In this document: positions 1 through 64,000 of the stretch, one piece after another
How the letters are laid out: each line of letters starts with the position of its first letter
Numbering within the stretch: the first letter of the stretch is position 1
Source: Escherichia coli
Lineage (GTDB): Bacteria; Pseudomonadota; Gammaproteobacteria; Enterobacterales; Enterobacteriaceae
Reading direction: 5' to 3' (one strand)
NCBI RefSeq assembly: GCF_003019035.1
Contig: NZ_CP027447.1
Length of the DNA: 64,000 nucleotides
Position numbers and translations under genes: made by a program
Notes under the pieces: generated by a model
Databases searched by the model: none
The model's input: only the letters and a program-made list of their open reading frames with translations
What the model was told of the DNA's origin: nothing

Positions 1-564
1 ACGCCATCCTGTGCCAGCGTTCTTGAATGTCTTACTGAACTGGCGTTTGAGCTGGGAATGAATGACGCACCACGCCGTAAAGGGCCGCTCTCCCGCGCCC
101 TGCGACGTCGCCTTGAAGGTACACAGGGGCTGGTTATCATCGACGAAGCTGATCATCTTGGTGCCGAAGTTCTGGAAGAACTCCGCCTGTTACAGGAATC
201 AACCCGTATTGGCCTTGTGCTGATGGGAAATCACCGGGTTTATTCAAATATGACGGGGGGTAACAGAACGGTTGAATTTGCCCGTCTGTTTTCCCGTATT
301 GCAAAGCGCACTGCAATTAATAAAACCAAAAAAGCCGATGTAAAAGCTATTGCGGATGCCTGGCAGATTAACGGCGAAAAAGAACTGGAGTTATTACAGC
401 AGATTGCGCAGAAACCAGGTGCGCTTCGCATTCTGAATCATTCACTTCGCCTTGCCGCCATGACGGCTCACGGTAAAGGTGAGCGTGTTAACGCAGATTA
501 TCTGCGTCAGGCTTTCCGTGAATTAGACCTGGACGTTGATATTTCAACGCTGCTGCGTAATTAA
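1..564 (+). CDS. B: DNA transposition protein B (MuB ATPase), C-terminal part; 5' end off-window
   Basis: Frame is open from position 1; translation (LVIIDEADHLGAEVLEELRLL...) recognised as the MuB C-terminus. Confidence 0.85.
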   Translation, partial: TPSCASVLECLTELAFELGMNDAPRRKGPLSRALRRRLEGTQGLVIIDEADHLGAEVLEELRLLQESTRIGLVLMGNHRVYSNMTGGNRTVEFARLFSRIAKRTAINKTKKADVKAIADAWQINGEKELELLQQIAQKPGALRILNHSLRLAAMTAHGKGERVNADYLRQAFRELDLDVDISTLLRN

Positions 565-579
565 GAAGGAGAAGAAATT

Positions 580-807
580 ATGATGGCCCGAAATATAAAA
601 ATGGCAACGGATGCGCAGAACTGGTTACAGGCGCGCGGGAGTCATGTAAATGAATCATATCTCGGCGTGGCGCGTCCGATTCTTGAAATCACTTACCCAC
701 CGGTGGAACTGGTAAAAAACGCGGTCAGAATTATGGAGCATAAGTCCGGGGTGGCCCGTTCTGTATGGACGGCCCGTCTTAATGGTTGCCAGATTATCTG
801 GAGATAA
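580..807 (+). CDS. kil: Small early protein at the Mu kil position
   Basis: 75-aa ORF immediately after B, with an upstream AAGGAG ribosome-binding site; assignment by position only. Confidence 0.5.
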
Positions 808-809
808 CG

Positions 810-1040
810 ATGTGTATTAAAGCCGAAAAATATATTGAATGGGTTAAACACTGTCAGTGCCACGGGGTGCCGCTGACGACATATAAATGCCCCGGATGTG
901 GTGAACAGATTATGACGCAATGCTCACCCGAAAAGGAAATTCGGGATTCCCTGACATGTTGTCCGTGGTGCAGCGCGGTTTTCTTTAAGCAGGTAAAAGG
1001 CGCGAAGGTAAAAGCCAGCGCAGTTATTCAGAATCAATAA
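810..1040 (+). CDS. Cys-rich small early protein (zinc-ribbon-like CxC/CPGC/CCPWC motifs)
   Basis: ATG at 810 preceded by GGAG and coupled to the upstream stop; cysteine pairs in the translation. Confidence 0.5.
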   Translation: MCIKAEKYIEWVKHCQCHGVPLTTYKCPGCGEQIMTQCSPEKEIRDSLTCCPWCSAVFFKQVKGAKVKASAVIQNQ

Positions 1041-1051
1041 GGAGAAACAAA

Positions 1052-1321
1052 ATGGCAAAGGTTATCTTTGAGTTTACATGGCTGGAAAGTAGTGACGGTT
1101 GCAATGGGCGCAGAGAAGTTCTGGATGCAAAAGCATGTCTTGCAGATATCTCGCCAACGGAAAATACCGGGCCTCATGATTTACTGGCAAATATCGTCCT
1201 GACTATGGCTCCTGAAATTATTAAAAAGGCCAAAGATGAGATGCTGACCACTATGAAGAAAGTGGGTATGGAGGCTGAATGTGATTTAGTACCACATCCG
1301 GTGAATGCGGTTAAACATTAA
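1052..1321 (+). CDS. Hypothetical early (semi-essential region) protein
   Basis: 89-aa ORF with upstream AAGGAG; tightly packed same-strand early operon. Confidence 0.5.
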   Translation: MAKVIFEFTWLESSDGCNGRREVLDAKACLADISPTENTGPHDLLANIVLTMAPEIIKKAKDEMLTTMKKVGMEAECDLVPHPVNAVKH

Positions 1322-1341
1322 TTCGCAAAGGAGCGCTGACA

Positions 1342-1761
1342 ATGAACGTCAAAATCCGAAATGAAATTCAGGCATTAATCCGAATTCAGGAACGCAATAA
1401 CAACGGTGGTGAATTACGCGAGTTTATTTGCGCCCGGAAAGTTGATGGTTGTGGTGAAAAGACTTACCTGATTGCTTTCGACCATTACAGCATCTGTGCG
1501 CGTTATTGCGGCGAAAGCATATCCCGCGCCATTGCATTTGGCGGTGCGTTCAACGTGGATTTATGGGAGTACGTCATGGACCGGGAATACATCTGCGCAT
1601 CAGACCCTGAAGCCCGTGAAATGTGGCAGCGTATCTGGCGCGATTACCGGTTAATGGCAAAAGGCTGGGCGCGCTGCTGTTATTCCTCGCTTGCCCTGAA
1701 AGCGGTTCAGTTATCGCTACGGCATATTCCGGCATCACTGCGCGAGCCTCTGCTGTACTGA
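1342..1761 (+). CDS. Hypothetical early protein, Cys-rich
   Basis: 139-aa ORF with upstream AAGGAG. Confidence 0.5.
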   Translation: MNVKIRNEIQALIRIQERNNNGGELREFICARKVDGCGEKTYLIAFDHYSICARYCGESISRAIAFGGAFNVDLWEYVMDREYICASDPEAREMWQRIWRDYRLMAKGWARCCYSSLALKAVQLSLRHIPASLREPLLY

Positions 1762-2061
1762 ATGGTGACTGACATGAAGTGTAATCGTAAGCGCTGGTCA
1801 CGCGAAGACCGGGAATTTATCGAAGCCAACGTCGGAAAAATGACCGTTGAAGAAATGGCGGAAAAACTGAAAGTCGCCACAACCGCCCTCCGGGCACATG
1901 CCAGAAGGCACGGAATATCATTGTGTGTATACCGAATCAGTGAACACGACAAATATTTATGTCGTGAACTTTATAAAGAAGGACTGGATATTCATGTCAT
2001 TGCCCGAAAGATGGAATTAAGCAATCGAGCTGTATCCAGCATTGTATACAGCGGATATTAA
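1762..2061 (+). CDS. Hypothetical early protein, possible helix-turn-helix
   Basis: 99-aa ORF; start overlaps the upstream stop (ATGA-type coupling). Confidence 0.45.
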   Translation: MVTDMKCNRKRWSREDREFIEANVGKMTVEEMAEKLKVATTALRAHARRHGISLCVYRISEHDKYLCRELYKEGLDIHVIARKMELSNRAVSSIVYSGY

Positions 2062-2080
2062 TTAACAGGAGCTTTAATTT

Positions 2081-2605
2081 ATGGCTAAACCAGCAAAACG
2101 TATCAAAAGTGCCGCAGCGGCTTATGTGCCACAAAACCGCGATGCGGTGATTACCGATATTAAACGCATCGGGGATTTACAGCGCGAAGCATCACGTCTG
2201 GAAACGGAAATGAATGATGCCATCGCGGAAATTACGGAGAAATTTGCAGCCCGGATTGCACCGATTAAAACCGATATTGAAACCCTTTCAAAAGGTGTTC
2301 AGGGATGGTGTGAAGCGAACCGCGACGAACTGACAAACGGCGGCAAAGTGAAGACGGCGAATCTTGTCACCGGTGATGTATCGTGGCGGGTCCGTCCACC
2401 ATCAGTAAGTATTCGTGGTATGGATGCAGTGATGGAAACGCTGGAGCGTCTTGGCCTGCAACGCTTTATTCGCACGAAGCAGGAAATCAACAAGGAAGCG
2501 ATTTTACTAGAACCGAAAGCGGTCGCAGGTGTTGCCGGAATTACAGTTAAATCGGGAATTGAAGATTTTTCCATTATTCCGTTTGAACAGGAAGCCGGTA
2601 TTTAA
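2081..2605 (+). CDS. gam: Gam host-nuclease inhibitor / DNA end-binding protein
   Basis: 174-aa translation recognised as Mu Gam; position after the early ORF block matches Mu. Confidence 0.85.
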   Translation: MAKPAKRIKSAAAAYVPQNRDAVITDIKRIGDLQREASRLETEMNDAIAEITEKFAARIAPIKTDIETLSKGVQGWCEANRDELTNGGKVKTANLVTGDVSWRVRPPSVSIRGMDAVMETLERLGLQRFIRTKQEINKEAILLEPKAVAGVAGITVKSGIEDFSIIPFEQEAGI

Positions 2606-2703
2606 TACCACCATTAATATTTAATTAATTCACATTCTTTTAATTATGGCGCGATGCGTCAGGGGATTGCTCGCGCCTGAAACAGATTACTGAGGAATAA
2701 AAC

Positions 2704-3234
2704 ATGGTTGATGCAAAAATTCTGAATGGTGTCAGCACATTATTACGGGCTTACGGACGCCTGACCTGCGGAGTTCTGGCTGAAAAAATGAAGATGCCTC
2801 CCTCATCAATGGTGTATTTCCTGCGTGATGCGGTTGATGTCGGCGTTCTCACCGAATGCAACGGATTTTATGACGTTCCGCGCCCGCGTCCGACGCCGCC
2901 TGTAAGACGAAACGCAACTGAGCAGCCTGCTGTTGATGATGCGGTGTGGTGCAACTGGCGTCGCTCATTACCCTGGGTGGAAGGTAATACCATCCCCGCA
3001 CTGGCAAAAGAGTTTGCGACAGGCGTACTGACCTGTGAGTCCGTTCACATCGTTGCAGAAGTGGATGACGAGATGTGCAAACAGGGAATGCCACGTTTTG
3101 TGATGGCTTATATCGATATCCGGCTGGGGCGGTTTATTTGCAGTTCAAGCGCCTGGAATATCACCGACCATGTACTGCGTTATCTCATTCTTGATTGTTC
3201 TCCGGCTCCCGTAGCGGTGCAGGAGGTGGCGTGA
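2704..3234 (+). CDS. Hypothetical early protein
   Basis: 176-aa ORF, first of four coupled ORFs between gam and gemA. Confidence 0.5.
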   Translation: MVDAKILNGVSTLLRAYGRLTCGVLAEKMKMPPSSMVYFLRDAVDVGVLTECNGFYDVPRPRPTPPVRRNATEQPAVDDAVWCNWRRSLPWVEGNTIPALAKEFATGVLTCESVHIVAEVDDEMCKQGMPRFVMAYIDIRLGRFICSSSAWNITDHVLRYLILDCSPAPVAVQEVA

Positions 3235-3758
3235 TGTTTTTTAAAACGTCAAATCCCGCAGCACTGCTGGCGTGGGACCAGTTTATGGCGGACTGTCTGA
3301 AACTACGCGAAGAAGCCCGCCATCTTGATAAGGTTCTGGGTTGTGGTTGCCGGTCAGTATTCAGCACAGGTATTGGTGGGCGTTATTTTCATGGTGTGAA
3401 CTTTCCGGGGAATGAGCGCCCTTTCTCGCGGGAGCTGTGGACCGTACAACGGCCCGCATCAGGTAACAGTTGCAGGCCTAGAACTTCGCGGATACCTGTT
3501 CATCTCAGGGAGCAGGCAAAAGAGCTGGCGAAAATATGGCAGGAGAATATTCCGGTCACTTATGCCCGCACAGATGCTCTTTTACCCGCACTGGGACTGG
3601 ATTTCAGCGCAACAATATTCGGGCCGCTCCGGTGGTTCCGTGTTGGTGATGTGATTTACGTCATGACGGGGATGACACCCGCACAGGGCTGCATGACGGA
3701 AATCCTGTCCGATGAATTCATGAAGGCAAAGATTGCGTTAAAGGGGGCCGCTAAATGA
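3234..3758 (+). CDS. Hypothetical early protein
   Basis: ATG at 3234 overlaps the upstream stop (GTGATG); the six-frame ORF at 3195 is rejected as an upstream extension. Confidence 0.5.
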   Translation: MFFKTSNPAALLAWDQFMADCLKLREEARHLDKVLGCGCRSVFSTGIGGRYFHGVNFPGNERPFSRELWTVQRPASGNSCRPRTSRIPVHLREQAKELAKIWQENIPVTYARTDALLPALGLDFSATIFGPLRWFRVGDVIYVMTGMTPAQGCMTEILSDEFMKAKIALKGAAK

Positions 3759-4423
3759 AAGAACGTGGCGTTGCTTTTAATGACGATATGGTCAGGGCAA
3801 TTCTCGAAGGAAGAAAGACGCAAACACGCCGCCCGGTAAAAAATGTCGGACACGATAACTGTCTGGTTATCCATCGTAACGGTGTTTATACCCACGTTAT
3901 GGATGCACCTGAGCATGGTTTATGCCCGTTCGGTAACGTTGGTGATCGCATCTGGGTCCGTGAAGCGTGGGCAATATTAGGCAATGAGGATGGTTGCAGT
4001 GTGGACTGGAACGGCAACCTTTGTCATGGCGATGAGAAGAAGGCAGCAAGGATTTATCGGGCAAGTTGTGAACAAAAGCCTGGTGATTACGGTCTGTGGT
4101 CAATACCTGATGATGCTGACTGGAAACCTCGCACTGTGAATGAAAAGTTTGATGGCAGGTGGTGCCCATCTATCCACATGCCGCGCTGGGCGTCGCGCAT
4201 TCTGTTGGGAATAACCGACGTGCGTGTGGAACGGCTGCATGATATTAGCGAGGCAGATGCGAAAGCGGAAGGCGCATTTCCGGCGACGTACAAAATTACG
4301 CCACCGGAAGCTGTTTATCGCGTTGGTTTTGGTGATATCTGGCGCGGTATTTATGGGCAAGATAACTGGCTGTCTAATCCGTGGGTATGGGTAATTGAGT
4401 TTAAGCGTATTCAGGAAGCATAA
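3755..4423 (+). CDS. Early protein with N-terminal ASCH-like (PUA-fold) motif
   Basis: 222 aa; N-terminal motif MVRAILEGRKTQTRRP resembles the ASCH GxKTxTxR signature (compare E. coli YqfB); start overlaps upstream stop. Confidence 0.55.
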   Translation: MKERGVAFNDDMVRAILEGRKTQTRRPVKNVGHDNCLVIHRNGVYTHVMDAPEHGLCPFGNVGDRIWVREAWAILGNEDGCSVDWNGNLCHGDEKKAARIYRASCEQKPGDYGLWSIPDDADWKPRTVNEKFDGRWCPSIHMPRWASRILLGITDVRVERLHDISEADAKAEGAFPATYKITPPEAVYRVGFGDIWRGIYGQDNWLSNPWVWVIEFKRIQEA

Positions 4424-4425
4424 CT

Positions 4426-4767
4426 ATGAGCAAATCACTTAATGCACGTTGTATTCGCCGTTGGGAAGTCAGATTTAAGCCTGTTTGTGATTCAAAAGTT
4501 AGCCCTCACATGCGTAAAAGCTTTTTGCGTGGGGTGCGTGAATTAGGGCTTATTACGGCTGAAAACATGGTTGAAAGCATGGCTGAGAAAAACGCCAGGT
4601 TTGATTACGACGGCAAGGACACAGGCTGGTCACCGGAGTTTTCTAACTGGTATGCAACATGCCGAGAAAAGTATTGTAAAGAGGCCCGCGACTATCTGGA
4701 TGAAGAAGTCACAAACGATGAGATCGATGAAGAAATCAGAACTGAGCTAGAGTATTGGAATGACTAA
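4426..4767 (+). CDS. Hypothetical early protein with acidic C-terminus
   Basis: 113-aa ORF, coupled to neighbours. Confidence 0.5.
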   Translation: MSKSLNARCIRRWEVRFKPVCDSKVSPHMRKSFLRGVRELGLITAENMVESMAEKNARFDYDGKDTGWSPEFSNWYATCREKYCKEARDYLDEEVTNDEIDEEIRTELEYWND

Positions 4768-5392
4768 TCTGGCCGATATGACCGGAAAGTGTTTCAGCGA
4801 TACAAGCGGTGTGGTAGCACCGCTTTTTAAAGGTATGATCATGAGTCGCACATCCCTGATTAAATTAATCCATGTCGCCCGTCGTGATCTACAACTCGAC
4901 GACGATACTTACCGCGCTTTTCTGATGCAGAAAACGGGCAAAATCAGTTGCCGCGAGCTGACGGTAACGCAACTGGAACAGGTGCTCGATGCCATGAAAG
5001 AACGCGGCTTTAAGAAGCTGAATAAACATCCACGTCGCCGCTTTAAGGGGCATGTCACGCCCCGCGAGAAGGTATACAAAGTCTGGCAGCAGATGGCAGA
5101 AGACGGTTTTATTACCGATGGCGGTGATGTGGCGCTGGATAAATATGTTCAGCGCCTGACGGCGAAACGTAATGGCGGACAGGGTGTTTCCACGCTGGCG
5201 TGGTGTCATGGCGACACCCTGTTGATTGTTCTCGAAACTCTCAAGCAGTGGCATATCCGCTGTATTCGTGAAGCCTTTTCCCGTCACGGGCTTCCGTTGC
5301 CGGTCAGTCCGTCCGGGCGTGAACTGCGCGGCTATGATGCCATGACGGCGGCTTATGCCCATGCCAGAAAGACACGGAGGATGGCACAATGA
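4760..5392 (+). CDS. gemA: GemA-like early protein
   Basis: Position immediately upstream of mor as in Mu; true start may be the internal ATG at 4841 (MSRTSLIKL...). Confidence 0.65.
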   Translation: MTNLADMTGKCFSDTSGVVAPLFKGMIMSRTSLIKLIHVARRDLQLDDDTYRAFLMQKTGKISCRELTVTQLEQVLDAMKERGFKKLNKHPRRRFKGHVTPREKVYKVWQQMAEDGFITDGGDVALDKYVQRLTAKRNGGQGVSTLAWCHGDTLLIVLETLKQWHIRCIREAFSRHGLPLPVSPSGRELRGYDAMTAAYAHARKTRRMAQ

Positions 5393-5778
5393 CGGAAGAT
5401 TTATTTGGTGATTTGCAGGATGACACCATCCTGGCACATCTTGACAATCCCGCAGAGGATACGTCACGCTTTCCGGCACTGCTGGCGGAGCTGAACGATT
5501 TACTGCGCGGGGAATTGTCCCGGCTGGGTGTTGATCCTGCCCATTCACTGGAGATTGTAGTGGCTATCTGTAAGCATCTGGGCGGCGGTCAGGTCTACAT
5601 TCCACGCGGTCAGGTTCTGGACTCGCTGATTCGGGATTTGCGTATCTGGAATGATTTTAACGGTCGCAACGTCAGCGAACTGACCACCCGTTATGGTGTC
5701 ACTTTCAATACGGTTTACAAGGCCATTCGCCGGATGCGACGGCTGAAATACCGCCAGTACCAGCCCTCACTTCTGTAA
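5389..5778 (+). CDS. mor: Mor, middle operon transcriptional activator
   Basis: 129 aa; paralogous to the downstream C protein (shared C-terminal helix-turn-helix region); position matches Mu. Confidence 0.85.
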   Translation: MTEDLFGDLQDDTILAHLDNPAEDTSRFPALLAELNDLLRGELSRLGVDPAHSLEIVVAICKHLGGGQVYIPRGQVLDSLIRDLRIWNDFNGRNVSELTTRYGVTFNTVYKAIRRMRRLKYRQYQPSLL

Positions 5779-5783
5779 ACAGT

Positions 5784-5808
5784 AAAGCCGGTTAATCCGG
5801 CTTTTTTT
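5784..5808 (+). terminator. Rho-independent terminator after mor (end of early transcript)
   Basis: AAAGCCGG-TTAAT-CCGGC hairpin followed by TTTTTTT. Confidence 0.7.
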
Positions 5809-6099
5809 ACGTCCTCAATATCCTGTGATGAATAACCGTACCGGGGGAAATCATCATGGGTAAAGGCTGGAATGCATCCTTTCATCTTGGCAGACGTGAG
5901 CGGCTGCGTCAGGAGGTTTTGCACCGTGTCGCCGGTGGGCCTCGGCCTTCGCCCCGCGACTATACCGGTCATGATGGCACCCACGGCAGTTATTACATGA
6001 AAGGCTGGCAGTCAGTTGATATGCCGGAAATTCTTCACCACTGTCAACGTTATAAGGAAAAATATTGTGTACAGAAAATTCAGTGATGAATGTTTCGGG

Positions 6100-6197
6100 C
6101 CGTCCACGCTGATTAGTGCGATAAAAGTGATTGCCCTTGTGGTTCTGATAACCATCAGTGCCGTGGTGTATCTTTCTGTCTGTTAACCGGGGGAAAT
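6100..6197 (+). promoter_or_regulatory. Probable Mor-dependent middle promoter region upstream of C
   Basis: Intergenic position between the mor terminator and C; no motif verified. Confidence 0.3.
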
Positions 6198-6620
6198 ATG
6201 CAGCATGATTTATTTGAACACGATCCGGCAATTCGCCAGTTAATCGGACATATTGATAACATCCCGGCCCCGGAACTGGAATCACGCTGGCCCCGTTCGG
6301 TGGTTGATCTGATTGATGTTCTGGAAAACGAACTGAAACGCCAGAACGTCAGCAATCCCCGTGAACTTGCCCGTAAACAGGCCGTTGCCCTGTCCTGTTT
6401 TCTGGGGGGGCGGCAGTTTTACATCCCCTGCGGCGATACTATCCTGACCGCGTTACGCGACGATTTGCTTTACTGCCAGTTCAATGGTCGTAACATGGAA
6501 GAACTGCGTCGCCAGTACCGCCTGTCCCAGCCGCAGATCTACCAGATTATTGCCCGCCAGAGAAAGCTGCATACACGACGTCATCAGCCTGATCTGTTCT
6601 CACCTGAAAGCCAGAAATAA
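6198..6620 (+). CDS. C: C, late gene transcriptional activator
   Basis: 140 aa, Mor/C family; position matches Mu. Confidence 0.85.
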   Translation: MQHDLFEHDPAIRQLIGHIDNIPAPELESRWPRSVVDLIDVLENELKRQNVSNPRELARKQAVALSCFLGGRQFYIPCGDTILTALRDDLLYCQFNGRNMEELRRQYRLSQPQIYQIIARQRKLHTRRHQPDLFSPESQK

Positions 6621-6640
6621 CCGGCATCCTGCCGGTTATT
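6616..6640 (+). terminator. Hairpin overlapping the C stop codon, possible terminator
   Basis: ATAACCGGC-ATCCT-GCCGGTTAT inverted repeat; weak T tract. Confidence 0.4.
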
Positions 6641-6644
6641 TCCT

Positions 6645-6711
6645 GTCACCATAATCCCGCACCTGCCATCTGATTTTTTAGACTGCCATCAGAGCATTTT
6701 TTCAGGGAAGC
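6645..6711 (+). promoter_or_regulatory. Late promoter P-lys with candidate C-binding motif
   Basis: CCATAATCCCGCACCT (6649-6664) shares CATAA(C/T)CCC...CCCGCACCT with the region upstream of gene I. Confidence 0.5.
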
Positions 6712-7230
6712 ATGATGGCGGGGATACCAAAAAAACTGAAAGCCGCACTGCTGGCGGTAACGATTGCCGGTGGCGGTGTGGGTGGTTATCAGGAAATGAC
6801 CCGTCAGTCTCTGATCCACCTGGAAAATATCGCTTATCTGCCTTACCGCGATATTGCCGGTGTGCTTACGGTCTGTGTGGGACATACCGGGCCGGATATC
6901 GAAATGCGCCGTTACAGCCATGCGGAGTGTATGGCTCTCCTCGACAGTGATTTAAAACCGGTTTATGCGGCAATCGATCGTCTTGTCAGGGTGCCGCTGA
7001 CGCCATATCAGAAAACGGCGCTGGCAACGTTTATTTTCAACACCGGTGTTACCGCATTCAGTAAAACAACGTTGCTGAAAAAACTCAATGCCGGTGATTA
7101 CGCCGGAGCGCGTGACCAGATGGCCCGCTGGGTGTTTGCCGCAGGCCATAAATGGAAAGGACTGATGAACCGTCGCGAAGTGGAAATGGCAATCTGGAAT
7201 ATCAGGGGGGCGGATGACCTTCGCCAGTAA
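6712..7230 (+). CDS. lys: Endolysin (lysozyme-like, with N-terminal signal-anchor-release type hydrophobic segment)
   Basis: 172 aa; hydrophobic N-terminus LKAALLAVTIAGGGVGG followed by a lysozyme-like domain. Confidence 0.85.
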   Translation: MMAGIPKKLKAALLAVTIAGGGVGGYQEMTRQSLIHLENIAYLPYRDIAGVLTVCVGHTGPDIEMRRYSHAECMALLDSDLKPVYAAIDRLVRVPLTPYQKTALATFIFNTGVTAFSKTTLLKKLNAGDYAGARDQMARWVFAAGHKWKGLMNRREVEMAIWNIRGADDLRQ

Positions 7231-7600
7231 AAGTTTACTGCTGGCAGCCGTGTTTGCCGCCGTTCTGTCTGGGGTGTTGTGGCACAGGCTGGACAGCACC
7301 CGCCACGATAACCAGACGCTGCGCCGTGAATTACAGACGGAGCAACAGGCCCGCAACACGGCTGAATGGTTGTTACACAGTCAGGAACAGACGATGCAGG
7401 TATTTTCCGCTATCCGTGCCGCAAATCGTGCCGCGCGGCTGGCAGATGAGACAGAACATCATGATGCAAAACAAAAAATTACAACCGCCATTACCGGTGA
7501 CAATTGCAGCACTCGTCCTGTGCCTGCCGTTGCTGCTGACAGGTTGCGGGAACTCGAAAAACGCACCCGTGCCATCGGTGGTGATCCTGCCCGAAACTGA
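7214..7600 (+). CDS. Inner-membrane spanin subunit (Rz-like)
   Basis: 128 aa; N-terminal transmembrane helix then charged coiled-coil region; directly after lys. Confidence 0.6.
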   Translation: MTFASKSLLLAAVFAAVLSGVLWHRLDSTRHDNQTLRRELQTEQQARNTAEWLLHSQEQTMQVFSAIRAANRAARLADETEHHDAKQKITTAITGDNCSTRPVPAVAADRLRELEKRTRAIGGDPARN

Positions 7601-7802
7601 TGCAGAACTGACGGAAGCAACGCCCGTTCCGCCCATGCCACAGCCCCTGACGTGGGGAGCATCCCTTCTCTGGAATGCTGACCTGCTGATGGCGCTCGGG
7701 CAGTGCAACCGCGACAAGGCATCAGTCCGGGAACAGGAGACCCGGAGGAAAGAAATTTATGAACGAAGACCAGAACCGGGCGGTGGCGCTGCTGCTCGCT
7801 GA
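7461..7802 (+). CDS. Outer-membrane spanin lipoprotein (Rz1-like), overlapping the inner spanin in another frame
   Basis: Lipoprotein signal with lipobox LLLTGC; proline-rich mature part; ATGATG start at 7461. Confidence 0.5.
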   Translation: MMQNKKLQPPLPVTIAALVLCLPLLLTGCGNSKNAPVPSVVILPETDAELTEATPVPPMPQPLTWGASLLWNADLLMALGQCNRDKASVREQETRRKEIYERRPEPGGGAAAR

Positions 7803-7953
7803 ACTCTGGCAGGGGAATACCCGTGATATTCCCCGTCCGGCGGCGTATGACCCGCCTGTATTGTGTGCCGGTTGCGGTCGTGAGCTGCGGCCTGATGTGC
7901 TGAGACAGCAGCCAATGGCGAACTACTGCCACTGGTGCCGTGGAGCAGAATAA
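7759..7953 (+). CDS. Small zinc-finger protein (CxxC...CxxC)
   Basis: 64-aa ORF with CAGCG and CHWC motifs. Confidence 0.4.
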   Translation: MNEDQNRAVALLLAELWQGNTRDIPRPAAYDPPVLCAGCGRELRPDVLRQQPMANYCHWCRGAE

Positions 7954-8252
7954 TGGATTTGATTTCAGTTTTAGCGTTATGGCCTTACCTGTTGCCTGTT
8001 GTGGCCGGTGGGGCCGTCTGGGCGATGCGTCGTAGTTTTGCCAGCACCGAGCGTGTGGAGCGTCTTGAAAACCGGATGACCGAAATGGAAACCCGCTACG
8101 CCAGCATCCCTGGCACAGAAGATGTACACGAAATGCGCCTGCGTATTGCAGAGCTGTCCGGCGATATCCGGGTGCTGTCCCAGCGGGTGCAGTCATTTTC
8201 CCATCAACTGGAGCTGCTGCTTGAAAACGCAGTAAACCGGAGTAATTCATGA
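7953..8252 (+). CDS. Small membrane protein, possible lysis accessory protein
   Basis: ATG at 7953 overlaps the upstream stop (TAATG); N-terminal transmembrane segment then coiled coil. Confidence 0.5.
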   Translation: MDLISVLALWPYLLPVVAGGAVWAMRRSFASTERVERLENRMTEMETRYASIPGTEDVHEMRLRIAELSGDIRVLSQRVQSFSHQLELLLENAVNRSNS

Positions 8253-8539
8253 TTAACGATATTCTGACCGAAGACCGTCGTCTGGTCATCCTGCGTTCCC
8301 TGATGGACTGCAATAACGAAGCCAACGAATCCATCCTTCAGGACTGTCTGGATGCATACGGACACAACGTTTCCCGCGATGTGGTTCGCGGCCAGATTGA
8401 CTGGCTGGCAGAGCAGCAACTGGTCACCGTGGAAAACCTGCGCGGCTTTTATGTCGTAACGCTGACCTCCCGAGGTCAGGATGTGGCGGAAGGCCGCGCC
8501 CGCGTTGCCGGTGTCAAGCGTCCGCGTCCCCGTGCATGA
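8249..8539 (+). CDS. Hypothetical protein upstream of terminase (Mu gp26 position)
   Basis: 96-aa ORF, coupled to neighbours. Confidence 0.55.
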   Translation: MINDILTEDRRLVILRSLMDCNNEANESILQDCLDAYGHNVSRDVVRGQIDWLAEQQLVTVENLRGFYVVTLTSRGQDVAEGRARVAGVKRPRPRA

Positions 8540-9126
8540 CAGGAGGCGTGATGGACAGGAAAACACGGGGCCGGGCTTCAAAAGTGGATTTACTGCCGGA
8601 AAACGTACGTAAAACGCTGCATGAAATGCTGCGTGATAAGGCGATCCCACAGGCCCGCATTCTGGAAGAAATTAACGCACTGATTGAAGACGCTGGCCTG
8701 CCGGATGAGATGAAACTCTCCCGTTCCGGTCTGAACCGTTACGCGACGAACGTCGAGCAGGTAGGCCATAACCTGCGACAGATGCGTGAAATGACGTCAG
8801 CACTGACCGCAGAACTTGGCGACAAGCCAATGGGAGAAACCACAAAGCTGATTCTGGAAATGGCCCGCAGCCAGCTTTTTAAGGCCATGATGCGGCAAAT
8901 CGAAAACCCGGAATCTGACGTGGATATTGACCTGCTGAAAAATGCCATGCTGGCGGCACAGCGTCTGGAATCCACGGCAATGTCCAGCCACCGGCGCGAG
9001 AAAGAAATCCGCCAGGCATTCGCAGAAGAAGCGGCAAACGCCGTCAGTGAAGAACTGCGCGGGCAGGATGGCATCAGCGAAGAGCTGGAGCAGCGTATCC
9101 GTGATGTGCTGCTGGGTAAGGCATGA
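8536..9126 (+). CDS. Putative terminase small subunit (Mu D / gp27 position)
   Basis: 196 aa; immediately upstream of the large terminase. Confidence 0.6.
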   Translation: MTGGVMDRKTRGRASKVDLLPENVRKTLHEMLRDKAIPQARILEEINALIEDAGLPDEMKLSRSGLNRYATNVEQVGHNLRQMREMTSALTAELGDKPMGETTKLILEMARSQLFKAMMRQIENPESDVDIDLLKNAMLAAQRLESTAMSSHRREKEIRQAFAEEAANAVSEELRGQDGISEELEQRIRDVLLGKA

Positions 9127-9133
9127 GAGGGTT

Positions 9134-10789
9134 ATGAACACCAGAGAAAACAACCTTAAAGCCCTTCATGCCCCCCGAAAAATCAACCTGCGTGAGGAAG
9201 CCGAACTGCTCGGCGTGAATATCGTGACCGATATCGGGGAAGCACAGCCCCGCAATGAACCGGTTTTTCTGGGCTATCAGCGCCGCTGGTTTGAGGATGA
9301 AAGCCAGATTTGCATCGCTGAAAAATCCCGTCGTACCGGTCTGACATGGGCCGAAGCGGGCCGCAATGTCATGACGGCAGCAAAGCCGCGCCGCCGTGGC
9401 GGTCGCAACGTCTTTTATGTGGGTTCCCGTCAGGAAATGGCGCTGGAATATATCGCCGCCTGTGCCCTGTTTGCCCGCGCCTTTAACCAGCTGGCAAAGG
9501 CTGATGTCTGGGAGCAGACCTTCTGGGACAGCGACAAAAAAGAAGAAATCCTCACTTATATGATCCGTTTCCCTAACAGCGGATTTAAGGTGCAGGCGCT
9601 GTCAAGCCGTCCGTCTAACCTGCGTGGTTTGCAGGGGGACGTGGTGATTGATGAGGCGGCATTTCATGAAGCCCTGGACGAACTCCTGAAAGCGGCCTTT
9701 GCTCTCACCATGTGGGGTGCCCGCGTGCGGATCATATCGACACATAACGGCGTCGATAACCTGTTTAACCAGTACATTCAGGATGCGCGCGAGGGGCGCA
9801 AGGATTACAGCGTTCACCGCATCACGCTGGATGATGCCATCGCTGACGGGTTGTACCGACGTATCTGTTACGTCACGAATCAGCCGTGGTCGCCGGAAGC
9901 GGAAAAAGCCTGGCGTGATGGCCTGTACCGGAATGCGCCGAATAAAGAGAGTGCCGACGAGGAATACGGCTGCATTCCTAAAAAATCCGGGGGCGCTTAT
10001 CTGTCACGCGTGCTGATTGAAGCCGCCATGACGCCAGCGCGGGATATCCCGATTCTGCGTTTTGAAGCCCCGGACGATTTTGAATCGCTGACACCACAAA
10101 TGCGCCACGGCATCGTTCAGGACTGGTGTGAACAGGAGCTGCTCCCGTTGCTCGATGCGCTGTCGCCGCTCAATAAACACGTACTGGGCGAAGACTTTGC
10201 ACGCCGTGGCGACCTGACGGTGTTTGTTCCGCTTGCCATCACTCCTGACTTACGCAAACGCGAATGTTTCCGCGTGGAGCTGCGTAATGTGACCTATGAC
10301 CAGCAGCGACAAATCCTTTTATTCATTCTGTCCCGTTTGCCCCGTTTTACCGGCGCTGCATTTGATGCCACCGGTAACGGCGGTTATCTGGCAGAAGCCA
10401 CCCGTCTGATTTATGGCCCGGAGATGATCGACTGTGTGAATCTGACCGCATCCTGGTATCAGGAGTGGATGCCAAAACTGAAAGGCGAGTTTGAAGCGCA
10501 GAACATCACGATTGCCCGGCACCAGACCACTCTTGATGACCTGCTCCACATCAAGGTGGACAAAGGTATTCCGCAGATTGATAAGGGGCGCACAAAAGAT
10601 GAAGGTGGTAAAGGCCGACGACATGGCGACTTTGCCGTGGCGCTCTGTATGGCTGTCAGAGCGTCTTATATGAATGGTTTTGTTATCGACGAGGACAGCA
10701 TACAGGCGCTGCCACCACGCCACCGTGGTGATGATGTTGATAACGATGATTTTGATGATTATCACCAGTTTGAACGAGGGGGCTGGTAA
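9134..10789 (+). CDS. E: Terminase large subunit
   Basis: ATG at 9134 (MNTRENNLKAL...), 551 aa; the six-frame ORF start at 8942 is an in-frame upstream extension overlapping the previous gene. Confidence 0.85.
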   Translation: MNTRENNLKALHAPRKINLREEAELLGVNIVTDIGEAQPRNEPVFLGYQRRWFEDESQICIAEKSRRTGLTWAEAGRNVMTAAKPRRRGGRNVFYVGSRQEMALEYIAACALFARAFNQLAKADVWEQTFWDSDKKEEILTYMIRFPNSGFKVQALSSRPSNLRGLQGDVVIDEAAFHEALDELLKAAFALTMWGARVRIISTHNGVDNLFNQYIQDAREGRKDYSVHRITLDDAIADGLYRRICYVTNQPWSPEAEKAWRDGLYRNAPNKESADEEYGCIPKKSGGAYLSRVLIEAAMTPARDIPILRFEAPDDFESLTPQMRHGIVQDWCEQELLPLLDALSPLNKHVLGEDFARRGDLTVFVPLAITPDLRKRECFRVELRNVTYDQQRQILLFILSRLPRFTGAAFDATGNGGYLAEATRLIYGPEMIDCVNLTASWYQEWMPKLKGEFEAQNITIARHQTTLDDLLHIKVDKGIPQIDKGRTKDEGGKGRRHGDFAVALCMAVRASYMNGFVIDEDSIQALPPRHRGDDVDNDDFDDYHQFERGGW

Positions 10790-12327
10790 TGGGCCGTATT
10801 CTGGATATTTCCGGGCAGCCGTTTGATTTTGACGATGAAATGCAGACCCGCAGCGATGAGCTGGCAATGGTCATGAAGCGTACGCAGGAGCATCCTTCCA
10901 GTGGTGTGACGCCGAACCGGGCCGCGCAGATGCTGCGTGATGCCGAACGCGGTGATCTGACCGCACAGGCTGACCTGGCCTTTGATATGGAAGAAAAGGA
11001 CACCCACCTTTTTTCCGAACTGAGCAAGCGCCGCCTTGCCATTCAGGCGCTGGAATGGCGCATCGCTCCGGCACGTGATGCCAGCGCACAGGAGAAAAAA
11101 GACGCCGACATGCTGAATGAATATCTGCATGATGCGGCGTGGTTTGAAGATGCCCTGTTTGATGCCGGTGATGCCATTCTCAAGGGTTATTCCATGCAGG
11201 AGATTGAATGGGGCTGGCTGGGCAAAATGCGCGTGCCGGTGGCGCTGCATCATCGCGATCCGGCGCTGTTCTGTGCGAACCCCGACAATCTGAACGAATT
11301 ACGCCTGCGTGATGCGTCTTATCACGGGCTGGAGCTGCAACCGTTCGGCTGGTTTATGCACCGGGCCAAATCCCGCACCGGGTATGTCGGCACCAATGGC
11401 CTTGTGCGCACGCTTATCTGGCCTTTTATTTTTAAAAACTATTCCGTGCGTGATTTTGCAGAGTTTCTGGAAATTTACGGACTCCCCATGCGCGTTGGTA
11501 AATATCCGACCGGCTCAACGAACCGCGAGAAAGCCACGCTGATGCAGGCCGTGATGGATATCGGGCGACGTGCCGGTGGCATTATTCCGATGGGGATGAC
11601 GCTGGATTTTCAGAGCGCCGCAGATGGTCAGTCAGACCCTTTTATGGCGATGATTGGCTGGGCAGAAAAAGCGATTTCAAAAGCCATTCTGGGCGGCACC
11701 CTGACCACAGAGGCTGGCGATAAAGGTGCGAGGTCGCTGGGTGAAGTGCATGATGAGGTTCGCCGGGAAATCCGTAACGCGGATGTGGGCCAGCTTGCCC
11801 GCAGTATTAACCGTGACCTGATTTATCCCCTGCTGGCACTGAACAGTGACAGCACCATTGATATTAACCGCCTGCCGGGCATTGTATTTGATACCAGTGA
11901 AGCGGGTGATATTACGGCACTGTCTGACGCCATTCCGAAACTGGCGGCGGGAATGCGTATTCCGGTTTCCTGGATACAGGAAAAACTTCATATTCCACAA
12001 CCGGTCGGTGATGAAGCCGTGTTTACTGCTCAACCGGTTGTCCCGGATAACGGTCCGCAGAAAGAGGCCGCATTATCCGCTGAAGATATCCCGCAGGAGG
12101 ATGATATCGACCGGATGGGCGTCTCACCGGAAGACTGGCAGCGTTCGGTTGATCCCCTGCTGAAACCCGTCATTTTTTCTGTGCTGAAAGATGGCCCGGA
12201 AGCCGCCATGAACAAAGCTGCTTCATTATATCCGCAGATGGATGATGCAGAACTTATCGACATGCTGACCCGTGCCATTTTTGTTGCCGATATATGGGGG
12301 CGTCTGGATGCCGCAGCAGACCATTGA
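10789..12327 (+). CDS. H: Portal protein
   Basis: 512 aa; position after terminase matches Mu. Confidence 0.85.
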   Translation: MGRILDISGQPFDFDDEMQTRSDELAMVMKRTQEHPSSGVTPNRAAQMLRDAERGDLTAQADLAFDMEEKDTHLFSELSKRRLAIQALEWRIAPARDASAQEKKDADMLNEYLHDAAWFEDALFDAGDAILKGYSMQEIEWGWLGKMRVPVALHHRDPALFCANPDNLNELRLRDASYHGLELQPFGWFMHRAKSRTGYVGTNGLVRTLIWPFIFKNYSVRDFAEFLEIYGLPMRVGKYPTGSTNREKATLMQAVMDIGRRAGGIIPMGMTLDFQSAADGQSDPFMAMIGWAEKAISKAILGGTLTTEAGDKGARSLGEVHDEVRREIRNADVGQLARSINRDLIYPLLALNSDSTIDINRLPGIVFDTSEAGDITALSDAIPKLAAGMRIPVSWIQEKLHIPQPVGDEAVFTAQPVVPDNGPQKEAALSAEDIPQEDDIDRMGVSPEDWQRSVDPLLKPVIFSVLKDGPEAAMNKAASLYPQMDDAELIDMLTRAIFVADIWGRLDAAADH

Positions 12328-13627
12328 TCTGGCGTATGCCGCACGCCTCCCGCCAAAGGAGGCTGTCGCGTATTTCCGCGCCAAAGGCTACAACATCACC
12401 TGGAACTGGTACGAACAACTGGCAGACGCGCACGCCCGCGCCTTTACCGTTGCCAAAGCCACCCGGATGGATGTCCTGACCACAATCCGTGAGGAAGTGG
12501 AGCGGGCTGTCAGTGAAGGCATCACCCGTGAGGAATTTACCCGCACACTGGCCCCCCGGCTGCAAAAACTCGGATGGTGGGGAAAACAAATCATCGTGGA
12601 TGCAGACGGAAACGCGAAGGTAATCGAGCTGGGCAGTCCGCGTCGTCTGGCAACCATTTATAACGTCAATACCCGTACGGCGTATGGGGCAGGACGTTAT
12701 GCGCAGATGATGAATACCGCCGATTTGTACCCGTACTGGCAGTACGTTGCCGTTATGGATGGCAGAACACGCCCGGAACATGCGCGGCTGCACAATATGG
12801 TTTTCCGGTATGACGACATTTTCTGGCAGACGCATTACCCGCCCAATGGCTGGAACTGCCGCTGTCGCGTCCGGGCGCTGTCTGCGGCCCGCATGAAAGA
12901 ACTGGGGCTACAGGTCAGTTATGGTGCGTCATTCATGAATACCCGCGAAGTGGATGCCGGTACGGATGAAAGCACCGGAGAGATTTTCCGCACATCGTCA
13001 ACCACGTTTGACAACGGTCGGGTAAAAATGACGCCAGATGTGGGCTGGTCATATAACCCTGGTTCGGCGGCATTTGGTACGGATCAGGCACTGATTCGAA
13101 AACTGGTGGAAATTCGCGACGCGCAGTTGCGTGAGCAGGTTGTTCAGACGCTGAATAACAGCCGGGAGCGTCAGCTTGCTTTTTCCCTCTGGCTTAAACG
13201 CTTGGCAGGATCACGTCAGACCGGTCATGAAATCTGGGCACTGGGTTTTATGACGGAATCGGTAGCTGAAGCCGTACATCAGCGCACCGGGAATATGCCA
13301 GCCCGTCTGCTTGTGATGAACGGGAAAAGTCTGGCGACCACTGCTGATGCCGCCCTGAAACCGGAGGATTTACAGCATCTGCCGTCGCTGATGGCAAAAC
13401 CACAGGCAGTATTGTGGGACAGGGAGAACCACCAGTTGCTGTATGTTGTGGCAACCCGTGACGGCATGGCCCGGATTGTGGTCAGAACATCACAGACAGT
13501 CGGCAGGCAGAATGACCGTGCGGATGTGCTGGTCAGTATCAGCCGCGTATCTGCACAGTCGCTTGAAACCGCGATTGCTGACGGGATGATTGACGTACTG
13601 GAGGGGCATGTGGAGGTGAATAAGTGA
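12272..13627 (+). CDS. F: Head morphogenesis protein (Mu F-like)
   Basis: 451-aa ORF; true start may be the internal ATG at 12308. Confidence 0.8.
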   Translation: MPFLLPIYGGVWMPQQTIDLAYAARLPPKEAVAYFRAKGYNITWNWYEQLADAHARAFTVAKATRMDVLTTIREEVERAVSEGITREEFTRTLAPRLQKLGWWGKQIIVDADGNAKVIELGSPRRLATIYNVNTRTAYGAGRYAQMMNTADLYPYWQYVAVMDGRTRPEHARLHNMVFRYDDIFWQTHYPPNGWNCRCRVRALSAARMKELGLQVSYGASFMNTREVDAGTDESTGEIFRTSSTTFDNGRVKMTPDVGWSYNPGSAAFGTDQALIRKLVEIRDAQLREQVVQTLNNSRERQLAFSLWLKRLAGSRQTGHEIWALGFMTESVAEAVHQRTGNMPARLLVMNGKSLATTADAALKPEDLQHLPSLMAKPQAVLWDRENHQLLYVVATRDGMARIVVRTSQTVGRQNDRADVLVSISRVSAQSLETAIADGMIDVLEGHVEVNK

Positions 13628-14094
13628 GTCTTGATATGAACGTTGCCGTGGATGTGCGACGTATTCAGCTTGCACTGGATGAACTGGGAACCGTTACACG
13701 TGACCGCGCCATTCCCCGTGTGATGGCTGCGGCGCTGCTGTCATCCACGGAACAGGCATTTGAACGGCAGGCAGACCCGGATACAGGGAAAGGCTGGGAA
13801 GCGTGGAGCGATTCGTGGCAGGCATGGCGTCAGGATCATGGTTTTGTTCCGGGCAGTATCCTTACCCTGCATGGCGATCTGGCACGCAGCATTACCACCG
13901 ATTATGGACAGGATTATGCCCTGATTGGTTCGCCAAAAATTTATGCTGCCATTCATCAGTGGGGCGGTACACCCGATATGGCACCCCGCCCGGCAGGCGT
14001 TCCTGCGCGTCCTTATATGGGGCTGGATAAGACCGGGGAACAGGAAATTTTTGATGCCATCAGAAAACGCGTCAGCGCTGCTCTGAGGCAATAA
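13624..14094 (+). CDS. G: Virion morphogenesis protein (Mu G-like)
   Basis: 156 aa; position matches Mu. Confidence 0.7.
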   Translation: MSLDMNVAVDVRRIQLALDELGTVTRDRAIPRVMAAALLSSTEQAFERQADPDTGKGWEAWSDSWQAWRQDHGFVPGSILTLHGDLARSITTDYGQDYALIGSPKIYAAIHQWGGTPDMAPRPAGVPARPYMGLDKTGEQEIFDAIRKRVSAALRQ

Positions 14095-14290
14095 ACTGAA
14101 TCAGACATGAAATCAGCTGCACAGATTTTTTAAAACGCGCCACGGGATTTTTAAACCGGTATTTAACGGTGTATGAATCCCGTTTTATCTTCCTTCCACT
14201 TTCTTTCTCCATTACTCAAATAGCATAACCCCAGATTTTCCCGCACCTCCCGCAAACTGACTGCTCACAAACCATGATGAGCAGCAGGAC
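14095..14290 (+). promoter_or_regulatory. G-I intergenic region: late promoter P-I and expected location of the Mu strong gyrase site
   Basis: Only sizeable non-coding gap in the structural block; CATAACCCC...CCCGCACCT motif at 14224-14250. Confidence 0.5.
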
Positions 14291-15376
14291 ATGAAAAAAC
14301 ACGCGATTGGCATTGCCGCACTGAGTGCGCTGTCCATTGACGATGACGGCTGGTGCCAGCTATTGCCTGCCGGTCATTTCAGTGCCCGTGATGGTCGTCC
14401 GTTTGATGTGACAGACGGTCAGGGGTGGTTCATCGACGGTGAGATTGCCGGGCGTCTGGTTGAAGGCGTTCGCGCGCTCAACCAGGACGTGCTGATTGAT
14501 TACGAGCATAACCAGCTACGTAAGGACAAAGGATTACCCCCGGAACAACTCGTCGCGGCTGGCTGGTTTAACGCCGATGAAATGCAGTGGCGTGAAGGTG
14601 AAGGGTTATTTATCCACCCACGCTGGACGGCGGCGGCCCAGCAGCGCATCGATGACGGCGAATTTGGTTATCTCTCTGCGGTTTTTCCGTATGACACCGC
14701 CACCGGTGCAGTGCTGCAAATCCGCCTTGCTGCGCTGACCAATGACCCCGGTGCCACCGGCATGAAAAAGCTGACCGCACTGGCGGCAGACCTTCCCGAC
14801 ATCCTTCAACAGGAGAACAAACCCATGAATGAAACGCTGCGCAAGCTGCTTGCGCGTCTTGGGGTGACGGTCCCCGAAAATGCAGACATCACCGATGAAC
14901 AGGCCAGCGCGGCCCTGAGTGCGCTTGATGCGCTCGAAACAGATGCCGGAAAAGTGGCGGCGTTGTCTGCCGAACTGGAAAAGGCACAGAAAGCCGCCGT
15001 TGACCTGACGAAATACGTCCCGGTGGAAAGCTACAACGCCCTGCGTGATGAACTGGCACAGGCGACTGCACAAAGCGCCACAGCCAGCCTGAGCGCCGTT
15101 CTGGACAAGGCGGAACAGGAAGGCCGCATTTTCAAAAGCGAACGTACCTATCTGGAACAGCTTGGCGGTCAGATTGGCGTGGCGGCACTGTCGGCACAGC
15201 TTGAGAAAAAACAGCCTATCGCTGCGTTATCTGCCATGCAGACCACCACAGCGAAAATCCCGTCGCAGGAAAAAACGGCGGTGGCGGTGCTGTCTGCTGA
15301 TGAACAGGCAGCAGTGAAGGCGCTCGGCATTACAGAGGCTGAGTATCTGAAAATGAAACAGGAACAAGAAAAATGA
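14291..15376 (+). CDS. I: Head protease / scaffold protein (Mu I; in-frame C-terminal Z scaffold expected)
   Basis: 361 aa; Ala/Glu-rich coiled-coil C-terminus typical of scaffolds. Confidence 0.8.
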   Translation: MKKHAIGIAALSALSIDDDGWCQLLPAGHFSARDGRPFDVTDGQGWFIDGEIAGRLVEGVRALNQDVLIDYEHNQLRKDKGLPPEQLVAAGWFNADEMQWREGEGLFIHPRWTAAAQQRIDDGEFGYLSAVFPYDTATGAVLQIRLAALTNDPGATGMKKLTALAADLPDILQQENKPMNETLRKLLARLGVTVPENADITDEQASAALSALDALETDAGKVAALSAELEKAQKAAVDLTKYVPVESYNALRDELAQATAQSATASLSAVLDKAEQEGRIFKSERTYLEQLGGQIGVAALSAQLEKKQPIAALSAMQTTTAKIPSQEKTAVAVLSADEQAAVKALGITEAEYLKMKQEQEK

Positions 15377-16290
15377 TTGTCACCCCGGCATCCATTAAAG
15401 CCCTGATGACCTCCTGGCGTAAGGATTTTCAGGGCGGTCTTGAAGACGCCCCGTCGCAGTACAGCAAAATTGCAATGGTGGTGAACTCCTCCTCCCGCAG
15501 TAATACCTATGGCTGGCTGGGTAAATTCCCTGCCATGAAAGAATGGGTGGGTAAGCGAACCATTCAGCAAATGGCAGCGCATGGCTACTCCATCGCCAAT
15601 AAAACGTTTGAAGGCACCGTGGGCGTAAGCCGTGATGACTTCGAGGATGACAATCTGGGCATTTATGCGCCGATGTTTCAGGAGATGGGCCGTTCTGCGG
15701 CAGTTCAGCCGGATGAGCTGATTTTTAAACTTCTGAAAGATGGCTTTACCCAGCCGTGCTATGACGGTCAGAACTTCTTCGACAAGGAGCATCCGGTATA
15801 TCCGAATGTGGACGGCACGGGCAGCGCGGTTAATACCTCCAACATCGTTGAGCAGGACAGCTTCAGCGGTCTGCCGTTCTATCTGCTGGACTGCTCCCGC
15901 GCAGTCAAACCGCTGATTTTCCAGGAGCGCCGCAAACCGGAACTGGTCGCACGTACCCGTATCGATGACGACCACGTTTTTATGGATAACGAGTTCCTGT
16001 TTGGTGCCAGCGCCCGCCGTGCTGCCGGTTACGGCTTCTGGCAGATGGCTGTCGCGGTAAAAGGTGATCTGACGCTGGATAACCTCTGGAAGGGCTGGCA
16101 ACTGATGCGTGCGTTTGAAGGTGATGGCGGTAAGAAGCTGGGCCTGAAGCCGACACATATCGTTGTACCGGTCGGGCTGGAAAAAGCCGCAGAGCAACTG
16201 CTTAACCGTGAACTGTTCGCGGATGGCAATACCACCGTCTCCAACGAGATGAAGGGCAAGCTGCAACTGGTTGTCGCTGACTACCTGTAA
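15373..16290 (+). CDS. T: Major head subunit
   Basis: 305 aa; position matches Mu T. Confidence 0.85.
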   Translation: MIVTPASIKALMTSWRKDFQGGLEDAPSQYSKIAMVVNSSSRSNTYGWLGKFPAMKEWVGKRTIQQMAAHGYSIANKTFEGTVGVSRDDFEDDNLGIYAPMFQEMGRSAAVQPDELIFKLLKDGFTQPCYDGQNFFDKEHPVYPNVDGTGSAVNTSNIVEQDSFSGLPFYLLDCSRAVKPLIFQERRKPELVARTRIDDDHVFMDNEFLFGASARRAAGYGFWQMAVAVKGDLTLDNLWKGWQLMRAFEGDGGKKLGLKPTHIVVPVGLEKAAEQLLNRELFADGNTTVSNEMKGKLQLVVADYL

Positions 16291-16298
16291 CCGTCATT

Positions 16299-16324
16299 AA
16301 AAGGCGGTTCAGACCGCCTTTTAA
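16299..16324 (+). terminator. Hairpin after the major head gene
   Basis: AAAAGGCGGT-TCAG-ACCGCCTTTT. Confidence 0.5.
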
Positions 16325-16356
16325 CCTGATTTAAAGGAAAAGGAGGAGCATGTGTT

Positions 16357-16767
16357 ATGTCAGGCACTTCGCTTAATTCACAACGGCTGGACACTTCTCG
16401 CATCACTTGCACGGCGATTATTAAATGCCTTCGTCCGGTCTACCGCCGCGCCGGAATCGCCTTTACACGTGGCGAAAACACCGTGGAAGTCACCGAAGAA
16501 CAACTGGCGATCATTCGTGCCGACAGCGTGCTGTCTGTGGTATCTGCATCGTCAGCAGAAACGCTCGCTGAGGCTGGGGGGCTGGACGTTCTGGGTATGG
16601 GCGATCTGAACGCCCGTATCCGTGCGACCGTTGCCGGTCTGGATAAGGCAAACCCGGAACACTTTACCGCAGGGGGGGAACCCAAAGTGAAAGCCGTCAG
16701 TGCGGCGCTGGGGGAACCGGTGAGCAGTGCGCAAATCAAAGCGGCGCTGGCTGAGGCGGATGCATGA
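16357..16767 (+). CDS. Hypothetical head-associated protein (Mu gp35 position)
   Basis: ATG at 16357 preceded by GGAGG. Confidence 0.55.
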   Translation: MSGTSLNSQRLDTSRITCTAIIKCLRPVYRRAGIAFTRGENTVEVTEEQLAIIRADSVLSVVSASSAETLAEAGGLDVLGMGDLNARIRATVAGLDKANPEHFTAGGEPKVKAVSAALGEPVSSAQIKAALAEADA

Positions 16768-17189
16768 ATTACGCGACGGTAAATGACCTGTGCGCCCGCT
16801 ATACACGTACGCGGCTGGATATTCTCACCCGCCCTAAAACAGCGGACGGGCAGCCGGATGATGCCGTGGCAGAACAGGCACTGGCAGATGCTTCGGCCTT
16901 TATTGATGGCTATCTCGCCGCGCGCTTTGTTCTGCCGCTTACCGTCGTCCCCTCACTGCTGAAACGGCAGTGTTGCGTGGTGGCCTGGTTTTATCTGAAT
17001 GAATCACAACCCACCGAGCAGATCACCGCTGCCTACAGGGACACAGTGCGCTGGCTGGAACAGGTGCGCGATGGCAAAACAGATCCCGGCGTGGAAAGCA
17101 GGACGGCAGCCTCGCCGGATGGTGAAAACCTTGTGCAGGTGCAGTCTGACGCGCCGGTCTTCTCACGAAAACAGAAGGGGTTTATCTGA
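16764..17189 (+). CDS. J: Head-tail connector / completion protein (Mu J position)
   Basis: 141-aa ORF; assignment by synteny. Confidence 0.55.
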   Translation: MNYATVNDLCARYTRTRLDILTRPKTADGQPDDAVAEQALADASAFIDGYLAARFVLPLTVVPSLLKRQCCVVAWFYLNESQPTEQITAAYRDTVRWLEQVRDGKTDPGVESRTAASPDGENLVQVQSDAPVFSRKQKGFI

Positions 17190-17737
17190 TGCTGGAAGAA
17201 ACCGAAGCCGCACTGCTGGCGCGCGTTCGTGAGTTGTTTGGGGCAACCCTGCGGCAGGTGGAACCCCTTACCGGCACATGGACTAACGAGGATGTGCACC
17301 GTCTCTTTCTGGCCCCGCCATCGGTATTTCTGGCATGGATGGGCTGTGGTGAGGGGCGTACGCGTCGGGAAGTTGAAAGTCGCTGGGCATTTTTTGTCGT
17401 GGCGGAGTTGCTGAACGGGGAACCGGTAAACCGGCCCGGTATTTATCAGATTGTGGAGCGACTGATTGCCGGTGTTAACGGTCAGACGTTTGGCCCGACC
17501 ACCGGGATGAGACTGACGCAGGTCAGAAATCTTTGTGACGACAACCGTATCAATGCCGGTGTGGTGCTTTACGGCGTTCTGTTCAGTGGCACTACCCCGC
17601 TGCCGTCCGTGGTGGACATGGATTCGCTGGATGATTACGAGCGTCACTGGCAGACCTGGAAATTCCCGGACGAAACCCCGGAATTTGCCGCACATATCAA
17701 TGTGAATCAGGAAAAGGATCATGATGCTGAAAATTAA
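17189..17737 (+). CDS. K: Tail completion / terminator protein (Mu K position)
   Basis: 182-aa ORF; assignment by synteny. Confidence 0.55.
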   Translation: MLEETEAALLARVRELFGATLRQVEPLTGTWTNEDVHRLFLAPPSVFLAWMGCGEGRTRREVESRWAFFVVAELLNGEPVNRPGIYQIVERLIAGVNGQTFGPTTGMRLTQVRNLCDDNRINAGVVLYGVLFSGTTPLPSVVDMDSLDDYERHWQTWKFPDETPEFAAHINVNQEKDHDAEN

Positions 17738-17927
17738 ACCCGCAGCGGGAAAAGCCATCCGTGACCCGCTCACGATGAAATTACTGGCTCCGGAGGGAGA
17801 AGAAAAGCCCCGTAACAGTTTCTGGATACGTCGCCTTGCTGCCGGTGATGTGGTTGAAGTCGGGAGCACCGAAAACACGGCGGATGATACCGACGCTGCG
17901 CCGAAAAAACGGAGTAAATCGAAATGA
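17721..17927 (+). CDS. Small hypothetical protein (Mu gp38 position)
   Basis: 68-aa ORF. Confidence 0.45.
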
Positions 17928-19411
17928 GCGATATTTCATTTAACGCGATCCCGTCAGATGTTCGCGTTCCTCTGACGTATATCGAATTTGATAACAGTAA
18001 TGCCGTCAGCGGAACACCGGCACCCCGTCAGCGCGTGCTGATGTTCGGGCAAAGCGGAAGTAAAGCCAGTGCGGCACCAAACGTGCCTGTCCGTATCCGT
18101 TCCGGCTCACAGGCCAGTGCGGCGTTTGGTCAGGGTTCCATGCTGGCACTGATGGCAGATGCATTCCTGAACGCTAACCGCGTGGCGGAGCTGTGGTGTA
18201 TTCCGCAGGGGAACGGCACCGGTAATGCGGCTGTCGGTGAAATTTCACTGTCAGGAACGGCAGGCGAAAACGGCTCGCTTGTGACTTACATTGCCGGTCA
18301 GCGACTGGCGGTATCTGTCGCAGCAGGTGCAACGGGAGCGGCGCTGGCTGACCTGCTGGTTGCCCGAATCAAAGGCCAGCCTGATTTACCGGTGACGGCA
18401 GAAGTTCGCGCAGACAGCGGGGATGATGACACCCATGCAGATGTGGTTCTGAGTGCAAAATTTACGGGTGCATTATCTGCCGTGGACGTGCGCTGGAACT
18501 ATTACGCGGGTGAAACGACCCCTTACGGGATTATCACGGCATTCAAAGCCGCCTCCGGGAAAAATGGCAACCCGGATATCAGCGCAAGTATCGCGGGAAT
18601 GGGCGATCTGCAATACAAATATATTGTGATGCCCTATACCGATGAACCGAACCTGAATCTGTTACGCACTGAATTGCAGGAACGCTGGGGACCGGTCAAT
18701 CAGGCTGATGGCTTTGCTGTGACAGTGCTGTCCGGCACGTATGGGGACATTTCCACGTTTGGTGTCAGCCGTAATGACCATCTGATTTCCTGTATGGGGA
18801 TTGCCGGTGCACCGGAACCGTCATATCTGTACGCCGCCACACTGTGTGCCGTTGCCAGCCAGGCGCTTTCCATCGACCCGGCGCGTCCACTCCAGACGCT
18901 GACGTTGCCCGGAAGAATGCCGCCTGCGGTGGGGGATCGTTTCACCTGGTCAGAACGTAATGCGCTGCTGTTTGACGGCATCTCCACGTTTAACGTGAAT
19001 GATGGTGGTGAAATGCAGATTGAACGCATGATCACGATGTACCGCACAAACAAGTACGGTGACAGCGATCCGTCTTATCTGAACGTGAATACCATCGCCA
19101 CGCTGAGTTATCTGCGTTATTCGCTGCGAACCCGCATCACGCAGAAATTCCCGAACTACAAGCTGGCAAGTGATGGCACCCGCTTTGCCACCGGTCAGGC
19201 CGTGGTGACGCCATCCGTGATCAAAACGGAGCTGCTGGCACTGTTTGAAGAATGGGAAAACGCCGGACTGGTCGAGGATTTCGACACGTTCAAAGAGGAG
19301 CTGTATGTGGCACGTAACAAGGACGACAAAGACCGTCTTGATGTGCTGTGCGGCCCGAATCTGATTAACCAGTTCCGCATTTTCGCGGCACAAGTTCAGT
19401 TCATTCTGTAA
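17924..19411 (+). CDS. L: Contractile tail sheath protein
   Basis: 495 aa; followed by a tube-sized gene. Confidence 0.85.
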
Positions 19412-19420
19412 GGAGCATTT

Positions 19421-19777
19421 ATGGCTGGAAATCAGCGTCAGGGGGTGGCGTTCATCCGTGTCAATGGCATGGAGCTTGAAACGATGGAAGGTGCCTCCTT
19501 CACACCTTCCGGCATCACCCGTGAAGAAGTGACCGGCTCGCGGGTTTATGGCTGGAAAGGTAAACCACGTGCCGCAAAGCTGGAATGCAAAATTCCGGGC
19601 GGTGGTGATATCGGTCTGGATGAAATCATCGGCTGGGAAAACATCACGGCAGAGTTTCAGGCAGACACCGGTGAAACCTGGATGATGGCGAATGCCTGGC
19701 AGGCAGATGAACCGAAAAACGACGGCGGCGAAATTTCGCTGGTACTGATGGCAAAACAAAGCAAACGCATTGCATAA
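19421..19777 (+). CDS. M: Tail tube protein
   Basis: 118 aa, directly after the sheath gene. Confidence 0.8.
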   Translation: MAGNQRQGVAFIRVNGMELETMEGASFTPSGITREEVTGSRVYGWKGKPRAAKLECKIPGGGDIGLDEIIGWENITAEFQADTGETWMMANAWQADEPKNDGGEISLVLMAKQSKRIA

Positions 19778-19786
19778 GGGGAAACA

Positions 19787-20221
19787 ATGGACGAAATGAA
19801 TTTAGGTCCTGAAGCACAGGAACTGCATGACAGCATTGTGGCAGAAATTCAGTCCGGAGTGCTGAAACTGAAAGACGGCCTGCCGTTCGGCACCGGTGAC
19901 GAGACTGAAATGCAGTATGACGTGACACTGCGTGAACTGACCGCAGGCGATATGATTGATGCACAGGCGGCTGCTGAAAAGCTTGTAATGAGCAAGGAAG
20001 GTCCGGTGCTGGTCAGTTCCCCGTCCCGGATGGGACTGGAAATGCTGCGCCGACAGATTGCCAGCGTGGGCTGCATCAAAGGCCCGTTGTCGATGGCGCT
20101 GATTCGTAAGCTGTCTGTCGATGACTTCCAGCGTCTGTCGCTGGCCACAGAAATGTACGACATGGCTGTGGCGGCATCGCTGACACAAGAACGGGGGCGA
20201 GTGGCTGCGGTGCCGGAATGA
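19787..20221 (+). CDS. Y: Putative tail assembly chaperone (Mu Y / gp41 position)
   Basis: 144 aa, between tube and tape measure genes. Confidence 0.6.
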   Translation: MDEMNLGPEAQELHDSIVAEIQSGVLKLKDGLPFGTGDETEMQYDVTLRELTAGDMIDAQAAAEKLVMSKEGPVLVSSPSRMGLEMLRRQIASVGCIKGPLSMALIRKLSVDDFQRLSLATEMYDMAVAASLTQERGRVAAVPE

Positions 20222-20365
20222 TATTGAGAAAGCGGCGACAGCGATTGGCGTTATTCTGAAAAGTGGCCCGGAATGGGCCTTATCCCTTCCGCTGTCCCGC
20301 TTTTTCCGGCACTGCCAGCAGGCTAAAACCCTCTCTCAATATCACCGTTAAATCAGGAAATCTCT

Positions 20366-22438
20366 ATGACCGGGAAACGCTTAAAGGCGTCTGTCATTAT
20401 TGATCTTAATGGCAATCTTTCCCGGCGTTCCCGCCAGTATTCGAACCAGATAAACGCCCTGTCCCGTAGCGGGCAAAGTTCCCTGCGTGCCCTACGTATG
20501 GAGGTTGTGCGCGTTTCTGGTGCCATTGACAGAATGGGTTCACTGTCAACCCGTACATTCCGAATGCTGTCAGCCGGGGCGCTGGGTATTGCTGGCGTGG
20601 GTTACACCGCCAATAAACTGTTTATTGGTGCAGCCGCCCAGCGTGAGCAACAGATTATCGCCATGAACTCGCTGTATCACGGCGATAAGGTCAGAGCGCA
20701 GGCCATGATGGCCTGGGCAAAGCAGAACGCGAAGGACACCACGTGGGGGCTGAGTGGTGTTCTGGATGAGATCCGTTCGTCGAAAGGCTTCGGCATGACG
20801 GATGAACAGACGAAACAGTTCATCACCATGTTGCAGGATCAGGGGGCCATGCACGGCTGGGATTTACCCACTGCACAGGGTGCCTCACTGCAACTGAAAC
20901 AGATGTTTGCCCGCCAGCAAATCACGGCGGCGGATGCCAACCTGCTGACCGGTTACGGTATCAACGTTTATCAGGCGCTGGCGGATGCAACGGGAACGGA
21001 CGTTAAAAAAATCCGTGATCTGGGTACAAAGGGCAAGCTGGGCATGAAATCCATTCTGACGGTATTCAGAACGCTGTCAGAACAGTCAAAAGGTGCACAG
21101 GCCAGTGCGATGAACTCCTGGGACGGGATGTTCGCCCAGATGGAAGCTAACCTGCTTGAATTTCGCATAAAGGTGGCAAACAGCGGCCCCTTTGAAGAAA
21201 TCAAGAACGAGATGCGCCGGGTGCTTAACTGGCACGACATGGCGGATAAATCCGGGGAACTTGACGCACTGGCAGAAAACATTGGTCAGAAATTTCTGAC
21301 CACGTTCAGAACGGTAAAAATCGCGGCGCAGGAATTATGGCGCTGGCTGAAACCGGGTAAAGATGCGCTGGCATGGGTTGACCAGAATATTGTCAGCCTG
21401 AAAAAACTGGCTGCTGTTCTGGTGTCTGTCTGGCTTGCCAATAAAGCCCTGAGAGCAGGCTGGGCTGTGGCAAAACCCTCATGGCAGGTTGCCAGTTATC
21501 CGTTTAAAACCGGGCGTCGTATGTGGCGCTGGATGCGAAACCGCAAACGTGGGCAGGCAGGTCTGCCGGTCCCGGATGCCATGACGTCTGAGACGCTGTT
21601 GCAGGGTATCGGCATTCAGCGTGTGTTTGTCATCAACTGGCCCCGTGGATTTGGTGGCTACGGGAGTGGCGGCGGTCGTCGCGGACGGAGCGGCGGAAGA
21701 ATGGCCCCGCTGTTACCCCGCCAGCCGTTATTGCTGTCCGGGCCACAGCCGCTGGCATTACCTGCACCACGCCCTGTACTGGCATTACCCCCACCCGGCG
21801 TACCGGTAACAGCACGGCCTGCACCATTACCTTTACCCGGTAAATCCGGTCTTCTGAGCAGGCTTGCAGGCAGTGCTGCCGGGCAACTGGTTACGGGAAC
21901 GGTCGGAAAGCTGGCTGATGCCGGGCGTGCTGTTGGCGGATGGTTTTCCGGTATCGGAAACAAACTTGCAGGCAGTGCGATCGGTCGGGTTGTGACAAAA
22001 GGTGCCGGGGCGCTGGGCTGGATGGGGAAAGGTGCCGGTCGTGCGTTGTCACGTCTGGGTGGCCCGGTAATGGGGGCACTCCAGCTTGCCCCCGTCCTGA
22101 TGGATGAGCAGGCGTCAACCCATGAAAAAGCAGGCGCAATTGGCAGTACAGCCGGTGCATGGCTCGGCGGTGCCGTTGGCAGCCTTGCCGGACCGCTGGG
22201 TACGGTTGCCGGTGCCACGCTGGGCAGTGTCGCCGGGGAGTATCTGGGCGGTTTTGTAACCGACCTGTATCAGAAATGGACGGCCCCGGATAAGGAACCG
22301 CAGGAACAAAAAGTGAATGCGGAAGCCTCGCTGCGCGTCGAACTTGGCGAGGGGTTACGTCTGACCAGTTCCCGCGTCACCGAGGACGGTATGGGGCTGA
22401 ATATTTACGCGGGCGATAACTACATTACAGGCTGGTAA
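20366..22438 (+). CDS. Tail tape measure protein
   Basis: 690 aa; helical N-terminal part, Gly/Ala/Pro-rich C-terminal part. Confidence 0.8.
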
Positions 22439-22442
22439 AACC

Positions 22443-23930
22443 ATGTTTGAAGATGCTTTAAATGCCGTTAATGCTGTCCGGGATAAAATCAGCGGTGGTA
22501 AGAAAACAACCGGCAAAGGCACGTTTCGTAACGTGCCGTTTCTCGTCATCGAGGAGCAAAAACAGGCTGGCGGACGTCGCCTGGTTAAACGCGAGTACCC
22601 GTTACGTGATACCGGCGGCGTCAATGACCTGGGGAAAAAGCTTCGCTCCCGTACATTCAGCGCCTGCATTCTGAACAGCAACGCAGAAACAGCCAGAGAT
22701 GAAGCGGGTGCGCTGATGGATGCTCTTGATGCTCCGGGTAGCGGTGAGCTGGTACATCCTGATTTCGGCACTGTGGACGTCATGGTGGATTCATGGGAAT
22801 GCCGCACTAAAGCGGATGAACTGAATTATTACGCGTTCACCGTTACCGTTTATCCGTCGTTGCAGGATACTGCCCCGGACGCAGAGACAGACACCAGTGC
22901 AGCCGTACCGGCACAGGCCGTTGCTGTAACCGGTTCTCTGGGAGATACGCTATCCTCTGTCTGGCAGACCGTAAAAGATGGCACTGCGGCGGCAACCGCC
23001 GTGATGGAAGCTGTAACCGGTGTCATCGATGATATCAGTGATGCGGTGGACAATCTGGGGGTTACGCAGACTGTCAGCGGTCTGATGGGATCGCTTTCTG
23101 CGATGAAAGGCTCTGTGACCAGCCTGATTAACCAGCCTGCCATGCTGGCCTCCTCGCTGATGGGGGCGCTGTCCGGCGTTTCATCGTTATGCGATACCCG
23201 GACAGCATTTTCCACATGGAACCGTCTGGCGCAGCGATTCGAACGTCGCCATGCCGCCACCGCAGGCAGACAGGGGGCAATCACAACCTCGTACAACAGT
23301 CCGGTTGCAGAAAAAAATATTGCCACACTGAACTACGTCATGCTGGCAGCAGCACAGACATACCGAGCGGAGGCAGCAAGCCAGGCACTGACTGCGGCAC
23401 TGGATTTCAGTCGCCGGATGGATAATGCCGCCCGTGCACCTGTACTGGATGCCCCGTCCACCACAACCGGCACAGCCAGCGGGGCCAGCAGCACATCCGC
23501 TACCGTCACACAGGGACAGTTACAGTTAACTGCCATAACCCCGGACGGCGGCTTTTCACAGGTATCCTTTTCAGACAGTGGTACAGCCACGCCCCCGGTA
23601 TTTGAAAGTGTGTCCGATATCGGAAAAACAGCCGCCATGCTGGGGGCTGCACTGGATACCGTCATTCTGACGGCATCTGAGCAGGGCTTTTCGACAGACA
23701 GCGTTCAGCTTACGCAACTGCGTCTGCTGGTTGTTGCCGACCTGGAAAAACGCGGGCTGCAACTGGCGGGCAGTGAAACGCACCGCCTGCCGGAGACGAT
23801 GCCTGCAATGGTGGCCCTGTACCGTTACACAGGAAACAGCCGGAACTGGCAACGGCTGGCCCGCAGGAACGGTATCAGCAACCCGTTGTTTGTTCCCGGT
23901 GGTGTCAGTATTGAGGTGATTAATGAGTAA
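22443..23930 (+). CDS. N: DNA circularisation protein (Mu N)
   Basis: 495 aa; position matches Mu. Confidence 0.8.
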
Positions 23931-25062
23931 TACCGTCACGCTGCGAACGGATGGCAGGCTTTTTACCGGCTGGACGTCAGTCTCTGTCACCCGCTCGATT
24001 GAATCCGTAGCCGGATATTTTGAGCTGGGGGTGAACGTGCCACCGGATACGGATTTATCCGGGCTGGCACCGGGGAAGGCGTTCACGCTGGAAATCGACG
24101 GGCAGATTGTCTGCACCGGTTATATCGATTCACGGCGACGCCAGATGACTGCTGACAGTATGAAAATCACTGTCGCCGGACGTGACAAAACGGCTGACCT
24201 GATTGACTGTGCTGCCGTTTACAGTGGCGGACAGTGGAAAAACCGCACACTGGAGCAGATTGCGCGTGACCTGTGCGCCCCTTATGGCGTTACCGTTCGC
24301 TGGGAGCTTTCCGATAAGGAAAGTTCGGCAGTTTTTCCCGGCTTCACGCTGGACCATTCAGAAACCGTTTATGAGGCGCTGGTGCGTGCCTCCCGCGCAC
24401 GCGGTGTACTGATGACCAGCAATGCCGCCGGAGAGCTGGTATTCAGCCGGGCTGCCAGCACAGCTACTGATGAGCTGGTTCTCGGAGAAAATCTGCTGAC
24501 ACTGGATTTTGAGGAAGACTTCCGCGACCGGTTCAGCGAATACACCGTCAAGGGGTATGCCCGCGCAAACGGTGCTGAGGGTGATGATATTGATGCGAAA
24601 AGTATCGTCTCCCGGAAAGGGACCGCCACTGACAGTGATGTAACCCGTTACAGACCGATGATCATCATTGCTGACAGCAAAATTACGGCGAAGGATGCAC
24701 AGGCCCGCGCCCTGCGTGAGCAACGCCGCAGACTGGCAAAATCCATCACCTTTGAGGCTGAAATTGACGGATGGACTCGCAAGGACGGGCAACTCTGGAT
24801 GCCGAACCTGCTGGTCACTATTGATGCCTCGAAATATGCCATCAAAACCACGGAATTACTGGTCAGCAAAGTCACCCTGATACTGAATGACCAGGACGGG
24901 CTGAAAACCCGCGTCAGCCTTGCACCACGCGAAGGCTTTCTGGTGCCGGTTGAAAGCGACCGTAAAAACAGGAAAGGCGGCGACAGTAACGGCGGTATTG
25001 ATGCGCTGGTTGAAGATTATTATCGCAGACACCCGGAGAAAACGCCGCCGTGGAAAGAGTAA
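23923..25062 (+). CDS. P: Baseplate hub protein (Mu P)
   Basis: 379 aa; synteny. Confidence 0.8.
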
Positions 25063-25643
25063 ATGATTCCGCCCTGAACCGCCTGCTGACGCCGCTGATG
25101 CGTCGTGTGCGCCTGATGCTTGCGCGCGCTGTTGTTAACGTGATTAACGACGGGCGAAAGGTTCAGAACCTGCAGGTCGGCCTGCTGGATGATGAGGAAT
25201 CTGATGAAGTGGAGCGCCTGCAAAATTACGGGCATTTCAGCGTTCCCCTGCCGGGAGCAGAGGCGCTGATTGCCTGTGTAGGCGCACAACGTGATCAGGG
25301 GATTGCCGTTGTGGTGGAAGACCGCCGCTACCGCCCGACAAATCTTGAACCGGGTGATGCAGGCATTTACCACCACGAGGGGCATCGTATCAGGCTGACA
25401 AAGGACGGACGCTGCATCATTACCTGTAAAACGGTTGAGGTTTACGCTGATGAAAGTATGACCGTTGACACACCCAGAACCACGTTTACCGGCGACGTTG
25501 AGATCCAGAAAGGTCTGGGCGTTAAAGGTAAAAGCCAGTTCGACAGCAATATTACTGCCCCGGATGCCATCATCAATGGCAAATCGACGGATAAGCATAT
25601 CCACCGTGGCGACAGCGGCGGAACCACGGGGCCAATGCAATGA
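25050..25643 (+). CDS. Q: Baseplate assembly / spike protein (Mu Q-like)
   Basis: 197 aa; synteny. Confidence 0.75.
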   Translation: MERVNDSALNRLLTPLMRRVRLMLARAVVNVINDGRKVQNLQVGLLDDEESDEVERLQNYGHFSVPLPGAEALIACVGAQRDQGIAVVVEDRRYRPTNLEPGDAGIYHHEGHRIRLTKDGRCIITCKTVEVYADESMTVDTPRTTFTGDVEIQKGLGVKGKSQFDSNITAPDAIINGKSTDKHIHRGDSGGTTGPMQ

Positions 25644-26077
25644 CCGATTTAGCCATTATCTGGACGAACGGACGCGGCGATATTGCACAGGATGGCATTG
25701 ATATGCTGACCGACGACAGCCTGACAACCGATGTGACAATCTCCCTGTTTACAGACCGGCGCGCGCTGGATTCTGACACGCTGCCGGATGGTTCAGATGA
25801 TCGCCGTGGATGGTGGGGTGACAGTTACCGCGACCGCCCCATCGGTTCGCGGTTGTGGCTGTTATCACGTGAAAAAGCCACACCGGATACGCTGGAACGC
25901 GCCAGAGGGTATGCCGAAGAGGCGCTGGAATGGCTGAAAACAGCGGGCCGGGTAAGTGCGATTAACGTCAGAGCGGAACAGTTACATCAGGGCTGGTTAT
26001 ACCTCTACATTGCACTGACATTACCGGATGGTTCCGTTATTCCTTATGAGTTTAAAGCAGCATTTAACGGGGTTTAA
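25640..26077 (+). CDS. V: Baseplate wedge protein (Mu V, lysozyme-fold-like)
   Basis: 145 aa; synteny. Confidence 0.75.
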   Translation: MTDLAIIWTNGRGDIAQDGIDMLTDDSLTTDVTISLFTDRRALDSDTLPDGSDDRRGWWGDSYRDRPIGSRLWLLSREKATPDTLERARGYAEEALEWLKTAGRVSAINVRAEQLHQGWLYLYIALTLPDGSVIPYEFKAAFNGV

Positions 26078-27160
26078 ATGGCTTATTCACCACCGACATT
26101 ATCATCGCTGATTGCCCGTACAGAACAGAATATTGAACAGCGCCTGCCGGGTAGCTGGCCTCAGGCCCGTGAAAAAACGCTGAGTGCCATTGCTTATGCT
26201 CAGGCGGGCCTTGCTGCCGGTTGTCACGAGCATATTTCATGGGTTGGACGGCAGATTATCCCGTCGACAGCAGATGAAGATGAGTTGCTGGAGCACTGCC
26301 GGTTCTGGGGCGTGCGCCGCAAACAGGCGACAGCCGCCAGCGGCCCGCTGACTGTCACCACATCGGCAGCGACCACCATTCCTGCCGGTACACGCTGGCA
26401 GCGTGCTGATGGTGTGGTTTACAGCCTGGCTGATGCCATTGTGATTGACCGTGCAGGAACGACGGAAATTACCGTTACCGCACTGGCTGCCGGTGAAGCA
26501 GGAAATACCGGTGAGAATACCCTTTTAACGTTGATCACCCCGGTTGCCTGTGTTGTTTCCGATGCCATCACTGTAAAAGGGTTTTCCGGTGGGGCTGATA
26601 TTGAGAGTGCAGCGGAGCTGCTGTCACGGCTGGAATATCGTGTCCAGTATCCTCCGTTCGGCGGTAATCAGTTTGATTACGTCCGCTGGGCACGTGAAGT
26701 CAGCGGCGTTACCCGTGCCTGGTGTTTTCCGACATGGAAAGGCGGTGGCACAGTCGGGGTGACGTTTGTTATGGATAACCGGAGCAATATTTTTCCACAA
26801 CCGGCAGACGTGGAACGCGTGGCAGATTATATCGCCGGTCATACTGACCCGATCACCGGTCTGATTGTCGGACAGCCTGACGGTGTAAATGTCACTGTAT
26901 TTGCGCCAAAGGCAAAGCCGGTAAATCCACGGATTTATATATCACCGAAGACAGCCGAACTGAAACAGGCTATTACCCACGCCATTAATACCATGTTTTT
27001 TAATGAGGTGACGCCGGGCGGCGCACTTGCCCCCTCCCGTATTATCCGTGCGGTGGCAGGTGTTACCGGTCTGGATGATTTTGAAGTGCGTTTCCCGACA
27101 GAGATCCAGCGTTCGGAGAATACGGAACTGTTAACACCGGGGACAATTGAATGGCTGTAA
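26078..27160 (+). CDS. W: Baseplate J-like protein (Mu W)
   Basis: 360 aa; synteny. Confidence 0.8.
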   Translation: MAYSPPTLSSLIARTEQNIEQRLPGSWPQAREKTLSAIAYAQAGLAAGCHEHISWVGRQIIPSTADEDELLEHCRFWGVRRKQATAASGPLTVTTSAATTIPAGTRWQRADGVVYSLADAIVIDRAGTTEITVTALAAGEAGNTGENTLLTLITPVACVVSDAITVKGFSGGADIESAAELLSRLEYRVQYPPFGGNQFDYVRWAREVSGVTRAWCFPTWKGGGTVGVTFVMDNRSNIFPQPADVERVADYIAGHTDPITGLIVGQPDGVNVTVFAPKAKPVNPRIYISPKTAELKQAITHAINTMFFNEVTPGGALAPSRIIRAVAGVTGLDDFEVRFPTEIQRSENTELLTPGTIEWL

Positions 27161-27693
27161 CACCCTATCAGACGGCCTTTCTGCAATTACTGCCGTCAGG
27201 GCTTGCCTGGAATAAAAGCCCCGACAGCAAATTATCTGCGCTGGCGCAGGCCATCAGCGACGTGATTGCCACTGCGGCGGATGATGCGCGGCAAATGCTG
27301 CGGGAGCGTTTCCCGTCCACATCCCGCTGGTATCTGGGGGAGTGGGAATCATTTCTGGGGTTGCCGGACTGTACCAGCGAAAACGGCACCTTGTCCGAAC
27401 GCCAGCGGGCTGCCGCGAATAAAATGCGTATGACCGGCAATCTGAGTCGGCGCTTTTATGAATGGCTGGCTGCGCAGTACGGTTTTACCGTCAGGCTGAC
27501 GGATTCCACAGAAGGCCAGTGGGTTACGCAGGTCAATATTTACGGTATTAAAAATTATCGCAACGCAACGGTGCTGGATAATGTCCTGACGCCGTTACGT
27601 GTTTATGAATCGGGTGCGCTGGAATGTTTACTGGAGAAATATAAACCCGCGCATCAGATTTATAAATTTGTTTACCATGACGGAGATAACTAA
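27151..27693 (+). CDS. R: Tail protein (Mu R)
   Basis: 180 aa; synteny. Confidence 0.7.
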   Translation: MAVTPYQTAFLQLLPSGLAWNKSPDSKLSALAQAISDVIATAADDARQMLRERFPSTSRWYLGEWESFLGLPDCTSENGTLSERQRAAANKMRMTGNLSRRFYEWLAAQYGFTVRLTDSTEGQWVTQVNIYGIKNYRNATVLDNVLTPLRVYESGALECLLEKYKPAHQIYKFVYHDGDN

Positions 27694-29048
27694 TGTTTTA
27701 TATTGATAACGACAGCGGCGTAACCGTCATGCCGCCCGTATCCGCCCAGCGTAGTGCTATCGTTCGCTGGTTTTCAGAAGGTGACGGGAATAATGTTATC
27801 ACATGGCCCGGCATGGACTGGTTTAATATTGTTCAGGCGGAGTTATTAAACACGCTGGAAGAAGCTGGTATTCAACCGGATAAAACAAAATTAAACCAGC
27901 TTGCACTGTCCATTAAAGCCATTATGAGCAATAACGCGCTGCTGATAAAAAATAACCTCAGCGAAATTAAAACTGCCGGGGCATCAGCACAGCGTACAGC
28001 ACGTGAAAATCTGGATATCTATGATGCCAGCCTGAACAAAAAAGGACTCGTTCAGCTAACCAGTGCCACTGACAGCCCCAGTGAAACGCTGGCAGCCACC
28101 GCAAAAGCGGTGAAAATTGCGATGGATAATGCCAATGCCCGTCTGGCAAAAGACCGGAACGGAGCAGATATTCCCAATAAGCCGCTGTTTATCCAAAACC
28201 TCGGTTTACAGGAAACGGTAAACAAGGCTGGTAACGCTGTTCAGCGTTCTGGCGATACAATGACCGGAAAACTGAATCTACCACAGACATCTGCATTCGG
28301 CGTTAATACCGATAATGCACTGGGTGGTAATTCCATTACTCTCGGAGATAACGACACCGGTATTAAACAGGGCGGCGATGGTGTCCTTTTATTCTATTTA
28401 AATGGACAACTGATATTTGGGCTTCAACCCACATCCGCTGATTTTTATAAGCGAGTTGCCTACATTCATCAGGGAGTAGCTCCAGATGGGAGTGGCGCAT
28501 TTGCAGACCAGTTAAATAATGCCACCGCGCCTTTTGTTCAGACGCAGTTTGCCTGGAATCCCACTCCTGGCGGTCATTACGTACCGATAGCTAAGGGCTT
28601 GTCCATTCGCAATGGACAGGGGTATCCAGGTGCGGTCAGCTTTGGTTATTTACTAACTGAACAAATGGGATTTCCCATACCATGCATTCATATGCGTGGA
28701 GATTACGGAGCTGATGCTTTGTGGCAGTTTAACCCGAACGATAAATCTTTTATTTCACCGGGGGCTCTTGTTGCGGGTGGCATCCGTTATAACACCGATG
28801 GAAATATATTTGGCGGGTGTTGGGGTTCAAATTTAGCTGATTATCTCAATAGCACATATGTAAGAGACATTCGACTTGGTAGCGCAGAATCAATATCAGC
28901 ATGGCGAGGCCCTGGTTACTGGGATACTTCTGGATATGTTCTGACCGCAGCCGGAAACAGCAACACCGATGAATTTATTGATACATTAACCAGAAGGCCT
29001 ATTCAGAAGTTGATTGGTGGGACATATTATAACGTTGTGAGTATTTGA
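27693..29048 (+). CDS. S: Tail fibre protein S: constant part outside the G segment, variable part inside
   Basis: 451 aa; gix site at 28188-28215 lies within the gene; C-terminus YYNVVSI parallels the S' C-terminus WYNVASV. Confidence 0.8.
28188..28215 (+). repeat. gix recombination site (left) for Gin invertase
   Basis: TTATCCAAAACCTCGGTTTACAGGAAAC; inverted copy at 31023-31048 with one mismatch in the 26 aligned bases. Confidence 0.85.
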
Positions 29049-29049
29049 C

Positions 29050-29577
29050 ATGATGCATTTAAAAAACATTAAAGCAGGGAACCCAAAAACACCTGAACAA
29101 TACCAGTTAACCAAAAAAGCTGGAGTGGTCTGGCTTTATACTGAAGATGGTAAAAACTGGTACGAAGAACAAAAAAACTTTCAACCAGATACTATAAAAA
29201 TTGCATACGATAAAAATAATGTGATTGTTACCGTAAGCAAAGATGTTTCAACGATTAACCCGGAAGGTTTAAGTGTTGTTGAAGTATCCGATATTACGGC
29301 AAATCGTCGCGCAGACAATAACGGAAACTGGATGTTTCTGGATGGTAAAGTAGTAAAGCGGGAATATACAAAACAGGAGCTGCAACAGCAGGCAGAGTTA
29401 CAAAAATCCGCTTTGCTTTCCGAAGCGGAGTCTGTGATTCAACCGCTGGAACGTGCTGTCAGGCTGAATATGGCAACTAATGAGGAACGCGCACGACTGG
29501 AGTCATGGGAACGCTACAGTGTTCTGGTCAGCCGTGTGGATACGGCAAATCCTGAATGGCCACAAAAGCCTGAATAA
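29050..29577 (+). CDS. U: Tail fibre assembly protein U
   Basis: 175 aa; paralogous to the U' ORF on the opposite strand. Confidence 0.8.
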
Positions 29578-29582
29578 AAATT

Positions 29583-29602
29583 AAGGCCCGATAGCGGGCC
29601 TT
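29583..29602. terminator. Hairpin between convergent U and U', possible bidirectional terminator
   Basis: AAGGCCCG-ATAG-CGGGCCTT; A/T-rich flank on the U' side. Confidence 0.5.
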
Positions 29603-29605
29603 GTC

Positions 29606-30139
29606 TCATTCTGGTTGTTCCGGGAATGTTACAGGAAGAACAGAGGTATCTGTGGCATCAACCTGCTGCATGTATAACATCCAGTTAATGAGTCTTTGCC
29701 TGTCTGAATCGCTGATAATTCCCAGCGCAAGCTGTGTTTGCCAGCACTGCGTTTCCTCTCTGGCCTGTCGCAGCAAAATCTGTTTCTGAATTTCAGCCAG
29801 TTGACGTAGTTCTTCATCAGTCCGGGGGCGTTTCATGACCTTGCCATCCTGAAACACCCAGTCACCGAGAATATCGGCCCGGCGATTCGCTGTCGTGTCG
29901 GGTAATTCGACAACGCTCATTCCTTCCGGGTTAATAGACGACACATCTTTTTCAATATAGCGAATGATACCTCTGTCATCGTAAGCGATTTTTAGTGTGT
30001 CTGCCTGAAAGGCTTTTTGTGCCTCATACCAGTTCTGACCATCTTCAGCGTAAAGCCAGATAACACCATGTCTCTTTGTTAACTCATACTGTTCCAGTGT
30101 TTTAGCATTACCCGCTTTTATGTTCTTTAAGTGCATCAT
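29606..30139 (-). CDS. Tail fibre assembly protein U' (silent in this orientation)
   Basis: 177 aa, same N-terminus as U ([11 protein letters not shown]...). Confidence 0.8.
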   Translation of the reverse strand: MMHLKNIKAGNAKTLEQYELTKRHGVIWLYAEDGQNWYEAQKAFQADTLKIAYDDRGIIRYIEKDVSSINPEGMSVVELPDTTANRRADILGDWVFQDGKVMKRPRTDEELRQLAEIQKQILLRQAREETQCWQTQLALGIISDSDRQRLINWMLYMQQVDATDTSVLPVTFPEQPE

Positions 30140-30140
30140 A

Positions 30141-30998
30141 TTAAACGCTCGCTACATTATACCAGGTGCCATTTATATACTTTTGAACGGGTCTGTAATA
30201 AACGCCCGCTATATTATCGGCAGAGTTGGACCCTGTATCCTGAACATTAATACCAGACAATACATGACCTGACGGGCACTTGAAATTCCATGTTTGCCAG
30301 TTGTTCACACCATGATATTGCTGTGAACCAAGACGAACATCTTTTACGTATCGGGAATCAAAGTTACTCCAGTTACTTGGTTGTATGTGACCGTTTACAG
30401 CAAATATCACCGAATTATCTGTATTTCGCTGACTATAGAAATGCCAGCCTGAATCATCACCAAGCTCTGCAACAGTTGGTCTTGATGAAGTGCCCCATAA
30501 ATTAAAACCTACGTTTTTCGTGGAGTTGTTGGAGCTGGATAGCGTGAATTTTTTACCATCCCCGGCCTGAACGTTTTTAAAAGCAATAGCAACTCCATTC
30601 TGAAAGCGGAATACTCGCTGACTATTAGCGTAAACATCCAGAATACCGTCTCCATTCTGTTTAAATCCGGTATCATTATCACCAAGAACAATAGAGCTAC
30701 CACCTAACGCATTCGTCGTACCAACTCCAAGGCTGCCATTAATGACGGCATTAACAAGAATATTTAGTGCATCCCATTTCAGCGTCATCAGGTCTTTTGT
30801 TGTGGTGCTTTGTTTGCTTCTCCATTTGAAATATTCATTGCCGTTGTCGCCTGTTTCAAACCACATGTATGAATCAGTGTCACCATCGGCATCATTTTTA
30901 AATCCAATCTTCGCCCAGTCAGTATTTCGAATCCAGGCAAGGATTGAGTCATTTTCAAAAGTAAGCCCACCGGACAAAGTATCGCCATTTTTTTGCAC
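30141..30998 (-). CDS. Alternative tail fibre variable part S' (promoterless, silent in this orientation)
   Basis: 285-aa ORF from first ATG; real reading frame should run from the gix site. Confidence 0.75.
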   Translation of the reverse strand: MQKNGDTLSGGLTFENDSILAWIRNTDWAKIGFKNDADGDTDSYMWFETGDNGNEYFKWRSKQSTTTKDLMTLKWDALNILVNAVINGSLGVGTTNALGGSSIVLGDNDTGFKQNGDGILDVYANSQRVFRFQNGVAIAFKNVQAGDGKKFTLSSSNNSTKNVGFNLWGTSSRPTVAELGDDSGWHFYSQRNTDNSVIFAVNGHIQPSNWSNFDSRYVKDVRLGSQQYHGVNNWQTWNFKCPSGHVLSGINVQDTGSNSADNIAGVYYRPVQKYINGTWYNVASV

Positions 30999-31022
30999 GG
31001 CATTACCAGCCCTGTTTACCGT

Positions 31023-31048
31023 TTCCTGTAAACCGAGGTTTTAGATAA
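31023..31048 (-). repeat. gix recombination site (right)
   Basis: TTCCTGTAAACCGAGGTTTTAGATAA, inverted relative to 28188-28215. Confidence 0.85.
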
Positions 31049-31102
31049 TGGCCGTTTCCGGCCTGCATGGCATGATTTGCGATTTTGGACGGGAGATTCA
31101 GC

Positions 31103-31684
31103 GTGCTGATTGGCTATGTAAGGGTATCAACAAATGACCAGAATACAGACCTGCAACGAAACGCTCTTGTTTGTGCAGGATGTGAACAAATATTTGAAGA
31201 TAAATTAAGCGGAACAAGGACAGACAGACCTGGATTAAAGCGCGCTTTAAAGCGTCTTCAAAAAGGTGACACACTGGTTGTCTGGAAACTGGATCGCCTC
31301 GGGCGAAGCATGAAACATCTGATTTCTCTCGTCGGAGAACTACGGGAGCGAGGGATTAATTTTCGCAGCCTTACTGACAGTATTGATACGTCATCCCCAA
31401 TGGGGCGTTTTTTCTTCCACGTTATGGGTGCCCTGGCTGAAATGGAACGAGAACTAATCATCGAGCGAACGATGGCTGGACTTGCTGCCGCCAGAAATAA
31501 AGGCCGTATTGGTGGGCGACCACCTAAACTAACCAAAGCGGAATGGGAGCAGGCCGGGCGTTTATTAGCACAAGGAATCCCCCGCAAGCAGGTTGCATTG
31601 ATCTACGATGTGGCCCTGTCAACTCTGTATAAAAAACACCCCGCGAAACGAGCGCATATAGAAAACGACGATCGAATCAATTAA
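31103..31684 (+). CDS. gin: Gin serine DNA invertase
   Basis: Probable GTG start at 31103 (VLIGYVRVSTNDQNTDLQ...), 193 aa; serine recombinase resolvase/invertase family. Confidence 0.9.
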   Translation: MLIGYVRVSTNDQNTDLQRNALVCAGCEQIFEDKLSGTRTDRPGLKRALKRLQKGDTLVVWKLDRLGRSMKHLISLVGELRERGINFRSLTDSIDTSSPMGRFFFHVMGALAEMERELIIERTMAGLAAARNKGRIGGRPPKLTKAEWEQAGRLLAQGIPRKQVALIYDVALSTLYKKHPAKRAHIENDDRIN

Positions 31685-31778
31685 ATCGATCGGTAATACA
31701 GATCGATTATGCCCCAATAACCACACTCAACCCATGATGTTTTTTAAGATAGTGGCGAATTGATGCAAAGGAGGTGAG
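31665..31778 (+). promoter_or_regulatory. com-mom promoter region with three clustered GATC Dam sites
   Basis: GATC at 31670, 31688 and 31701; CCCCAATAACC C-box-like motif; GGAGG ribosome-binding site before com. Confidence 0.65.
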
Positions 31779-31967
31779 ATGAAATCAATTCGCTGTAAAA
31801 ACTGCAACAAACTGTTATTTAAGGCGGATTCCTTTGATCACATTGAAATCAGGTGTCCGCGTTGCAAACGTCACATCATAATGCTGAATGCCTGCGAGCA
31901 TCCCACGGAGAAACATTGTGGGAAAAGAGAAAAAATCACGCATTCTGACGAAACCGTGCGTTATTGA
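31779..31967 (+). CDS. com: Com, zinc-finger translational activator of mom
   Basis: 62 aa with CxxC...CxxC; overlaps the mom reading frame. Confidence 0.85.
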
Positions 31968-32634
31968 GTATGAAGGCCAGATTGTTGGCTATGGTTCAAA
32001 GGAGCTGCGCGTTGAAACCATATCCTGCTGGCTGGCCCGCACAATTATTCAGACAAAGCACTATTCCCGCCGTTTTGTGAATAACTCTTACCTCCACCTG
32101 GGAGTGTTCAGCGGACGCGATCTGGTTGGCGTTCTCCAGTGGGGATATGCCCTTAACCCCAACTCAGGTCGTCGTGTCGTGCTTGAAACGGATAACCGGG
32201 GCTATATGGAGTTGAATCGCATGTGGCTACACGACGACATGCCCCGCAACTCTGAATCACGGGCCATCAGCTACGCGCTGAAAGTTATCAGATTACTGTA
32301 TCCGTCAGTGGAGTGGGTTCAGTCCTTTGCTGACGAACGCTGCGGACGCGCAGGCGTTGTGTATCAGGCGTCGAATTTTGATTTTATTGGCAGCCATGAA
32401 AGCACGTTCTACGAGCTGGATGGTGAGTGGTATCACGAGATAACGATGAACGCAATTAAGCGCGGTGGACAACGAGGCGTGTATTTACGGGCTAATAAAG
32501 AGCGTGCCGTGGTGCACAAATTTAATCAGTATCGCTACATCAGGTTCCTGAACAAGCGAGCAAGGAAGCGACTAAATACTAATCTATTCAGGATCCAACC
32601 ATATCCAAAATCAACTCTGACTAGTATCAAATAA
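31888..32634 (+). CDS. mom: Mom DNA modification protein (anti-restriction adenine modification)
   Basis: 248-aa ORF from first in-frame ATG, overlapping com; real start uncertain. Confidence 0.8.
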
Positions 32635-32769
32635 CTTATTTATTCCTGCTGAAAAGCAGCTCCTCATGGCATAAAATTGTTCACGTGAGTTTAAAATGAC
32701 CAAATGGCAGTACAGTATTTGGTCATTTTATGGGGTGAATTTTAAAGTCAAAACGATGGTAAGGTGCAT

Positions 32770-33105
32770 ATGAAAAAAATACTCATAGCAGTACTACTTT
32801 GCTTTGGTGTTCTTTCTGCTAATCAGGCAATAGCGGCTGTTACCTTAAGCGGTAAGTATCCTGCATGCATATCTGCTAATGAATTCGAGCGATTAAGCTC
32901 AATTTTGCAACACGAAGATCAAGAGGCGTTTGAAGAGATCTTTAAGACATCATGCTTTATGCCTAAAAAGGGGGTTAAAGTTGATAAAGTTGTTTCTATG
33001 GGGTGGACCAGTGGAGTTGCGCATGTCAAAGTTTATGTAAAAGGCAATCTTTACGATCTTTGGACTAACACCGAAAATCTTCAGTCCGAGAAGGCTGGTA
33101 AATAA
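32770..33105 (+). CDS. Small secreted protein of unknown function between mom and the Mu right end
   Basis: ATG at 32770 preceded by AAGGTG; signal peptide MKKILIAVLLCFGVLSANQAIA; mature part ~90 aa with two Cys; AT-rich. Confidence 0.55.
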   Translation: MKKILIAVLLCFGVLSANQAIAAVTLSGKYPACISANEFERLSSILQHEDQEAFEEIFKTSCFMPKKGVKVDKVVSMGWTSGVAHVKVYVKGNLYDLWTNTENLQSEKAGK

Positions 33106-33330
33106 CGCTGTAATCAACGTGTAATCACATCTCCTACCAGCTATCGCCTGATAAAGTTAGGTGATAGCTATTTCAATACTCTCTAGTTTCACTGAAAGCA
33201 CGAAACTTAATACCTCCATTCCAGATTGCTTAATAATCGAGCATTTTTATCTTGAATGTTTTTGCGCGCTTTATCAGCCATACCCTAAGTGATCCCCATG
33301 TAATGAATAAAAAGCAGTAATTAATACTGC

Positions 33331-33407
33331 TGTTTCATTTGAAGCGCGAAAGCTAAAGTTTTCGCATTTATCGTGAAACGCTTTCGCGTTTTTCGTGCGC
33401 CGCTTCA
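33331..33407 (+). repeat. Mu right-end terminal sequence with MuA transposase binding sites (attR)
   Basis: TGTTTCATTTGAAGCGCGAAAG and TTTTCGCATTTATCGTGAAACG repeats; terminus ...CGTGCGCCGCTTCA. Confidence 0.85.
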
Positions 33408-33412
33408 TTCAG
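33408..33412. repeat. Candidate 5-bp target-site duplication copy (TTCAG)
   Basis: First five host bases after the Mu end; the matching copy would flank the off-window left end. Confidence 0.4.
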
Positions 33413-33706
33413 GGTGAACGTCCACTCTTTTTGATCGTCAGACGCTTTCCAGCTACTTGCCAGATCGCCTTCAACGTCGGTTGAGCCTTTATCACCGTCC
33501 GTTTTGTACTGAACCAGTCGCTGATAAGACGGGTAGGTCACTGTCCAGTCGTTATTATCAATTGTCACCGCTGGGTCGAGGGTTTGTGGGTCGGCAGCTT
33601 TACCGATCACCAGCATATCTTTCGGTACGGCGGCGTGCGCAACCGGCATTGTTGTGGCAAGGACGATCGCGAGCAATGTAGGACGAAACAAAATCGATCT
33701 CTTCAT
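33408..33706 (-). pseudogene. ddpA: ddpA 5' fragment (D-Ala-D-Ala dipeptide-binding protein), truncated by the prophage
   Basis: Signal peptide and N-terminal ~99 codons (MKRSILFRPTLLAIV...DQKEWTFTL) run straight into the Mu terminus. Confidence 0.8.
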
Positions 33707-33719
33707 GACAGTTTCCTGA

Positions 33720-34301
33720 TTAACTGGCGTGCTGTGTGCCAGGGGATATAAAACAGGTGAATTGATCAGCGAGTAGTGGGTAACTCGCTGCCTGGGGTAA
33801 TTCGAAGTGCCACCATTCGCTCGGGATACCGACAAAGCCACCGCCAGTCATAATCGCATTCAGCAACAGCCGATTGCGCTGAGCGGCTGGCGGGACGGAA
33901 GGGTGATAAGCATGGGAACGTTCGTGCATTTCATCGAACTCTGCACCCATATCCAGTATGTTCCCGTGCTCATCACGAAGCGTCAGGTCGATCGCTGTGC
34001 CACGGCTGTGATTAGAACCGACCGCCACATCAACAACATATTGCGGGTCTGGGCAGGCTTGCCACAACATCGCCTGTGCTTGTTGTGGGCGATACGCATC
34101 GTAAATCACCAGTTGTAAGCCTGACAGCTGGGCGATACTGATACTTTTCGCCAGCGCAGTAATCGCATCCTTGTGTAACAGACAACGCGCTTGCTGATAA
34201 ATAGCTTTGCCTGTGATGTTATCAGCACAGGCGTATTTCAATTCGATCTCCAGATCAGGGAAGATCACGGCTAAATCAACCAGTTCGGTGGTATCCGACA
34301 T
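33720..34301 (-). CDS. ddpX: D-Ala-D-Ala dipeptidase
   Basis: 193 aa, VanX-like. Confidence 0.9.
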   Translation of the reverse strand: MSDTTELVDLAVIFPDLEIELKYACADNITGKAIYQQARCLLHKDAITALAKSISIAQLSGLQLVIYDAYRPQQAQAMLWQACPDPQYVVDVAVGSNHSRGTAIDLTLRDEHGNILDMGAEFDEMHERSHAYHPSVPPAAQRNRLLLNAIMTGGGFVGIPSEWWHFELPQAASYPLLADQFTCFISPGTQHAS

Positions 34302-34558
34302 AAACGGTTCCTGTATAAGACAAAAATTGCTGCGCTTTCCGCTTATGCAGATCTCATGCCACGCCGGGATAAGCGCCAGAATGCTGGCTTAAAGTTATAT
34401 TTTTTAACTTTTGATCAACATTTGTGCATCGTAATGCAGTTTTGGTGCAAGAGGGGAAGTTAAGGAAGGAATCTCCCGGAATCGTAGCTGAAATCACAGT
34501 ATTTAAGTGACAGTGTCACGTTAAAGGAAAACCCGCGAGTGCGGGCGAGAGGAATTTG

Positions 34559-36958
34559 TCAGATTTTCAGCGGTAACACGCTGCTCATCCAGCCTGGAAT
34601 TTCTTCGGCGGGCAGGGGGCGGGAAAAGAAATATCCCTGAATAACGCGACAGTGGATCTTGCGTAGCATCTCAAATTGCTCTTTGGTTTCGACGCCTTCC
34701 GCCACGACGGTTAAATTAAGGCTTTGCCCAATGCTGGTAATGGCTTCAAGTAAGGCAAGGATGCGTTTTTCGGTCAGACAACGATCGACAAAACTTTTGT
34801 CAATTTTGATTTCCGTTACTGGAAGACTGACTAAGCGGGATAATCCGGAAAAGCCCGTGCCAAAATCATCTACCGATAAACCCACGCCCATATCGCGCAG
34901 GATCTGAATGCGTTTAAAGATTTCGGTATCGTGTTCCATCATCATGCTTTCCGTGATTTCCACCGTCAGCTGGTGGCCGTTAATACCCCAGGCTTGCATT
35001 GCATCAGACACCTGATTAGGCAGCTGATTACTGCGAAAGTGCAGCGCCGACAAGTTCACGGATAACGCCGGGATATGAATATTCTGGCTACGCCATTCTG
35101 CTAACTGACGGCAAGCTTCCGCGATGACCCAGCGTCCAATATTTTCGATTTCACCGATCTCTTCTGCGAGAGGAATAAACCGTGAAGGGGGCACATGACC
35201 ATGCAGGGGATCGTGCCAGCGAGCAAGGGCTTCGATGCCGTACAGTTCACCCGTTTCTGCGAAGATTTGTGGCTGGTAAACCAGTTTCAGTTGGTTATTG
35301 CTAATTGCTTCTTTCAGCGCCGCGCCTAAAACCAAACGCTCTTTTACCATTTCGTTCATCGCCGGGCTGAAGAACTGCCAGCCGTTACCGCCATTTTTGC
35401 GAATAAAATCCATTGCATTGTGAGCAGTGGAGAGCAGGTAATCGCGGTTTTTACCCACGTCGTAGCTGATGCCAATGCTCAAGGTGAGCGGGAATGGTTT
35501 ATCGTCAATCATTATCGGCTTGCTGACCACATTCCGTAGCTCATCGGCGATCTGCGTAATGTTACTGACGTCGTTTTCCAGGCTCACGAGGACAAACTGC
35601 GTACCTTCGATACGACAGAGATATTGATCCGGTTTGAGTTTTTCACGAAAGCGATTGACCACTTCCAGCAATGCCTGATCGGCCCACGCATAGCCAAGGC
35701 TATCAATCACATCCTGAATATGGTCAACACCGATGAGATACACCACCGGAGAGACGGCTTTGTCGACCAGGTCATCGAGGTAATTGTGCAGGTTATTGCG
35801 ATTTGGCAGACCGGTCATCGGATCAAATTGGATGAGTTGTTCAATATGCTGACGGCTTTTTTCCTGTTCCAGCGCCAGCGCGGCCATATGCTGGCTAATA
35901 TCTGCCACGCGTTCGATAAAGGCGCTGGTTTCTGCTCCTGACGAGGTTTTAATTTGCAGGATCCCCGCCGGCGCACCATCACGCTGACGAATGGTCGCTG
36001 ACCAGCTTTGCGCATTTTGAACTTCTGCACCGTGCGAAGATGACGCCCAGTGTATCGGCATCCCGTTGCGCAGCGCGAACAGCGAAACATGCGATTCGTT
36101 GAGTACAGATTCGATGTTACGACAAATGATTTCCCCCATTTCATGAAATGGCGGGCTGCTGCACATGGCGGCGAGAATATTGCCTTCAAGCTGGCGGATT
36201 TGCCGTTCTTCGGTGATATCCGAGAAGGTCATTACCAGGTTCTGCAGATGCGCGAGCACGTCATAAACCGGGCTGATAGAGGCTTTAATCCAGATTTTTT
36301 CACCGGTGCGCGTCAACAGCAGAAATTCATCCTGATCGCGGGCGGTTTTCCATAGCAACTGTTGTAAACGAATGCGGTTATCGGCAGGGAATTCAGGAAT
36401 GTTCAGGAGTGTATCGGGCTGCATACCGCTGGCTTCGCTAATGCAGTAACCAAACATTTCGGTAAATGCGCGATTGCACTGCACAATATGGCGTTCCGGA
36501 TCGAGGACAATCACCGGTCGGTCGAGATGGTCAACAGCAATAATCAATTGTCGGGTCTGTTCTTTTTGCGCCATTTCTACGCTGGCATCCCGTACCAGCG
36601 CCAGGTAATAAACTTTCCCCTCGGCGCTCACTTTCGATAGCGCAAAACGGGTCCAGATTTTACTGCCGTCTTTTTTCTCCAGCTGCAGCTCCCGACTCAT
36701 CCCCTCGACGCGCGCTTTACCGCCTTCACGGTTATGACGAATGTATTCAGGATGCGCAGGACGCAAATCCCGCGGAATCAGCATATCAATGTTATTGCCA
36801 ATGACTTCTTCACGTTTGTACCCCCAGAGCTTCTCTGCGGCGGGGTTGAAAAACATCACTTCATCATTTTCGTTAATTAACACCGCGCCCATCATATTTT
36901 GCTCAAGGGCGGGGAAAAAAATGCCATCGGCGGCATTATCCGCATCGGTTAGCTTCAT
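34559..36958 (-). CDS. dosP: Oxygen-sensing c-di-GMP phosphodiesterase (haem-PAS, GGDEF, EAL)
   Basis: 799 aa from MKLTDADN...; EAL-domain signature in the C-terminal part. Confidence 0.9.
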   Translation of the reverse strand: MKLTDADNAADGIFFPALEQNMMGAVLINENDEVMFFNPAAEKLWGYKREEVIGNNIDMLIPRDLRPAHPEYIRHNREGGKARVEGMSRELQLEKKDGSKIWTRFALSKVSAEGKVYYLALVRDASVEMAQKEQTRQLIIAVDHLDRPVIVLDPERHIVQCNRAFTEMFGYCISEASGMQPDTLLNIPEFPADNRIRLQQLLWKTARDQDEFLLLTRTGEKIWIKASISPVYDVLAHLQNLVMTFSDITEERQIRQLEGNILAAMCSSPPFHEMGEIICRNIESVLNESHVSLFALRNGMPIHWASSSHGAEVQNAQSWSATIRQRDGAPAGILQIKTSSGAETSAFIERVADISQHMAALALEQEKSRQHIEQLIQFDPMTGLPNRNNLHNYLDDLVDKAVSPVVYLIGVDHIQDVIDSLGYAWADQALLEVVNRFREKLKPDQYLCRIEGTQFVLVSLENDVSNITQIADELRNVVSKPIMIDDKPFPLTLSIGISYDVGKNRDYLLSTAHNAMDFIRKNGGNGWQFFSPAMNEMVKERLVLGAALKEAISNNQLKLVYQPQIFAETGELYGIEALARWHDPLHGHVPPSRFIPLAEEIGEIENIGRWVIAEACRQLAEWRSQNIHIPALSVNLSALHFRSNQLPNQVSDAMQAWGINGHQLTVEITESMMMEHDTEIFKRIQILRDMGVGLSVDDFGTGFSGLSRLVSLPVTEIKIDKSFVDRCLTEKRILALLEAITSIGQSLNLTVVAEGVETKEQFEMLRKIHCRVIQGYFFSRPLPAEEIPGWMSSVLPLKI

Positions 36959-36982
36959 AATTACCTCTGCATCCTGACGCAT

Positions 36983-38365
36983 CTAAAGACTGGCTTTCCA
37001 GAGTTCAACACGGTTTCTACCTCGTCTTTTGGCGATATACAGAGCTTCATCGGCTATTTGAATGAGGCGCTCATAGTCAGGATGACCATTAAACATGGCG
37101 GCACCGATGGAAAGTGAGAGGGCAATATCTTCGCCGTTTGCGGCTTTCAGTTTGGTTTTCTCCACCCGACTGCGAATACGTTCTGCGGTACGTAACGTTT
37201 CGTTTTCCGAAGCTTCAGTCAAAACAATGATAAATTCATCGCCCCCGTAGCGGAAAACATAATCACTACTGCGGACGTTGTCATAAAAGGCCTGAGAGAC
37301 TTTACGCAGAATTTCATCGCCAGTGTTATGGCCCCACGTATCGTTAATCTCTTTGAATTTATCAACGTCAATAATCAGCACTGACAGCGGTGTACCGGTC
37401 CGGTTGGCATGGGCAATTTCGCGTTTGAAGATCGTCGGCAGGAAACGGCGGTTAAGTAATTTCGTCAGTACATCCATACCGACTTCGTGGCGCGATACTT
37501 CTTCAAACAATTCACGCAACAAGGTAATAATTTGCGATACGGTATTTCTTATCTGTAATAAAAATTTCACCCGTAAACTTCTGTTATTCAAATTCCTGGT
37601 GTTACGCATGGTTTGATTGAAAATACCGTCGAAATCCTGAATCAGACGGGAGATATGGCCCACTTCGGCTATGCCGCTAAAATAATGTCGACCTTTATGG
37701 TTAAACCACAGGCCAAAATCAGCCTGGCTTAAAGGCAAACTACTGCCTAAATCAGAATCCAGCAGGACTTTATAGATAATATCTATTTCCCATGAAAGTA
37801 TTGAGGCTATTTGCCGTTCTTTTTCTTCTTCGGCGTTTTCCAGTAACGAGAAGATACGATAGTTTTCATCTTCCTTTGAGGCACTACTGTCACTAAAGGT
37901 AAACGCGCGGGTCATCACCTCCATAGCGATATCAATACTGTTAATAGAGAAATGGTAGACCTGAAGTTTTTCTGCGGCGGAATAATCCGAAGAGAAGATT
38001 ACCGGATAGAGGATTTTTTTCAGCACCCGAAACCCCATCTCGACAATTTCTACCGGAATTCCTATGCGGGCATGCACTTCCGCGACGGTATGCTGGATTT
38101 GTATTAGCCTTTCGACATCGTCAACCTGGGCAGAAAGCACGTTAATAATCCAGCGTTCCATCGCACTTTTCAACTGCCGCTCAACTTGTTCATTACTCAA
38201 GAATTCTTCGGCATGCGGGTCGATGCGGACAATTCGATAAAACTCAATACTCAGATAATGAGCATGCGCAACGGCAATTTCCGCGGCTTTAGCACGAATG
38301 AGCGGATCTGCTTGTTCGACAAGCCCGGTCCACTCATCTTTCATTCTTTTAAAATACATCTCCAT
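36983..38365 (-). CDS. dosC: Oxygen-sensing diguanylate cyclase (globin-coupled sensor)
   Basis: 460 aa; GGDEF motif (RYGGDEF). Confidence 0.9.
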   Translation of the reverse strand: MEMYFKRMKDEWTGLVEQADPLIRAKAAEIAVAHAHYLSIEFYRIVRIDPHAEEFLSNEQVERQLKSAMERWIINVLSAQVDDVERLIQIQHTVAEVHARIGIPVEIVEMGFRVLKKILYPVIFSSDYSAAEKLQVYHFSINSIDIAMEVMTRAFTFSDSSASKEDENYRIFSLLENAEEEKERQIASILSWEIDIIYKVLLDSDLGSSLPLSQADFGLWFNHKGRHYFSGIAEVGHISRLIQDFDGIFNQTMRNTRNLNNRSLRVKFLLQIRNTVSQIITLLRELFEEVSRHEVGMDVLTKLLNRRFLPTIFKREIAHANRTGTPLSVLIIDVDKFKEINDTWGHNTGDEILRKVSQAFYDNVRSSDYVFRYGGDEFIIVLTEASENETLRTAERIRSRVEKTKLKAANGEDIALSLSIGAAMFNGHPDYERLIQIADEALYIAKRRGRNRVELWKASL

Positions 38366-38738
38366 AATTCACACCCTTATAAGGCTGGGAAAGCAGACGG
38401 AATCAAAACGAAACGCAACGTGCGAGATCGACTAACTGCACCATACTCTCCTGAAATATGAAGATATACTGAAAACAAATAAGCGACTTAGGACAGTTTC
38501 AATCTACGCTACTGTTCTTCAGAAGAGTATAGCCCATCGTAATTATTTTTCGGTGACAGCGAATATCGTATGTTTTTTCATGTTCATACTTTTTTTAGGG
38601 GATTTATGACTGTTTAACTAAGTGTGGTTAATTGCGTAGTTAATTTGACTTAAGTAAGCATGATTACTAGTGGGATATTTCAAGAGGGTAACAAGCCGGG
38701 GGGAAAGCACCGGCTTGTTACAAAGTAAGAATGGGAGT

Positions 38739-40058
38739 TTAACTGCCCCAACGACTTTGCAGATAGCTGACCGCTTGTTGAGTCTGTGGCTTATTCAGAT
38801 AGTCCTCACGGAACAAGATTGTGCCGCTAATTTCTGGCACGGCATCGTTAAGATCGAGCTGCTTTTTCAGTTCCGGTACGCCGCCGTTAATCATCCAGTC
38901 TGGCTCTATCTTTGAAGGTTCTCCTACTTTATAGAAGGCGATACCGATATACAGGCGGGTCCTGGTCGGTTTAACGACATCCGCCCACCATTTTGCCAAC
39001 ACGTCATAACGCGCGGCACTCCGTGAGAACGGCCAGTAAATTTGGGGAGCAATGTAATCCAGCAACCCTTGTTCCACCCATCGACGGGTATCAGCGTAGG
39101 ATTCGTCATAGGCTGCCGCGCCTCGGGTATCGGAACCGAGCGGATCGTGTGATCGGTTACGCCACACGCCTGCCGGGCTAACGCCAAATTCGACTTCCGG
39201 CTTAATGCTTTTAATGGTGTGCGATACCTTCGCAATTAACTGCTGAGTATTGTTGCGCCGCCAGTCTGCTTTTGACGCAAATGCGCCGCCGTATTTGCGG
39301 TACGTTTCATTATCATTTAGCCGTGAAGCTGGCGACTCAGTATAGAAATAGTCGTCAAACTGCACGCCATCTACCGGATAGCGGGAAACCACTTCCACAA
39401 CTATTGATGTGATCCAGTCCTGAACCTCAGGTATGCCCGGGTCGAGGACAAAGCGATCGCCGGACGTTCTGATCCAGTCGCGGTGTTGCACATAGACGCT
39501 CGCCGGTTGTTGAGACAGGGTGCTATTCAGTTCCCTGATAGTACCGGGCTTCGTATTAACCGATACGCGATAGGGGTTAAACCATGCGTGTACTTTCATC
39601 CCACGCTTGTGGGCTTCGTCGAGCATAAATTGCAGCGGATCGTAACCCGGATTTTCACCAATCTTACCGGTCATAAGATCGGACCACGGCAAAATTTTCG
39701 ATGGCCACAGGGCGGTACCATCCGGCTTGACCTGGAAAAAGACCGTGTTTATGCCGAGACGTTGCAGATGATCCAGTTTGTCGATCATCGCCTGTTGTTG
39801 TACACGTGCCCGGCTGGCGGGGTTACTAATGTTAACCGAGGATACCGGTGGCCAGTCGAGGCGAGACACCGTGGCCAGCCAGATGCCACGCATCGGTTGT
39901 GACGATTGTTGCGTCGTGGCTGGTGGCTTTGAACCCGCTGGTGGTGTCACCATGGACTCTGGAGGCGTGCTTTTACAACTACACAGTAAAAGTGCCAGTG
40001 CAACCAGTATCGCTGGTCTTCTAATCGCTAATTTCTCGTTTCGGGAGCAGATATCCAT
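38739..40058 (-). CDS. yddW: Lipoprotein glycoside hydrolase YddW
   Basis: 439 aa; lipoprotein signal ...LLCSCK. Confidence 0.85.
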   Translation of the reverse strand: MDICSRNEKLAIRRPAILVALALLLCSCKSTPPESMVTPPAGSKPPATTQQSSQPMRGIWLATVSRLDWPPVSSVNISNPASRARVQQQAMIDKLDHLQRLGINTVFFQVKPDGTALWPSKILPWSDLMTGKIGENPGYDPLQFMLDEAHKRGMKVHAWFNPYRVSVNTKPGTIRELNSTLSQQPASVYVQHRDWIRTSGDRFVLDPGIPEVQDWITSIVVEVVSRYPVDGVQFDDYFYTESPASRLNDNETYRKYGGAFASKADWRRNNTQQLIAKVSHTIKSIKPEVEFGVSPAGVWRNRSHDPLGSDTRGAAAYDESYADTRRWVEQGLLDYIAPQIYWPFSRSAARYDVLAKWWADVVKPTRTRLYIGIAFYKVGEPSKIEPDWMINGGVPELKKQLDLNDAVPEISGTILFREDYLNKPQTQQAVSYLQSRWGS

Positions 40059-40188
40059 ATGTGCTGGTTTCCGGTAAACAGATGTGCGCTCATTCTCGTA
40101 CTTATCCCGGTTAAGTCAATACGACAGCAAGCACGAAAAAGGGAGCGATGAATTATCGCTCCCTTATCTTATAACCATTCAGACATGG

Positions 40189-41724
40189 TTAGTGTTTCTT
40201 GTCATTCATCACAATATAGTGTGGTGAACGTGCACGCGGGTGCAGGAAGAAGTGACCTTTTGGTGCGTTCTGACTGTTGATTGGCTCCAGAGTAACGCCG
40301 GTATTCCCTTTGCCTTTACGATCATGAACAGCATAGAGAATAAAGGGCAGGGCAAGTACCACCAGGAAACTCACGACCAGTAATTCAACATACATATCAG
40401 TAGAGTCACCCTGGATGTTATCCGGCGGCAGGAAGGAAACAATAAACGCCATAATTGAAGTCAGCAGACCGACAATAGCCACGACCAGTTTCACCCCTTT
40501 ACCACCAGGGATATTAAATGTGCGTTTTAAGTCAGGATGTTTGAGAACCAACACAATGTAGCCAATAAACAGCATGAAATAAGCACACAGATAAATCACC
40601 ACCGTCAGCGCCAGTGCGATCAGGAAGGACATGTTGTTACCGCCACCGGTATTGGTGAGGATGATCAACGCGATAGAAGTAATCACCAGCTGCGAAATGA
40701 CCAGCGTTACCGGTACGCCATTTTTGTTCATTTTAGCGAATGCTGCTGGCAGCAGGTTTTTCTGCGCTGTGACATACATCCCGCGAGAAGGACCAACAAT
40801 CCAGGAAGCGATTTCCGCCAGAACACCCAGCAACAGCAGTGCGGAGATCACGCGAACCGTCCACTCAATTTCCGGTGCCACATGTGACATCAGAACGGTA
40901 AAGGTTTGCATTACCCCTGCGGAGAGGTTGATTTCATTACCCGGAATGACCATCGCAATAGACAAACCGCCAACAGAGCTTAAGCAGATTGCCGCCACCA
41001 TCAGTAGTAACATAGCCAGTGGATAGTCGCGCCCGGGGTTGCTCATTTCATTGACGTGGGTTGCGGAAGCTTCAACGCCCATATAACTCAAAATGAAGGC
41101 AACAAATACAACCAGAGTGCCCACTTTAGAGAAGTCAGGGAAGAAGGTCTTCGCATCCATTTCGATAGCAACGGGGGCACCGGAGTGCAGATAAATAGCC
41201 GCTAATGCGATCAAAATAAATGCAGGTAACAGGATACCGGCGAAGAAGCCAACTTTAGCAATTCGCGCCGTGTATTTCGTGCCACCAAACTGCGTTAATG
41301 CCAGCGCCCAAAGAATGATGAGTGCTGCAATAGTTTTGGTAATGGGGTCTTCATTCAGAGCTGGCCATTTCAGGATGTAGGAGAGTGCCCCTAACACGAA
41401 ATAGAGCATCGGAATAAAACCAATGGCGATTTGCAGATAGCCAAATGAGATCGCTGCAAATCCCCATCTCGGCCCCAGAGTATTTGATACCCAGGCGAAG
41501 ACGCCACCTTCTTCCCAGCCGTCGACGGTAGCCATTTCCGCAGCACAAAGTCCCACGGGAATAAACCATAAAATCCCGCCTAATAGCAGGAAGAAGACTA
41601 ATGAAAAGCCCGATGTTGCGAAGGTAGGGTATTCATAAACAGCCATTACCATCGATGCCGTTATGGCAAAGAATCCGAGTAATGTGAGCTGCTTAGCTTT
41701 ACCTGTCTGTACTGATGTAGCCAT
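40189..41724 (-). CDS. gadC: Glutamate:GABA antiporter
   Basis: 511 aa, multi-pass transporter; directly downstream of gadB. Confidence 0.9.
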
Positions 41725-41879
41725 ATTATCCCCCTAAAACGGTATTCCTGTCGGAACCGCACCTGTTTTGTTCTGAAGCGTATTCAGAACAATATTTTCC
41801 GTTGCTAATGCCAGTGAACAGACTTTGGAAATTGTCCCGAAACGGCTTCGTTTCGGGACACCGTTACCGTTAAACGTTA

Positions 41880-43280
41880 TCAGGTGTGTTTAAAGCCGTT
41901 CTGCTGGGCAATACCCTGCAGTTTCGGGTGGTCGCTGAGATATTTCAGGGAGGCTTTGTAGTCTTCCAGCAACAGTTCAGCAAAGTCCATTTCGAAGCCG
42001 CGACGACACATAATGCGCATCACCACGATGTCGGTGGCTTCACCGCCGAGAGTGAAGGCCGGAACCTGCCAGCCGCGCAGACGCAGACGTTCAGAGAGGT
42101 CGTACAGGGTGTATCCCGGATCTTCACCATCTTTCAGTTTGAAGCAAACCGCCGGGATGCCTTCGTCCGGGCGACCGGTACAGATGAACTCATACGGCCC
42201 CAGTTTGGCGATTTCATCCGCCAGATAAGCGGCAACCTGGTAGGAAGCGTTCTGTACTTTGGTATAGCCTTCACGACCGAGGCGCAGGAATTCATAGTAC
42301 TGTGCAATCACCTGACCCGCCGGGCGGGAGAAGTTGATGGCGAAAGTACCAATCTGACCGCCGAGGTAGTCAACGTTGAACACCAGTTCCTGCGGCAGCG
42401 CTTCTTCATCACGCCAGATAACCCAGCCGCAGCCCAGCGGAGCCAGACCGAATTTATGGCCTGAAGCACTGATCGATTTCACACGCGGCAGGCGGAAGTC
42501 CCAGACGATATCCGGAGCGACGAACGGTGCCAGGAAGCCACCGCTGGCAGCGTCGATGTGCATGTCGATGTCGATACCGGTGTCGGCCTGGAATTTATCC
42601 AGCGCATCGTGCAGCGGCTGCGGGAACTCATAGTTACCGGTATAGGTCACGCCGAAAGTCGGCACCACGCCGATGGTATTTTCGTCGCAGGCTTCAATCA
42701 TGCGTTTCGGGTCCATAAACAACTGACCGGGGCGCATAGGGATCTCACGCAACTCCACATCCCAGTAGCGGGCGAATTTATGCCAGCAGATTTGTACCGG
42801 ACCGCACACCAGGTTTGGTTTATCCGTTGGCTTACCTGCAGCTTCCATACGCTTGCGCCAACGCCATTTCATCGCCATCCCGCCAAGCATACAGGCCTCG
42901 GAAGAACCAATGGTGTTGGTGCCAACGGCCTGACCATTTTTCGGTGCAGGCGCATGCCACAGATCGGCAACCATGTTTACGCAACGCAGGTCGATGGCTG
43001 CGGATTGCGGATATTCTTCTTTGTCGATCCAGTTTTTGTTAATGGATAAATCCATCAACTTGTGGACGTTTTCGTCGTCCCAGGTCTGGCAGAAAGTGGC
43101 CAGGTTCTGACGAGCGTTGCCATCAAGATATAATTCGTCATTGATAATCTGAAATGCGACATCGTCGCGCATTTCGTGCAGCGGAAAACGTTTTGATTCT
43201 GCGATAGTGGAAATAGACTTTGCACCAAAACGTGAATCGAGTAGTTCCGACCTTAAATCCGTTACTTGCTTCTTATCCAT
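41880..43280 (-). CDS. gadB: Glutamate decarboxylase beta
   Basis: 466 aa from [21 protein letters not shown]...; the six-frame ORF has a 23-codon upstream extension. Confidence 0.9.
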
Positions 43281-43359
43281 TTTAAACTCCTTAAAATGAT
43301 TGGATCGCATTAAAAAAGTAGGATTTATCGATAAAGTAAGCAAGTGCAAAGGACTCGTG

Positions 43360-43379
43360 TTTAAATAACAAAATCCTAA
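43360..43379 (-). promoter_or_regulatory. GAD box (GadE-binding site) upstream of gadB
   Basis: Reverse complement reads TTAGGATTTTGTTATTTAAA. Confidence 0.6.
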
Positions 43380-43641
43380 TGTTATTTATCGCGAGATATT
43401 ATGTGAATTATATTTTATCATTGAAAATCAATATATTACTGAATTCTTGGGTGGTGGCAAGGTGTTTTATGCTGTTATTTTTATGCACTTTCTACGCCTC
43501 CTGAATTATCACGTAAAAATCAGACCTTAAAATATCACTATTAGCACTCGGCTATTATTTTGAACGCATTTATAAAATTATTACATAAAAATGGCGAATA
43601 TTGCTAAAATCCCCGCCAACGAGGTGTTGACGGGGCTGTGA

Positions 43642-46437
43642 TTATTTTGGCAATAATACTCCGGTATAGGTATTCACCGGATGAGAAAGATATTGTTTAA
43701 CGGCAGTGTTAACATTCTCTACCGTCATTTGTTTCAATAATTGCTCCTGCTCAGTCCATGCTGCAGGATCGTCATATTGAATAAGACTATTTACAATGGT
43801 GTTCGCTAATTGTTGAACGCTACGCTGTTGGATATCGAGGCTGCGCTGAACGTTTTGCTGGTATTCATTCAGTTCTTGCTCACTGATCCCTTTAGCCAGA
43901 CGCTTAACCATCACTTCATTCGCTAACGTTAACAGTTCATCATGTCGTTCTGGTTGACAAGTAAAAGCCAGCAAATGACTGATATCTTTGGCCTGAGGAT
44001 CAACCGAGAGACGAGAAGAAACGCTGTATGCTCCAGATGCCTGTTCACGAATATTAACGCGTAGATCTTTTGCCAGTGCGACGTTAAAAGCATCGAGCGC
44101 CATACGCGTCTCCAGATTTACAGGTGTCCGGGAATCATAACGCTTCCACTGTGAAACCTGTGCCACAGGTTCATTTTGTTCTTTTACAGTAACCGATGCG
44201 TTGTCCGTCGCGCGAGTTAATGGTTTACCTGCGGCTAATGGCGAATCAGAGTGTTTGATTGATCCTAAGTAACGCGTAATTAACGCCACGAGTTTGTCTT
44301 CTGCGACATTACCGACAATGACAAACGTGATATCCGCTGGAGATGAAAACAACTGGCGATCGGCAGCCAGCGCATCTGCGGCAGTAAACTGTGCAATCTG
44401 ATTTTCTTGCGGTAATTTCGTGCGGTTATCAGCATAGCGCGTCTCATACATCTGCTGGGCGAATTTCTCCGCTGGACGCTGGTCGAGCGTTTTCAACGCC
44501 TGAATTTGAGCATTTTGTAGCGATGCCCAAATATTATCGTTAATCGTGCTGTGGGTGATTCGCTGGTTAATCAACTGGAAACCAGGTTCAGGGTTATTAG
44601 TCCGCGCGCTAACAGAGAGCAATGTATTCATGCCACTGACTTTACTGCTCATGGTTACCGAGTTTTCCGCACTCCAGCGTTTCAGGCTGGAAGAGGAGAG
44701 TTCACCAACGCCGCTTCCGCTTACTGCTTTATTTGCCAGCGCGATAAGTGATTTTTGCTGCGCAGGGAAACTTAAATCGCCTTTATTAGATACGGCAGTA
44801 ATTTGTAGCTTTTGCTCTTCACCCGCGGATTTTGCCAGAATAACCCTGGCACCATTGGAAAGTGTTAATGATGTCAGATTCTCAGCCAGCGTTTCTTTGC
44901 TGCTAATTTCCGCCTGTGGGTCAGCGTCTACTGTTAACGATAAATTTCTGCCTGGGAAGATGTAAGCTGCCAGCTTTTTGTTGGCGTACTCTTTTTCCAG
45001 CGCCAGGATAGCCGCAGGAGACAATGCTTTTTTGGCGGCAACTTCATTGTTTACCATTTGCTCCCAAAATGCGTCCTGGTTCTTTCTTAACTGCTGCCAT
45101 TTTTCCGCCAGACTTTGCACGGTAATTTGCTGCCACAGACGTTTCGAAAGTTGATATGTCTCTTCCGGCGACAAGAACGGCGTATTATTTAATGAGCTGG
45201 ATGCCAGGCGACTGGTCAGCATACGTAAATCACGCTCAGCTTGCTGATCAACCGCATTTTTCAGCCAGGTAAGGCGGGTAGATTTAACATCATCGAGTTC
45301 TTCAGCAGAAAAGCCATGCTGATCAATGGTTGCCAACTCTGCCATTAATGCATTCGCAGCATCCTGCATATTATCGTCTTGTGCATTTACACGGAAAAAC
45401 AGCGACTGATAATCGGGTGCAATTTTGACGCTGCGCGCAGTGCCGCCAGAAATAGTCTTCAACTCGCCCGACTGTATGCGTTCTTGCAGACGTTGGTTGA
45501 ACAGCTGAACTAACATGCTCCATTCAGCTTGTTCGATAAAGCTTTGCTCATCGCTCACTTGCACCATTGGCAGGCGATAATAGAGTGCGATGCCGTTCAC
45601 CCGGTTTTCTTTATCATTGATGATATTAAAGCGCAGGTGGTTTTCGGCTTTTGTCGGCCAGACGCGATTTTCAGCTGCTTTGTTAGCCGGAAGCTTACTT
45701 AAATTATCCTTTATCAGCGCCAGCGCTTCTTTACTGTCGATATCGCCGACCACAATAAAGGTCATATTATTTGGTTGATACCAGCGTTGATAAAATTGGC
45801 GCAATTGTGCCGGTGTGACCGTGGCGACGGTATCCATCAGGCCGATAGGTTCACGGTCTAAATTACGGGTATTTGCCAGCAGGAAAGGGCGGCGCGCCTG
45901 AGAGGTGCGCCATTTCGCATCCTGATGGGCACGCCATTCCTCAGTAATTACGCCGCGTTCAGCGTCTACTTCGAGTTTTTCAAAGGTTGCGGCATTACTC
46001 CATTCACTGAAGATTGCCATCACTTGTTGCAGATTTTGTTTCTGCGTAGTCGGCAAACTCACCTGATACACTGTTTCGTCATAGCTGGTATAGGCATTAA
46101 CATCGCGACCAAAACGCAGGCCCATTGACTCAAATGTTTCGATGACTTTATTACCCGGCCATGTTTTTGTGCCGTTAAACATCATATGTTCTACAAAATG
46201 AGCCACGCCGCGCTCATTGTCCTCTTCCTGCAATGAACCGGTATGAATTTGCAGCCATAAATTTACCTGATCCTTTGGTTGAGCATGCGGATAAATCATA
46301 TATCGCAAGCCATTGTCCAGTTGCCCGGTAATTAACTTTTCATCCTGCGGTAAGGCGGCGGCAATCAGTCGCCCGGGGAGCAACAGAGTTGCCACTAACG
46401 TCAGTAAGAAACAGAGGTTTCTCATAATTATCTCCAT
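43642..46437 (-). CDS. pqqL: Periplasmic M16-family zinc protease
   Basis: 931 aa; signal peptide; HFVEHMMFNG zinc-binding motif. Confidence 0.85.
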   Translation of the reverse strand: MEIIMRNLCFLLTLVATLLLPGRLIAAALPQDEKLITGQLDNGLRYMIYPHAQPKDQVNLWLQIHTGSLQEEDNERGVAHFVEHMMFNGTKTWPGNKVIETFESMGLRFGRDVNAYTSYDETVYQVSLPTTQKQNLQQVMAIFSEWSNAATFEKLEVDAERGVITEEWRAHQDAKWRTSQARRPFLLANTRNLDREPIGLMDTVATVTPAQLRQFYQRWYQPNNMTFIVVGDIDSKEALALIKDNLSKLPANKAAENRVWPTKAENHLRFNIINDKENRVNGIALYYRLPMVQVSDEQSFIEQAEWSMLVQLFNQRLQERIQSGELKTISGGTARSVKIAPDYQSLFFRVNAQDDNMQDAANALMAELATIDQHGFSAEELDDVKSTRLTWLKNAVDQQAERDLRMLTSRLASSSLNNTPFLSPEETYQLSKRLWQQITVQSLAEKWQQLRKNQDAFWEQMVNNEVAAKKALSPAAILALEKEYANKKLAAYIFPGRNLSLTVDADPQAEISSKETLAENLTSLTLSNGARVILAKSAGEEQKLQITAVSNKGDLSFPAQQKSLIALANKAVSGSGVGELSSSSLKRWSAENSVTMSSKVSGMNTLLSVSARTNNPEPGFQLINQRITHSTINDNIWASLQNAQIQALKTLDQRPAEKFAQQMYETRYADNRTKLPQENQIAQFTAADALAADRQLFSSPADITFVIVGNVAEDKLVALITRYLGSIKHSDSPLAAGKPLTRATDNASVTVKEQNEPVAQVSQWKRYDSRTPVNLETRMALDAFNVALAKDLRVNIREQASGAYSVSSRLSVDPQAKDISHLLAFTCQPERHDELLTLANEVMVKRLAKGISEQELNEYQQNVQRSLDIQQRSVQQLANTIVNSLIQYDDPAAWTEQEQLLKQMTVENVNTAVKQYLSHPVNTYTGVLLPK

Positions 46438-46481
46438 GCGAAAACCGGGCGAATTTACCCGGTTAAGTAAAATCCGAACTA

Positions 46482-48854
46482 TTAAAATTTCATGCTGACA
46501 TCAAGCCAGAAAGTACGGCCACTGGCGTAGGTCGCCACACCGGTATTCGTTGTATCAACAGCGGTTTTGCTATCCAGTACATTGAGAATATCGGCACTGA
46601 ACGTCAGGTTTTGTTGTTTCAGAAATTGTGGCGTCCAGGACAAGCGGGTGTCCCAGGTCAGGCTGCTATCCAGTTTTTCGTCAACATACTGCTTGTAATC
46701 TGAATATTCGCTGATGTATTGCGCATTCGTCTTACCCAGGATAATGCGAGCTTTACGCGCTTCTTGCCAGGTCAGCGTATTCGCCCACACCAACCCGTTC
46801 GGTTGATGCGTGAAATCCATGTTTAAGGAGATCTTTAGTGGATTATTAAAATCCGCCACTGGAACGCTATCGTAAGAGACCAGATTACCGTTATAAACCA
46901 CCTGGTTATCACCGGTATTGCTCTCCTCATAACCATTGTTTAACGACAAGTTGCCCTTGCTCTTGATATAGCTAAAGACAATTTGCGGGTTAATATCTAC
47001 CTGGCTGATATGCAGGGGTTCGGCCAGTTCAAAACTGAGGTTGAACGAATGCGTTTTGGTTTTGCCGTCGTTGTTATATTCAGTAATGGTGGTTTTAGTC
47101 GCGCTGTCGGTACGACTGCTTTTGCTGATTTGATCATGCGCTTCACGGTAAACATAGTTTGCGCGCGCAATAACGTTCTTACTGATTTTTTGCTGCAATC
47201 CCATTGCCAGTTCATCGTTATAAGGCGTTTTCAAATCCTGATAACGCGTCAGGGTTTTATTGCCTGATACCGATTCCGTCCAGCTATTGCGAATATCACG
47301 TAATCCCATATCAAGAATATTCCCGCCATAGTAACGGTTATAACCTGCGGTAATCATTGAGGTTTGATCAGCAAAAATATCCCATTCCGTCATAAAACGC
47401 GGGGAGATATTGTGGTTTGACAGATAGTTGTCATAGTCATACCGCACGCCGGGCATTAATGACACATTACGCCAGCTAATGCGATCCGCCATATACAGCG
47501 TGTAGTTGTCAATTCCCAGGCTGCCTTTACCTTTATGGTAAATGGTATGGTTAGTTTTCTTTCCGGCAGCATTAATCACATAGGATTCAGACTGGTTATG
47601 GCGTTCAGTCCATGCATCGGAATAGATGTATTCCGCGCCGAAGTAGGGTTGATGCGAAACATTACCCACGGTGAATTTTTGCCAGTCCAGGCGTGTTTTG
47701 AAGGTGTAATTATCTACAGCCTGGGAAATGTGTCCTAATCCGCCACGGGTGCAACGCCCTGAAATATCACCATATGTACATGAAAGTTCGGTGTACCAGA
47801 TGTCATGATCGTGACGGGTATAATCACTAATATGATCCCAACCAACGGTGGTACGCAGTTTGGCCCATGCGAGCTGGGTATCCATATCCCATGCCAGACC
47901 ATAGGATTTATTACCCATTTCGCGATCAGACTCCGGGAAGGTGCTGGTATTATAATCACGGCTGGAGCCGGTATATTTTAAGGTTAAATCGTGGGTAAAG
48001 CGGTCGCTGGCAAACCAGGTAAATTTGCTCAATGCAGTATCGATAACGTTTTTATACTGTGCCCGGCCGGCGACAATGCCGTCATTCGAAACATAATCCG
48101 CGCGGGTGATATCAGACTGGCGGCGCGATAAACCGGCGGTAACGCCAAAGTTATCAGCGAGTTCCTGATTAAACGACAAGGTATAAAAGTTCTTTTTAAA
48201 ATCTGGAGAGTAATAAGTACTTCCTGAAGAACCTTGATTAAATGCGCTCTTGTTATTCTCATCGATATGCGATGTTAACCAGTCCGAACGCGTAGTGCGA
48301 TAACCCAGTTTCACGCTGCTATCATCAGCGTTGAAGCGTTTGATCTTTGCATCAATTACCCCGCCATTGAAGCGACCAAATTCAACCGGCACAAAACTGT
48401 CATAAAGCGTCACATTGTCCAGTAAGCTGACATCAAGATAATAGCCCTGTGACATCCCGCTAATATTGGTTGCACTACTGGCATCGGACTCATTCGCTGG
48501 GTTCAGGTTATTCGTTGCACTAATGCCATCAATCAAATAGGCATTCTGGTAGGGCGACGCACCGTGAATAGAGATTTTCTCCGGGCGAATATCTCCCTGG
48601 TTCAATGAGGTACTTTGCGTTGAATCCATGCGTACCGCAGGGTTGGTTCTCAGCAGATCGCTGATATTGCCATTCCCGGTCGGTAAACGCTCGATGCTTT
48701 CACTGGTGTAATGCGTGTTGCCGTTTACGGGTACAGGGACAGGAGCATAGACCGTCATCTCTTCAAAAACATGCATGTACATATTTTTGTCATCGACGGC
48801 CTGCGCTACATCAGCGCCACATAAAATGACGCCAGGAATAAGAACTCGCTTCAT
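46482..48854 (-). CDS. yddB: TonB-dependent outer-membrane receptor
   Basis: 790 aa; signal peptide; C-terminal aromatic residue. Confidence 0.85.
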   Translation of the reverse strand: MKRVLIPGVILCGADVAQAVDDKNMYMHVFEEMTVYAPVPVPVNGNTHYTSESIERLPTGNGNISDLLRTNPAVRMDSTQSTSLNQGDIRPEKISIHGASPYQNAYLIDGISATNNLNPANESDASSATNISGMSQGYYLDVSLLDNVTLYDSFVPVEFGRFNGGVIDAKIKRFNADDSSVKLGYRTTRSDWLTSHIDENNKSAFNQGSSGSTYYSPDFKKNFYTLSFNQELADNFGVTAGLSRRQSDITRADYVSNDGIVAGRAQYKNVIDTALSKFTWFASDRFTHDLTLKYTGSSRDYNTSTFPESDREMGNKSYGLAWDMDTQLAWAKLRTTVGWDHISDYTRHDHDIWYTELSCTYGDISGRCTRGGLGHISQAVDNYTFKTRLDWQKFTVGNVSHQPYFGAEYIYSDAWTERHNQSESYVINAAGKKTNHTIYHKGKGSLGIDNYTLYMADRISWRNVSLMPGVRYDYDNYLSNHNISPRFMTEWDIFADQTSMITAGYNRYYGGNILDMGLRDIRNSWTESVSGNKTLTRYQDLKTPYNDELAMGLQQKISKNVIARANYVYREAHDQISKSSRTDSATKTTITEYNNDGKTKTHSFNLSFELAEPLHISQVDINPQIVFSYIKSKGNLSLNNGYEESNTGDNQVVYNGNLVSYDSVPVADFNNPLKISLNMDFTHQPNGLVWANTLTWQEARKARIILGKTNAQYISEYSDYKQYVDEKLDSSLTWDTRLSWTPQFLKQQNLTFSADILNVLDSKTAVDTTNTGVATYASGRTFWLDVSMKF

Positions 48855-48891
48855 TTATTTATATCTCCGTACAGCAGGGCTTTTATTGTTT

Positions 48892-50577
48892 TTATAAAAC
48901 CGCGCTAATGTCACAAATATCATCGGCCAGGTTCCAGACACCGGGTTGATGTGTAACCATAATGACGCCGCTTGTGGGGAGTTTTTCTCGCACTAAACGC
49001 AGTAAGCGGATTGCCTCTTGTTCCTCAAGATGAGAGGTAGTTTCGTCAAGAAATATCCATTTCGGACGTCGTAAAATTAATCGAGCCAGGGCGATACGTT
49101 GTTTTTCGCCGCTGGAAAGAATATCTCCCCAGCGATCGTGGTCATGAATACGCGCAGCCAATTTCCCCAGTCCAACCTGATGCAGTACTTCACTCAACGA
49201 TTTATCGTCTACGGACAGGGGAAGTGCTTTACAAATAATCTCTTTCAGTAAGCCGGTTTTGATTAACGGTGTTTGTGACACATACCAACTGTCAGCAGGA
49301 GAAGAAATATCACCTTTAAACCACGGCCAGCAGTGGGATAATGTTTTAAGCAGTGTGGTTTTTCCCGCACCAGAGTAACCTTTCAGCAATAGCCATTTGC
49401 CTGGCAAAACATGAAAGTTCAGGTTCTCTAATATGATCTTATTATCAGGAGTACGAATACTCGCGTCAGCCACTTGTACCGCATGTTGGCAATTTTTAGG
49501 CTTATTCGTAGGGCGCTGTTCGGTGAGTTGATGGAACTCATACAAGCGATCGATAACCGCAGCCAGTTCAGCAAGTTCATCATATTTATAAATAAACCAG
49601 CTTAAATTGTTCGATACCAGCATAAATGCCTGGCGCGATTTCATCAGTCCGCCCAGATTGATCTGTCCGCTAATAAACTGCGGCAATAACAGAAAGTAGG
49701 GAAGAACGCTAAGCGAGCGCGAATAAATATTCTGCCAGTAATCAAGCCACCGCTGACGATTCATTAAACGATGCCAGTTCTCTTTAATGGTATGAAAATT
49801 TTCGCTCAACTCCTGGCGTTGTAGAGACTCAGCATTGCTTAGCGCAATCAGTTCTGCCTGCTTATTATGCTGCACAAGATTAGTTCGAAATGTCGCTTCG
49901 CTACGTTGTTTTTCCACATTAAGCGGACGAATACGTTTACCAACCTTATGGGTAAATAAAGTTCCACCGATCACAATGAGCACGACGGTATAGACCATAT
50001 ACCCCTGGATATTCCATTCAGTTCCACCAACAGTGAATGAGAGCGTACCCGCGCTTTGCCAAAGAATAACGGTAAAGGTGATCAGCATGCTAAGTGACTG
50101 GATGAAGCCAAATGAAAGACTGAGCGTTTTGCTGATCAGTAAGAGAATGTCTTCAGCGATACGTTGGTCAGGGTTATCTGTATTTTTATGCTCGCCGTAG
50201 ATCTGCGTGAAGTAGTAGTTTTTATCTGCAAACCAGCGATTAAGGTAGTAATCTGTTAACCATTCGCGCCAGCGAATAGTCAGTAGTTTAATTAACCATG
50301 TTTTGTTTACGGATATTAATACAAAGATCCCCAGCAGGGCAGGGAACCAAAGGACAAGCTGCCAAAGCTTATCAGTTTCTTTCTGGCTTAGCGCATTGAA
50401 AAAATCATTATTCCAGTCGTTTAACCAGACCTGAATTTTAACCACGCCAAGGATCATGGCGAGGATAATAATGATTAACAACACTGAAGTTTTATTATTC
50501 TTACGCAGCCAAAAGGGCTTCAGCAGACAGAGATACTTTGCTATCAACATACAAAACGTAATGGGAATGGTTATCAT
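48892..50577 (-). CDS. yddA: ABC transporter, fused permease and ATPase
   Basis: 561 aa; Walker A (GYSGAGKTT) and ABC signature (LSSGEKQR). Confidence 0.85.
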   Translation of the reverse strand: MITIPITFCMLIAKYLCLLKPFWLRKNNKTSVLLIIIILAMILGVVKIQVWLNDWNNDFFNALSQKETDKLWQLVLWFPALLGIFVLISVNKTWLIKLLTIRWREWLTDYYLNRWFADKNYYFTQIYGEHKNTDNPDQRIAEDILLLISKTLSLSFGFIQSLSMLITFTVILWQSAGTLSFTVGGTEWNIQGYMVYTVVLIVIGGTLFTHKVGKRIRPLNVEKQRSEATFRTNLVQHNKQAELIALSNAESLQRQELSENFHTIKENWHRLMNRQRWLDYWQNIYSRSLSVLPYFLLLPQFISGQINLGGLMKSRQAFMLVSNNLSWFIYKYDELAELAAVIDRLYEFHQLTEQRPTNKPKNCQHAVQVADASIRTPDNKIILENLNFHVLPGKWLLLKGYSGAGKTTLLKTLSHCWPWFKGDISSPADSWYVSQTPLIKTGLLKEIICKALPLSVDDKSLSEVLHQVGLGKLAARIHDHDRWGDILSSGEKQRIALARLILRRPKWIFLDETTSHLEEQEAIRLLRLVREKLPTSGVIMVTHQPGVWNLADDICDISAVL

Positions 50578-50867
50578 TAGCGAAAATTTATTGTGCCATC
50601 CAATGATTATCTATGGCAATGATATACTGATGAAATTTATTTAAGTATCATTTAACAATATGAAATATAAAGAAATATTTCATTTTCAGTGGTTATGGTT
50701 ATGCTATTGATAATCAAGGGTATTGCTAATGCCCTGACGCATACCTCGTAAGCCAGGATTTTCGCAAAGGAAGATGATGAAGACGAAACACCCGACAGGA
50801 ATTTATGTCGGGTGCCTTGTTAAGGTCATAAGAAGGAGGCTAAGAATGGAGCTAAGGGGGAGCGTTA

Positions 50868-52040
50868 TTAATTATTCTCCATTTGTTTTGCAACATCCAT
50901 AATGTGGTAAAGCGGTACTCTGTTCTTAGCTAACTCCACCATGGCGTTCATATAAGGTACCATGGTTGAAAAAAGGATTTTATAACCTTCGCAAAAATAG
51001 GAAACAGTCTCATTGTTTACTTTAGTAATACGATGCTTAGGGCAACCACCATTGCAGATAGGTTTATATGCACATTGCTGACATTTCGCTGAAATCCGTT
51101 TTTTTTGCGCTGTCAGTTGAACACTGTTCATCGTTTTGAGTTCAGATTTATTAATGTTTCCAATTTTGTACTGTGGATAGACAAAATGATCGCATTCGTA
51201 AATATCTCCATTACTTTCAACAACCAGATTATCCTTGCAGGATTCCTGGAAAATACAACTGGTATGCCCATTCCCCAAAAAACGGCTGACAAAGCTTTCA
51301 AACTGACGGATGAAAATTTCACCCACATCGTTTTTAACCCATTGCATAAAAATGGTTGACATAAACTTGCCATAAGCCGTGGGAGGCACAGAAAAATCAA
51401 TGATACGGAATGTGTTCTCACTATGACCACTGAAATCAATATTCGGCGTCCCGGTTTCTAGCAATTCGATAAATTGCATATGTTTACTGCCGATAGATTT
51501 TAAAAAATGATAAACCTCATGAGGGTAATGGACATTAACGTTATTAATGACGGTTAACGTATTAAACTCTACTTGATATGATTTCAGACGCTCGATGGCT
51601 GCTATCACTTTTGCAAAAGTACCGTTGCCTGAATTACTGCGTCTGTAACGGTCATGTAGCTCCTGGGGGCCATCGATCGAGATACCAACCAGAAACTCAT
51701 GTTCTTTGAGAAAGGCACACCATTCATTATTCAATAAAATGCCATTCGTTTGTAATGCATTAAAAATACGTTTTTGGCCTGCATAGCGTTGTTGATAGTG
51801 AATAACTTTACGGAAAAAATCCAGGCCAGCCAGAGTGGGTTCACCCCCTTGCCAGGTAAAATAGACCTGATTGCCAGACGCTGCGATATATTGTTTGATG
51901 AACTCTTTCAGAGTGCTGTCATCCATCCATTTTTCATGAGTAAACTGCGACTCTTTTTCAAGGTAAAAACAGTAATCACATTTGAGATTACATTGAAAAC
52001 TGGAGGGCTTGGCTGTAACGTGCATCGCTATCTCGCTCAA
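50868..52040 (-). CDS. ydeM: Radical-SAM anaerobic sulfatase-maturating enzyme homologue
   Basis: ORF has two candidate ATG starts; CxxxCxxC-type motif (CNLKCDYC). Confidence 0.8.
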
Positions 52041-52076
52041 TAAGGCGGCGGAAAAATCCGCCGCATGAAGGTTTAG

Positions 52077-53759
52077 TTATTTCGCTTCGCTTAGTGCTTT
52101 CTTGATATTGTTAAACTTCTCCTGATTTACCTCGCTAAGCGGTGGTTGGCTGCTGTCGATAAACTCTCTTACCACGCCTTGCATCTCTTTAACGACCTGC
52201 GGATTGGCGGCCGCAAGGTTATCTTTTTGCTGTAGATCCGTCAGTTTGTATAGACCTAACTGATTGTTTTCTACTGTATAGACTAGCGAATAATCGTTAT
52301 TTCTCACCGTATAAGAGAATTGGCTTAAATCCTCGGTGTTGGGGTTATGCGGGTAATCGTCTGACTGATGGCGGACAAATTTGTGGTAATTATCCCAGAA
52401 GGGAATATTTTCCTCATCAAACCAGTGAGAATAAGAGGTTATCCAGGTCAGATTTTTATGTGGCTCGCCTTGTTTCTTATCTTGCAACCACGGCAGCAAG
52501 GAAACGCCATCCAGCTTAAGGTCTTTTGGAATGCTGATATCGGCTGCATCAAGAGCTGTCGGGTAGAAATCCATTGCGGAAATCAGCTTGTCATAATTAC
52601 CGGGTTGAAGTTTTCCTTTCCACCACATAAACATTGGGGTGTGAGTACCGCCAGGATAAGTCTGACTCTTATAGCCTTTTTGCGCCCCGTTCAGCGGCAG
52701 AGGACCATCGATAACCGCACCATTATCGGAGGTAAAGAGAATAATAGTATTGTCATACTGTCCGTTTTTCTTCAGTTGTTCGAGAATGCGTTTTACACCC
52801 TGATCAACAGAATAAACGGAAGCGTAGTAGTTATCTGCTGTTTGACTACCGGTATTAAATTGCTTCTGATATTGCTCCGGTGCAGGATTATCATTTGGCA
52901 GGTGCGGAGCATTATAAGCCAGGTAAAGCATAAAAGGCTGGTCAAGTGTTTTGGCACGATCAACAACGCCAATTGCCTCATCGGTTAACTGATCGCTGAT
53001 ATAACCTTTTGCTGGGACGCGTTCACGGTTTTTGAACAGTGAAGGGGAGTTGTAATATGCCGTTCCTGCAGCGTGGAATCCCATAAAGTAATCAAAGCCA
53101 CGGTTTTGAGGTTGCCATTCTTCCGCAGAAAATGTGGTGAAGTTGTCATGATAGTCACGCGTTTGTTTATCTTCCGGTACCGGCACATTACTGATTTTTG
53201 ACAAGTGCCATTTACCTACTGCTGCAGTGTAATAACCATGATTCTGGAATAATTCAGGCAAGAAAGTTTCTGTTAGCGGAATACCATCCTGAGCATCGGT
53301 ATTGGAATAGACACCAAAGCGGGCGGGCGCTCGACCGGTCATTATTGCGGCGCGGGAGGGGCCGGAAACACCGTGCGCCACATAGCCGTTAGTAAAACGT
53401 ACGCCTTCATCCATTAATGAAAGGAGCGTCGGCGTTGATTTTTGCGCAGCTTCAATGGCTTTATCTATCCCTATTTTGTAGGTATCGACAACTTCACGAT
53501 TTTCCATTGTTTTTGGGTCAAAAGATCCCTTATCAAAAGGAAGTTGTCCATAACCAAGATCATCCATGGTCAGTACGATAATATTTGGCTTTCCTTTGGT
53601 ACTGTATTCAGTCGGCGTAAAGTCTGAGAAAGCAACGTTTGTTTTGGTTGCTTTCAGCTTTACATCATCTGCCGCATGAGCAGCAAATGCAGCCATACCA
53701 GATGCCAGTATCAAAGATATCGAGGTACTTACGACACTTTTCTTTAATGCAGACTTCAT
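52077..53759 (-). CDS. ydeN: Sulfatase
   Basis: 560 aa from MKSALKK... with signal peptide; the six-frame ORF has a 60-codon upstream extension. Confidence 0.85.
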   Translation of the reverse strand: MKSALKKSVVSTSISLILASGMAAFAAHAADDVKLKATKTNVAFSDFTPTEYSTKGKPNIIVLTMDDLGYGQLPFDKGSFDPKTMENREVVDTYKIGIDKAIEAAQKSTPTLLSLMDEGVRFTNGYVAHGVSGPSRAAIMTGRAPARFGVYSNTDAQDGIPLTETFLPELFQNHGYYTAAVGKWHLSKISNVPVPEDKQTRDYHDNFTTFSAEEWQPQNRGFDYFMGFHAAGTAYYNSPSLFKNRERVPAKGYISDQLTDEAIGVVDRAKTLDQPFMLYLAYNAPHLPNDNPAPEQYQKQFNTGSQTADNYYASVYSVDQGVKRILEQLKKNGQYDNTIILFTSDNGAVIDGPLPLNGAQKGYKSQTYPGGTHTPMFMWWKGKLQPGNYDKLISAMDFYPTALDAADISIPKDLKLDGVSLLPWLQDKKQGEPHKNLTWITSYSHWFDEENIPFWDNYHKFVRHQSDDYPHNPNTEDLSQFSYTVRNNDYSLVYTVENNQLGLYKLTDLQQKDNLAAANPQVVKEMQGVVREFIDSSQPPLSEVNQEKFNNIKKALSEAK

Positions 53760-54160
53760 AAATGTTCCTCTTCTTATTGTACTTAATTCCAAAGTAATTT
53801 TACGAAGAGAAATAAGTGGATGTAAGTGAAGTGAGTCACATAAAGAGATAGCAGATTTAGCTAAAAAAAGAGAAATAACAGTCCATAAACTGTTGACATT
53901 ACTTTCTGTTCTACTAAGTAATTTCTCGTTGATAAACAACTAATCTATTGATATTTAACAAATTATTTAATTTCACCGACAAAATACCGAATTGAGATCA
54001 TAAATAATCATGCAACGGGTTATGCAAATGCATAAATATGTGATGGCTGTCACTTATTTATTTCAAGAAATATATCACCTAAAAACAACGCGGGGCAGGG
54101 AATGGCTGCCCCATTTAATTCTTACGCAGCGTGTGTGGTTGACTACTCGTTAGCAAATAA

Positions 54161-54922
54161 TCAAATAGCTAAAGCACTCATCGTGTTGTCCGTGTTCATA
54201 CCGGTGTGCCTTTGACAACGGTACTCCTTAGAAACTCTCTTTGGACTGTTGCCGAAATGTTTGCGGAACGCATAAATAAAATAAGATGTACTCGCATAAC
54301 CACATTGTTCGGCAATTTTATTGACTGAACCTTCTACGCGTATCAAATTTTTTGCGTGCTGCATTCTGGCATCTAAAAGAATCTGTGAGAATGTCGTTTG
54401 CTCTTGCTTTAGTTTTTTCTTCAACAGGCTTTCACTGATGTACAGGCAGTCACAAATATCTTTCAGCTTCCATGGGTGCGCCAGCTTCATGTTGACAATA
54501 TTTCTCACTTTCCCGGAAACGGATAGCACACCGTTAGTTAATAGTGTAATGAAACCTTTGCATGCGGCAAAAATAGACAGGCAAGAAAAAAGCAAAAGTT
54601 CTGAAAAATTATGATGATTGCGTTCTTCCGAGTTGAGATAAGCAATCATTTCATTAAGCAATCCAGTCGGTACATTTGAAGCACGTAAAAACTTCGCAGG
54701 AACAGGCACCGTCACTGTCTGGATGTTAGTGCATTGTAGATATTTTTTAATGGTATTTTCATTAAATCCGATTTCTTTAAAATGCCGCTCATAAGGTTCA
54801 AAATGTGTACGAACAGCGTTATCTACCATCAGGATCTCGCCGTCAGAGAAGGCGTAATCTTTATCTAAAATGTTAGCGTTGAAAGCATGATGAATAAATA
54901 TAACAGAACAAACGAGCGACAT
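54161..54922 (-). CDS. ydeO: AraC-family acid-resistance regulator
   Basis: 253 aa; C-terminal AraC-type helix-turn-helix. Confidence 0.85.
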   Translation of the reverse strand: MSLVCSVIFIHHAFNANILDKDYAFSDGEILMVDNAVRTHFEPYERHFKEIGFNENTIKKYLQCTNIQTVTVPVPAKFLRASNVPTGLLNEMIAYLNSEERNHHNFSELLLFSCLSIFAACKGFITLLTNGVLSVSGKVRNIVNMKLAHPWKLKDICDCLYISESLLKKKLKQEQTTFSQILLDARMQHAKNLIRVEGSVNKIAEQCGYASTSYFIYAFRKHFGNSPKRVSKEYRCQRHTGMNTDNTMSALAI

Positions 54923-54995
54923 TTTATCTCCTTAAAACAATAAAGTTTTATCGATACCTTTTAAACATTTCACATTTATAATTTGCTGTTTATTT

Positions 54996-55193
54996 TCAGT
55001 CTTGCAAACTATTGATAATGAAATGTGTAAGATCTCTTGCAATGCGACCCATTTCTGAAATACTCAGCTGATCAATTGCCGAAAAAATGGCTATCAACGT
55101 AAGTGTCAGTAATAAGACAACCACAATTACAGACATGATTTCTTTATAGTTGTCTCTTTGCGTGATTTTGTTTTTCACTGTGGTCGCATGCAT
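54996..55193 (-). CDS. safA: Small membrane two-component connector protein
   Basis: 65 aa, single transmembrane helix; upstream of ydeO. Confidence 0.75.
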   Translation of the reverse strand: MHATTVKNKITQRDNYKEIMSVIVVVLLLTLTLIAIFSAIDQLSISEMGRIARDLTHFIINSLQD

Positions 55194-55440
55194 TTCAAAT
55201 ATGTTTATTTAGCGGATAACGTTAAAAATCGTAAATCAGTATGCTTAATATAACAGGCTGGATAAAAGAGGAAATAGGACTGGTGCTTCAGTACTGAGCG
55301 GAGTTTCTTACAGCTGTAGGCAGAAGTTTATATCTTATAGTATGTAGTTTAATTTAATCCATATGAGCAAATTGCGTGATAATAGTCAATGAGGAATTCT
55401 TCTGCTGTGCGGATGACAGCAGAAGAAATGAGAAGAGGCA

Positions 55441-57720
55441 TTAATTTGATGGTTCTAATTCAACCGGAATACTTTTATAGCCAGGAATGCCACTTAATGG
55501 ATCGTGGTTATCAAGTGTTAGCATGTGATTCGATTCTGGAAAATAGGTCACCAGTGAGCGGTCAGCCATAGGGTAAATGACCACTTTTAATCTATCCATG
55601 CGGCGTGAGCTTCGCTTACCGTCTGGCGTAAGCGCAATAAGATTAACTCTTTCGCCGTTTTTTACACGGCAAATTTTAGCTTGTTTAGCACTCATAAAGA
55701 CCACATCTCGTTGACCGAATACCCCTCGATAGCGATCATCCATACCATAAATCGTCGTGTTGTACTGATCGTGACTGCGTACTGTCGCCATGACTAGCTT
55801 ACTGTTAAACGCTGAAGAGGGATCTTCTAACAGCCCTTTACTGGTAATGAAATTAGCCTTACCTGACGGCGTCATCCAGCGCCTTTCAGCAGCTGCATTT
55901 ATCAGGTGAAAACCACCGGGATGACGGATGCGCTGGTTATAGTCGGCGAACTCTGGCAGCACAGCTTCAATGTCATTGCGAATGCGATCATAATCTTCCA
56001 CCAGATACTCCCAGGCTACCACGCTCTGGGGTAGTGCTGCCTGCGCGATTCCCGCGACCACTGCACACTCTGATTTCAGCATTACACCGGCGGGTTTTAA
56101 CACACCACGCGAGGCATGAATCATCGACATTGAATCTTCAACGGTTACCGCCTGCGCACCGCTTTTTTGCATGTCAATCTCGCTACGTCCCAGAACCGGC
56201 AGAATATAGCTATGCCGTGCGGTCAGCAGATGAGAGCGGTTAAGCTTAGTGGCTACGTGTACCGCCAAATCTAATTGCGTTAACGGTACAGCGCTCGCTT
56301 CCCGATCTGGCATTGCCAGCGCAAAGTTGCCCCCCATGCAGATCAATGCTCGAGCTTGCCCCGTACATATTGCTTGCATGCTGGCAATTGCAGCATGTCC
56401 AGGTGCATGAGGTGGGGTGAAACCATAGCGCTCACCCAGGCGAGCCAGAAACTCTGCAGACGGTTTCTCGGTGATACCGACGGTTCGGTCGCCCTGTACA
56501 TTAGAGTGACCTCGTAGTGGGCAGATGCCCGCACCAGGCTTGCCAATGTTACCTTTCATCAACAGCAGATTGACCAGTTGCTGTACATTCTGGGTACCAT
56601 GTTCGTGCTGAGTGATCCCCATTCCGTAACAGATAATGGTGCGTTCGGCAGCGGCATATGCATCAGCCAGTTCGGCGATTTGAGTCTGACTTAGTCCAGA
56701 AATACGCTCGATATCTTTCCACTCGGAATTGAGAACGTCACGGCGTAGCTCGTCAAAGCCGACGGTATGCGTTTGAATAAATTCGTCATCCAGCAATGAG
56801 GGCCGACCTGCGGCGCTTGCAGCATCATCGCGCTCAATTAACAGGCGCATCATCCCCTTGAGCAACGCCATATCACCACCAATGCGCACGTTGTAGTAGG
56901 CACTGGCCAACTGAGTCTCAGAGTTCGTCAGCATTTCAAACGGGTTTTGCGGTGCGGTAAATCGCTCCAGGCCACGTTCCTGTAGAGGATTGATGGCGAT
57001 CATTTTCGCTCCCCGTTTCACTAAAGCGCGCAACGAAGTCAACATGCGAGGGTGGTTTGTACCAGGGTTATGCCCAATGCAAATGACTAAATCGCATTTC
57101 TCAAAGTCTTCCAGCAACACGGTCCCTTTACCTACACCGATACTCGCTGCCAAACCCACACTGGTCGGTTCATGGCACATGTTGGAGCAGTCGGGGAAGT
57201 TATTGCTCCCGTATTCACGGGCAAAAAGCTGATAAAGAAAGGCAGCTTCATTGGAAGTGCGGCCCGAAGTATAGAATTCAACCTGATTGGGATCACTATA
57301 GCTTTGAAGGCGTTCGCCAATTTCGTCGAAAGCTTGTTGCCAGCTTAATGGCTTGTAACAGTCGCTGACGGCATCATATTTCAAAGGCTGGGTGAGACGC
57401 CCCGCAGCCTCAAGCTCGTGATCTCCCCAGGTAAGTAATGATTGAACCGTATTCTCAGCAAAGAAAGAGGCATTTACCTGCTTATCCGTGACTTCCCAGG
57501 CGATTGCTTTTGCGCCGTTTTCACAAATGTCGAATGACGCACTGTGCTTAGGATCTGGCCATGCACAACCCGGACAGTCAAAGCCCTCTGGCTTATTCAT
57601 GTCAAACATGGCAATAACATCCTGGCGTATATCCATCTGCTTACGTACTGCATTCGCTACGGATTTAACAGCACCCCAACCACCGGCAGCCCCCTGGTAG
57701 GATTCAATTTTTTTCTTCAT
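55441..57720 (-). CDS. ydeP: Molybdopterin oxidoreductase (formate dehydrogenase-like), acid-resistance associated
   Basis: 759 aa; N-terminal Cys cluster. Confidence 0.85.
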
Positions 57721-58052
57721 CTACTTATCCTGTGTGGAAATGAATTATTAGGATTTGTAATAGCGATGATGCACAGTATATACAAAGGGATTATCGTCAA
57801 TATGGATATATAAGAGTAGGGGACTACTCTCTTTCTATTTTAATCTATTATCGTTAAACAAAAGATTAAATACGATAAATTAAGCATCATCTCTCATAGT
57901 GTTTAAATTAACATATTTTTCAATATAAAAAATAAGACTCTGGCTTCAATTGTGCGCGGATTTTCTTACAGATGTAGGATAATAGCCTTCACAAAATAAT
58001 TATCCGCGCAATTTTCGTGAATGGAGCGCATAGACTAAGGTCAAAATCACAA

Positions 58053-58967
58053 TTATTCATAGATAAAAGTGACACCAATGACTGACTGGACGGTTCCGGC
58101 TGCAACCTTGTTTCCTGTTTGTCCATAGGTTGCGCTTAAACCCAGAGGTACTTTGCTTTTATTTACTGTCCCCAGGGAGACGTTTTCTCCCGTAGCCAGT
58201 ATTTTTCCATTACGCATCAGAGAGACACCCACTCCCGATGCTTTTGTTGCATCTGGTGCTGTGTTAGCAAACACTTGTCTGGCACTGTCAGTGGTAGCAC
58301 CCGAAAGATAAAATGAGAGCTTTTGTTCACTTGAGCAATATACGCCAAGGGGTATTTCTGCGCTTCCAGGAAAGTCAGGGAGATTCACGGTGACATTACG
58401 ACTATCAACGGTGCAGCCGCCTGTTGGCATAACAACACTGTTATTTGAAATAATATTCCACGTAAAATTACGCGGATTTCCGCTTCCTAACGTGGCAATT
58501 TTATACATATGAATACGGGCAATAACTTCCCCAGCTTTTATGACAACTCCACCGGCCGCACCGACTGGGGTAATATAGAGTTTTAACGGTAATGGCATCG
58601 GTGTCTTATCACCAATATCTAATACATTAGTATTTGTCGTCAACGGGAAGGGGTAGGTCACATTATTCCAGTACAGCGATCCTTTATATGACTGTAGGGA
58701 GCCTGCGAAAGCTGAGCCTTGTACCAGGTTTATATGATCAGTGTCGTACCAGCCGCCGTAATCATTCCAGCAACTTATATGCTGAGACAAGTCTACAACC
58801 AGATTCTGGCCCGGTTGTATTACAGGGTCGAGATTAACATAAACAGAGGTTGTACCTGCTCCAATACTTGACCCGCCATCGACATTACAACTGAAGGCAA
58901 AAACTTTGCCTGCCATTAATAGAAGATAAATACTGAACAGAACCTTTATACTGAATGTTTTACCCAT
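58053..58967 (-). CDS. ydeQ: Fimbrial tip adhesin (FimH-like)
   Basis: 304 aa; signal peptide; last gene of the chaperone-usher operon. Confidence 0.8.
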
Positions 58968-59025
58968 GATATATCCTAAGGTTAAAAAATTGATTTAAAT
59001 AGAGGCAAAAAAAATCAAATTGATG

Positions 59026-59529
59026 TTATTGCCAGGTATAGATCACATTGATTAGCGACTCGATCGTTCCCTGGCTTGCGTTTCCATTCACCGTGATAGC
59101 TCTTGCCTTAAGTGGAAACTGTGCATTACGAGTGATCTCATCAACAATAACCGTTTTGCTATCGCCATTTTTTAACGTCGCATCCTGGTCATCCCTTAGC
59201 TCTATCTGAATATTTTCGGCAGTACCTTCATTTTTGTAATAACCCGTATTGTCAGTTGAACCTGTCACGATTGCCGTCACTGCACTTGTTTCAATCGGAC
59301 AATCGGTTAATGACAAAGTAATATTGTGCCAGCCAGATGCAGAACCAGGTTGTTGCAGATTGCGTGTATAAAGATCCCCGAGATTAACGTTAGCTTCTTT
59401 GGTTTGAATAGTGCATGGTTTAGCGACTACCCGACCATTAACAGTGATAGTGACATCGGCGGCCTGGAGAGTTGCTGTGAATAATGTGCAAAACGTAGCT
59501 AACAGGAACCTCTTGTGAAGTCTTTTCAT
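59026..59529 (-). CDS. ydeR: Fimbrial minor subunit
   Basis: 167 aa; signal peptide; pilin-like C-terminus. Confidence 0.8.
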   Translation of the reverse strand: MKRLHKRFLLATFCTLFTATLQAADVTITVNGRVVAKPCTIQTKEANVNLGDLYTRNLQQPGSASGWHNITLSLTDCPIETSAVTAIVTGSTDNTGYYKNEGTAENIQIELRDDQDATLKNGDSKTVIVDEITRNAQFPLKARAITVNGNASQGTIESLINVIYTWQ

Positions 59530-59541
59530 ATCTGACTCTGA

Positions 59542-60072
59542 TTATTGAAATTCAAGGGTAAAGGTTGCCGAAGCGCTCACCAGTCCAGGATTGACGGACT
59601 TCTGAGTTGACTTCAAACGAGCGGAGTAAGGCAAAATATTGTTCTGTTCTGGTACCAATGGGATCCACTGCATCCCGGCATGAAGGTCATTCAATTTCAC
59701 CGGACGCATATTTCCGTCCAGTATTTCTATACCCAAACCGGAGGCCGTATTGCTTCCTTCATCCAGTTTCAACAGAGTATTATTTTCTGCATCCTCAATA
59801 CCGTTAAATGCAACCCGAACTCCCGTTGTCCCTTTGCTGCATTCACTTAATGTAATCTGAAAAGGGACGGCTGGACTTGTGCTACCGGTCGTTGGAAATT
59901 GTCTGGCACTGTTTTTTTGGAGATCTACGGTAAAATTAAGCGAATCCGATGAGACTGTGCAGCCATAATCGAGGACGCGCCCGCTAATTTTAATAACGCT
60001 ATCTGCAGATAAAGCAGAATAGGTGGTTAACCCCAGACATAAACCGAGGAAAATAATGTTATTGTATTTCAT
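59542..60072 (-). CDS. ydeS: Fimbrial minor subunit
   Basis: 176 aa; signal peptide. Confidence 0.8.
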   Translation of the reverse strand: MKYNNIIFLGLCLGLTTYSALSADSVIKISGRVLDYGCTVSSDSLNFTVDLQKNSARQFPTTGSTSPAVPFQITLSECSKGTTGVRVAFNGIEDAENNTLLKLDEGSNTASGLGIEILDGNMRPVKLNDLHAGMQWIPLVPEQNNILPYSARLKSTQKSVNPGLVSASATFTLEFQ

Positions 60073-60085
60073 AATCTATTGTTCC

Positions 60086-62737
60086 TTAGCGACAGATTGC
60101 TGTCTGCTGGTTCAGTAAGGTACCAGGAGAAACTTCAGGAAGCTTGTACTCGACAATACAGTTTGAGTTTTTATCTTTGCCCCATGAAACCTGTAATTTC
60201 CCTGACTGTGGAAGTCCAGTCAGATAAACCTGACCGTTTTCCGCGACAATGCTGCCATTTTTATTCTCTCCATGTGTGACAATTGCACCGAATGGAACGC
60301 TCTTATTACCGTACTTCAACGTCATTAATACTTTCCCGCCGATTTGTGCATTAAATGTTGCTCTGGCAATAGCACCGTGAGTTGGGATGACAGTGACAAC
60401 GGTTTCATCCAGTTCAACATTATCTGCAAGGGAATTCGCGTTAAGAGCGACACGATTTTCTCTATATTCTGTCGCAAATGGTAATATGGCATAGCCACGC
60501 CAGTCGGTATGAATTCCGGTCTGGTTCTCTATTTTGACATTATCAGCGCCAGGAGCCTTAACCAGAACCATTGTGTCGCCCAGCGGCTGTCCAAAGGTGA
60601 TGCCATCAGCATGAGCAATAATCCCACCACTCATTCCGTAATAAATCTGGCTGCTGTCACCACTCCGACTGTAACCGACATTCGTATTACCGTAAGCTCC
60701 ACGATAATTAAGAGAACTGTAACCACTGGTGCCAGACGATGTATTACCCCCTTGGGTGTTACCGACCTGAACGCTATAATTCAGGTTATTATCCGGCAGC
60801 AGAGTGCCATAAACCCCTGATAGGTTGGTCATGCCGCCTTTCAAATCGTTTGACATACTGTAACTGGCGTTTGAATTACGAAATGCCGACTGACTGTCTG
60901 TACGCATCCAATGACTGAAGGGAACATTAAGCGTAAAAGCAAGTAAATGATCCCGATCGTTTTGCCATATATTATTGGAATAGCTGTAATTCAGCGAAGT
61001 CGTAATATCACCAAACGGCACATTTAATCCAAATGATATTTGCTGGTCGCTGCGTGACGTGTTCCAGTAACTTTGGCGACTGGCACTGAAAAATGTCGTA
61101 CCGTAATGTCCAAGCTGCTGAGAGATGCTTATTTGTTCCTGACCACGCTTACTGTAAAACAGATTAAAATAATCAATAAATAGTGTCTGCTCATTGCTGT
61201 CTCCGGTAGGAGGCTTGACGGTGTAACCACTCATTCGACTGTATGCACTGTCGGATAAGTTATAAAAACCTTGCGTAGAATAGCGATATCCTGCGACCTG
61301 GATATTGGTTCCCGTCTGGTAGAAGGATTTGCTGTAGACGGATTTAACCGATTGCCCGCTGTGACGGGTGCCATCTGCAAGTGTCGTATTGGCCTGCGTG
61401 ATATCGAAAGAAAAGGCACCAAAAAGTCCTAAATCTTTACCAATACCAAGGTTGAAGGCCTGATATTCTTCTGCAATTTGTATTCCGCCATAAGGTGTCC
61501 AGTTTCCTTTCAGACCATGCATCAAGCTTGCTTGTACGAACTTGGGGGAGCTTTGCAGGTTATTTCCACTACGATATTCCCCCATGGCAAGCGCATAACG
61601 CGTATATCCAGCACGTTGGAGAACCGGAACAGACGAATAAGGAACATATAATGTCTGAATACTGCCGTCTGCCTCTTTTATAGTTACTTGCAGATCACCA
61701 CCATTGGCCGCAGAGTTGATATCATCAATAGTAAAAGGGCCGGGTGGAACAGTAGTCTGATAAACATCGTATCCGTTCTGTTTTACACTCACTTGTGCGG
61801 TGCCACGGGCAATACCATGAATCACCGGAGCGAAACCATGTTGGCTATCGGGCAACATCGCTTCTGTTGAATTTATTTTTAGGCCACGAAAGTTCACACT
61901 ATCAAAAATATCGCCATCGGTATAACTATCACCTACCGTTAAGCGTGAGCGTAAGGGAATAATGTCACGTTCAGCCGACGTATTGATATGCTGCCATTTA
62001 TTGCTGTCAGATGAATTGCTACTCCCACTGTTATAACTCCACGTTGAGTTATCGCGCAGTCGCCAACTACCAATGTTGATGCCACTCTGTAAATTCAAAT
62101 ATGCATAGTTGGATTTTCCAGCATTATGGTTACTACGATTATTAATAGAATTACCATTAAAACTATAGTTTAGAAGCCCAGCATTTATTCCTTCTTCCCA
62201 CAGATCAGGAGAAACATAGCCGCGAGCCATTCTGCCAACATATATTTGCGGAACGGAGAGTGACAGATGTTGCTGACCAACATCAAACTCAGATGATGCG
62301 TCAGCCAAACGATCCTGGAGTGGTGTGCATGCGCTGTTGTCCGGCACATGTTTTTCTGCCGAATGTTCCTTGTTGTCTAATAATGCTGATTTTTTTATGC
62401 CAAGACTGACAAGAAGGTCTGTACTCAGGCATGGGATGAGATCTGCGTTATTATCATCTGCAATAAAAGTAATATCCCGACTAGTCATAAATTCGTCGTT
62501 CAAATAAATGTCGACCCGATATGTACCAGGTGGTGCCTCGCGCCCCTTAGTAAAGGCGGATAAATCGACAGATTCAGCAAGATCATTGCTTAAAAACCGT
62601 GGATTAAAATAATACTCTGCGTCAACGGGAAATACCGCAGTTGCTAAGCCAAGGGCAATGGTAAGCCGTGCAAAGCGAGGCAGTAGTAACACCTGATGCA
62701 TACGATATGCCTTAAATGCGGCACGAAAGGCTGTCAT
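60086..62737 (-). CDS. ydeT: Fimbrial usher (FimD-like), apparently intact
   Basis: 883-aa uninterrupted ORF. Confidence 0.85.
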   Translation of the reverse strand: MTAFRAAFKAYRMHQVLLLPRFARLTIALGLATAVFPVDAEYYFNPRFLSNDLAESVDLSAFTKGREAPPGTYRVDIYLNDEFMTSRDITFIADDNNADLIPCLSTDLLVSLGIKKSALLDNKEHSAEKHVPDNSACTPLQDRLADASSEFDVGQQHLSLSVPQIYVGRMARGYVSPDLWEEGINAGLLNYSFNGNSINNRSNHNAGKSNYAYLNLQSGINIGSWRLRDNSTWSYNSGSSNSSDSNKWQHINTSAERDIIPLRSRLTVGDSYTDGDIFDSVNFRGLKINSTEAMLPDSQHGFAPVIHGIARGTAQVSVKQNGYDVYQTTVPPGPFTIDDINSAANGGDLQVTIKEADGSIQTLYVPYSSVPVLQRAGYTRYALAMGEYRSGNNLQSSPKFVQASLMHGLKGNWTPYGGIQIAEEYQAFNLGIGKDLGLFGAFSFDITQANTTLADGTRHSGQSVKSVYSKSFYQTGTNIQVAGYRYSTQGFYNLSDSAYSRMSGYTVKPPTGDSNEQTLFIDYFNLFYSKRGQEQISISQQLGHYGTTFFSASRQSYWNTSRSDQQISFGLNVPFGDITTSLNYSYSNNIWQNDRDHLLAFTLNVPFSHWMRTDSQSAFRNSNASYSMSNDLKGGMTNLSGVYGTLLPDNNLNYSVQVGNTQGGNTSSGTSGYSSLNYRGAYGNTNVGYSRSGDSSQIYYGMSGGIIAHADGITFGQPLGDTMVLVKAPGADNVKIENQTGIHTDWRGYAILPFATEYRENRVALNANSLADNVELDETVVTVIPTHGAIARATFNAQIGGKVLMTLKYGNKSVPFGAIVTHGENKNGSIVAENGQVYLTGLPQSGKLQVSWGKDKNSNCIVEYKLPEVSPGTLLNQQTAICR

Positions 62738-62778
62738 TATTAATTCCGATTGAGTTTATTATTAATTAGGTCACTGGC

Positions 62779-63498
62779 TTACTGCATGGTTGCCTTAATA
62801 CGCGGAGTTAATGCACCGTAATCATTGATCGTCTGAAAACTGATATCCCCGGTTGCAACATGCGGGATATCCACCGATACTTCACCTTTTGGCGGCACCA
62901 TGGTGTTTGGGAGATTGCTATTTCCTGCTTTCATATTTGTTACGGTAATGAAGTAGGGCGTTGGATTAATAAGAGTGAGTTTGCTACCGCTGCGACGAAA
63001 CCGAAGCATTGCTGGCGCTTCTTCAGGTGCCATTGCCAGGTTCGTGGGGCGATAAAACATTTTTATGCGGCTAATAATTGCCAGCTGTAATGAATTCTCA
63101 TTCTTCTGGTCTTTTTCCATAGCAGGAATAGCTTTAACATTAACCCAGAACAGGCTTTCACGGTCGCCTGGTAACTGATGATTAGTGGCGTTGATTATCC
63201 GCAGCGTATTCTCTTTTTTACCTTGCATGGAAAAAAGCGGTGGGGTAATGACAAACTGGGTGTCTTTTTGGTCACCTGCATTTTCTATCCATGACTGAAT
63301 GAGATAGACACTGGCAGGATCATTATTCGTGACAGGCAATAAAACCTGTTTCTGGTTTGCCGGATAAATTACCCGCGTCGCACCAAGTGCGACAGCTGCG
63401 TTGGCAATGGTGCTATGGCAAGCAAAGAGCAATAAAAGTAACACTGTCGCCATAAAGGAAACAGAGTAGGGGGTACGCGTAGTTTGCATCTGATGCAT
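62779..63498 (-). CDS. Periplasmic fimbrial chaperone (FimC/PapD-like)
   Basis: 239 aa; signal peptide. Confidence 0.85.
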   Translation of the reverse strand: MHQMQTTRTPYSVSFMATVLLLLLFACHSTIANAAVALGATRVIYPANQKQVLLPVTNNDPASVYLIQSWIENAGDQKDTQFVITPPLFSMQGKKENTLRIINATNHQLPGDRESLFWVNVKAIPAMEKDQKNENSLQLAIISRIKMFYRPTNLAMAPEEAPAMLRFRRSGSKLTLINPTPYFITVTNMKAGNSNLPNTMVPPKGEVSVDIPHVATGDISFQTINDYGALTPRIKATMQ

Positions 63499-63851
63499 TC
63501 TCCATGTGTTAAGAGGATAAGCGGGAAAACCGTTACATCAGACAATCAGTAAATGTTGCTAATACATTGGCGACTCGCCGGGTTTCCAGACTTAATGCGT
63601 TTGTAATAAATGTTGGTTCTCTTTTAATAGGAAAACCTTGCTACAAAGTAAATATTTTAAATAACAGTAAGTTTAACTACTGTTGTTTATTGATCGTTTA
63701 GATATTATGTGATTTTTTCATACCGCTCCAAAACACAAACTATTCCTCATTAATAATGAGATGAACATTGGTGAATTGCTCGGGTGTGCGTAGCCATGCC
63801 ACACACACCCTGTTTCAATTTCAGATGACGTATAGCCACCTTAAGATTGAA

Positions 63852-64000
63852 TTATAGATATTGAACTTTGAAGGTCGCATCTGCGTTTGCAGTACCAGCT
63901 ACTGACTGCCCGAGAGCAATATATCGAGCCTGGAACGGCAATATATTCGTGCCATCAATCAAGTCAGTTTTAGCGCTAAAAGTGGCACCATCAAGTATTA
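63852..64000 (-). CDS. Fimbrial major subunit, 3' part only (5' end off-window)
   Basis: Minus-strand frame ends ...[14 protein letters not shown] then stop at 63852-63854, typical pilin C-terminus. Confidence 0.5.

Follow-up and report, generated by a model that had tools for sequence, protein, structure and literature searches.

The window, by which we mean the whole 64-kb stretch of Escherichia coli chromosomal DNA analysed, contains a pair of phage-type crossover sites in inverted orientation, with two sets of tail-fibre and assembly genes between them and an invertase gene to their right. The features are as follows.

27693-29048, + strand: S, full-length tail-fibre gene (451 aa), made up of Sc and Sv
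27693-28188, + strand: Sc, constant N-terminal part of S, outside the invertible segment
28189-28214, + strand: gixL, left crossover site, TTATCCAAAACCTCGGTTTACAGGAA, an exact match to the Mu gix
28215-29048, + strand: Sv, the variable C-terminus that S has in the captured orientation, with a tip of a type that is not Mu's
29050-29577, + strand: U, tail-fibre assembly protein (175 aa; Pfam Caudo_TAP, 6.7e-37; PHROG 136)
29583-29602, no strand assigned: GC-rich hairpin of 8 pairs (6 G-C) separating the convergent genes U and U'
29606-30139, - strand: U', alternative tail-fibre assembly protein (177 aa; Pfam Caudo_TAP, 3e-28), silent in this orientation
30141-31022, - strand: S'v, alternative variable fibre part, open up to gixR (Pfam Gp34_trimer), silent here
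31023-31048, - strand: gixR, right crossover site, TTATCTAAAACCTCGGTTTACAGGAA, with one mismatch
31103-31684, + strand: gin, serine DNA invertase (193 aa), with a GTG start as in Mu and the catalytic Ser9 in MLIGYVRVS
31103-31225, no strand assigned: stretch at the 5' end of gin where the recombinational enhancer (sis, Fis-binding) is expected, identical to Mu at 123 of 123 positions
31779-31967, + strand: com (Pfam Zn_ribbon_Com), a Mu right-end gene
31888-32634, + strand: mom (Pfam Mom), a Mu right-end gene

The element that carries these genes is, on its sequence, a Mu-family prophage (Muvirus, the transposable phage Mu family) inserted in the chromosomal gene ddpA; its left end lies beyond the window, and the assignment uses the part inside. 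Window positions 1-25000 have 98% nucleotide identity to Mu, D108 and PhiR68_1. On the other side, the presence of com and mom (31779-32634, 97% nucleotide identity to Mu) fixes the element as Mu-type, and a right end that is 98.5% identical to that of Mu (33274-33407) terminates in ..CGCTTCA at the host junction, with ddpA resuming directly afterwards at 33408. No prophage sits at this point of ddpA in any of 5,426 complete E. coli genomes, and the best match to the G region among them, in A21, reaches just 93.9%.

The earlier note had described two inverted gix sites with one mismatch over 26 bases, bounding a segment of about 2.86 kb at 28188-31048. Both sites were found, and the gix-to-gix span is indeed 2,860 bp, but the segment starts one base later, at 28189. 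gixL consists of two 12-bp half-sites flanking a central TC (28201-28202) and lies within the S reading frame, where it codes for ..IQNLGLQE... The sites share the TC core and agree at 25 of 26 bases, the exception being a C to T change at position 6 of the outer half-site of gixR (on the + strand, window position 31043 reads A where Mu has G). When the 64 kb was searched for gix-like sites at up to three mismatches, gixL and gixR were the only two hits, and 100 shuffles gave 0. No third site was seen of the kind that a multi-site system such as p15B Min or a shufflon would have. Inverted homology continues beyond gix, covering 79 nt at 82% identity (28189-28267 against 30970-31048). The variant base of gixR creates a TAA in the S' frame. 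This was considered as a block to S' and rejected, since the codon sits on the outer side of the crossover point and remains beside gin after inversion, and so never joins Sc.

Between the gix sites, the variable end of the Sc|Sv fusion and then U occupy the + strand, followed by U' and S'v on the - strand. Sc has 97-98% nucleotide identity to Mu and to the Yersinia pestis Mu-like phage vB_YpM_3 as far as gixL, with a Pfam Phage_fiber_2 domain at aa 113-153 and membership in PHROG 1833 (tail fibre). The start of S overlaps the stop of gp48 (TAATG), so that S and U stand in line with the late tail genes, as had been claimed for them. The Sv tip (252 aa) is 99.6% identical to a silent copy in the Yersinia phage vB_YpM_Tongde and 76.5% identical to that of vB_YpM_3/23, falling to about 30% for Salmonella phage fibres. 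Outside this prophage, all known carriers of the tip are Mu-like phages that were isolated on Y. pestis. The 60-aa-shorter S was also considered as a damaging deletion, a possibility rejected because the difference is in frame and vB_YpM_Tongde has the same short form.

The opposite strand had been said to lack a promoter for S'v and U', and this agrees with our scan of 27000-33500, in which sigma-70-like sites numbered 8 against 11.6 expected by chance; at the gixR end of the - strand no convincing sigma-70-like site was seen. S'v is without its own start codon at the gix end, and will look to annotators like a start-less 'fragment'. Inversion in silico joins it in frame to Sc, giving a 467-aa S' with U' as the next gene. 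The hairpin at 29583-29602 was the top terminator-like site in the scan, with a T-run after it on the - strand and an A-run before it on the + strand, and is likely to end transcription in the middle of G.

gin adjoins the segment on the right, as previously stated, with its GTG 54 nt from gixR, a spacing shared with Mu. The protein is 100% identical to Mu Gin, contains the Pfam domains Resolvase (6.7e-50) and HTH_7 (2.4e-17), and matches the PDB entries 3UJ3 and 4M6F ('DNA-invertase') over its full length (E = 8.6e-126). An inactivating change in gin, which the earlier note had named as part of what would speak against its reading, is absent. The Fis-dependent enhancer of Mu is presumably located in the first 123 nt of gin; a recombinational enhancer within the invertase gene is reportedly the subject, by its title, of a 1985 paper by Kahmann and colleagues (among the references of PMC10434027). 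A loose Fis consensus, GNNYRNNWNNYRNNC, finds two sites 37 bp apart in Mu and in the window alike, although the spacing is not as expected and the match is not diagnostic.

The segment is identified as a G segment because it combines two inverted gix sites, identical cores, a Gin that is 100% that of Mu, and an in-frame product of the flip. We put the probability at about 0.93 that the locus works as a Gin/gix DNA-inversion switch and represents the G segment of a Mu-family prophage. In the mechanism proposed, Gin dimers would bind both inverted gix sites and, with Fis on the enhancer near the start of gin, would cleave the DNA at the central TC, after which rotation and religation would flip the 2.8 kb. 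The flip would select Sv or S'v for in-frame fusion to Sc, and also U or U' as the next gene in the late operon; this choice of fibre and assembly protein would then fix the receptor specificity of virions after induction. The assembled state gives Sc a non-Mu tip, of the Y. pestis Mu-like phage type, followed by a Mu-U-like chaperone; a Mu-S/P2-H-like tip and a U'-like chaperone lie on the silent strand. For Mu itself, it is established how the segment inverts and what this does to host range (PMC3575834, PMC4406740, PMC10434027), host range changing with orientation (PMC4406740). For this prophage, a working enhancer, switching in the strain itself and the receptors used are inferred, and the very different fibre tips (Sv and S'v are mutually 29% identical) suggest that orientation would change host range here as well. 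Since lysogens keep the late operon off and any culture should contain both orientations, the one assembled is a snapshot and not an expression state, and annotators and those doing comparative work should treat the direction of the 2.8 kb in an assembly as such.

The orientation had been labelled 'S-U-expressing'. By position the label is right, and U does match Mu U, but the Sv tip is not a homologue of Mu Sv. Whether the orientation would be better called the opposite of Mu G(+), in that the Mu-S-like gene is on the silent strand and Mu S is not expressed, seems to us an even call. It is S'v, on the - strand, that has 47% amino acid identity to Mu Sv over its full length, its first 314 nt being 92% identical to the beginning of Mu Sv with the orientation reversed, and the S'v tip reaches about 72% identity with gpH of P2 and of Wphi (61% with P1). 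Sv, on the + strand, has no nucleotide match to Mu Sv or Mu S'v, and its likeness to Mu is confined to the last 67 aa, which are nearer to Mu S'v (52%) than to Mu Sv (39%). The assembly proteins point the other way: U is 80% identical to Mu U and 57% to Mu U' (89% against 35% in the C-terminal half), and U' is 66% identical to Mu U' and 51% to Mu U. Since the cassette is a mosaic, neither Mu label fits the whole of it, and the positional statement remains correct. The question is one of naming, not of mechanism. It does have one consequence, that with the Mu-Sv/P2-H-like part on the silent strand, the Mu G(+) host range for E. coli K-12 is not transferable.

The segment could also have the anatomy of G and have lost inversion, through the gixR mismatch, a weak gin promoter or some other defect, which would leave the + strand fibre set as the sole product. 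Between gixR and the start of gin, the stretch where the gin promoter must sit, there are 13 differences from Mu besides the gixR variant base. In SfMu, moreover, lysates made by induction and by infection did not differ in host range, and among the causes proposed for poor inversion there was a 1-bp change in one of the repeats (PMC4406740). Against this, the gixR change lies six bases off the core, the core dinucleotides match, Gin itself is unaltered, and relatives that jointly represent both orientations (the prophages of E. coli Esc30 and Esc31, and the phages vB_YpM_Tongde and vB_YpM_3) share the gixR variant together with very similar upstream sequence; A21 has the variant too. The Esc30 and Esc31 loci agree fully in their flanks (2,117 and 3,126 nt) and differ solely in that the 2,981 nt between these flanks are exact reverse complements of each other; the breakpoints fall within gix, and the gixR variant keeps its place between the two forms. 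Likewise, the flipped window and vB_YpM_Tongde are collinear through the two junctions (97.8% and 93.2%), and their gix pairs are the same. Both states of the segment are thus seen among relatives, each comparison being a clean natural example of the flip, and we hold a loss of inversion here to be very improbable.

That another invertase system (P1 C/Cin, e14 P/Pin, p15B Min, or an invertible fibre segment of P2-like phages) has been taken for Mu G has a negligible chance of being right, for although the U-U'-S'v-invertase block recurs at about 80% nucleotide identity in the P2-like P88 and P884B11 and in a Citrobacter phage, such an origin is refuted by the identity of Gin to Mu Gin, the exact Mu gix at gixL, and the Mu flanks (gp48 and Sc on the left, com-mom and the Mu right end on the right).

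With the locus read as a working Gin/gix switch, its mechanism is of little significance, being already known from textbooks, with the invertase unchanged. The fibre genes, as compared here, are a mosaic unlike Mu's own in an otherwise ordinary, intact-looking G segment. Relative to Mu the pairing is reversed, a Mu-U-type chaperone accompanying a non-Mu tip and a U'-type chaperone accompanying a tip of the Mu-S/P2-H type; the 5' regions of U and U' are inverted and 73-74% identical. If this pairing is functional, the C-terminal type of the chaperone (U or U') would be uncoupled from the type of tip, and recombination within G (e.g. through the U/U' 5' regions) could make new combinations. The expressed tip might also bind a receptor outside the usual LPS-core set. 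We regard this as speculative and rather unlikely; were it true, G would be a generator of new host ranges, beyond a two-state switch. In practical terms, the locus marks a probably inducible Mu-family prophage with two fibre sets unlike those of Mu, whose host range for that reason cannot be read from the Mu G(+)/G(-) labels.

The closest known system by backbone is the G segment of Mu (NC_000929, G boundaries 31966-35025), which has the same order of gp48, Sc|gixL, Sv, U, U', S'v, gixR, gin, com and mom. gixL, the Gin protein and the start of gin are identical in the two, and the backbone is about 98% identical. The differences are that G measures 2,860 bp here and 3,084 bp in Mu, that gixR has its one outer-half-site change, that Sv is unrelated at the nucleotide level to Mu Sv, with the Mu-Sv-like sequence on the opposite strand and paired with the U'-like chaperone, that U and U' stand at only 80% and 66% identity to their counterparts, and that the prophage has an additional 640 nt with a small secreted-protein ORF in the interval between mom and the right end.

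Among phage records, the closest G cassettes are those of the Y. pestis Mu-like phages vB_YpM_Tongde (MT591577) and vB_YpM_3/23 (MT374852/6; PMC10434027). vB_YpM_Tongde has 99.6% identity in the Sv tip and 79% in the S'v tip, and shares both gixL and gixR, T variant included; its segment is inverted relative to this one, the P2-H-like part being the one joined to Sc. vB_YpM_3 has 91% nucleotide identity over 92% of the region, and differs in an S that is 60 aa longer and a more divergent Sv tip. The Mu-like prophages of E. coli Esc30, BLSE177-2012, Esc31 and A21 share the cassette type (coverage 88-92%, identity 91-94%) as well as the gixR variant, with other insertion sites (ldtD; beside pyrF) and a longer S (511 aa), and the gix of Esc30/31 has a G at one position of the inner half-site (GGTTTGCAGGAA). 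The P1 and e14 switches also control the C-termini of tail fibres. Hin/hix (Salmonella), Cin/cix (P1 C segment) and Pin (e14) are Din-family switches, each with a Fis/enhancer-dependent serine invertase and two inverted 26-bp sites (PMC3798978). In contrast to these, the invertase here is Gin itself and not a paralogue, and whereas the Hin switch acts on a promoter, the present one acts on a fused ORF.

The two gix sites form the core of an inverted repeat pair (28189-28267 and 30970-31048; 79 nt, 82% by repeat search), as read on both arms in alignment with bacteriophage Mu (NC_000929). A pattern search of the whole 64 kb, allowing up to three mismatches, found exactly two gix matches in the window and none in 100 shuffles of the sequence used as a control. 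These are the same two sites that the alignment gave, and the inverted pair with one mismatch in 26 bases described in the earlier note is correct. Both share the central dinucleotide TC. The gix-to-gix length is 2,860 bp, in agreement with the "about 2.86 kb" claimed for a segment at 28188-31048, although that start is one base early.

Features of the region
27151-27693, + strand: gp48, open reading frame
27693-29048, + strand: S, open reading frame of 451 aa with gixL within its frame, after codon 165; tail fibre (Pfam, PHROGs)
28189-28214, + strand: gixL, TTATCCAAAACCTCGGTTTACAGGAA, identical to Mu
29050-29577, + strand: U, 175 aa, Caudo_TAP assembly protein (Pfam, PHROGs)
29606-30139, - strand: U', 177 aa, Caudo_TAP assembly protein (Pfam, PHROGs)
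30141-31022, - strand: S'v, frame open up to gixR, with no start of its own at that end
31023-31048, - strand: gixR, TTATCTAAAACCTCGGTTTACAGGAA, one base different from gixL
31103-31684, + strand: gin, Resolvase and HTH_7 domains (Pfam)
31779-31967, + strand: com, Com (Pfam, PHROGs)
31888-32634, + strand: mom, Mom (Pfam, PHROGs)

This arrangement bears out the claims that S and U read on the + strand and that gin lies directly to the right of the segment. S' and U' had been described as opposite-strand genes without a promoter; both frames are on the - strand, and among the sigma-70-like sites of the region, whose count is below chance, none points to S'v-U' having a promoter of its own. A GC-rich hairpin (29583-29602) separates the convergent U and U'. 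These two genes also form long imperfect inverted repeats inside the segment (28995-29360 and 29829-30194; one of 217 nt at 74%, the other of 122 nt at 73%), through which homologous recombination might reshuffle the chaperone halves.

The switch appears intact. Gin (193 aa, with a GTG start like that of Mu) is 100% identical to Mu Gin, including Ser9, and its full length is covered by the matches to 3UJ3 and 4M6F, both solved structures of Gin. The first 123 nt of gin do not differ from Mu, and the Fis-dependent enhancer of Mu is expected to lie here; Kahmann et al. 1985 (listed in PMC10434027) by its title locates the enhancer within the invertase gene. Ahead of this perfectly conserved coding start, differences from Mu cluster: the gixR variant base (31043) and 13 more at 31049-31102. 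The gin promoter must be positioned between gixR and the gin start. When the segment is inverted in silico between the central dinucleotides, S'v joins Sc in frame to give a protein of 467 aa, with U' as the next gene. The sole difference in gixR introduces a TAA when read in the S' frame. It belongs to the outer half-site, on the far side of the crossover, and therefore remains beside gin and never becomes part of S'.

Complete E. coli genomes were searched twice, with the native region and the in-silico inverted region as queries. The results were mirror images: the native form matched Esc30 and BLSE177-2012 and the inverted form matched Esc31, each with the same statistics (88% coverage, 90.9% identity, 6,271 bits). 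Between the Esc30 and Esc31 loci, flanks of 2,117 and 3,126 nt are identical while the 2,981 nt between them are exactly reverse-complemented (2118-5098 of L003, the Esc30 locus, against L004, that of Esc31); the breakpoints lie within gix, and the outer half-sites keep their C/T difference in place. Both strains carry the same Mu-like prophage in ldtD, the inversion being the sole difference at this locus, and their chromosomes are nearly equal in length (5,230,305 and 5,230,280 bp); that of BLSE177-2012, which matched the native query with the same statistics as Esc30, is 5,230,277 bp. As an independent case, the genome of virions of the Yersinia phage vB_YpM_Tongde runs collinear over both junctions (97.8% and 93.2%) with the window once flipped, and it shares both the gixL and the gixR variant of the window. 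Given the exact inversion between Esc30 and Esc31 and the same variant in opposite orientation in Tongde, this variant is compatible with inversion. Mutation in the repeat was raised as a concern for SfMu (PMC4406740); for the gixR variant, the inversion seen in relatives answers it.

The first 25,000 nt of the window share ~98% identity with Mu, D108 and PhiR68_1, beginning at Mu coordinate ~3.7 kb, so that neither the left end nor the 5-bp target duplication is within the window. Positions 33274-33407 match the Mu right end at 98.5% (last bases ..GCGCCGCTTCA), and E. coli chromosome follows from 33408, within ddpA, then ddpX and dosP (99-100% identity). The window thus holds most of a Mu-family prophage, inserted in ddpA and interrupting it. 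Some 640 nt not in Mu (32635-33273) separate mom from the conserved right end, with an open reading frame (32770-33105, + strand, 111 aa) whose N-terminus is signal-peptide-like and which has no Pfam or PHROG match. An unrelated 148-aa signal-peptide frame occupies the same slot in Esc30 and vB_YpM_3, so the slot appears to be a place for cargo genes ('morons').

A switch of this kind is already known. Gin dimers bind gix and form a Fis-activated synaptic tetramer, in which cleavage of both strands leaves a phosphoserine link; a 180-degree rotation of one half and religation follow (PMC3575834; PMC3798978); the segment in the window would be flipped by this established mechanism. Orientation selects S/U or S'/U' and hence host range (PMC4406740, PMC10434027). 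Mu lysates reportedly contain both types when induced and mainly one when grown by infection (PMC4406740), so whichever orientation a lysogen assembly shows is a snapshot. The segment itself is confirmed, and its interpretation as a switch is supported at the level of sequence, with a caveat on naming.

That caveat arises because the cassette is a mosaic relative to Mu: "S-U-expressing" holds by position, but must not be taken to mean the E. coli K-12 specificity of Mu G(+). U is closer to Mu U (80% identity; 89% in the C-terminal half) than to Mu U' (57%; 35% in the C-terminal half), and U' is 66% identical to Mu U' and 51% to Mu U. The silent S'v is 47% identical to Mu Sv over its full length, its first 314 nt matching the start of Mu Sv, reversed, at 92%, and its tip is ~72% identical to P2 gpH. 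The expressed Sv has no nucleotide similarity to Mu Sv or Mu S'v; its tip is matched at 99.6% by the silent copy of Tongde, at 76.5% by the Y. pestis phages vB_YpM_3/23, and at ~30% by some Salmonella phage fibres. S in the window lacks 180 nt (60 aa) found in the 511-aa S of A21, Esc30 and vB_YpM_3, the gap sitting just past the gix-proximal conserved stretch (window 28276-28307 against 977-1188 of locus L002, and against locus L005); Tongde has the short form, of the same length and in frame. The P2-like phages P88 and P884B11 and Citrobacter phage Shae_phiSM have the U-U'-S'v-invertase block in common with the window (29055-31458) at ~80% nucleotide identity, and this sharing indicates that invertible fibre cassettes have been exchanged between Mu-like and P2-like phages.

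Follow-up and report, generated by a model that had tools for sequence, protein, structure and literature searches.

The three GATC sites clustered at positions 31670, 31688 and 31701 almost certainly belong to Pmom, the region that controls the com-mom operon in a Mu-like prophage, and the sequence of this region is identical to that of phage Mu. The window, that is the whole stretch of 64,000 nucleotides analysed here, shows 100% identity to Mu (AF083977 and NC_000929, 35549-35989) over the 441 bp from 31560 to 32000; this is the result of the comparison with the published mom regulatory sequence which the initial annotation had proposed as a check. At the matching bases, the Mu record AF083977 carries the gin 3' end, a 'late promoter, PMID 2522923', com and mom. 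The element is the classical Mu Pmom and is already known. The proposal that the cluster matches the known Dam/OxyR arrangement of mom is supported by the identity to Mu Pmom and by the conservation of the GATC array across mom loci, with the dependence on Dam and OxyR itself taken from the literature.

Prophage setting and anatomy of the control region

Positions 1-33407 of the window are collinear with Mu 3733-36717 at 97-99% identity and therefore represent a Mu-like prophage from gene B to the right end. The prophage is inserted in E. coli ddpA. Host DNA extends from 33408 on, and the flanking ddpX/ddpA sequence is 99-100% identical to E. coli. The junction between ddpA and the right end of the prophage was found in no complete E. 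coli genome of the collection searched. The 31560-32000 region is present in 46 of 5,426 complete E. coli genomes. Zero differences from Mu were observed over 635 bp (31460-32093) covering the gin 3' end, the control region, com and the 5' end of mom. This patch sits in a 1.6-kb block which is otherwise about 3% diverged from Mu, and it could represent either a recent recombination patch or strong constraint.

The genes around the promoter are those of Mu (Table 1). The Gin protein is the same as Mu Gin (0 differences), so all the differences from Mu in gin are synonymous. The com ORF has 62 codons and its product is identical to Mu Com, and Mom is a protein of 238 aa which matches Mu Mom save for about 15 C-terminal residues. 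As in Mu, com (31779-31967) overlaps mom (31918-32634) downstream of the promoter and gene C is present in the same phage; it is intact and shows two substitutions relative to Mu C. The Mu record carries an RBS annotation for mom. The minimum free energy fold predicts a stem-loop around the mom start, which we take to be the translation-inhibition structure. The 76-nt segment with this stem-loop has a fold z-score of just -1.0, and the stem-loop is therefore not independent evidence.

Table 1. Features of the com-mom control region and its surroundings in the window
Feature	Position in window	Strand	Position relative to +1	Basis or remark
Gene C, late transcription activator required at Pmom	6198-6620	+		140-aa ORF; Mu annotation
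gin (G-segment invertase)	31103-31684	+		ORF; Pfam Resolvase + HTH_7; Mu annotation
OxyR-consensus-like stretch	31658-31712			three overlapping registers of the 37-bp consensus
GATC site 1 (Dam target)	31670-31673		-87 to -84	in PvuI site (CGATCG at 31669)
GATC site 2	31688-31691		-69 to -66	in PvuI site (CGATCG at 31687)
GATC site 3	31701-31704		-56 to -53	abuts the C-binding dyad
Dyad TTAT-N6-ATAA, presumed site of late activator C	31707-31720	+	-50 to -37	
Weak core promoter	31720-31750	+		hexamers assigned by sequence reading
-35-like ACCACA	31720-31725	+	-37 to -32	
T6 run	31740-31745	+	-17 to -12	inside the 19-bp spacer
-10 TAAGAT	31745-31750	+	-12 to -7	
Transcription start (+1) of the com-mom operon	31757	+		indirect anchor: published primer
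com, zinc-ribbon translational activator of mom	31779-31967	+		Pfam Zn_ribbon_Com, E = 2.7e-9
RNA stem-loop	31901-31923	+		MFE fold; encloses mom Shine-Dalgarno (31907-31910) and GUG start (31918)
mom, DNA adenine modification enzyme	31918-32634	+		Pfam Mom, E = 2.4e-75
ddpA fragment	33408-33841	minus		interrupted near its 5' end; abuts the prophage right end
ddpX	33720-34301	minus		host gene

The layout read by the initial annotation was confirmed in its details. The three sites span exactly 35 bp; the layout expected at Pmom is three GATCs in a stretch of about 43 bp, immediately before the site bound by C. The gin stop codon TAA lies at 31682-31684, so GATC site 1 falls inside gin, within its last codons. 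The cluster is situated upstream of both the proposed C-box-like motif, CCCCAATAACC at 31712-31722, and the com ATG at 31779. Most of CCCCAATAACC lies within the TTAT-N6-ATAA dyad, and the 'C-box-like' motif corresponds to the right half of this dyad, which is presumably the recognition element of C. The ATAAC core of CCCCAATAACC is common to three other late promoters of the prophage, namely Plys (CCATAATCCC), PI (GCATAACCCC) and PP (CCATAACCCC).

The transcription start was positioned through a published oligonucleotide. The 'mom reverse primer' GGAATCCGCCTTAAATAACA, stated in PMC3378877 to anneal downstream of mom +56, maps to 31813-31832 in the window, which places +1 of the com-mom operon at 31757. 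According to PMC3378877, the -35 and -10 elements of Pmom are poor, their spacing is suboptimal and a T stretch is present; the same features are found here, with the C site overlapping the weak promoter. A consensus sigma-70 scan gave no match at Pmom, which is expected for a weak, activator-dependent promoter and is uninformative. Digestion of Pmom with PvuI yields fragments of 60, 18 and 182 bp (PMC3378877); the two PvuI sites at 31669 and 31687 are 18 bp apart and fit the published 18-bp fragment.

Mu Pmom (AF083977 35650-35770) does not differ at any base inside the element; the three GATCs, the C dyad, the weak promoter and the overlap of com and mom are all shared. The surrounding prophage, unlike the element, is a Mu variant with synonymous changes in gin, another Mom C-terminus, other G-segment contents and an extra cargo of 670 bp. 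The contents of the invertible G segment (28238-31010) differ from those of Mu, with a U-like gene 79.6% identical and the variable S/S' part largely unalignable save for a 302-bp inverted match near the right boundary; a different host-range module is therefore implied. The cargo of about 670 bp (32604-33273), absent from Mu, separates the mom stop from the Mu right end (33274-33407). It contains an ORF of 111 aa (32770-33105) with a signal-peptide-like N-terminus, preceded by a sigma-70-like promoter (32649-32677) and a 10-bp inverted repeat (32696-32726). No match was found for the protein in Pfam or in PLSDB plasmids, nor for the cargo DNA in the 5,426 complete E. coli genomes. The sole relative, 57% identical, is located at the right end of Yersinia phage vB_YenM_42.18, and in D108 the same slot holds a different 'D108-specific protein'. 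The control regions of D108, SfMu, Mu_3F6, PhiR68_1 and the Yersinia vB_YpM Mu-like phages are 98-100% identical over the 441-bp region (98-99% for D108, SfMu, Mu_3F6 and several of the Yersinia phages), and their few substitutions are placed between the functional elements.

Published control of mom by Dam, OxyR, C and Fis

Transcription from Pmom is governed by Dam and OxyR (PMC3378877), and phase variation is not known for mom (PMC2909390). C binds at a site that overlaps the promoter. By unwinding the DNA it recruits RNA polymerase, and it later assists promoter clearance via the beta' subunit; its production is limited to lytic growth (PMC4461284). Translation of mom needs Com (PMC3378877). 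Fis has sites at -123, -98, -49, -38 and +3, with footprints from -107 to -84 and from -60 to -22, and occludes the polymerase; its repression of Pmom is additive, and Fis is not described as a methylation reader. As the sequence is identical, the Mu mechanism is taken to apply here; what has been published on this sequence in Mu is the basis on which we infer OxyR binding, its sensitivity to methylation and the parts played by C and Fis. E. coli encodes both dam and oxyR.

According to this mechanism, the three GATCs would be located where the host repressor OxyR binds. Once the sites are methylated by Dam, OxyR would not bind; when they are unmethylated or, to a lesser extent, hemimethylated after replication, OxyR would bind and block RNA polymerase. 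Even without OxyR, the promoter, with ACCACA and TAAGAT separated by a 19-bp spacer, would still be too weak to fire. C on the TTAT-N6-ATAA dyad beside GATC site 3 would recruit the polymerase and help its escape from the promoter, Fis would form a further layer of repression, and, once the transcript is made, Com would allow mom to be translated. Lifting the OxyR block is required for mom expression but is not enough, as the phage activator C must also act on the promoter and Fis represses it further.

The placement of an OxyR-like sequence is consistent with this. The 37-bp OxyR consensus, with 20 specified positions, is matched at 12/20 from 31658, 13/20 from 31667 and 12/20 from 31676. In a scan of the 64 kb only 10 positions reach 13/20, nine other positions of the window thus matching the consensus equally well or better. 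The match therefore appears consistent in placement and modest in strength, being weak as a predictor and not diagnostic. In the work of Sun and Hattman of 1996, OxyR reportedly protects -104 to -46 and C protects -55 to -28, which we take to correspond to 31653-31711 and 31702-31729 in the window.

A likeness to agn43 (Ag43/flu) raises the question of heritable switching. At agn43, the GATCs are placed in a single OxyR repressor site, and methylation abolishes OxyR binding and permits transcription (PMC2909390). The same players and the same layout are found here, with three GATCs inside an OxyR site near the promoter, the repression by OxyR being known from the literature (PMC2909390). If Pmom behaved in the same way, OxyR would shield the GATCs from Dam in some lysogen lineages and the promoter would be a heritable, phase-variable ON/OFF switch. 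This is improbable. The agn43 system is chromosomal, shows heritable ON/OFF states and needs no extra activator, whereas Pmom also requires the phage protein C. Since C is confined to lytic growth, an ON or OFF state in the lysogen would have no phenotype until induction. The gtr operon of P22 and opvAB of Salmonella are also similar in the competition of OxyR and Dam at GATC sites and in being phage-borne or horizontally acquired operons for surface or DNA modification. They differ from Pmom, which has one repressing region, in that OxyR has several alternative sites there and activates or represses according to their occupancy.

Less probable still, and very unlikely overall, is that the methylation signal is read mainly by a factor other than OxyR, either SeqA on GATCs left hemimethylated by replication or Fis, with a minor role of OxyR in a dam+ lysogen. 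Fis footprints do overlap GATC sites 1 and 3. These two sites are also 31 bp apart, about three helical turns, with a 31+13 arrangement in some relatives, a geometry that in our analysis may suit SeqA pairs, and the OxyR consensus match is just 12-13/20. Published work nevertheless assigns the dam dependence to OxyR (including PMC2909390 and PMC3378877), SeqA is not implicated at mom in the literature on Pmom control consulted, and repression by Fis is described as additive. OxyR remains the preferred reader of the methylation state.

Conservation of the GATC array across mom loci

The density of the GATC sites by itself says little. The window contains 181 GATCs against a shuffle mean of 234, that is fewer than expected. 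The window holds two clusters of three GATCs within 35 bp, the other one being at 34245/34253/34263. This second cluster (34245-34266, 22 bp) is situated within the first 20 or so codons of the coding region of the host gene ddpX. Sites placed at random would give at least one such cluster with a probability of 0.45 over the window as a whole, and of 0.08 over the prophage part, which is poor in GATC (62 sites in 33.4 kb). The cluster alone is therefore not beyond chance and would be no basis for a functional claim; as stand-alone evidence it was rejected as statistically not significant. Its significance comes from the 100% identity to an experimentally characterised Mu sequence and from phylogenetic conservation.

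Conservation was analysed in close Mom relatives, comprising 43 loci from IMG/VR and 77 from species-representative genomes. Among 14 distinct control regions of the Mu class, variation affects 92 of 171 columns and leaves all 12 GATC positions untouched (P = 6e-5; P = 0.008 after leaving out the most divergent sequence). Measured from the mom start, the three GATCs of the IMG/VR relatives of the Mu class lie at -248/-230/-217. Across 554 kb of mom loci there are 27 instances of GATC-N14/15-GATC-N9-GATC, all of them directly upstream of a mom gene or, in one locus (L119), of a mom remnant; the N9 spacing between sites 2 and 3 is kept in every relative with three sites. The array was also found where the flanking and intervening bases are unalignable with Mu (L043, L047, L059, L067 of Pantoea persica and L119 of Sodalis). 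Altogether, its spacing variants included, it is present upstream of mom in at least eight otherwise unalignable backgrounds from Escherichia, Salmonella, Edwardsiella, Pantoea, Sodalis and Symbiopectobacterium. Given the densities observed, a 300-bp upstream region would contain three GATCs within 50 bp by chance with a probability of 0.001-0.03 per locus.

Variants of the spacing were observed as well. A 31+13 arrangement occurs in L041, Edwardsiella (L049) and Symbiopectobacterium (L050), and a 13+18 arrangement in L048, a locus without com. L048 (2384-2418, 13+18) and L050 (about 2424-2471, 31+13) are enterobacterial loci lacking com, with the array 24-111 bp upstream of mom.

A further class of loci carries two sites. 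BLAST with the Mu regulatory region against the close Mom loci gave no match in about 20 of them. This blank was considered as an artefact and the explanation was rejected, the loci forming a true different promoter and com class. In these roughly 20 loci Mom is 93-98% identical, but the com gene (MDSVR...), the gene upstream and the promoter all differ from those here. The loci keep only two GATCs, which are separated by 18 bp within ATAG-N7-CGATCGATAACATCATATCGATCG, about 215-235 bp upstream of mom (L017, L021, L022, L026-L032, L034-L040 and L046). This class is evidence that control regions are exchanged as modules. Among the collected loci the array is absent from those of Serratia, Yersinia frederiksenii, Y. 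artesiana, Endobugula and Parathalassolituus. It is likewise missing from loci of marine gammaproteobacteria and from alpha- and deltaproteobacterial loci; the latter two groups showed no consistent GATC cluster upstream of mom, GATC being frequent in these GC-rich genomes.

A natural control is offered by Salmonella phage SJ46, which is P1-like. Its relic (L124; KU760857 33633-33871) retains the gin 3' end, Pmom and the first com codons at 88.7% identity and lacks mom. All three GATCs are mutated in it (GCTC, GGTC and GATT), and so are both dyad halves (TTGT and ATAG) and the -10 hexamer (TTCGAT). At this divergence, the probability that all three tetramers are mutated is about 0.055, so the control is suggestive and not decisive. 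Taken with the invariance above, the array appears to be under purifying selection across very different mom promoters and to decay once mom is lost.

That the cluster is a chance feature of the gin-com intergenic region without a regulatory role, as its random probability of 0.45 in the window and the second cluster in ddpX might suggest, is extremely improbable, since the sequence is identical to one with published Dam/OxyR dependence, the GATCs are invariant amid varying surroundings, the same three-site spacing recurs upstream of mom in unalignable promoters and nowhere else in the 554 kb, and all three sites are gone in the relic of SJ46 that lacks mom. Identity and conservation together exclude a purely chance origin of the array, which we consider effectively refuted.

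Significance of the array for mom regulation

Pmom is a textbook example of DNA methylation used by bacteria as a transcription signal, and of a toxic phage gene kept under several layers of control. In the window, a Mu-type com-mom operon is present intact, together with its native control region. The conservation of the GATC array provides independent support for the published mechanism, drawn from sequence alone. The comparative pattern is a small addition and does not represent a new kind of system. The natural two-site and com-less variants could be used to dissect the number of GATCs needed for discrimination by OxyR.

Whether the three-GATC array, with its N14/15+N9 form and its 31+13 and 13+18 variants, is a portable Dam-sensing cassette seems to us evenly balanced. 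If it is, the two-site and com-less variants should differ in their response to Dam and OxyR, and epigenetic gating of mom would be a lineage-restricted, separately selected module and not a peculiarity of Mu.

Follow-up and report, generated by a model that had tools for sequence, protein, structure and literature searches.

A 670-bp cassette at the right end of a Mu-type prophage of Escherichia coli carries a cargo gene for a predicted secreted protein

A Mu-type prophage in the chromosome of Escherichia coli (contig NZ_CP027447.1, of which a stretch of 64,000 nucleotides, hereafter the window, was analyzed) carries between mom and its right end a 670-bp cassette that is absent from the phages Mu and SfMu (32604-33273, plus strand, as delimited by local alignment and composition). 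We consider it very likely that this right-end segment is a genuine moron, i.e., a cargo gene for a secreted protein, as the first-pass annotation of this DNA had supposed. Mu is a textbook phage whose genome is regarded as fully mapped, with mom as the last gene, and a natural variant with an extra gene for a secreted protein is widespread. Morons are a well-known kind of gene, and nothing about this one contradicts current understanding.

To place the cassette, the prophage was aligned to Mu. Positions 1-33407 of the window aligned with Mu coordinates 3733-36717, with 95 to 99% identity over most of the length; because the alignment starts at Mu 3733, the left end of the prophage lies outside the window. 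The gin (31085-31684), com (31779-31967), and mom (31888-32634, plus strand, according to the ORF list, the alignment to Mu, and the Mu annotation) genes were located, and the canonical Mu terminus (...TTTTCGTGCGCCGCTTCA / ...CGCCGCTTCA) ends at 33407. The last 134 bp of Mu, which correspond to the right end with its transposase-binding region (33274-33407, plus strand, by alignment), are 98.5% identical to Mu and 100% identical to SfMu. The distance from the mom stop (32634) to the Mu right end (33407) is 773 bp, which agrees with the approximately 770 bp first estimated. That mom is the last gene before the right end of Mu, as initially stated, is also borne out by reference Mu (NC_000929) and SfMu, in both of which the end of mom and the terminus are 115 bp apart. 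The portion of the prophage inside the window exceeds the corresponding stretch of Mu by 422 bp, an amount well within the right-end slack left by Mu headful packaging.

Past 33407, the DNA shows 100% identity to an E. coli chromosome on which ddpA, ddpX, and dosP are annotated. The prophage sits inside ddpA, which comes first among the transporter genes in the operon for D-Ala-D-Ala dipeptide (ddpXABCDF); the 5′ part of the broken gene occupies 33408-33706 on the minus strand (ORF list and comparison with the E. coli chromosome), and the lysogen should be ddpA negative. The ddpX gene lies at 33720-34301, also on the minus strand, and its transcription would proceed into the Mu right end on the strand opposite the cargo ORF. 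A minus-strand ORF of 44 codons crosses the Mu right end (33274-33408) and is probably a spurious gene call produced by the insertion; at least one RefSeq genome (locus L041, 2595-2744) has a comparable “hypothetical protein” annotated across the border between a Mu end and host DNA. The host part of the window (33408-64000) has a G+C content of 45.4%, which is low for E. coli. Elsewhere in the prophage, the early region differs from that of reference Mu by approximately 1.08 kb (window 3722-4799) standing in place of Mu 7442-8187 (gp13-gp15) and holding two ORFs (3755-4423 and 4426-4767) that match phrog_874 and phrog_6675, two families without an assigned function. The gp7 region (window 1072-1326) is diverged from that of Mu, and Mu 9463-9831 (gp19) is absent, with the junction at 6068-6070. 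The invertible G-segment (28268-31010), which comprises the variable parts of the tail-fiber and fiber-assembly genes, is either about 70% identical to Mu or unalignable.

The segment between mom and the terminus was then compared with other Mu right ends. In a megablast search of 32635-33407 against 50,697 phage records, the last 134 nt (nucleotides 640 to 773 of the 773-nt query) were the sole match. The same query matched 39 of 5,426 complete RefSeq E. coli genomes, again by the last 134 nt only, and the first 639 nt were found in none of these 39 genomes with a Mu right end. In these genomes, mom ends approximately 115 bp from the terminus, and the three that were opened displayed the ordinary layout from mom to the end. 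Since it is missing in Mu, in SfMu, and at 39 of 39 Mu right ends, the 32604-33273 segment is an insertion (cargo) and not conserved Mu sequence. The observation that would have refuted the first-pass reading, the same segment in reference Mu, was looked for and not made. Its composition is foreign as well and confirms the AT richness noted at first: the G+C content is 37.8% for the insert and 39.3% for the ORF versus 52.7% for the Mu part of the window.

The cassette interrupts mom within its last codons. The two flanking alignments overlap in Mu coordinates, and on either side of the cassette lies one copy of an imperfect direct repeat, approximately 21 bp of the mom 3′ end; both copies were defined by three-way alignment. 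The left copy (32595-32615, plus strand; CCAACCATATCCAAAATCAAC) is a degenerate form of the last ~21 nt of Mu mom, the right copy (33274-33294, plus strand; TCAGCCATACCCTAAGTGATC) is identical to the Mu mom 3′ end, and the two are identical at 14 of 21 positions. The right copy and the DNA to its right are essentially Mu, which leaves the terminal 134 bp intact. On the left side, mom is 97% identical to Mu up to 32603-32609 and has 248 codons compared to 241 in Mu; because the Mu stop codon TGA reads TCA in the left copy, Mom gains seven residues (STLTSIK) encoded by cassette DNA (within 32604-32634). Divergence from Mu is noticeably higher over the final ~50 nt of mom than over the remainder of the gene, which suggests that this junction either derives from a less closely related Mu-type phage or has decayed since the insertion. 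An insertion sequence or MITE was also considered and rejected: no inverted repeat pairing both ends of 32604-33273 was found in an inverted-repeat scan, no transposase is encoded, the ORF for the secreted protein is the only sizeable one, and the flanks are the direct mom repeat. A search of 32400-33500 against Rfam returned no RNA family.

The cargo ORF (32770-33105, plus strand) is supported by the ORF list, by homologues, by the ratio of nonsynonymous to synonymous change (dN/dS), and by a structure model. Annotated at first as 112 codons, it does have this length, i.e., 111 residues and a stop codon, with the ATG at 32770 rather than at 32771; an alternative GTG two codons upstream would give a protein of 113 residues. 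The ribosome-binding site attributed to it is a Shine-Dalgarno-like AAGGTG (32761-32766, plus strand, read from the sequence) located 3 nt before the ATG. Comparison with homologues gave a proportion of synonymous differences (pS) of 0.65 to 0.88, i.e., saturated, a proportion of nonsynonymous differences (pN) of 0.15 to 0.37, and a dN/dS of 0.08 to 0.18 for the pairs where it was computable. Given this saturated synonymous and low nonsynonymous change, the cargo ORF is a real gene and not a chance reading frame. The predicted N terminus is of the Sec type (MKK/ILIAVLLCFGVL/SANQAIA, followed by AVTL), with a charged n-region, a hydrophobic core of 12 residues (10 to 15 are expected), and small residues at positions −3 and −1, all read from the sequence; hydrophobicity peaks at 3.5 (Kyte-Doolittle scale, 9-residue window). 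Codons 1 to 22 (32770-32835, plus strand) would thus encode the signal peptide and 32836-33102 (plus strand) a mature protein of 89 residues and approximately 9.9 kDa. The signal peptide, the cleavage site after AIA, and the two cysteines of the mature part were all recognized in the first-pass annotation, and both cysteines have since proved invariant among relatives (see below). A lipoprotein was considered and rejected, as the lipobox L-[AS]-[GA]-C with a conserved +1 cysteine is not present: the sequence reads VLLC-FG, with leucine at −1, and homologues have S, F, or L instead of the cysteine of VLLC.

We next turned to the protein family. Twelve close homologues of the cargo protein share 50 to 100% identity with it, and a profile search of 1.84 billion representative proteins retrieved 152 clusters at an E value of ≤1e-3, mostly of about 100 residues. 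One deep HMM match (P0052, 1,971 residues) is a plant PPR-repeat protein and was discarded as a false positive. In an alignment of 50 family sequences, C33 and C62 are the only invariant residues, and D50 and T99 are nearly so. An N-terminal hydrophobic stretch is found in all 41 short members sampled, and in longer relatives a cytoplasmic zinc ribbon and a membrane segment replace the signal peptide in front of the domain. The signal peptide or anchor, together with the invariant cysteines, argue for an extracytoplasmic domain with a structural disulfide, in keeping with the secretion originally predicted. Database searches assigned no function. No Pfam family covers the domain in the cargo protein or in 50 relatives up to an E value of ≤10, the only Pfam matches among the relatives being zinc ribbons in the N-terminal parts of longer members. 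PHROGs gave only matches with E values of 0.1 to 0.2, to families of unknown function; PADLOC-DB, which holds models of antiphage defense, gave no family at an E value of ≤1; and the sole NCBIfam match, between residues 1 to 24 and Stx2B, was rejected as a trivial signal-peptide resemblance. A sequence profile search of the PDB yielded nothing meaningful, the family and profile searches detected no similarity to known virulence or stress proteins, and tblastn against plasmids gave no match. A profile built from an 11-sequence family alignment retrieved 9 viral contigs. The AlphaFold model of the cargo protein has a pLDDT of 84 to 95 across the mature domain, and the best matches in the fold search are SH3-type domains, all of them weak, while fold searches of AFDB50 and BFVD returned uncharacterized proteins only. 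No publication on the cargo gene or its family turned up when the literature was searched by accession number and by topic. As judged from sequence and predicted structure, the cargo protein is a member of a new, uncharacterized family of putative periplasmic proteins without a Pfam family.

The identical cargo protein is recorded on 612 contigs from E. coli, Shigella, Salmonella, and Cronobacter, and the carriers include pathogens (Shigella flexneri, Salmonella, and Cronobacter). In all 10 loci that were read, the cargo gene follows com-mom, and the stretch from mom to the right end (1,520 bp including the cassette) is 99.4 to 100% identical across them. Ten different host sequences abut the Mu end; since the same cassette is found at 10 different chromosomal sites, the Mu variant has transposed repeatedly while carrying it. 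The lengths of the fiber genes in the G-segment vary among these 10 prophages, and, as their G-segments differ, the host-range module has been swapped independently of the cargo gene.

More diverged family members lie in other elements. P2-like prophages of Citrobacter, Kosakonia, and Rouxiella end with a homologue of 43 to 69% identity, in the order gpD-ogr, the ogr terminator, the homologue in the same orientation as ogr, a strong terminator, and host genes. The final gene of an isolated Yersinia phage, vB_YenM_42.18, encodes a protein 57% identical to the cargo protein; the paper describing this phage does not discuss the gene. A Salmonella homologue with 53% identity, present in approximately 990 contig blocks, belongs to a different Mu-like prophage common in Salmonella, in which it lies between gemA and a Mor-family activator gene (5001-5321 in loci L023 to L026, contigs of Salmonella enterica), antisense to its lytic neighbors and directly followed by a bidirectional terminator. 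Among distant relatives, P0020 is encoded on a metagenomic contig (L046, 335-2546) in a compact operon with an S24 CI-like repressor and an integrase, where the repressor stop abuts the start of the relative (TAAATG) and the integrase begins 22 nt downstream. Another adjoins an HTH repressor and an integrase, and yet another sits in a primase-bearing island. The relative P0027 has a chromosomal-looking context, adjoining an AraC/GyrI-type regulator with toxin-antitoxin genes nearby. Based on these contexts, the family is a recurrent accessory gene of temperate elements, captured at four or more distinct positions. Its recurrence at accessory positions in P2-like and Mu-like prophages, together with the foreign composition of the insert and the hairpin downstream of the ORF, upholds the reading of the gene as a moron.

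Signals that could drive or terminate transcription of the cargo gene were examined around the ORF. A sigma-70-like match (CTGAAA-17-TAAAAT, 9/12; 32649-32677, plus strand, by consensus scan) is a weak candidate promoter; the scan 5′ of the ORF found this 1 site versus 2.6 ± 2.0 in shuffled sequences, no better than chance, and matches upstream of the homologues are equally weak. A palindrome with perfect 14-nt arms (TAAAATGACCAAAT at 32692-32705 and ATTTGGTCATTTTA at 32717-32730) was identified by inverted-repeat scan 40 to 79 nt 5′ of the ATG (32692-32730). It had been noted before with the same 11-nt spacer and with arms of 9 nt (32697-32725), which turn out to be the core of the longer arms; this shorter core is found a single time in the 64-kb window and was absent from all of 100 shuffles. 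The RNA fold of 32680-32775 (96 nt), which includes the palindrome, has an energy of −25 kcal/mol (z = −3.8). The palindrome could be an operator, a stabilizing 5′-untranslated region hairpin, or a barrier that insulates the gene from mom read-through. It is not shared upstream of the homologues in P2-like and Salmonella Mu-like prophages, and a family-wide operator is not supported, the DNA similarity between contexts being confined to the coding region. Downstream, a hairpin with a 14-bp stem begins 34 nt 3′ of the stop codon (33139-33169, plus strand, by inverted-repeat scan and RNA fold; z = −3.5) and is followed by AUUUCAAU. Its U tract is poor and the terminator scan missed it; a terminator with a weak U tract is a plausible reading, and at the matching position 3′ of the gene, clear intrinsic terminators follow the homologues in other phages. 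Between mom and the cargo ORF, the terminator scan detected no canonical or strong terminator.

Because no promoter stands out at this locus, expression in lysogens is argued from the relatives only. These are antisense to lytic genes, insulated by terminators at prophage ends, or placed in a repressor-integrase operon, which points to transcription independent of the lytic program. From this context, and not from the locus itself, we regard it as fairly probable that the cargo gene is expressed from the prophage. Here, where no strong terminator stands between mom and the cargo gene, late transcription from the mom promoter could equally well read through.

The gene is dispensable, since most Mu prophages lack it. 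Its independent capture by P2-like, other Mu-like, and integrase-bearing elements and the strong purifying selection on it nonetheless argue for a real selective benefit. For its function, exclusion of or resistance to phages is our best guess, and a tentative one; against it count the dispensability of the gene, the lack of homology between its product and known exclusion or defense proteins, and the chromosomal-looking setting of P0027. This guess follows the logic of the Glo protein of phage K139, whose gene has the cI-...-int arrangement also seen around a distant relative and whose annotation is that of a periplasmic protein for exclusion. According to the mechanism that we propose, an AT-rich foreign cassette of 670 bp would have recombined into the last mom codons of a Mu-type phage, at a point just inside the 134-bp right end needed by the transposase, leaving a Mu variant that is viable and mobile with the cassette. 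The 111-residue precursor would be exported by Sec and cleaved after AIA by signal peptidase I, yielding a periplasmic protein of approximately 10 kDa with one conserved disulfide (C33-C62) and a predicted fold of two helices followed by an SH3-like beta-barrel. The gene would be transcribed in lysogens, independently of the lytic program, and its product may bind a target in the periplasm, either peptidoglycan or, in an incoming phage, the tail tip or the machinery for DNA entry. Such binding would block genome entry and amount to superinfection exclusion at the level of the envelope. We put forward only tentatively the entire chain leading from moron to secreted protein, to lysogen expression, and to superinfection exclusion. 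A broader proposal is possible and more doubtful still: free-standing periplasmic proteins with an SH3-like fold stapled by a disulfide would form a hitherto undescribed family, represented in E. coli by the cargo gene, and temperate phages and satellite-like elements (Mu-like, P2-like, and others) would have acquired it repeatedly, would express it from the prophage, and would thereby block superinfecting genomes in the periplasm. If true, it would represent a new single-protein mechanism of superinfection exclusion common to unrelated phage lineages.

The gene might instead benefit the host, as a factor of lysogenic conversion or host fitness whose periplasmic product alters the envelope of the lysogen (stress, lysozyme or serum resistance, adhesion or aggregation, or peptidoglycan remodeling) and helps the bacterium without blocking phages. 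The evidence from the cassette, from secretion, and from context fits this explanation as well as it fits exclusion, the best fold matches include SH3-like domains from cell-wall enzymes of bacteria, and the carriers include the pathogens named above. There is also a precedent in neaT, an AT-rich single-gene moron of a P2-like prophage that affects virulence (PMC3573123). However, the protein bears no likeness to known virulence or stress proteins, and the family is tied to mobile elements in very different bacteria, environmental ones included, for which a phage-centered role fits better than one restricted to a single host niche. We therefore consider a host-fitness role unlikely, if worth keeping in view.

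The gene could also be a late lytic accessory gene, transcribed by read-through from the C-activated mom promoter and acting late in the periplasm, for instance on peptidoglycan, on lysis timing, or by stopping the injection of progeny into infected cells or debris. The ORF is indeed oriented like com-mom with no canonical terminator between them, the hairpin that follows mom in Mu now lies 3′ of the cassette (33309-33335, by terminator scan and alignment), and the P2-like homologue follows the late activator gene ogr in the same orientation. In the P2-like prophages, however, a strong terminator separates ogr from the homologue; moreover, the Salmonella homologue is antisense to its lytic neighbors, a distant relative is located within a repressor-integrase operon, and read-through from mom could be halted by the 14-nt-arm hairpin that precedes the ORF. 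A late lytic role thus appears improbable. Finally, a neutral passenger, carried along through illegitimate recombination and now without a function in the phage, is very improbable: most Mu prophages are without the cassette and no promoter rises above background, but the homologues are under strong purifying selection, the ORF is intact and 99 to 100% conserved in 10 independent insertions, and the family has been captured at at least four distinct positions in different elements.

With phage exclusion as the preferred reading, the cargo gene offers a single 336-bp unit in which a role in exclusion or in envelope fitness would be cheap to test. A function, if found, would give a role to about 150 clusters of “hypothetical” proteins; with no phenotype, the gene would be an ordinary uncharacterized moron.

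The cassette closely resembles the morons of the Hendrix/Juhala concept and those described in P2-like prophages (PMC3573123). Like them, it is extra DNA between genes that are contiguous in close relatives, and it consists of a single gene with a downstream hairpin and is A+T rich relative to the phage. The cargo gene is likewise unneeded for lytic growth in relatives, and its family occurs at accessory positions in several phages. It differs in that its own promoter is here only a candidate (9/12) and in that its position is new in both the Mu and the P2-like groups, the new cargo sites being the mom 3′ end in Mu and the ogr-att interval in P2-like phages. The moron positions named for P2 are A/Q and G/FI only (PMC3573123). 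The available text of studies of P2 hotspots does not mention ogr, and the further defense hotspots given in the available part of a 2026 preprint do not include the ogr-att interval.

The closest functional parallel is Glo of the P2-like Vibrio phage K139, annotated in the phage record as a periplasmic protein involved in phage exclusion. Both are small signal-peptide proteins of temperate contractile-tailed phages, encoded at a prophage end or in a lysogeny module, and the cI-orf2-glo-int arrangement of K139 has the same repressor-X-integrase layout as the distant relative P0020. Homology between the two was rejected (hhalign probability of 0.4%; Glo has 137 residues), and the likeness is one of logic and not of ancestry. 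Sim of phage P1 is another periplasmic exclusion protein encoded next to lysogeny genes. At the level of the fold, SH3b cell-wall-binding domains are among the matches, all weak, including the Listeria Lmo1076 autolysin (5jqc) and NlpC/P60 proteins (3h41 and 6sqx). Phages phi80 (Cor), T5 (Llp), and lambda (Bor) also have accessory genes for small exported proteins with an action on the envelope, in these cases exclusion or conversion factors of the outer membrane. While those three are lipoproteins, the cargo protein has instead an AXA signal peptidase I site and no lipobox.

Follow-up and report, generated by a model that had tools for sequence, protein, structure and literature searches.

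A Mu-type prophage lies within ddpA of Escherichia coli and separates ddpX from the remainder of the ddpXABCDF operon

The region considered here is a 64,000-nucleotide stretch of Escherichia coli DNA (contig NZ_CP027447.1 of assembly GCF_003019035.1), which we refer to in its entirety as the window. Positions 1..33407 (+) are occupied by a Mu-like (Muvirus) prophage, assigned from 97-98% identity to Mu, PhiR68_1, D108, and SfMu, from an unbroken series of ORFs in Mu order, and from its offset to an independent draft assembly of the same clone. That series can be followed leftward as far as window position 1, a point about 3.7 kb from the left end of a Mu-type genome, and all large Mu ORFs are open. 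The window covers prophage coordinates ~3,690 to 37,097, so that the first 3,689 bp, comprising attL, c, ner, A, and the 5' part of B, lie off-window to the left. These genes could be read in the draft assembly, GCA_012647285.1, on contig AASYSS010000018.1 (hereafter L032), which aligns co-linearly and without a single mismatch to window 1-11760 and was found via a rare protein encoded at window 1342-1761, after exact-occurrence counts for ten early-region proteins. L032 encodes c (171 aa), ner (72 aa), A (666 aa), and B (312 aa; PF09077), with MuA carrying the domains PF02316, PF09039, PF02914 DDE_2, and PF09299 Mu-transpos_C; the C-terminal part of B is found at window 58-564.

Toward its right end the prophage contains an invertible G segment (27693-30998), in which S and U lie on the plus strand (27693-29577; 451 and 175 aa) and S' and U' on the minus strand (29606-30998). 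It is followed by the rightmost canonical Mu genes, which together span 31085..32634 (+): the invertase gene gin (31085..31684, +) and com (31779..31967, +), both identified as ORFs and from the annotation of matching phages, and mom (31888..32634, +), whose product matches PF25680 Mom with E=2.8e-75. Taken together, the 37,097-bp prophage appears intact at the level of its predicted ORFs. Short-read assemblies of the clone break at the G segment: contigs with the right junction end in gin, and the contig with the left junction ends ~32 kb into the prophage.

The alignment to Mu is interrupted between mom and the terminal 134 bp by a 670-bp insert (32604..33273, +) that Mu lacks. The insert holds an ORF of 111/113 aa (32764-33105, +) with a Sec-type signal peptide, whose product had no match in Pfam, PHROGs, NCBIfam, PADLOC, or PDB sequences, and the insert DNA had none in 5,426 complete E. 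coli genomes, distant mode included. Public contigs that encode the exact 111-aa protein number 612 and come from E. coli and Cronobacter; for a 113-aa variant there are 335, from Salmonella, and Shigella flexneri has truncated forms. Among phages the sole homologue, at 57% identity, is located at the right end of Yersinia phage vB_YenM_42.18. The ORF looks like an uncharacterised cargo ('moron') gene of a kind that some Mu-like phages typically carry at their right end.

The Mu right end (attR; 33274..33407, +) aligns with positions 36584-36717 of Mu NC_000929 at 98.5% identity, up to the last phage base. These last 134 bp end in ...CTTCA at 33407, with the terminal dinucleotide CA at 33406-33407, and the terminal sequence is ...GCCGCTTCA. 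They contain three MuA sites: R3 (33331-33352, +; 0 mismatches to the consensus), R2 (33359-33380, -; 1 mismatch), and R1 (33381-33402, -), which has 4 mismatches to the consensus by eye and is the same sequence as the R1 site of Mu. The feature had originally been placed from 33331 onward; this position is indeed the start of R3, but the region of identity to the Mu end begins further left, at 33274. The scan used what we take to be the MuA-binding-site consensus, as a lead only, and gave four matches in the window in total, a count that none of 100 shuffles reached. At the left end, matches were found at L032 4975-4996 and 5121-5142, and again no shuffle reached the observed count. A further match in the window, AGTTTCACTGAAAGCACGAAAC at 33185-33206 (+) with 2 mismatches, sits within the 670-bp insert, ~200 bp from the true Mu end, and may be what remains of a different Mu-like right end.

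The right end also contains a perfect 7-bp hairpin, AGCAGTA/TACTGCT (33313..33331, either strand), flanked by T-runs on both strands, which was detected by scan and by RNA folding (z = -4.0). On the incoming minus strand it is positioned 76-95 nt inside Mu and is followed by UUUUUAUU, making it terminator-like for transcripts arriving from ddpX and the truncated ddpA, if a weak one with 7 bp and 3 G-C pairs. It is terminator-like on both strands and falls between the cargo gene and mom on one side and the R3 site on the other. Mu has an imperfect stem here; the prophage has TG where Mu has AT, its sole two differences within the terminal 134 bp, and these complete the perfect hairpin. A scan of window 30000-40000 against Rfam at gathering thresholds found nothing.

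Immediately beyond the last phage base, host sequence begins: homology with intact ddpA stops exactly at 33408. (A BLAST extension of the ddpA homology 11 bp into Mu, to 33397, was rejected as a gapped chance match, GTGCGCCGCTTCA vs TAGCGTCGTTC.) The 299 host bases at 33408..33706 (-) are the 5' 299 nt of ddpA, encoding the signal peptide and amounting to 99 codons + 2 nt, with the ATG at 33706-33704 on the minus strand. Over nt 1-299 they match the RefSeq-annotated ddpA of E. coli SCU-301 exactly, and there are 2 differences to the gene of strain E7-1N7. The interrupted ORF is accordingly ddpA, the second gene of the operon, which encodes a family-5 periplasmic binding protein, and the proposed position of a Mu right end within ddpA was borne out against both of these uninterrupted loci.

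The ddpA frame had been described as running for ~99 residues without interruption into the Mu terminus. Exactly 99 residues (and 2 nt) precede the junction, and the frame stays open across it: a hybrid codon, AA|T, is followed by 12 Mu-encoded codons and a TGA at 33368-33370. The resulting chimeric ORF (33368..33706, -) encodes 112 aa, of which the first 99 are those of DdpA and the other 13 come from the Mu end; its C-terminus is ...TFTL-NEAAHEKRESVSR. Intact DdpA matches PF00496 with E=3.3e-100; of the 368 positions in the SBP_bac_5 model, the stub matches only 2-26. No DdpA-specific model exists in NCBIfam.

On the host side, ddpX (33720..34301, -), the first gene of the operon, encodes an intact VanX-type D-Ala-D-Ala dipeptidase that is identical to SCU-301 DdpX, matches PF01427 with E=5.9e-79, and scores 330 bits against the equivalog NF007557 (cut-off 176). 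A predicted sigma54-type promoter motif, TGGCATGAGATCTGCA (GG-N10-GC; 34346..34361, -), is found 60 nt upstream of the ddpX ATG, in keeping with the expectation that ddpX and its promoter had been kept on this side of the prophage. In K-12 the ddpX promoter is NtrC/RpoN-dependent and drives ddpXABCDF (PMC8743547). Further upstream are dosP (34559..36982, -) and dosC (36983..38365, -), which are the normal upstream neighbours of ddpX, so the host flank is in its native order; it is 100.0% identical to SCU-301 over 24.6 kb.

Because the left end of the prophage lies off-window, its junction was read in L032. There the host sequence ...GCATTGTCC TTCAG abuts the Mu left end, TGTATTGATTCAC, with Mu starting at L032 4970; the bases ahead of it are ...GGCAAATTTAGCATTGTCC TTCAG (TTCAG at 4965-4969). 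The last host base at this junction is ddpA nt 295, and the right junction resumes at nt 299, meaning that nt 295-299 are duplicated. The right-hand copy is the TTCAG at 33408..33412 (CTGAA in the ddpA sense), the same pentamer as at L032 4965-4969, and the suggestion that it represents one copy of a 5-bp duplication thus proved right. The element itself has the ends 5'-TG...CA-3', with TGTATTG... at L032 4970 and ...GCTTCA at window 33407. Authentic Mu integration is marked by a 5-bp duplication and prefers targets of the form N-Y-S-R-N (PMC2602771). TTCAG fits N-Y-(G/C)-R-N, a weak point since 1/8 of pentamers fit by chance.

The original prediction held that the rest of ddpA and the downstream ddp genes would be found beyond a left end about 37 kb away, and this is what L032 contains: ddpA from nt 295 on, then ddpB, ddpC, ddpD, and ddpF, at the far side of a prophage of 37,097 bp as measured from the offset to L032. 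The 4,969-nt left flank, comprising the ddpA remainder, ddpB, ddpC, ddpD, and part of ddpF, has 0 mismatches to SCU-301. The order dosC-dosP-ddpX-ddpA-ddpB-ddpC-ddpD-ddpF is on one strand throughout, with dosC to the ddpA stub in the window and the remainder in L032. When the empty site was rebuilt by joining both flanks minus one TTCAG, it differed from the uninterrupted SCU-301 locus by 1 mismatch in 7,964 bases, with no gap. Both junctions, the duplication, and the empty site show a simple insertion without loss of host DNA.

A junction seen from one side might instead reflect a rearrangement or an assembly chimera, whether by Mu-Mu recombination, a Mu-mediated inversion or deletion, or misjoined contigs, such that the two prophage ends do not flank a single target site. 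Mu replication is well known to generate rearrangements of this kind, the left end is off-window, and the junction is found in none of the 5,426 complete RefSeq E. coli genomes. The original prediction had named a left junction without a matching repeat, or in a different host gene, as a sign of rearrangement; yet in L032 the repeat is TTCAG, the gene is ddpA, and the sequence continues exactly at nt 295, and the flanks join into a gap-free empty site. The right junction was, moreover, assembled independently in at least 5 SRA runs (five match the window over 5-10 kb to within 0-2 bases), and the left junction is present in 4 contigs among those read. We consider a rearranged or chimeric junction extremely improbable.

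For the source chromosome itself, the left flank is expected, from the same-clone assembly L032, to read ...GCATTGTCCTTCAG of ddpA, and ~3.7 kb upstream of the window ...GGCAAATTTAGCATTGTCCTTCAG should be followed directly by TGTATTGATTCACTTGAAG. Four exact-pattern scans of the genome_contigs and metagenome_contigs collections, covering the left junction with a duplication of 0-10 bp and the right junction, returned 0 matches. Because the right junction is also absent from both collections, they do not hold the clone, and these negatives are uninformative about the left junction. Look-ups of the likely products of the ddpA 3' remainder (369 aa and 318 aa) led to unrelated ddpA pseudogene alleles and to no Mu junction. 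The exact 75-aa Kil protein (window 580-807) was too common for the same purpose: it has 8,750 listed blocks, spread over many different insertion sites, and ddp is not among the 10 places listed. Mu-like prophages are very common across public enterobacterial assemblies.

The exact 112-aa DdpA-Mu fusion protein is encoded on 57 public contigs (NCBI and Logan). Since Mu integrates nearly at random (PMC4406740), the identical position and duplication argue for one event that has been inherited by a clone. That clone is precisely marked by its Mu insertion at ddpA nt 295-299 together with the exact 112-aa fusion sequence.

Comparison with known phages places the element among natural relatives of Mu. 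With Mu (NC_000929) it shares 98.5% identity over the terminal 134 bp, TG...CA ends, a 5-bp duplication fitting N-Y-S-R-N, the MuA/MuB genes, a G segment with gin, and com/mom. It differs from Mu in having 97.2-97.6% identity over only 51-77% of the compared segments, in its early-region accessory genes, in the 670-bp cargo insert between mom and attR, and in its repressor, which has 171 aa here vs 196 aa in Mu-type loci. The closest sequenced phage for the early region is PhiR68_1 (PV340575), with 100% coverage and 97.5% identity over window 1-6000 and with a repressor (171 aa), Ner, and A of the same lengths as in L032; at the right end, however, PhiR68_1 matches only up to mom and is without the 670-bp insert. 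D108 and Mu_3F6 are, like Mu and PhiR68_1, 97-98% identical over the aligned parts. The Shigella phage SfMu (NC_027382), a natural Mu-like temperate phage, has the same overall organisation and right end (PMC4406740), but its identity is 93.7-95.6% with partial coverage, and mom is the last annotated gene in its record. Among the 5,426 complete RefSeq E. coli genomes searched, the closest prophage is 98.6% identical. In its accessory genes, as far as these alignments indicate, the prophage is a mosaic. It carries all the diagnostic traits of a Mu-type transposable phage that sequence can reveal.

These comparisons also bear on whether the prophage is natural and potentially active or could instead be a laboratory Mu/Mud construct or a domesticated, defective remnant of Mu. 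Point defects are possible on this kind of evidence, and Mu is widely used as a laboratory mutagen. Set against this are its full length of 37,097 bp with all large ORFs open and both ends intact, its identity to Mu of only 97-98%, accessory genes missing from laboratory Mu, and its presence in many independent sequencing runs and assemblies. A remnant or construct seems to us very unlikely.

We therefore favour, with a probability of roughly 93%, a reading in which a 37,097-bp Mu-type phage inserted in ddpA by MuA/MuB transposition, with a 5-bp duplication and no host DNA lost or rearranged, after which the insertion was inherited clonally, with loss of DdpA and polarity on ddpBCDF as likely results. 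The transposition pathway, the polarity, and the phenotype are what we infer from the structure of the locus. Infecting phage DNA would have been integrated by MuA/MuB, with target cuts staggered by 5 bp at ddpA nt 295-299; gap repair would then have left TTCAG on each side, and the c repressor would maintain the lysogen. The event is in this respect an ordinary, textbook Mu insertion mutation, and Mu-type insertion within a gene is known to yield a null allele (PMC2602771; PMC4406740).

The insertion leaves ddpA in two pieces, a 5' stub and a 3' remainder that has neither a promoter nor a usable in-frame start, and it explains the ddpA pseudogene call in the annotation. Mu-type phages are not known to excise precisely in the course of their life cycle, which makes the split effectively permanent; a reversible switch is not expected. 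The arrangement resembles the prophages of 'active lysogeny' (e.g. Listeria comK) in that a prophage within a host coding sequence separates its two halves, but those elements are known to use site-specific recombinases and precise excision, whereas the prophage described here is a transposable phage flanked by a target duplication.

Under the insertion reading, ddpX would remain behind its own NtrC/sigma54 promoter, and ddpBCDF would be placed 37.1 kb further from it, such that a transcript from that promoter must cross the phage genes in antisense. Loss of DdpA together with strong polarity on ddpBCDF would be predicted to abolish D-Ala-D-Ala uptake by Ddp while the cytoplasmic dipeptidase is kept. 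It is plausible that ddpBCDF are uncoupled from the ddpX promoter and have lost expression, because transcripts would meet a terminator-like hairpin 76-95 nt inside Mu and then 37 kb of phage DNA in antisense. In K-12 under nitrogen depletion, ddpF is induced 2.2-fold vs 104.5-fold for ddpX (PMC8743547); the distal genes are thus weakly coupled to the promoter even in the intact operon.

A different outcome would follow if transcription of the Mu repressor gene continued out of the left end. The operon would then be rewired, with low, constitutive, nitrogen-independent expression of ddpBCDF while ddpX is still NtrC-regulated. The c gene (L032 5309-5824) is transcribed toward the left end and shares its strand with the ddpA remainder and ddpBCDF; from the c stop codon to the Mu left end, a simple consensus scan of that strand detected no terminator-like sites. 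That scan, however, is a crude test, and the ~1.25 kb of untranslated ddpA remainder would be expected to favour Rho-dependent termination. Furthermore, without DdpA the permease would be left without its cognate binding protein, and any transcription would be of little functional effect. We see only a small chance that the operon has been rewired in this manner.

Smaller still, in our estimation, is the likelihood that the insertion represents a selected or regulatory change, either through placement of ddpBCDF under read-through from the Mu repressor gene or through transcription from the ddpX promoter in antisense into the cargo gene and mom. In the latter case, strong NtrC-driven ddpX transcription into the Mu right end would link the nitrogen status of the host to prophage expression.

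Elsewhere in E. coli, too, ddpA is lost repeatedly. Four loci from other E. coli lineages carry ddpA lesions that are independent of the Mu insertion, and the lesions comprise a deletion starting at nt 161, a 1-bp deletion at nt 543, CAA>TAA at codon 190, and TTA>TAA at codon 176. Because ddpA has been broken independently in several other lineages, its loss appears to be tolerated and is probably close to neutral. Recurrent inactivation suggests that Ddp uptake is dispensable in many niches, which is mildly informative on the debated role of the ddp operon. The significance of the present case is small beyond bookkeeping. It does provide a clean natural example of insertional inactivation by a Mu-type phage, for which SCU-301 is a near-isogenic empty-site strain for comparison. 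Two further fragmented ddpA loci look like error-rich assemblies. The 369-aa fragment that results from the deletion at nt 161 is listed in 401 blocks, a 318-aa ddpA fragment is found in 371 blocks, and a 137-aa N-terminal fragment is encoded on 294 contigs.

Follow-up and report, generated by a model that had tools for sequence, protein, structure and literature searches.

Three adjoining genes on one strand of the stretch of Escherichia coli DNA analysed here (64,000 nucleotides, in the following called the window) encode a protease, an outer-membrane receptor and an ABC transporter. The question they raise is whether the three act as one unit and, if so, what that unit would bring into the cell. 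The initial annotation, made from the sequence, read them as a single operon for protease-coupled import. We identify the locus as yddA-yddB-pqqL, a chromosomal operon of E. coli that has already been studied and is iron-regulated; as a whole it is best explained, with good probability, as one Fur-repressed unit encoding a Fus-like 'protease-associated import system'. The operon is reported to contribute to the fitness of uropathogenic E. coli during systemic infection of mice, with fitness effects of yddB and pqqL published for mouse bacteraemia, and it is a candidate case of whole-protein import across the E. coli outer membrane.

Identity of the locus

The three genes are:

48892..50577, minus strand: yddA, open reading frame of 561 amino acids
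46482..48854, minus strand: yddB, open reading frame of 790 amino acids
43642..46437, minus strand: pqqL, open reading frame of 931 amino acids, or 927 from the ATG at 46425

These coordinates, taken from the list of open reading frames, are exactly the limits at which the initial annotation had placed its three same-strand genes, and a Pfam search matched the domain content that it had described (M16 protease with signal peptide, receptor, fused ABC permease-ATPase). The spacers it had given as 38-44 bp measure 37 bp between yddA and yddB and 44 bp between yddB and pqqL, so that the upper value stands while the lower is off by one. Transcription runs from yddA through yddB to pqqL, opposite to the order in which its title named the genes. 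With pqqL beginning at the RefSeq ATG at 46425, the second spacer lengthens to 56 bp. This is the better-supported start: a GGAG Shine-Dalgarno sequence precedes it, and none precedes the ATG at 46437.

Sequence comparison assigns the window to E. coli, with 100% identity to strain SCU-301, on whose chromosome RefSeq labels the three genes pqqL, yddB and yddA. The published operon of K-12 and CFT073 (Subashchandrabose 2013; Grinter 2019) lies at the same locus, between the same neighbours (gadBC on one side and ydeMN on the other) and with the same Fur box, and the proteins encoded in the window match the PDB entries 6ofr, 6ofs and 6oft. The differences are allelic only, the DNA being 98% identical to K-12 derivatives and about 2% different. 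The locus is thus real, ordinary and previously known, with nothing new in it, as the initial annotation had stated; the window sequence is an ordinary allele that adds nothing beyond published knowledge. An Rfam scan of positions 40000-54000 found no RNA family.

Transcription and Fur control

The following features surround the three genes or lie between them:

50590..50619, minus strand: candidate sigma-70-like promoter from a consensus scan, with -35 TTGCCA, an 18-nt spacer with GATAATCATT and a TG-extended -10 CACAAT
50563..50581, minus strand: Fur box GCTAATGATAACCATTCCC, which agrees with 15 of 19 consensus positions and extends over the start codon of yddA
46443..46464, minus strand: small hairpin AACCGGGU-N6-GCCCGGUU in the yddB-pqqL spacer, with UUCGC after it
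43606..43635, minus strand: terminator-like hairpin with a 10-bp stem, a 5-nt loop and AUUUU, beginning 7 nt past the pqqL stop codon

The short spacers, a single promoter region with a Fur box before yddA and a single strong terminator hairpin after pqqL all agree with the reading of the cluster as one operon. Further, the mapping by RT-PCR that had been suggested as a check is already published: yddA, yddB and pqqL are co-transcribed in strain CFT073 (PMC3855560).

The Fur box is the top consensus match across the entire 64-kb window, and it is identical to the CFT073 Fur box GGGAATGGTTATCATTAG (PMC3855560). Fur binding upstream of the operon is published, as is direct regulation by Fur in both K-12 and CFT073, and the operon is derepressed in a fur mutant and induced more than 30-fold in urine (PMC3855560). 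With a Fur box present here and Fur-dependent expression published, the operon belongs to the Fur regulon. The transcript levels in CFT073 were unchanged by a chelator alone (PMC3855560), whereas PqqL protein did rise under iron limitation in a later study (PMC6793856). A second Fur-like site in the window (10745-10763, 14 of 19 positions) falls where two genes meet, inside coding sequence, and is probably a chance match.

It should be kept in mind that the promoter is a prediction for which position is the sole argument: the consensus scan was not above shuffled sequences, neither for promoters (19 sites in the region versus 16.7 expected) nor for terminators (8 versus 8.1). The hairpin after pqqL was overlooked by that scan because its T-run is short, and was identified by reading the sequence and then folding it. 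It has a folding energy of -18.6 kcal/mol and a z-score of -4.85, which none of 200 shuffles equalled. The hairpin in the yddB-pqqL spacer has a centroid energy of -12.8 kcal/mol, and the 71-nt fragment that holds it reaches no better folding energy than shuffled versions of itself (z -0.85). We considered an attenuator at this place and rejected it on that comparison; read-through across the spacer has been demonstrated by RT-PCR (PMC3855560).

YddB and PqqL

YddB has a Pfam Plug domain (3.9e-07). The Pfam search gave no match to a barrel domain; the protein does match crystal structure 6ofr, which is YddB itself and is described as a 22-strand barrel (PMC6793856). The only other sequence match in the PDB is 4zgv, the ferredoxin receptor FusA (3.7e-80). 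The N-terminus resembles a signal peptide and ends in AQA, a TonB-box-like EEMTVYA is found at residues 31-37, and the last residue is Phe. At the level of sequence these features identify YddB as a TonB-dependent outer-membrane transporter of the FusA clade, and its published structure, which is FusA-like, has a pocket of about 28 x 29 Å (PMC6793856).

PqqL, of which crystal structures are also published (PMC6793856), contains a Peptidase_M16 domain (3.9e-41) and two Peptidase_M16_C stretches (3.2e-54). In the PDB it matches 6ofs and 6oft (PqqL itself), 9ldy (1.4e-82) and, over its full length, FusC (6b03, 1.2e-59). The HxxEH motif is intact as HFVEH at residues 80-84, with the distal Glu at residue 167, and the N-terminus carries a hydrophobic signal peptide, MRNLCFLLTLVATLLLPGRLIAA. 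From these features PqqL is classed as an M16 zinc protease of the FusC type, secreted and built of four domains. In agreement with this, PqqL is periplasmic, is induced by iron limitation and is proteolytically active on F/Y-F/Y-V/A peptides (PMC6793856).

The historical name of PqqL implies a different function, namely that of a protease in the biosynthesis of pyrroloquinoline quinone (PQQ). In NCBIfam PqqL matches PqqF weakly (5.1e-13), and E. coli pqqL has been cited as complementing Methylobacterium pqqE/pqqF mutants (PMC3855560). However, PqqL scores 48.7 bits against the PqqF family TIGR02110, far under the cut-off of 320, and among the open reading frames and annotation of the locus there are no other pqq genes. 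PQQ is not made by E. coli (PMC3855560), and the periplasmic location of PqqL (PMC6793856) also speaks against this role. We take it as effectively refuted, with a probability close to nil.

YddA and the co-occurrence of the three genes

In YddA, the Pfam domains ABC_membrane_2 (8.9e-44) and SbmA_BacA (2.5e-34) are fused to ABC_tran (5.2e-18), and the motifs of the nucleotide-binding domain are complete: Walker A GYSGAGKT, Q-loop VSQ, signature LSSGE, Walker B IFLDE and an H-loop-like VTHQ. The best PDB relative is Rv1819c of Mycobacterium tuberculosis (6tqe, 2.3e-67, residues 35-552). ABCD1 and ABCD4 rank next, and there are also distant matches to ABCB1 and CydDC. YddA is accordingly classed, from its domains and motifs, as a fused permease-ATPase ABC half-transporter with an SbmA-like type IV fold, in the YddA/BclA clade.

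Rv1819c, BclA and Burkholderia cepacia YddA share this clade and the fused layout of membrane and nucleotide-binding domains with E. coli YddA. Cobalamin transport has been described for Rv1819c, and B. cepacia must have its YddA to be susceptible to the lasso peptide ubonodin. Peptides are imported by BclA relatives, and a YddA-like ancestor appears to have given rise to SbmA. For these relatives no dedicated receptor and protease have been reported, whereas the E. coli gene is clustered with both. Since the relatives of YddA act as importers, we infer that YddA would also work in the import direction; a metabolomics study likewise suggests uptake.

To see how far the association of the three genes extends, we compared seven loci that encode YddB homologues in unrelated genomic neighbourhoods. 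In five of the seven, at YddB identities of 61, 45, 44, 30 and 28%, the gene for the YddB homologue has both an M16 gene and one for an SbmA-like ABC protein beside it, and among these five the two most distant loci have a shuffled gene order. The identity of all three proteins declines in parallel across the relatives. That the set is kept together in distant relatives argues for functional coupling, as far as gene neighbourhood can indicate it, and this independent confirmation is a mildly useful addition to what is published.

The co-occurrence also bears on a report that YddA is a multidrug exporter (PMC9728188). In an acrB-deleted background, MIC and fluorescence assays suggested ATP-dependent efflux of ethidium and norfloxacin, and the type IV 'exporter' fold as well as the distant matches to ABCB1 and CydDC would fit an efflux pump. 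The cluster would then not be an import pathway, and the adjacency to yddB and pqqL would be incidental to the function of YddA. However, even in distant taxa the ABC gene is found together with those for the transporter and the M16 protease, the closest relatives of YddA are importers, and repression by Fur suits acquisition rather than efflux. Further, the earlier overexpression studies, as they are cited in the metabolomics study, saw no change in drug resistance. We therefore regard efflux as very unlikely, and in the following YddA is treated as a putative importer.

A probable Fus-like import system

The model of 'protease-associated import' was published by Grinter et al. 2019 (PMC6793856), and both this model and the PDB matches to FusA, FusC and Rv1819c are consistent with the protease-coupled import that the initial annotation had proposed. 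In the FusABCD system of Pectobacterium, FusA is the receptor, FusB a TonB-like protein, FusC the M16 protease and FusD the ABC transporter. The E. coli cluster has a transporter of the FusA clade; adjoining it is PqqL, which like FusC is a single-chain, four-domain periplasmic M16 protease with an HxxEH motif; and 37 bp upstream of yddB lies the gene for YddA, a fused ABC transporter with SbmA_BacA/ABC_membrane_2 and ABC_tran domains. YddA has been described as a homologue of FusD (PMC5095587), and we take the homology from that source, not from a comparison with the FusD sequence. As for FusABCD, the E. coli genes are clustered and their expression is iron-regulated.

There are also differences. 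The gene order in E. coli is ABC transporter, receptor, protease, unlike that in Pectobacterium; YddB is just 24% identical to FusA (PMC6793856); and plant and human ferredoxins are not substrates of PqqL (PMC6793856).

The E. coli cluster also differs in its lack of a dedicated TonB gene of the fusB type: there is no TonB-like open reading frame between gadB and ydeM. Pectobacterium uses such a TonB to engage protein cargo, and we have counted its absence against the model. The published definition of the family does not need FusB, and many members are without one (PMC6793856).

The steps of import would most likely be as follows. When iron is limiting, Fur would come off its box over the start codon of yddA, with joint transcription of all three genes. 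YddB, in the outer membrane, would be driven by the general TonB-ExbBD of the cell, because no dedicated TonB is encoded at the locus. A small globular protein, probably iron-bearing, would be caught in the large extracellular pocket of YddB and brought into the periplasm, where PqqL would open and close around it and cleave it. Finally YddA, as an ATP-driven importer with an exporter-type fold, would carry the cofactor or the peptides that are set free onward to the cytoplasm. Here a protein as cargo, the iron that it carries and the import of the product by YddA are what we infer.

Instead of a protein, the cargo might be a peptide or a small molecule (a metallophore, a ribosomal peptide or a corrinoid-like compound), with PqqL trimming or detoxifying peptides in the periplasm and YddA taking up the product. 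The relatives of YddA (Rv1819c, B. cepacia YddA with ubonodin, BclA) handle peptides or cobalamin. The peptides that PqqL cuts are short and share a narrow motif, and none of the proteins tested was cleaved, among them human ferredoxins, globins and plant ferredoxin (PMC6793856). YddB has been linked to the entry of novobiocin, and in the metabolomics study cells overexpressing yddA depleted serum of amino acids and of a dipeptide more strongly. However, the metabolomic signals were weak, with proline alone seen in both mutants. Structurally, YddB is closest to FusA, an importer of protein, the YddB pocket has room for a globular protein of about 28 Å, and four-domain FusC-type M16 proteases enclose entire small proteins. 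On balance a peptide or small-molecule cargo is possible but rather unlikely, and we favour import of a protein.

The initial annotation had found the substrate not evident from sequence, which holds: a review of M16 proteases from December 2025 lists no substrate of PqqL. It had also proposed growth assays of deletion mutants with protein-bound iron or other candidate substrates. For the mutants, growth tests are published in iron-limited LB only, where yddB and pqqL deletions grew like the wild type, even with all other iron TonB-dependent transporters absent (PMC6793856).

Loss of the operon within E. coli

The cluster had been described as conserved host content, and this is true of about 85% of the species only: yddB is missing from 785 of 5426 complete E. 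coli genomes (14.5%). The operon is dispensable, since this fraction of the genomes has lost it. The count is, like the comparison of distant loci, a mildly useful addition to published work. Two clean, independent deletions of about 6 kb explain 726 of the 785 genomes that lack yddB; in window coordinates, allele A removes 44556-50855 and allele B 44805-50757. The literature on pqqL with ST131 gave nothing useful for placing the deletion alleles in a lineage. In other strains yddA is interrupted by IS insertions.

Pectocins exploit FusA, and by analogy YddB could let in a bacteriocin, a phage or an antibiotic through mimicry of its protein cargo. Repeated clean losses could then reflect selection against YddB as such a gate, although we consider this quite unlikely. 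If it were true, toxins that kill only yddB-positive strains might reveal the natural substrate.

Gene organization and regulation

The cluster consists of three consecutive ORFs on the minus strand, transcribed in the order yddA, yddB, pqqL (limits and lengths from the ORF list):

48892..50577, minus strand, yddA, 561 aa
46482..48854, minus strand, yddB, 790 aa
43642..46437, minus strand, pqqL, 931 aa

The 7.6-kb region shares 100% identity with the E. coli SCU-301 chromosome and 98% with K-12 derivatives. In SCU-301 it is annotated as pqqL, yddB and yddA, flanked by gadB-gadC and ydeM-ydeN. The feature is real, and the initial annotation located and interpreted it correctly, also in calling it not novel: the operon is already known in detail. 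The ORFs have exactly the limits and strand given there. Of its spacing of 38-44 bp, the upper value holds for yddB-pqqL when longest-ORF starts are used, but yddA and yddB are separated by 37 bp, not 38. The pqqL ATG at 46437 has no ribosome-binding site. Four codons downstream, the ATG at 46425 follows a GGAG at a distance of 7 nt, is the RefSeq start, and yields a signal peptide of more typical form (MRNLCF...). Since both GGAG and RefSeq support this start, the true yddB-pqqL spacer is probably 56 bp.

A Fur box at 50563-50581 overlaps the yddA start codon. It matches 15 of the 19 positions of the 19-bp Fur consensus, the single best match in the 64-kb window, and is the same sequence as the Fur box reported in CFT073. 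Two further signals surround the genes:

50619-50590, candidate sigma-70-like promoter just upstream of the Fur box, with GATAATCATT in its spacer (prediction only)
7 bases past the pqqL stop, terminator-like hairpin, 10-bp stem followed by AUUUU

The hairpin folds at -18.6 kcal/mol (z -4.85), and none of 200 shuffled sequences folds as well. Because the Fur box lies at the yddA start, with a candidate promoter upstream and a strong hairpin after pqqL, the predicted promoter, Fur box, three genes and putative terminator read as one unit. The claim of a single operon, for which RT-PCR mapping had been proposed, was already backed by published RT-PCR showing co-transcription of the three genes; in the same study the operon is more than 30-fold up in human urine and derepressed in a fur mutant, and yddB and pqqL mutants are less fit in mouse systemic infection (Subashchandrabose et al. 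2013; PMC3855560). According to two later studies, Fur binds upstream of the operon and regulates it directly in both K-12 and CFT073; RyhB may act on it positively.

More Fur-box-like matches (14/19 and 13/19) cluster at 50461-50485, some 100 bp into the yddA coding region; they may extend the Fur binding site or have arisen by chance. Another, palindromic, Fur-box-like sequence (10745-10763, 14/19 on both strands), at the junction of plus-strand ORFs 8942-10789 and 10789-12327, is probably chance. The yddB-pqqL spacer contains a small GC hairpin (46443-46464) followed by UUCGC, and the folding of this hairpin is not significant compared with shuffled sequences; it could modulate pqqL expression or mRNA stability. 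An Rfam scan of the region gave no family match. The yddA-ydeM intergenic region holds a 41-aa plus-strand ORF (MKTKHPTGIYVGCLV..., 50777-50902) that overlaps the 3' end of ydeM; RefSeq labels it "hypothetical protein" here, and K-12-type records name "protein YneP" among the features of the region.

Properties of the three proteins

In YddB the domain search finds a Plug domain; the N-terminus resembles a signal peptide, EEMTVYA resembles a TonB box, and the C-terminal residue is Phe. Its PDB matches are limited to YddB's own entry, 6ofr, and to FusA, a receptor for ferredoxin (4zgv, 3.7e-80). PqqL carries a signal peptide, the motif HFVEH (80-84) with E167, and one active M16 domain beside others that are inactive. 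In the PDB it hits 6ofs and 6oft, which are PqqL itself, as well as 9ldy (an unnamed M16 protein) and, at full length, FusC (6b03/6b05/6brs).

The protease-coupled import reading of the initial annotation is the published model of Grinter et al., who coined the term "protease-associated import systems" and described YddB, PqqL and YddA as homologues of FusA, FusC and FusD of the Pectobacterium ferredoxin uptake system. They solved the structures of YddB, which has a pocket of roughly 28 x 29 Å, and of PqqL. PqqL is periplasmic, is induced by iron limitation and cleaves F/Y-F/Y-V/A peptides, but not ferredoxins or globins; deletion mutants grow normally in iron-limited LB (Grinter et al. 2016 and 2019; PMC5095587, PMC6793856). 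Unlike Fus, the E. coli cluster has a different gene order, a cargo that is not ferredoxin, and no FusB-type TonB, so YddB presumably relies on the general TonB-ExbBD system. The substrate was said not to be evident from the sequence, and this is borne out: a December 2025 review still gives none for PqqL.

YddA joins an ABC_membrane_2/SbmA_BacA transmembrane domain to an ABC ATPase whose motifs are intact (Walker A GYSGAGKT, Q-loop VSQ, signature LSSGE, Walker B IFLDE, H-loop-like VTHQ). Its top solved relative is M. tuberculosis Rv1819c (6tqe/6tqf, 2.3e-67, residues 35-552), a cobalamin transporter according to the literature, followed by members of the ABCD family, among them ABCD4, which transports cobalamin in lysosomes. 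Deletion of yddA in B. cepacia gives resistance to the lasso peptide ubonodin; B. cepacia YddA is therefore needed for uptake. BclA proteins, of the same clade, import peptides, and SbmA derives from a YddA-like ancestor according to a 2026 study. One paper (PMC9728188) instead reports YddA as a multidrug exporter; however, earlier yddA overexpression studies, as cited in another paper, left drug resistance unchanged. Given this result and the uptake roles of Rv1819c, B. cepacia YddA and the BclA clade, we favour import of PqqL products by YddA, a step that we infer.

Conservation and loss

The homology search with YddB found relatives down to about 25% identity, and seven loci were examined (identities by tblastn). 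Three of them, one from an Orbaceae genome, keep the order ABC, receptor, M16 at YddB identities of 61, 45 and 44%, each in a different genomic neighbourhood. At 30% identity, locus L006, positions 5465-15306, has the genes in the order receptor, ABC, M16. A TonB gene and an ECF sigma/FecR pair accompany them, and the receptor bears an STN signalling domain; this suggests substrate-induced cell-surface-signalling regulation, absent from the E. coli operon. In Muribacter muris (28%) the receptor and M16 genes have a convergent ABC gene beside them. In one further locus a cytochrome c peroxidase replaces the protease, an arrangement that Grinter et al. described in some relatives, and the last has the receptor alone. 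The other two proteins diverge in parallel with YddB (YddA 52-33%, PqqL 47-25% identity). That the set persists where neighbours and gene order have changed speaks for a single, integrated function.

In several single-member "fusion" proteins from the search, YddB is linked to portions of YddA or PqqL (P0003-P0005, P0009-P0011, P0016-P0017); frameshifts or gene-calling errors in single assemblies are the most likely cause.

Within E. coli, 4641 of 5426 complete genomes give a match to a yddB probe, and 785 (14.5%) have no yddB. Two independent deletion alleles were found, in window coordinates:

44556-50855, type A, 6300 bp, 3-bp microhomology
44805-50757, type B, 5953 bp, 5-bp microhomology

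Both are clean: the promoter, yddA, yddB and the 5' two-thirds of pqqL are gone, and a 3' pqqL stub stays beside gadB. Junction probes find the two types in 726 genomes in total, 160 of them type B, including LF82 and NRG 857C. It is speculative, and we think improbable, that the repeated loss was selected for because a toxin or phage enters the cell through YddB. Some otherwise near-identical strains have yddA split by IS1 or IS3 insertions (genome matches H2, H3, H31). Because 785 genomes lack yddB, the description of the cluster as conserved host content is about 85% true.

Follow-up and report, generated by a model that had tools for sequence, protein, structure and literature searches.

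Identity, intactness and prevalence of a chromosomal F9-type chaperone-usher pilus operon in an Escherichia coli genome

From position 58053 onward, a 64,000-nucleotide stretch of Escherichia coli DNA (contig NZ_CP027447.1; referred to here, in its whole length, as the window) very probably holds the chromosomal F9 (Fml/Yde) chaperone-usher pilus operon in its intact, ancestral form. Five complete genes and the 3' end of a sixth are found there in the six-gene F9 order, and the sixth gene is complete in the genome of E. coli SCU-301 (NZ_CP051751), which matches the window at 100% identity over positions 50000-64000. The F9 operon in intact form is already known and has been experimentally characterised, and the finding, while correct, is an ordinary one.

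Organisation and identity of the operon

The features of the region are collected in Table 1. Transcription runs from right to left through the genes for the major pilin, chaperone, usher, YdeS, YdeR and adhesin (YdeQ, also known as FmlH), toward ydeP, which lies on the same strand (-) and whose near end (the start, 57720) comes 333 nt after the adhesin gene. Of the major-pilin gene, which is 564 nt long, the other 415 nt lie beyond position 64000, as does the promoter; in the near-identical SCU-301 the gene continues to approximately 64415. An upstream in-frame ATG at 63498 would give the chaperone an alternative length of 239 aa. A scan of positions 57650-64000 for promoters and terminators returned signal counts at or below shuffled expectation, and no convincing terminator was seen after ydeQ.

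Table 1. Coordinates of the operon genes and of the segment absent from K-12, in window positions
Feature	Position	Strand	Basis
ydeQ / fmlH, two-domain tip adhesin, 304 aa	58053..58967	-	ORF, Pfam and PDB match
ydeR, FimG-like minor (adaptor) pilin, 167 aa	59026..59529	-	ORF, Pfam Fimbrial, FimG match
ydeS, FimF-like minor (adaptor) pilin, 176 aa	59542..60072	-	ORF, Pfam Fimbrial, FimF match
Outer-membrane usher, 883 aa, intact	60086..62737	-	ORF, Pfam, FimD alignment
PapD/FimC-like periplasmic chaperone, 236 aa (start of RefSeq orthologue)	62779..63489	-	ORF, PapD_N and PapD_C
F9 major pilin gene, 3' 149 nt (48 codons and stop), cut by window end	63852..64000	-	FimA-like
Segment deleted in K-12, part inside window	61313..64000	.	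Pairwise alignments

SCU-301, which was isolated from a rectal swab of a healthy student, is not the strain of the window, being collinear with it only over positions 33405-64000, with six mismatches up to position 50000. Its annotation lists ydeQ, ydeR, ydeS, the usher, the chaperone, a 187-aa 'fimA', a pseudogene of an AraC-type HTH protein, and hipBA. The window itself thus displays the ydeP-side flank of the operon, and the hipBA-side flank is seen in SCU-301 beyond the window equivalent. This arrangement is consistent with the published description of the f9 operon, which places it between ydeP and hipBA (Wurpel et al., 2014; PMC3966885). A sequence-only reading of this DNA had assigned the region to the ydeQRST locus and had described an uninterrupted 883-codon usher gene, a full chaperone gene and the 3' end of a major-subunit gene on the same strand. 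Each of these elements lies where that reading had placed it, and the assignment is borne out by the position of the locus directly downstream of ydeP in window coordinates and by the names given to ydeQ, ydeR and ydeS in SCU-301. In its location on the ydeP side, its gene order and its adhesin, the locus is like the F9/Fml/Yde operons already described (c1931-c1936 of CFT073; fml of UTI89), from which it shows no substantive difference, although the allele in the window is a less common one.

The usher, which a hidden frameshift or premature stop would have rendered a fragment, bears none according to three comparisons. Firstly, its Pfam domains are complete (PapC_N 1-146 of 146, Usher 1-549 of 549, PapC_C 1-66 of 66). 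Secondly, residues 42-883 align to residues 2-833 of the solved FimD. Thirdly, alignment with the divergent orthologues of EC958 (ST131) and O157:H7 covers 883 columns with no indels at 98-99% identity. The comparison with intact versions in other genomes, as the earlier reading had proposed, further revealed an identical layout in EC958 (ST131, phylogroup B2) and O157:H7, in both of which the six genes have the same lengths as here (915, 504, 531, 2652, 711 and 564 nt). None of the six genes contains an internal stop when compared with EC958, and Nei-Gojobori estimates of dN/dS for the six genes, with EC958 as the sole comparison, were 0.06 for the adhesin, 0.30 for ydeR, 0.08 for ydeS, 0.09 for the usher, 0.25 for the chaperone and 0.05 for the major pilin. 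All six genes are under purifying selection.

The adhesin, its partners and their predicted assembly

The adhesin consists of a signal peptide (residues 1-24), a lectin domain (25-184) and a pilin domain (about 185-304); Pfam recognises in the protein the FimH_man-bind fold at 27-171 as well as a Fimbrial domain. Residues 25-184 are identical at 160 of 160 positions to PDB entry 6AOW, 'F9 pilus adhesin FmlH', and to its sister entries (5LNE-type). FmlH is galactoside-specific and contacts Gal-beta-1,3-GalNAc and galactoside inhibitors through F1, Y46, D53, K132, N140 and R142 (Kalas et al., 2018; PMC5866590); a check against the positions given in that paper found all six residues kept at their expected mature positions. 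Binding of F9 to Gal-beta-1,3-GlcNAc glycans has been described as well (Wurpel et al., 2014; PMC3966885), and published work has attributed to FmlH a role in chronic urinary tract colonisation. Given its identity to the crystallised and assayed FmlH, the adhesin of this host would be expected to recognise terminal Gal-beta-1,3-GalNAc and Gal-beta-1,3-GlcNAc.

The remaining components resemble those of type 1 pili. Among solved structures the chaperone is closest to SfaE and FimC (E about 1e-88), and the cleft motifs 'GATRVIYP' and 'SRIKMFYRP' are conserved in the alignment with SfaE; the basic residues within these motifs are presumably the equivalents of FimC R8 and K112, as established knowledge of FimC and PapD would have it. 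Among the pilins, YdeR is most similar to FimG over its full length (E 1.5e-59), YdeS to FimF (residues 22-176 against 2-156, E 4e-39), and the major pilin, the full 187 aa of which were taken from SCU-301, is FimA-like (E 7.5e-68). In all three, the alignment with the respective counterpart (FimG, FimF or FimA) begins at the first mature residues, where the N-terminal extension for donor-strand exchange is located; in the adhesin the lectin domain stands in this place.

The label that RefSeq gives to the first gene, 'fimA: type 1 fimbrial major subunit FimA', would make the region a copy of the type 1 (fim) operon instead. The Fim proteins are the best solved relatives of all parts, with FimA, C, D, F, G and H paralogous to their counterparts here in full-length alignments, and the label itself arises because three of the proteins score above NCBIfam equivalog cut-offs: the major pilin above that for FimA (174 vs 140), YdeS above that for FimF (239 vs 200) and YdeR above that for FimG (255 vs 220). 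The usher and chaperone, however, fall below their closest equivalog cut-offs (987 vs 995 and 258 vs 327), the locus is that between ydeP and hipBA rather than fim, and the lectin domain, identical to that of the galactose-specific FmlH, scores 362 bits against FmlH but about 130 against FimH lectin-domain chains. The pocket is of the galactoside-binding FmlH type, not that of the mannose-specific FimH. Moreover, no fimB/fimE, fimI or invertible switch is annotated nearby in SCU-301, EC958 or O157:H7, and in the same three genomes the annotation shows no recombinase gene from the major pilin to hipA, just the AraC-type HTH pseudogene. The 'type 1 FimA' label is an over-call of a paralogue, ruled out by the locus, the identity of the adhesin and the missing fimB/E/I, and the probability that the region is a fim copy is close to nil.

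For the F9 operon, the type 1 pilus system offers a model of assembly. Since every component is a close paralogue of a type 1 pilus part, we infer standard donor-strand complementation and exchange. By analogy with that system, the pilus subunits would be exported by Sec, captured by the FimC-like chaperone through donor-strand complementation and delivered to the FimD-like usher, which would polymerise them by donor-strand exchange: the adhesin first, followed by YdeR and YdeS, and then the rod of major pilin. The predicted product is a pilus whose major-pilin rod carries a short fibrillum of YdeR and YdeS, tipped by the FmlH lectin. The host can probably make F9 pili, and the suggestion of the sequence-only reading that it may produce these fimbriae is a reasonable one.

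The K-12 deletion and the prevalence of the intact operon

In MG1655, ydeQ, ydeR and ydeS are followed by a ydeT of 382 codons, with the yneL pseudogene and hipBA immediately beyond it. The sequence-only reading had described the K-12 usher as a pseudogene fragment, a description that holds as regards the fragment, MG1655 YdeT corresponding to the intact usher only in residues 502-883, but not as regards formal pseudogene status, given that RefSeq annotates the gene as a CDS for a 'fimbrial usher domain-containing protein'. K-12, as that reading had supposed, does not possess the same intact ORF. Pairwise alignment of SCU-301 and MG1655 placed the breakpoints of a clean deletion of 3,282 bp at positions 11313/11314 and 14594/14595 of the SCU-301 locus, equivalent to 61312/61313 and about 64594 of the window. 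The junction contains 1 bp of microhomology (a shared C) and lacks an IS element. Lost in K-12 are usher codons 1-475 (the 5' 1,425 nt), the chaperone, the major pilin and the 178 nt of leader next to the start codon; the remnant, comprising ydeQ, ydeR, ydeS and usher codons 476-883, is collinear with the intact operon, the usher part at about 99% protein identity. It is because of this deletion that K-12 carries an usher fragment and has no gene for the chaperone or the major pilin. K-12 retains the f9 promoter, with about 72 nt of the leader now joined to the middle of the usher gene, and the orphan ydeTSRQ genes could still be transcribed from this promoter.

The prevalence of both states was determined among 5,426 complete E. 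coli genomes. The 3,281-bp segment missing from K-12 is present, at a coverage of at least 80%, in 3,513 of them, while the K-12 junction is found in 1,375, or approximately 25% (200-bp probe, at least 80% of its length matched). Neither a laboratory origin nor an IS element accounts for the K-12 lesion, the junction being clean and common to 1,375 genomes. The intact F9 operon is the majority state, found in roughly two of every three sequenced E. coli, and the K-12 allele is a common natural variant. In an earlier survey, intact f9 was reported at a frequency of 61% among ECOR and 80% among UPEC isolates and was rarest in phylogroup A, and MG1655, DH10B, BW2952 and B strains were listed as 'D', or disrupted, for f9 (Wurpel et al., 2014; PMC3966885). 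The proposal that the host of the window is not a standard K-12 is upheld by the intact operon and, further, by a Mu-like prophage in the window that is absent at the same position in reference genomes.

Natural lesions also bear upon the part of the operon outside the window. With only the 3' 149 nt of the major-pilin gene inside it, an operon that is intact in the window could still be non-functional were the major-pilin gene or the promoter disrupted beyond position 64000. Lesions of F9 do occur elsewhere: an IS2 insertion is found in strain 0H24, E. coli B strains have a different lesion at the major-pilin end, which is partly lost in C3029, the K-12-missing segment is only partially covered in a few hundred genomes, and several strains are among those scored 'D' by Wurpel et al. 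(PMC3966885). We nevertheless regard such a disruption as very unlikely in this host. SCU-301, with its complete identity to the window over the last 14 kb, has an intact major pilin of 187 aa and also carries the mapped promoter, the major-pilin end of the operon is carried to at least 80% by the 3,513 genomes counted above, and the five genes visible in the window are without decay.

Promoter, allele and significance

The promoter of the F9 operon has been mapped in CFT073, where the transcription start lies 251 nt ahead of the ATG of the major-pilin gene, behind a -10 element CATAAT and a -35 element TAGTCG, and the f9 promoter has been shown to be bound and repressed by H-NS, with F9 expression seen at 20 °C (Wurpel et al., 2014; PMC3966885). 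In SCU-301 the equivalent promoter, located outside the window at a window-equivalent position of about 64666, has a G at the -251 start site, CATAAT at -12 and TAGTCA at -36, with a spacer of 18 bp. Specifically, the -35 hexamer is TAGTCA in SCU-301 as opposed to TAGTCG in EC958 and in the published CFT073 promoter. Published work on other strains describes repression by H-NS at 37 °C and expression at about 20 °C, and regulation and expression in the present host may follow the same pattern.

The allele itself is rare. Only 4 of 5,400 matching records show at least 99% identity over window positions 56000-64000, most others falling between 95 and 99%, and the chaperone differs from that of EC958 by seven non-synonymous changes. 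That the -35 hexamer or the chaperone changes of this rare allele might alter pilus expression or assembly relative to the UPEC and EHEC alleles studied to date is conceivable, yet we consider it highly improbable.

The intact state of the operon is common and the pilus has already been characterised, and the finding therefore conveys little information beyond the statement that the host is not K-12; it has little significance past strain typing and raises no new question. For the organism itself, it means that the host is not of the K-12 type and is genetically equipped for adhesion through F9/FmlH, a property that in other strains has been tied to chronic urinary tract infection, to biofilm, and to attachment at low temperature or to plant surfaces.

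Host kinship and the Mu-like prophage

The host is, by nucleotide comparison, a very close relative of E. coli SCU-301 with a Mu-like prophage as an extra, because only 6 positions differ across the 16.6 kb of chromosomal sequence at 33405-50000 and 0 differences are found at 50000-64000. The sequence at the prophage end, position 33407, reads ...TTCGTGCGCCGCTTCA, which we take to be the right end of phage Mu. The boundary between prophage and chromosome falls within ddpA, and this gene is thus disrupted in the host. At a coverage of at least 80%, window positions 20000-44000 were matched in 0 of 5,426 complete E. coli genomes, and the prophage-ddpA junction is therefore present in none of them.

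Features of the window and of the neighbouring F9 region (L001, SCU-301 locus; L002, K-12 MG1655 locus; positions beyond 64000 projected from SCU-301)
Feature	Locus position	Window or window-equivalent position	Name or basis
Mu-like prophage, left half of window		1-33407	tape measure, DNA circularization protein, baseplate J and tail genes
YdeS and YdeR genes		59026-60072	
K-12 3,282-bp deletion junction	L002 10080/10081; L001 11313 to 14595	61312 to about 64594	
F9 major pilin gene	L001 13853-14416	63852-64415	RefSeq: fimA, type 1 fimbrial major subunit FimA
AraC-family HTH gene fragment (yneL in K-12)	L001 14850-15116	beyond window, between f9 promoter and hipA	Pfam HTH_18, E 4e-22

Family labels of the F9 pilins

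The NCBIfam "equivalog" models for FimA, FimF and FimG capture F9 paralogues as well, since three F9 proteins score above the respective cut-offs: the major pilin against FimA (174, cut-off 140), YdeS against FimF (239, cut-off 200), and YdeR against FimG (255, cut-off 220).

Lesions in and around the F9 operon

SCU-301, O157:H7 and K-12 all carry the AraC-family fragment upstream of the operon as a pseudogene, and SCU-301 and K-12 diverge in the sequence of its 5' part. In EC958, an ST131 strain, no AraC-family HTH gene is annotated between the f9 promoter and hipA. Within the operon itself, further natural lesions, independent of that of K-12, were observed among the E. coli genome matches (H56-H59): IS2 has inserted in the usher region of strain 0H24, E. 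coli B C3029 has lost the 5' end of the major-pilin gene, and a few additional genomes carry partial deletions.

On its promoter side, the K-12 deletion stops about 72 nt short of the mapped f9 transcription start, within the leader, and K-12 therefore retains the f9 promoter together with the first part of the leader, both joined to mid-usher sequence. The ydeT-S-R-Q remnant of K-12 could, judging from this arrangement, be transcribed from the retained f9 promoter.
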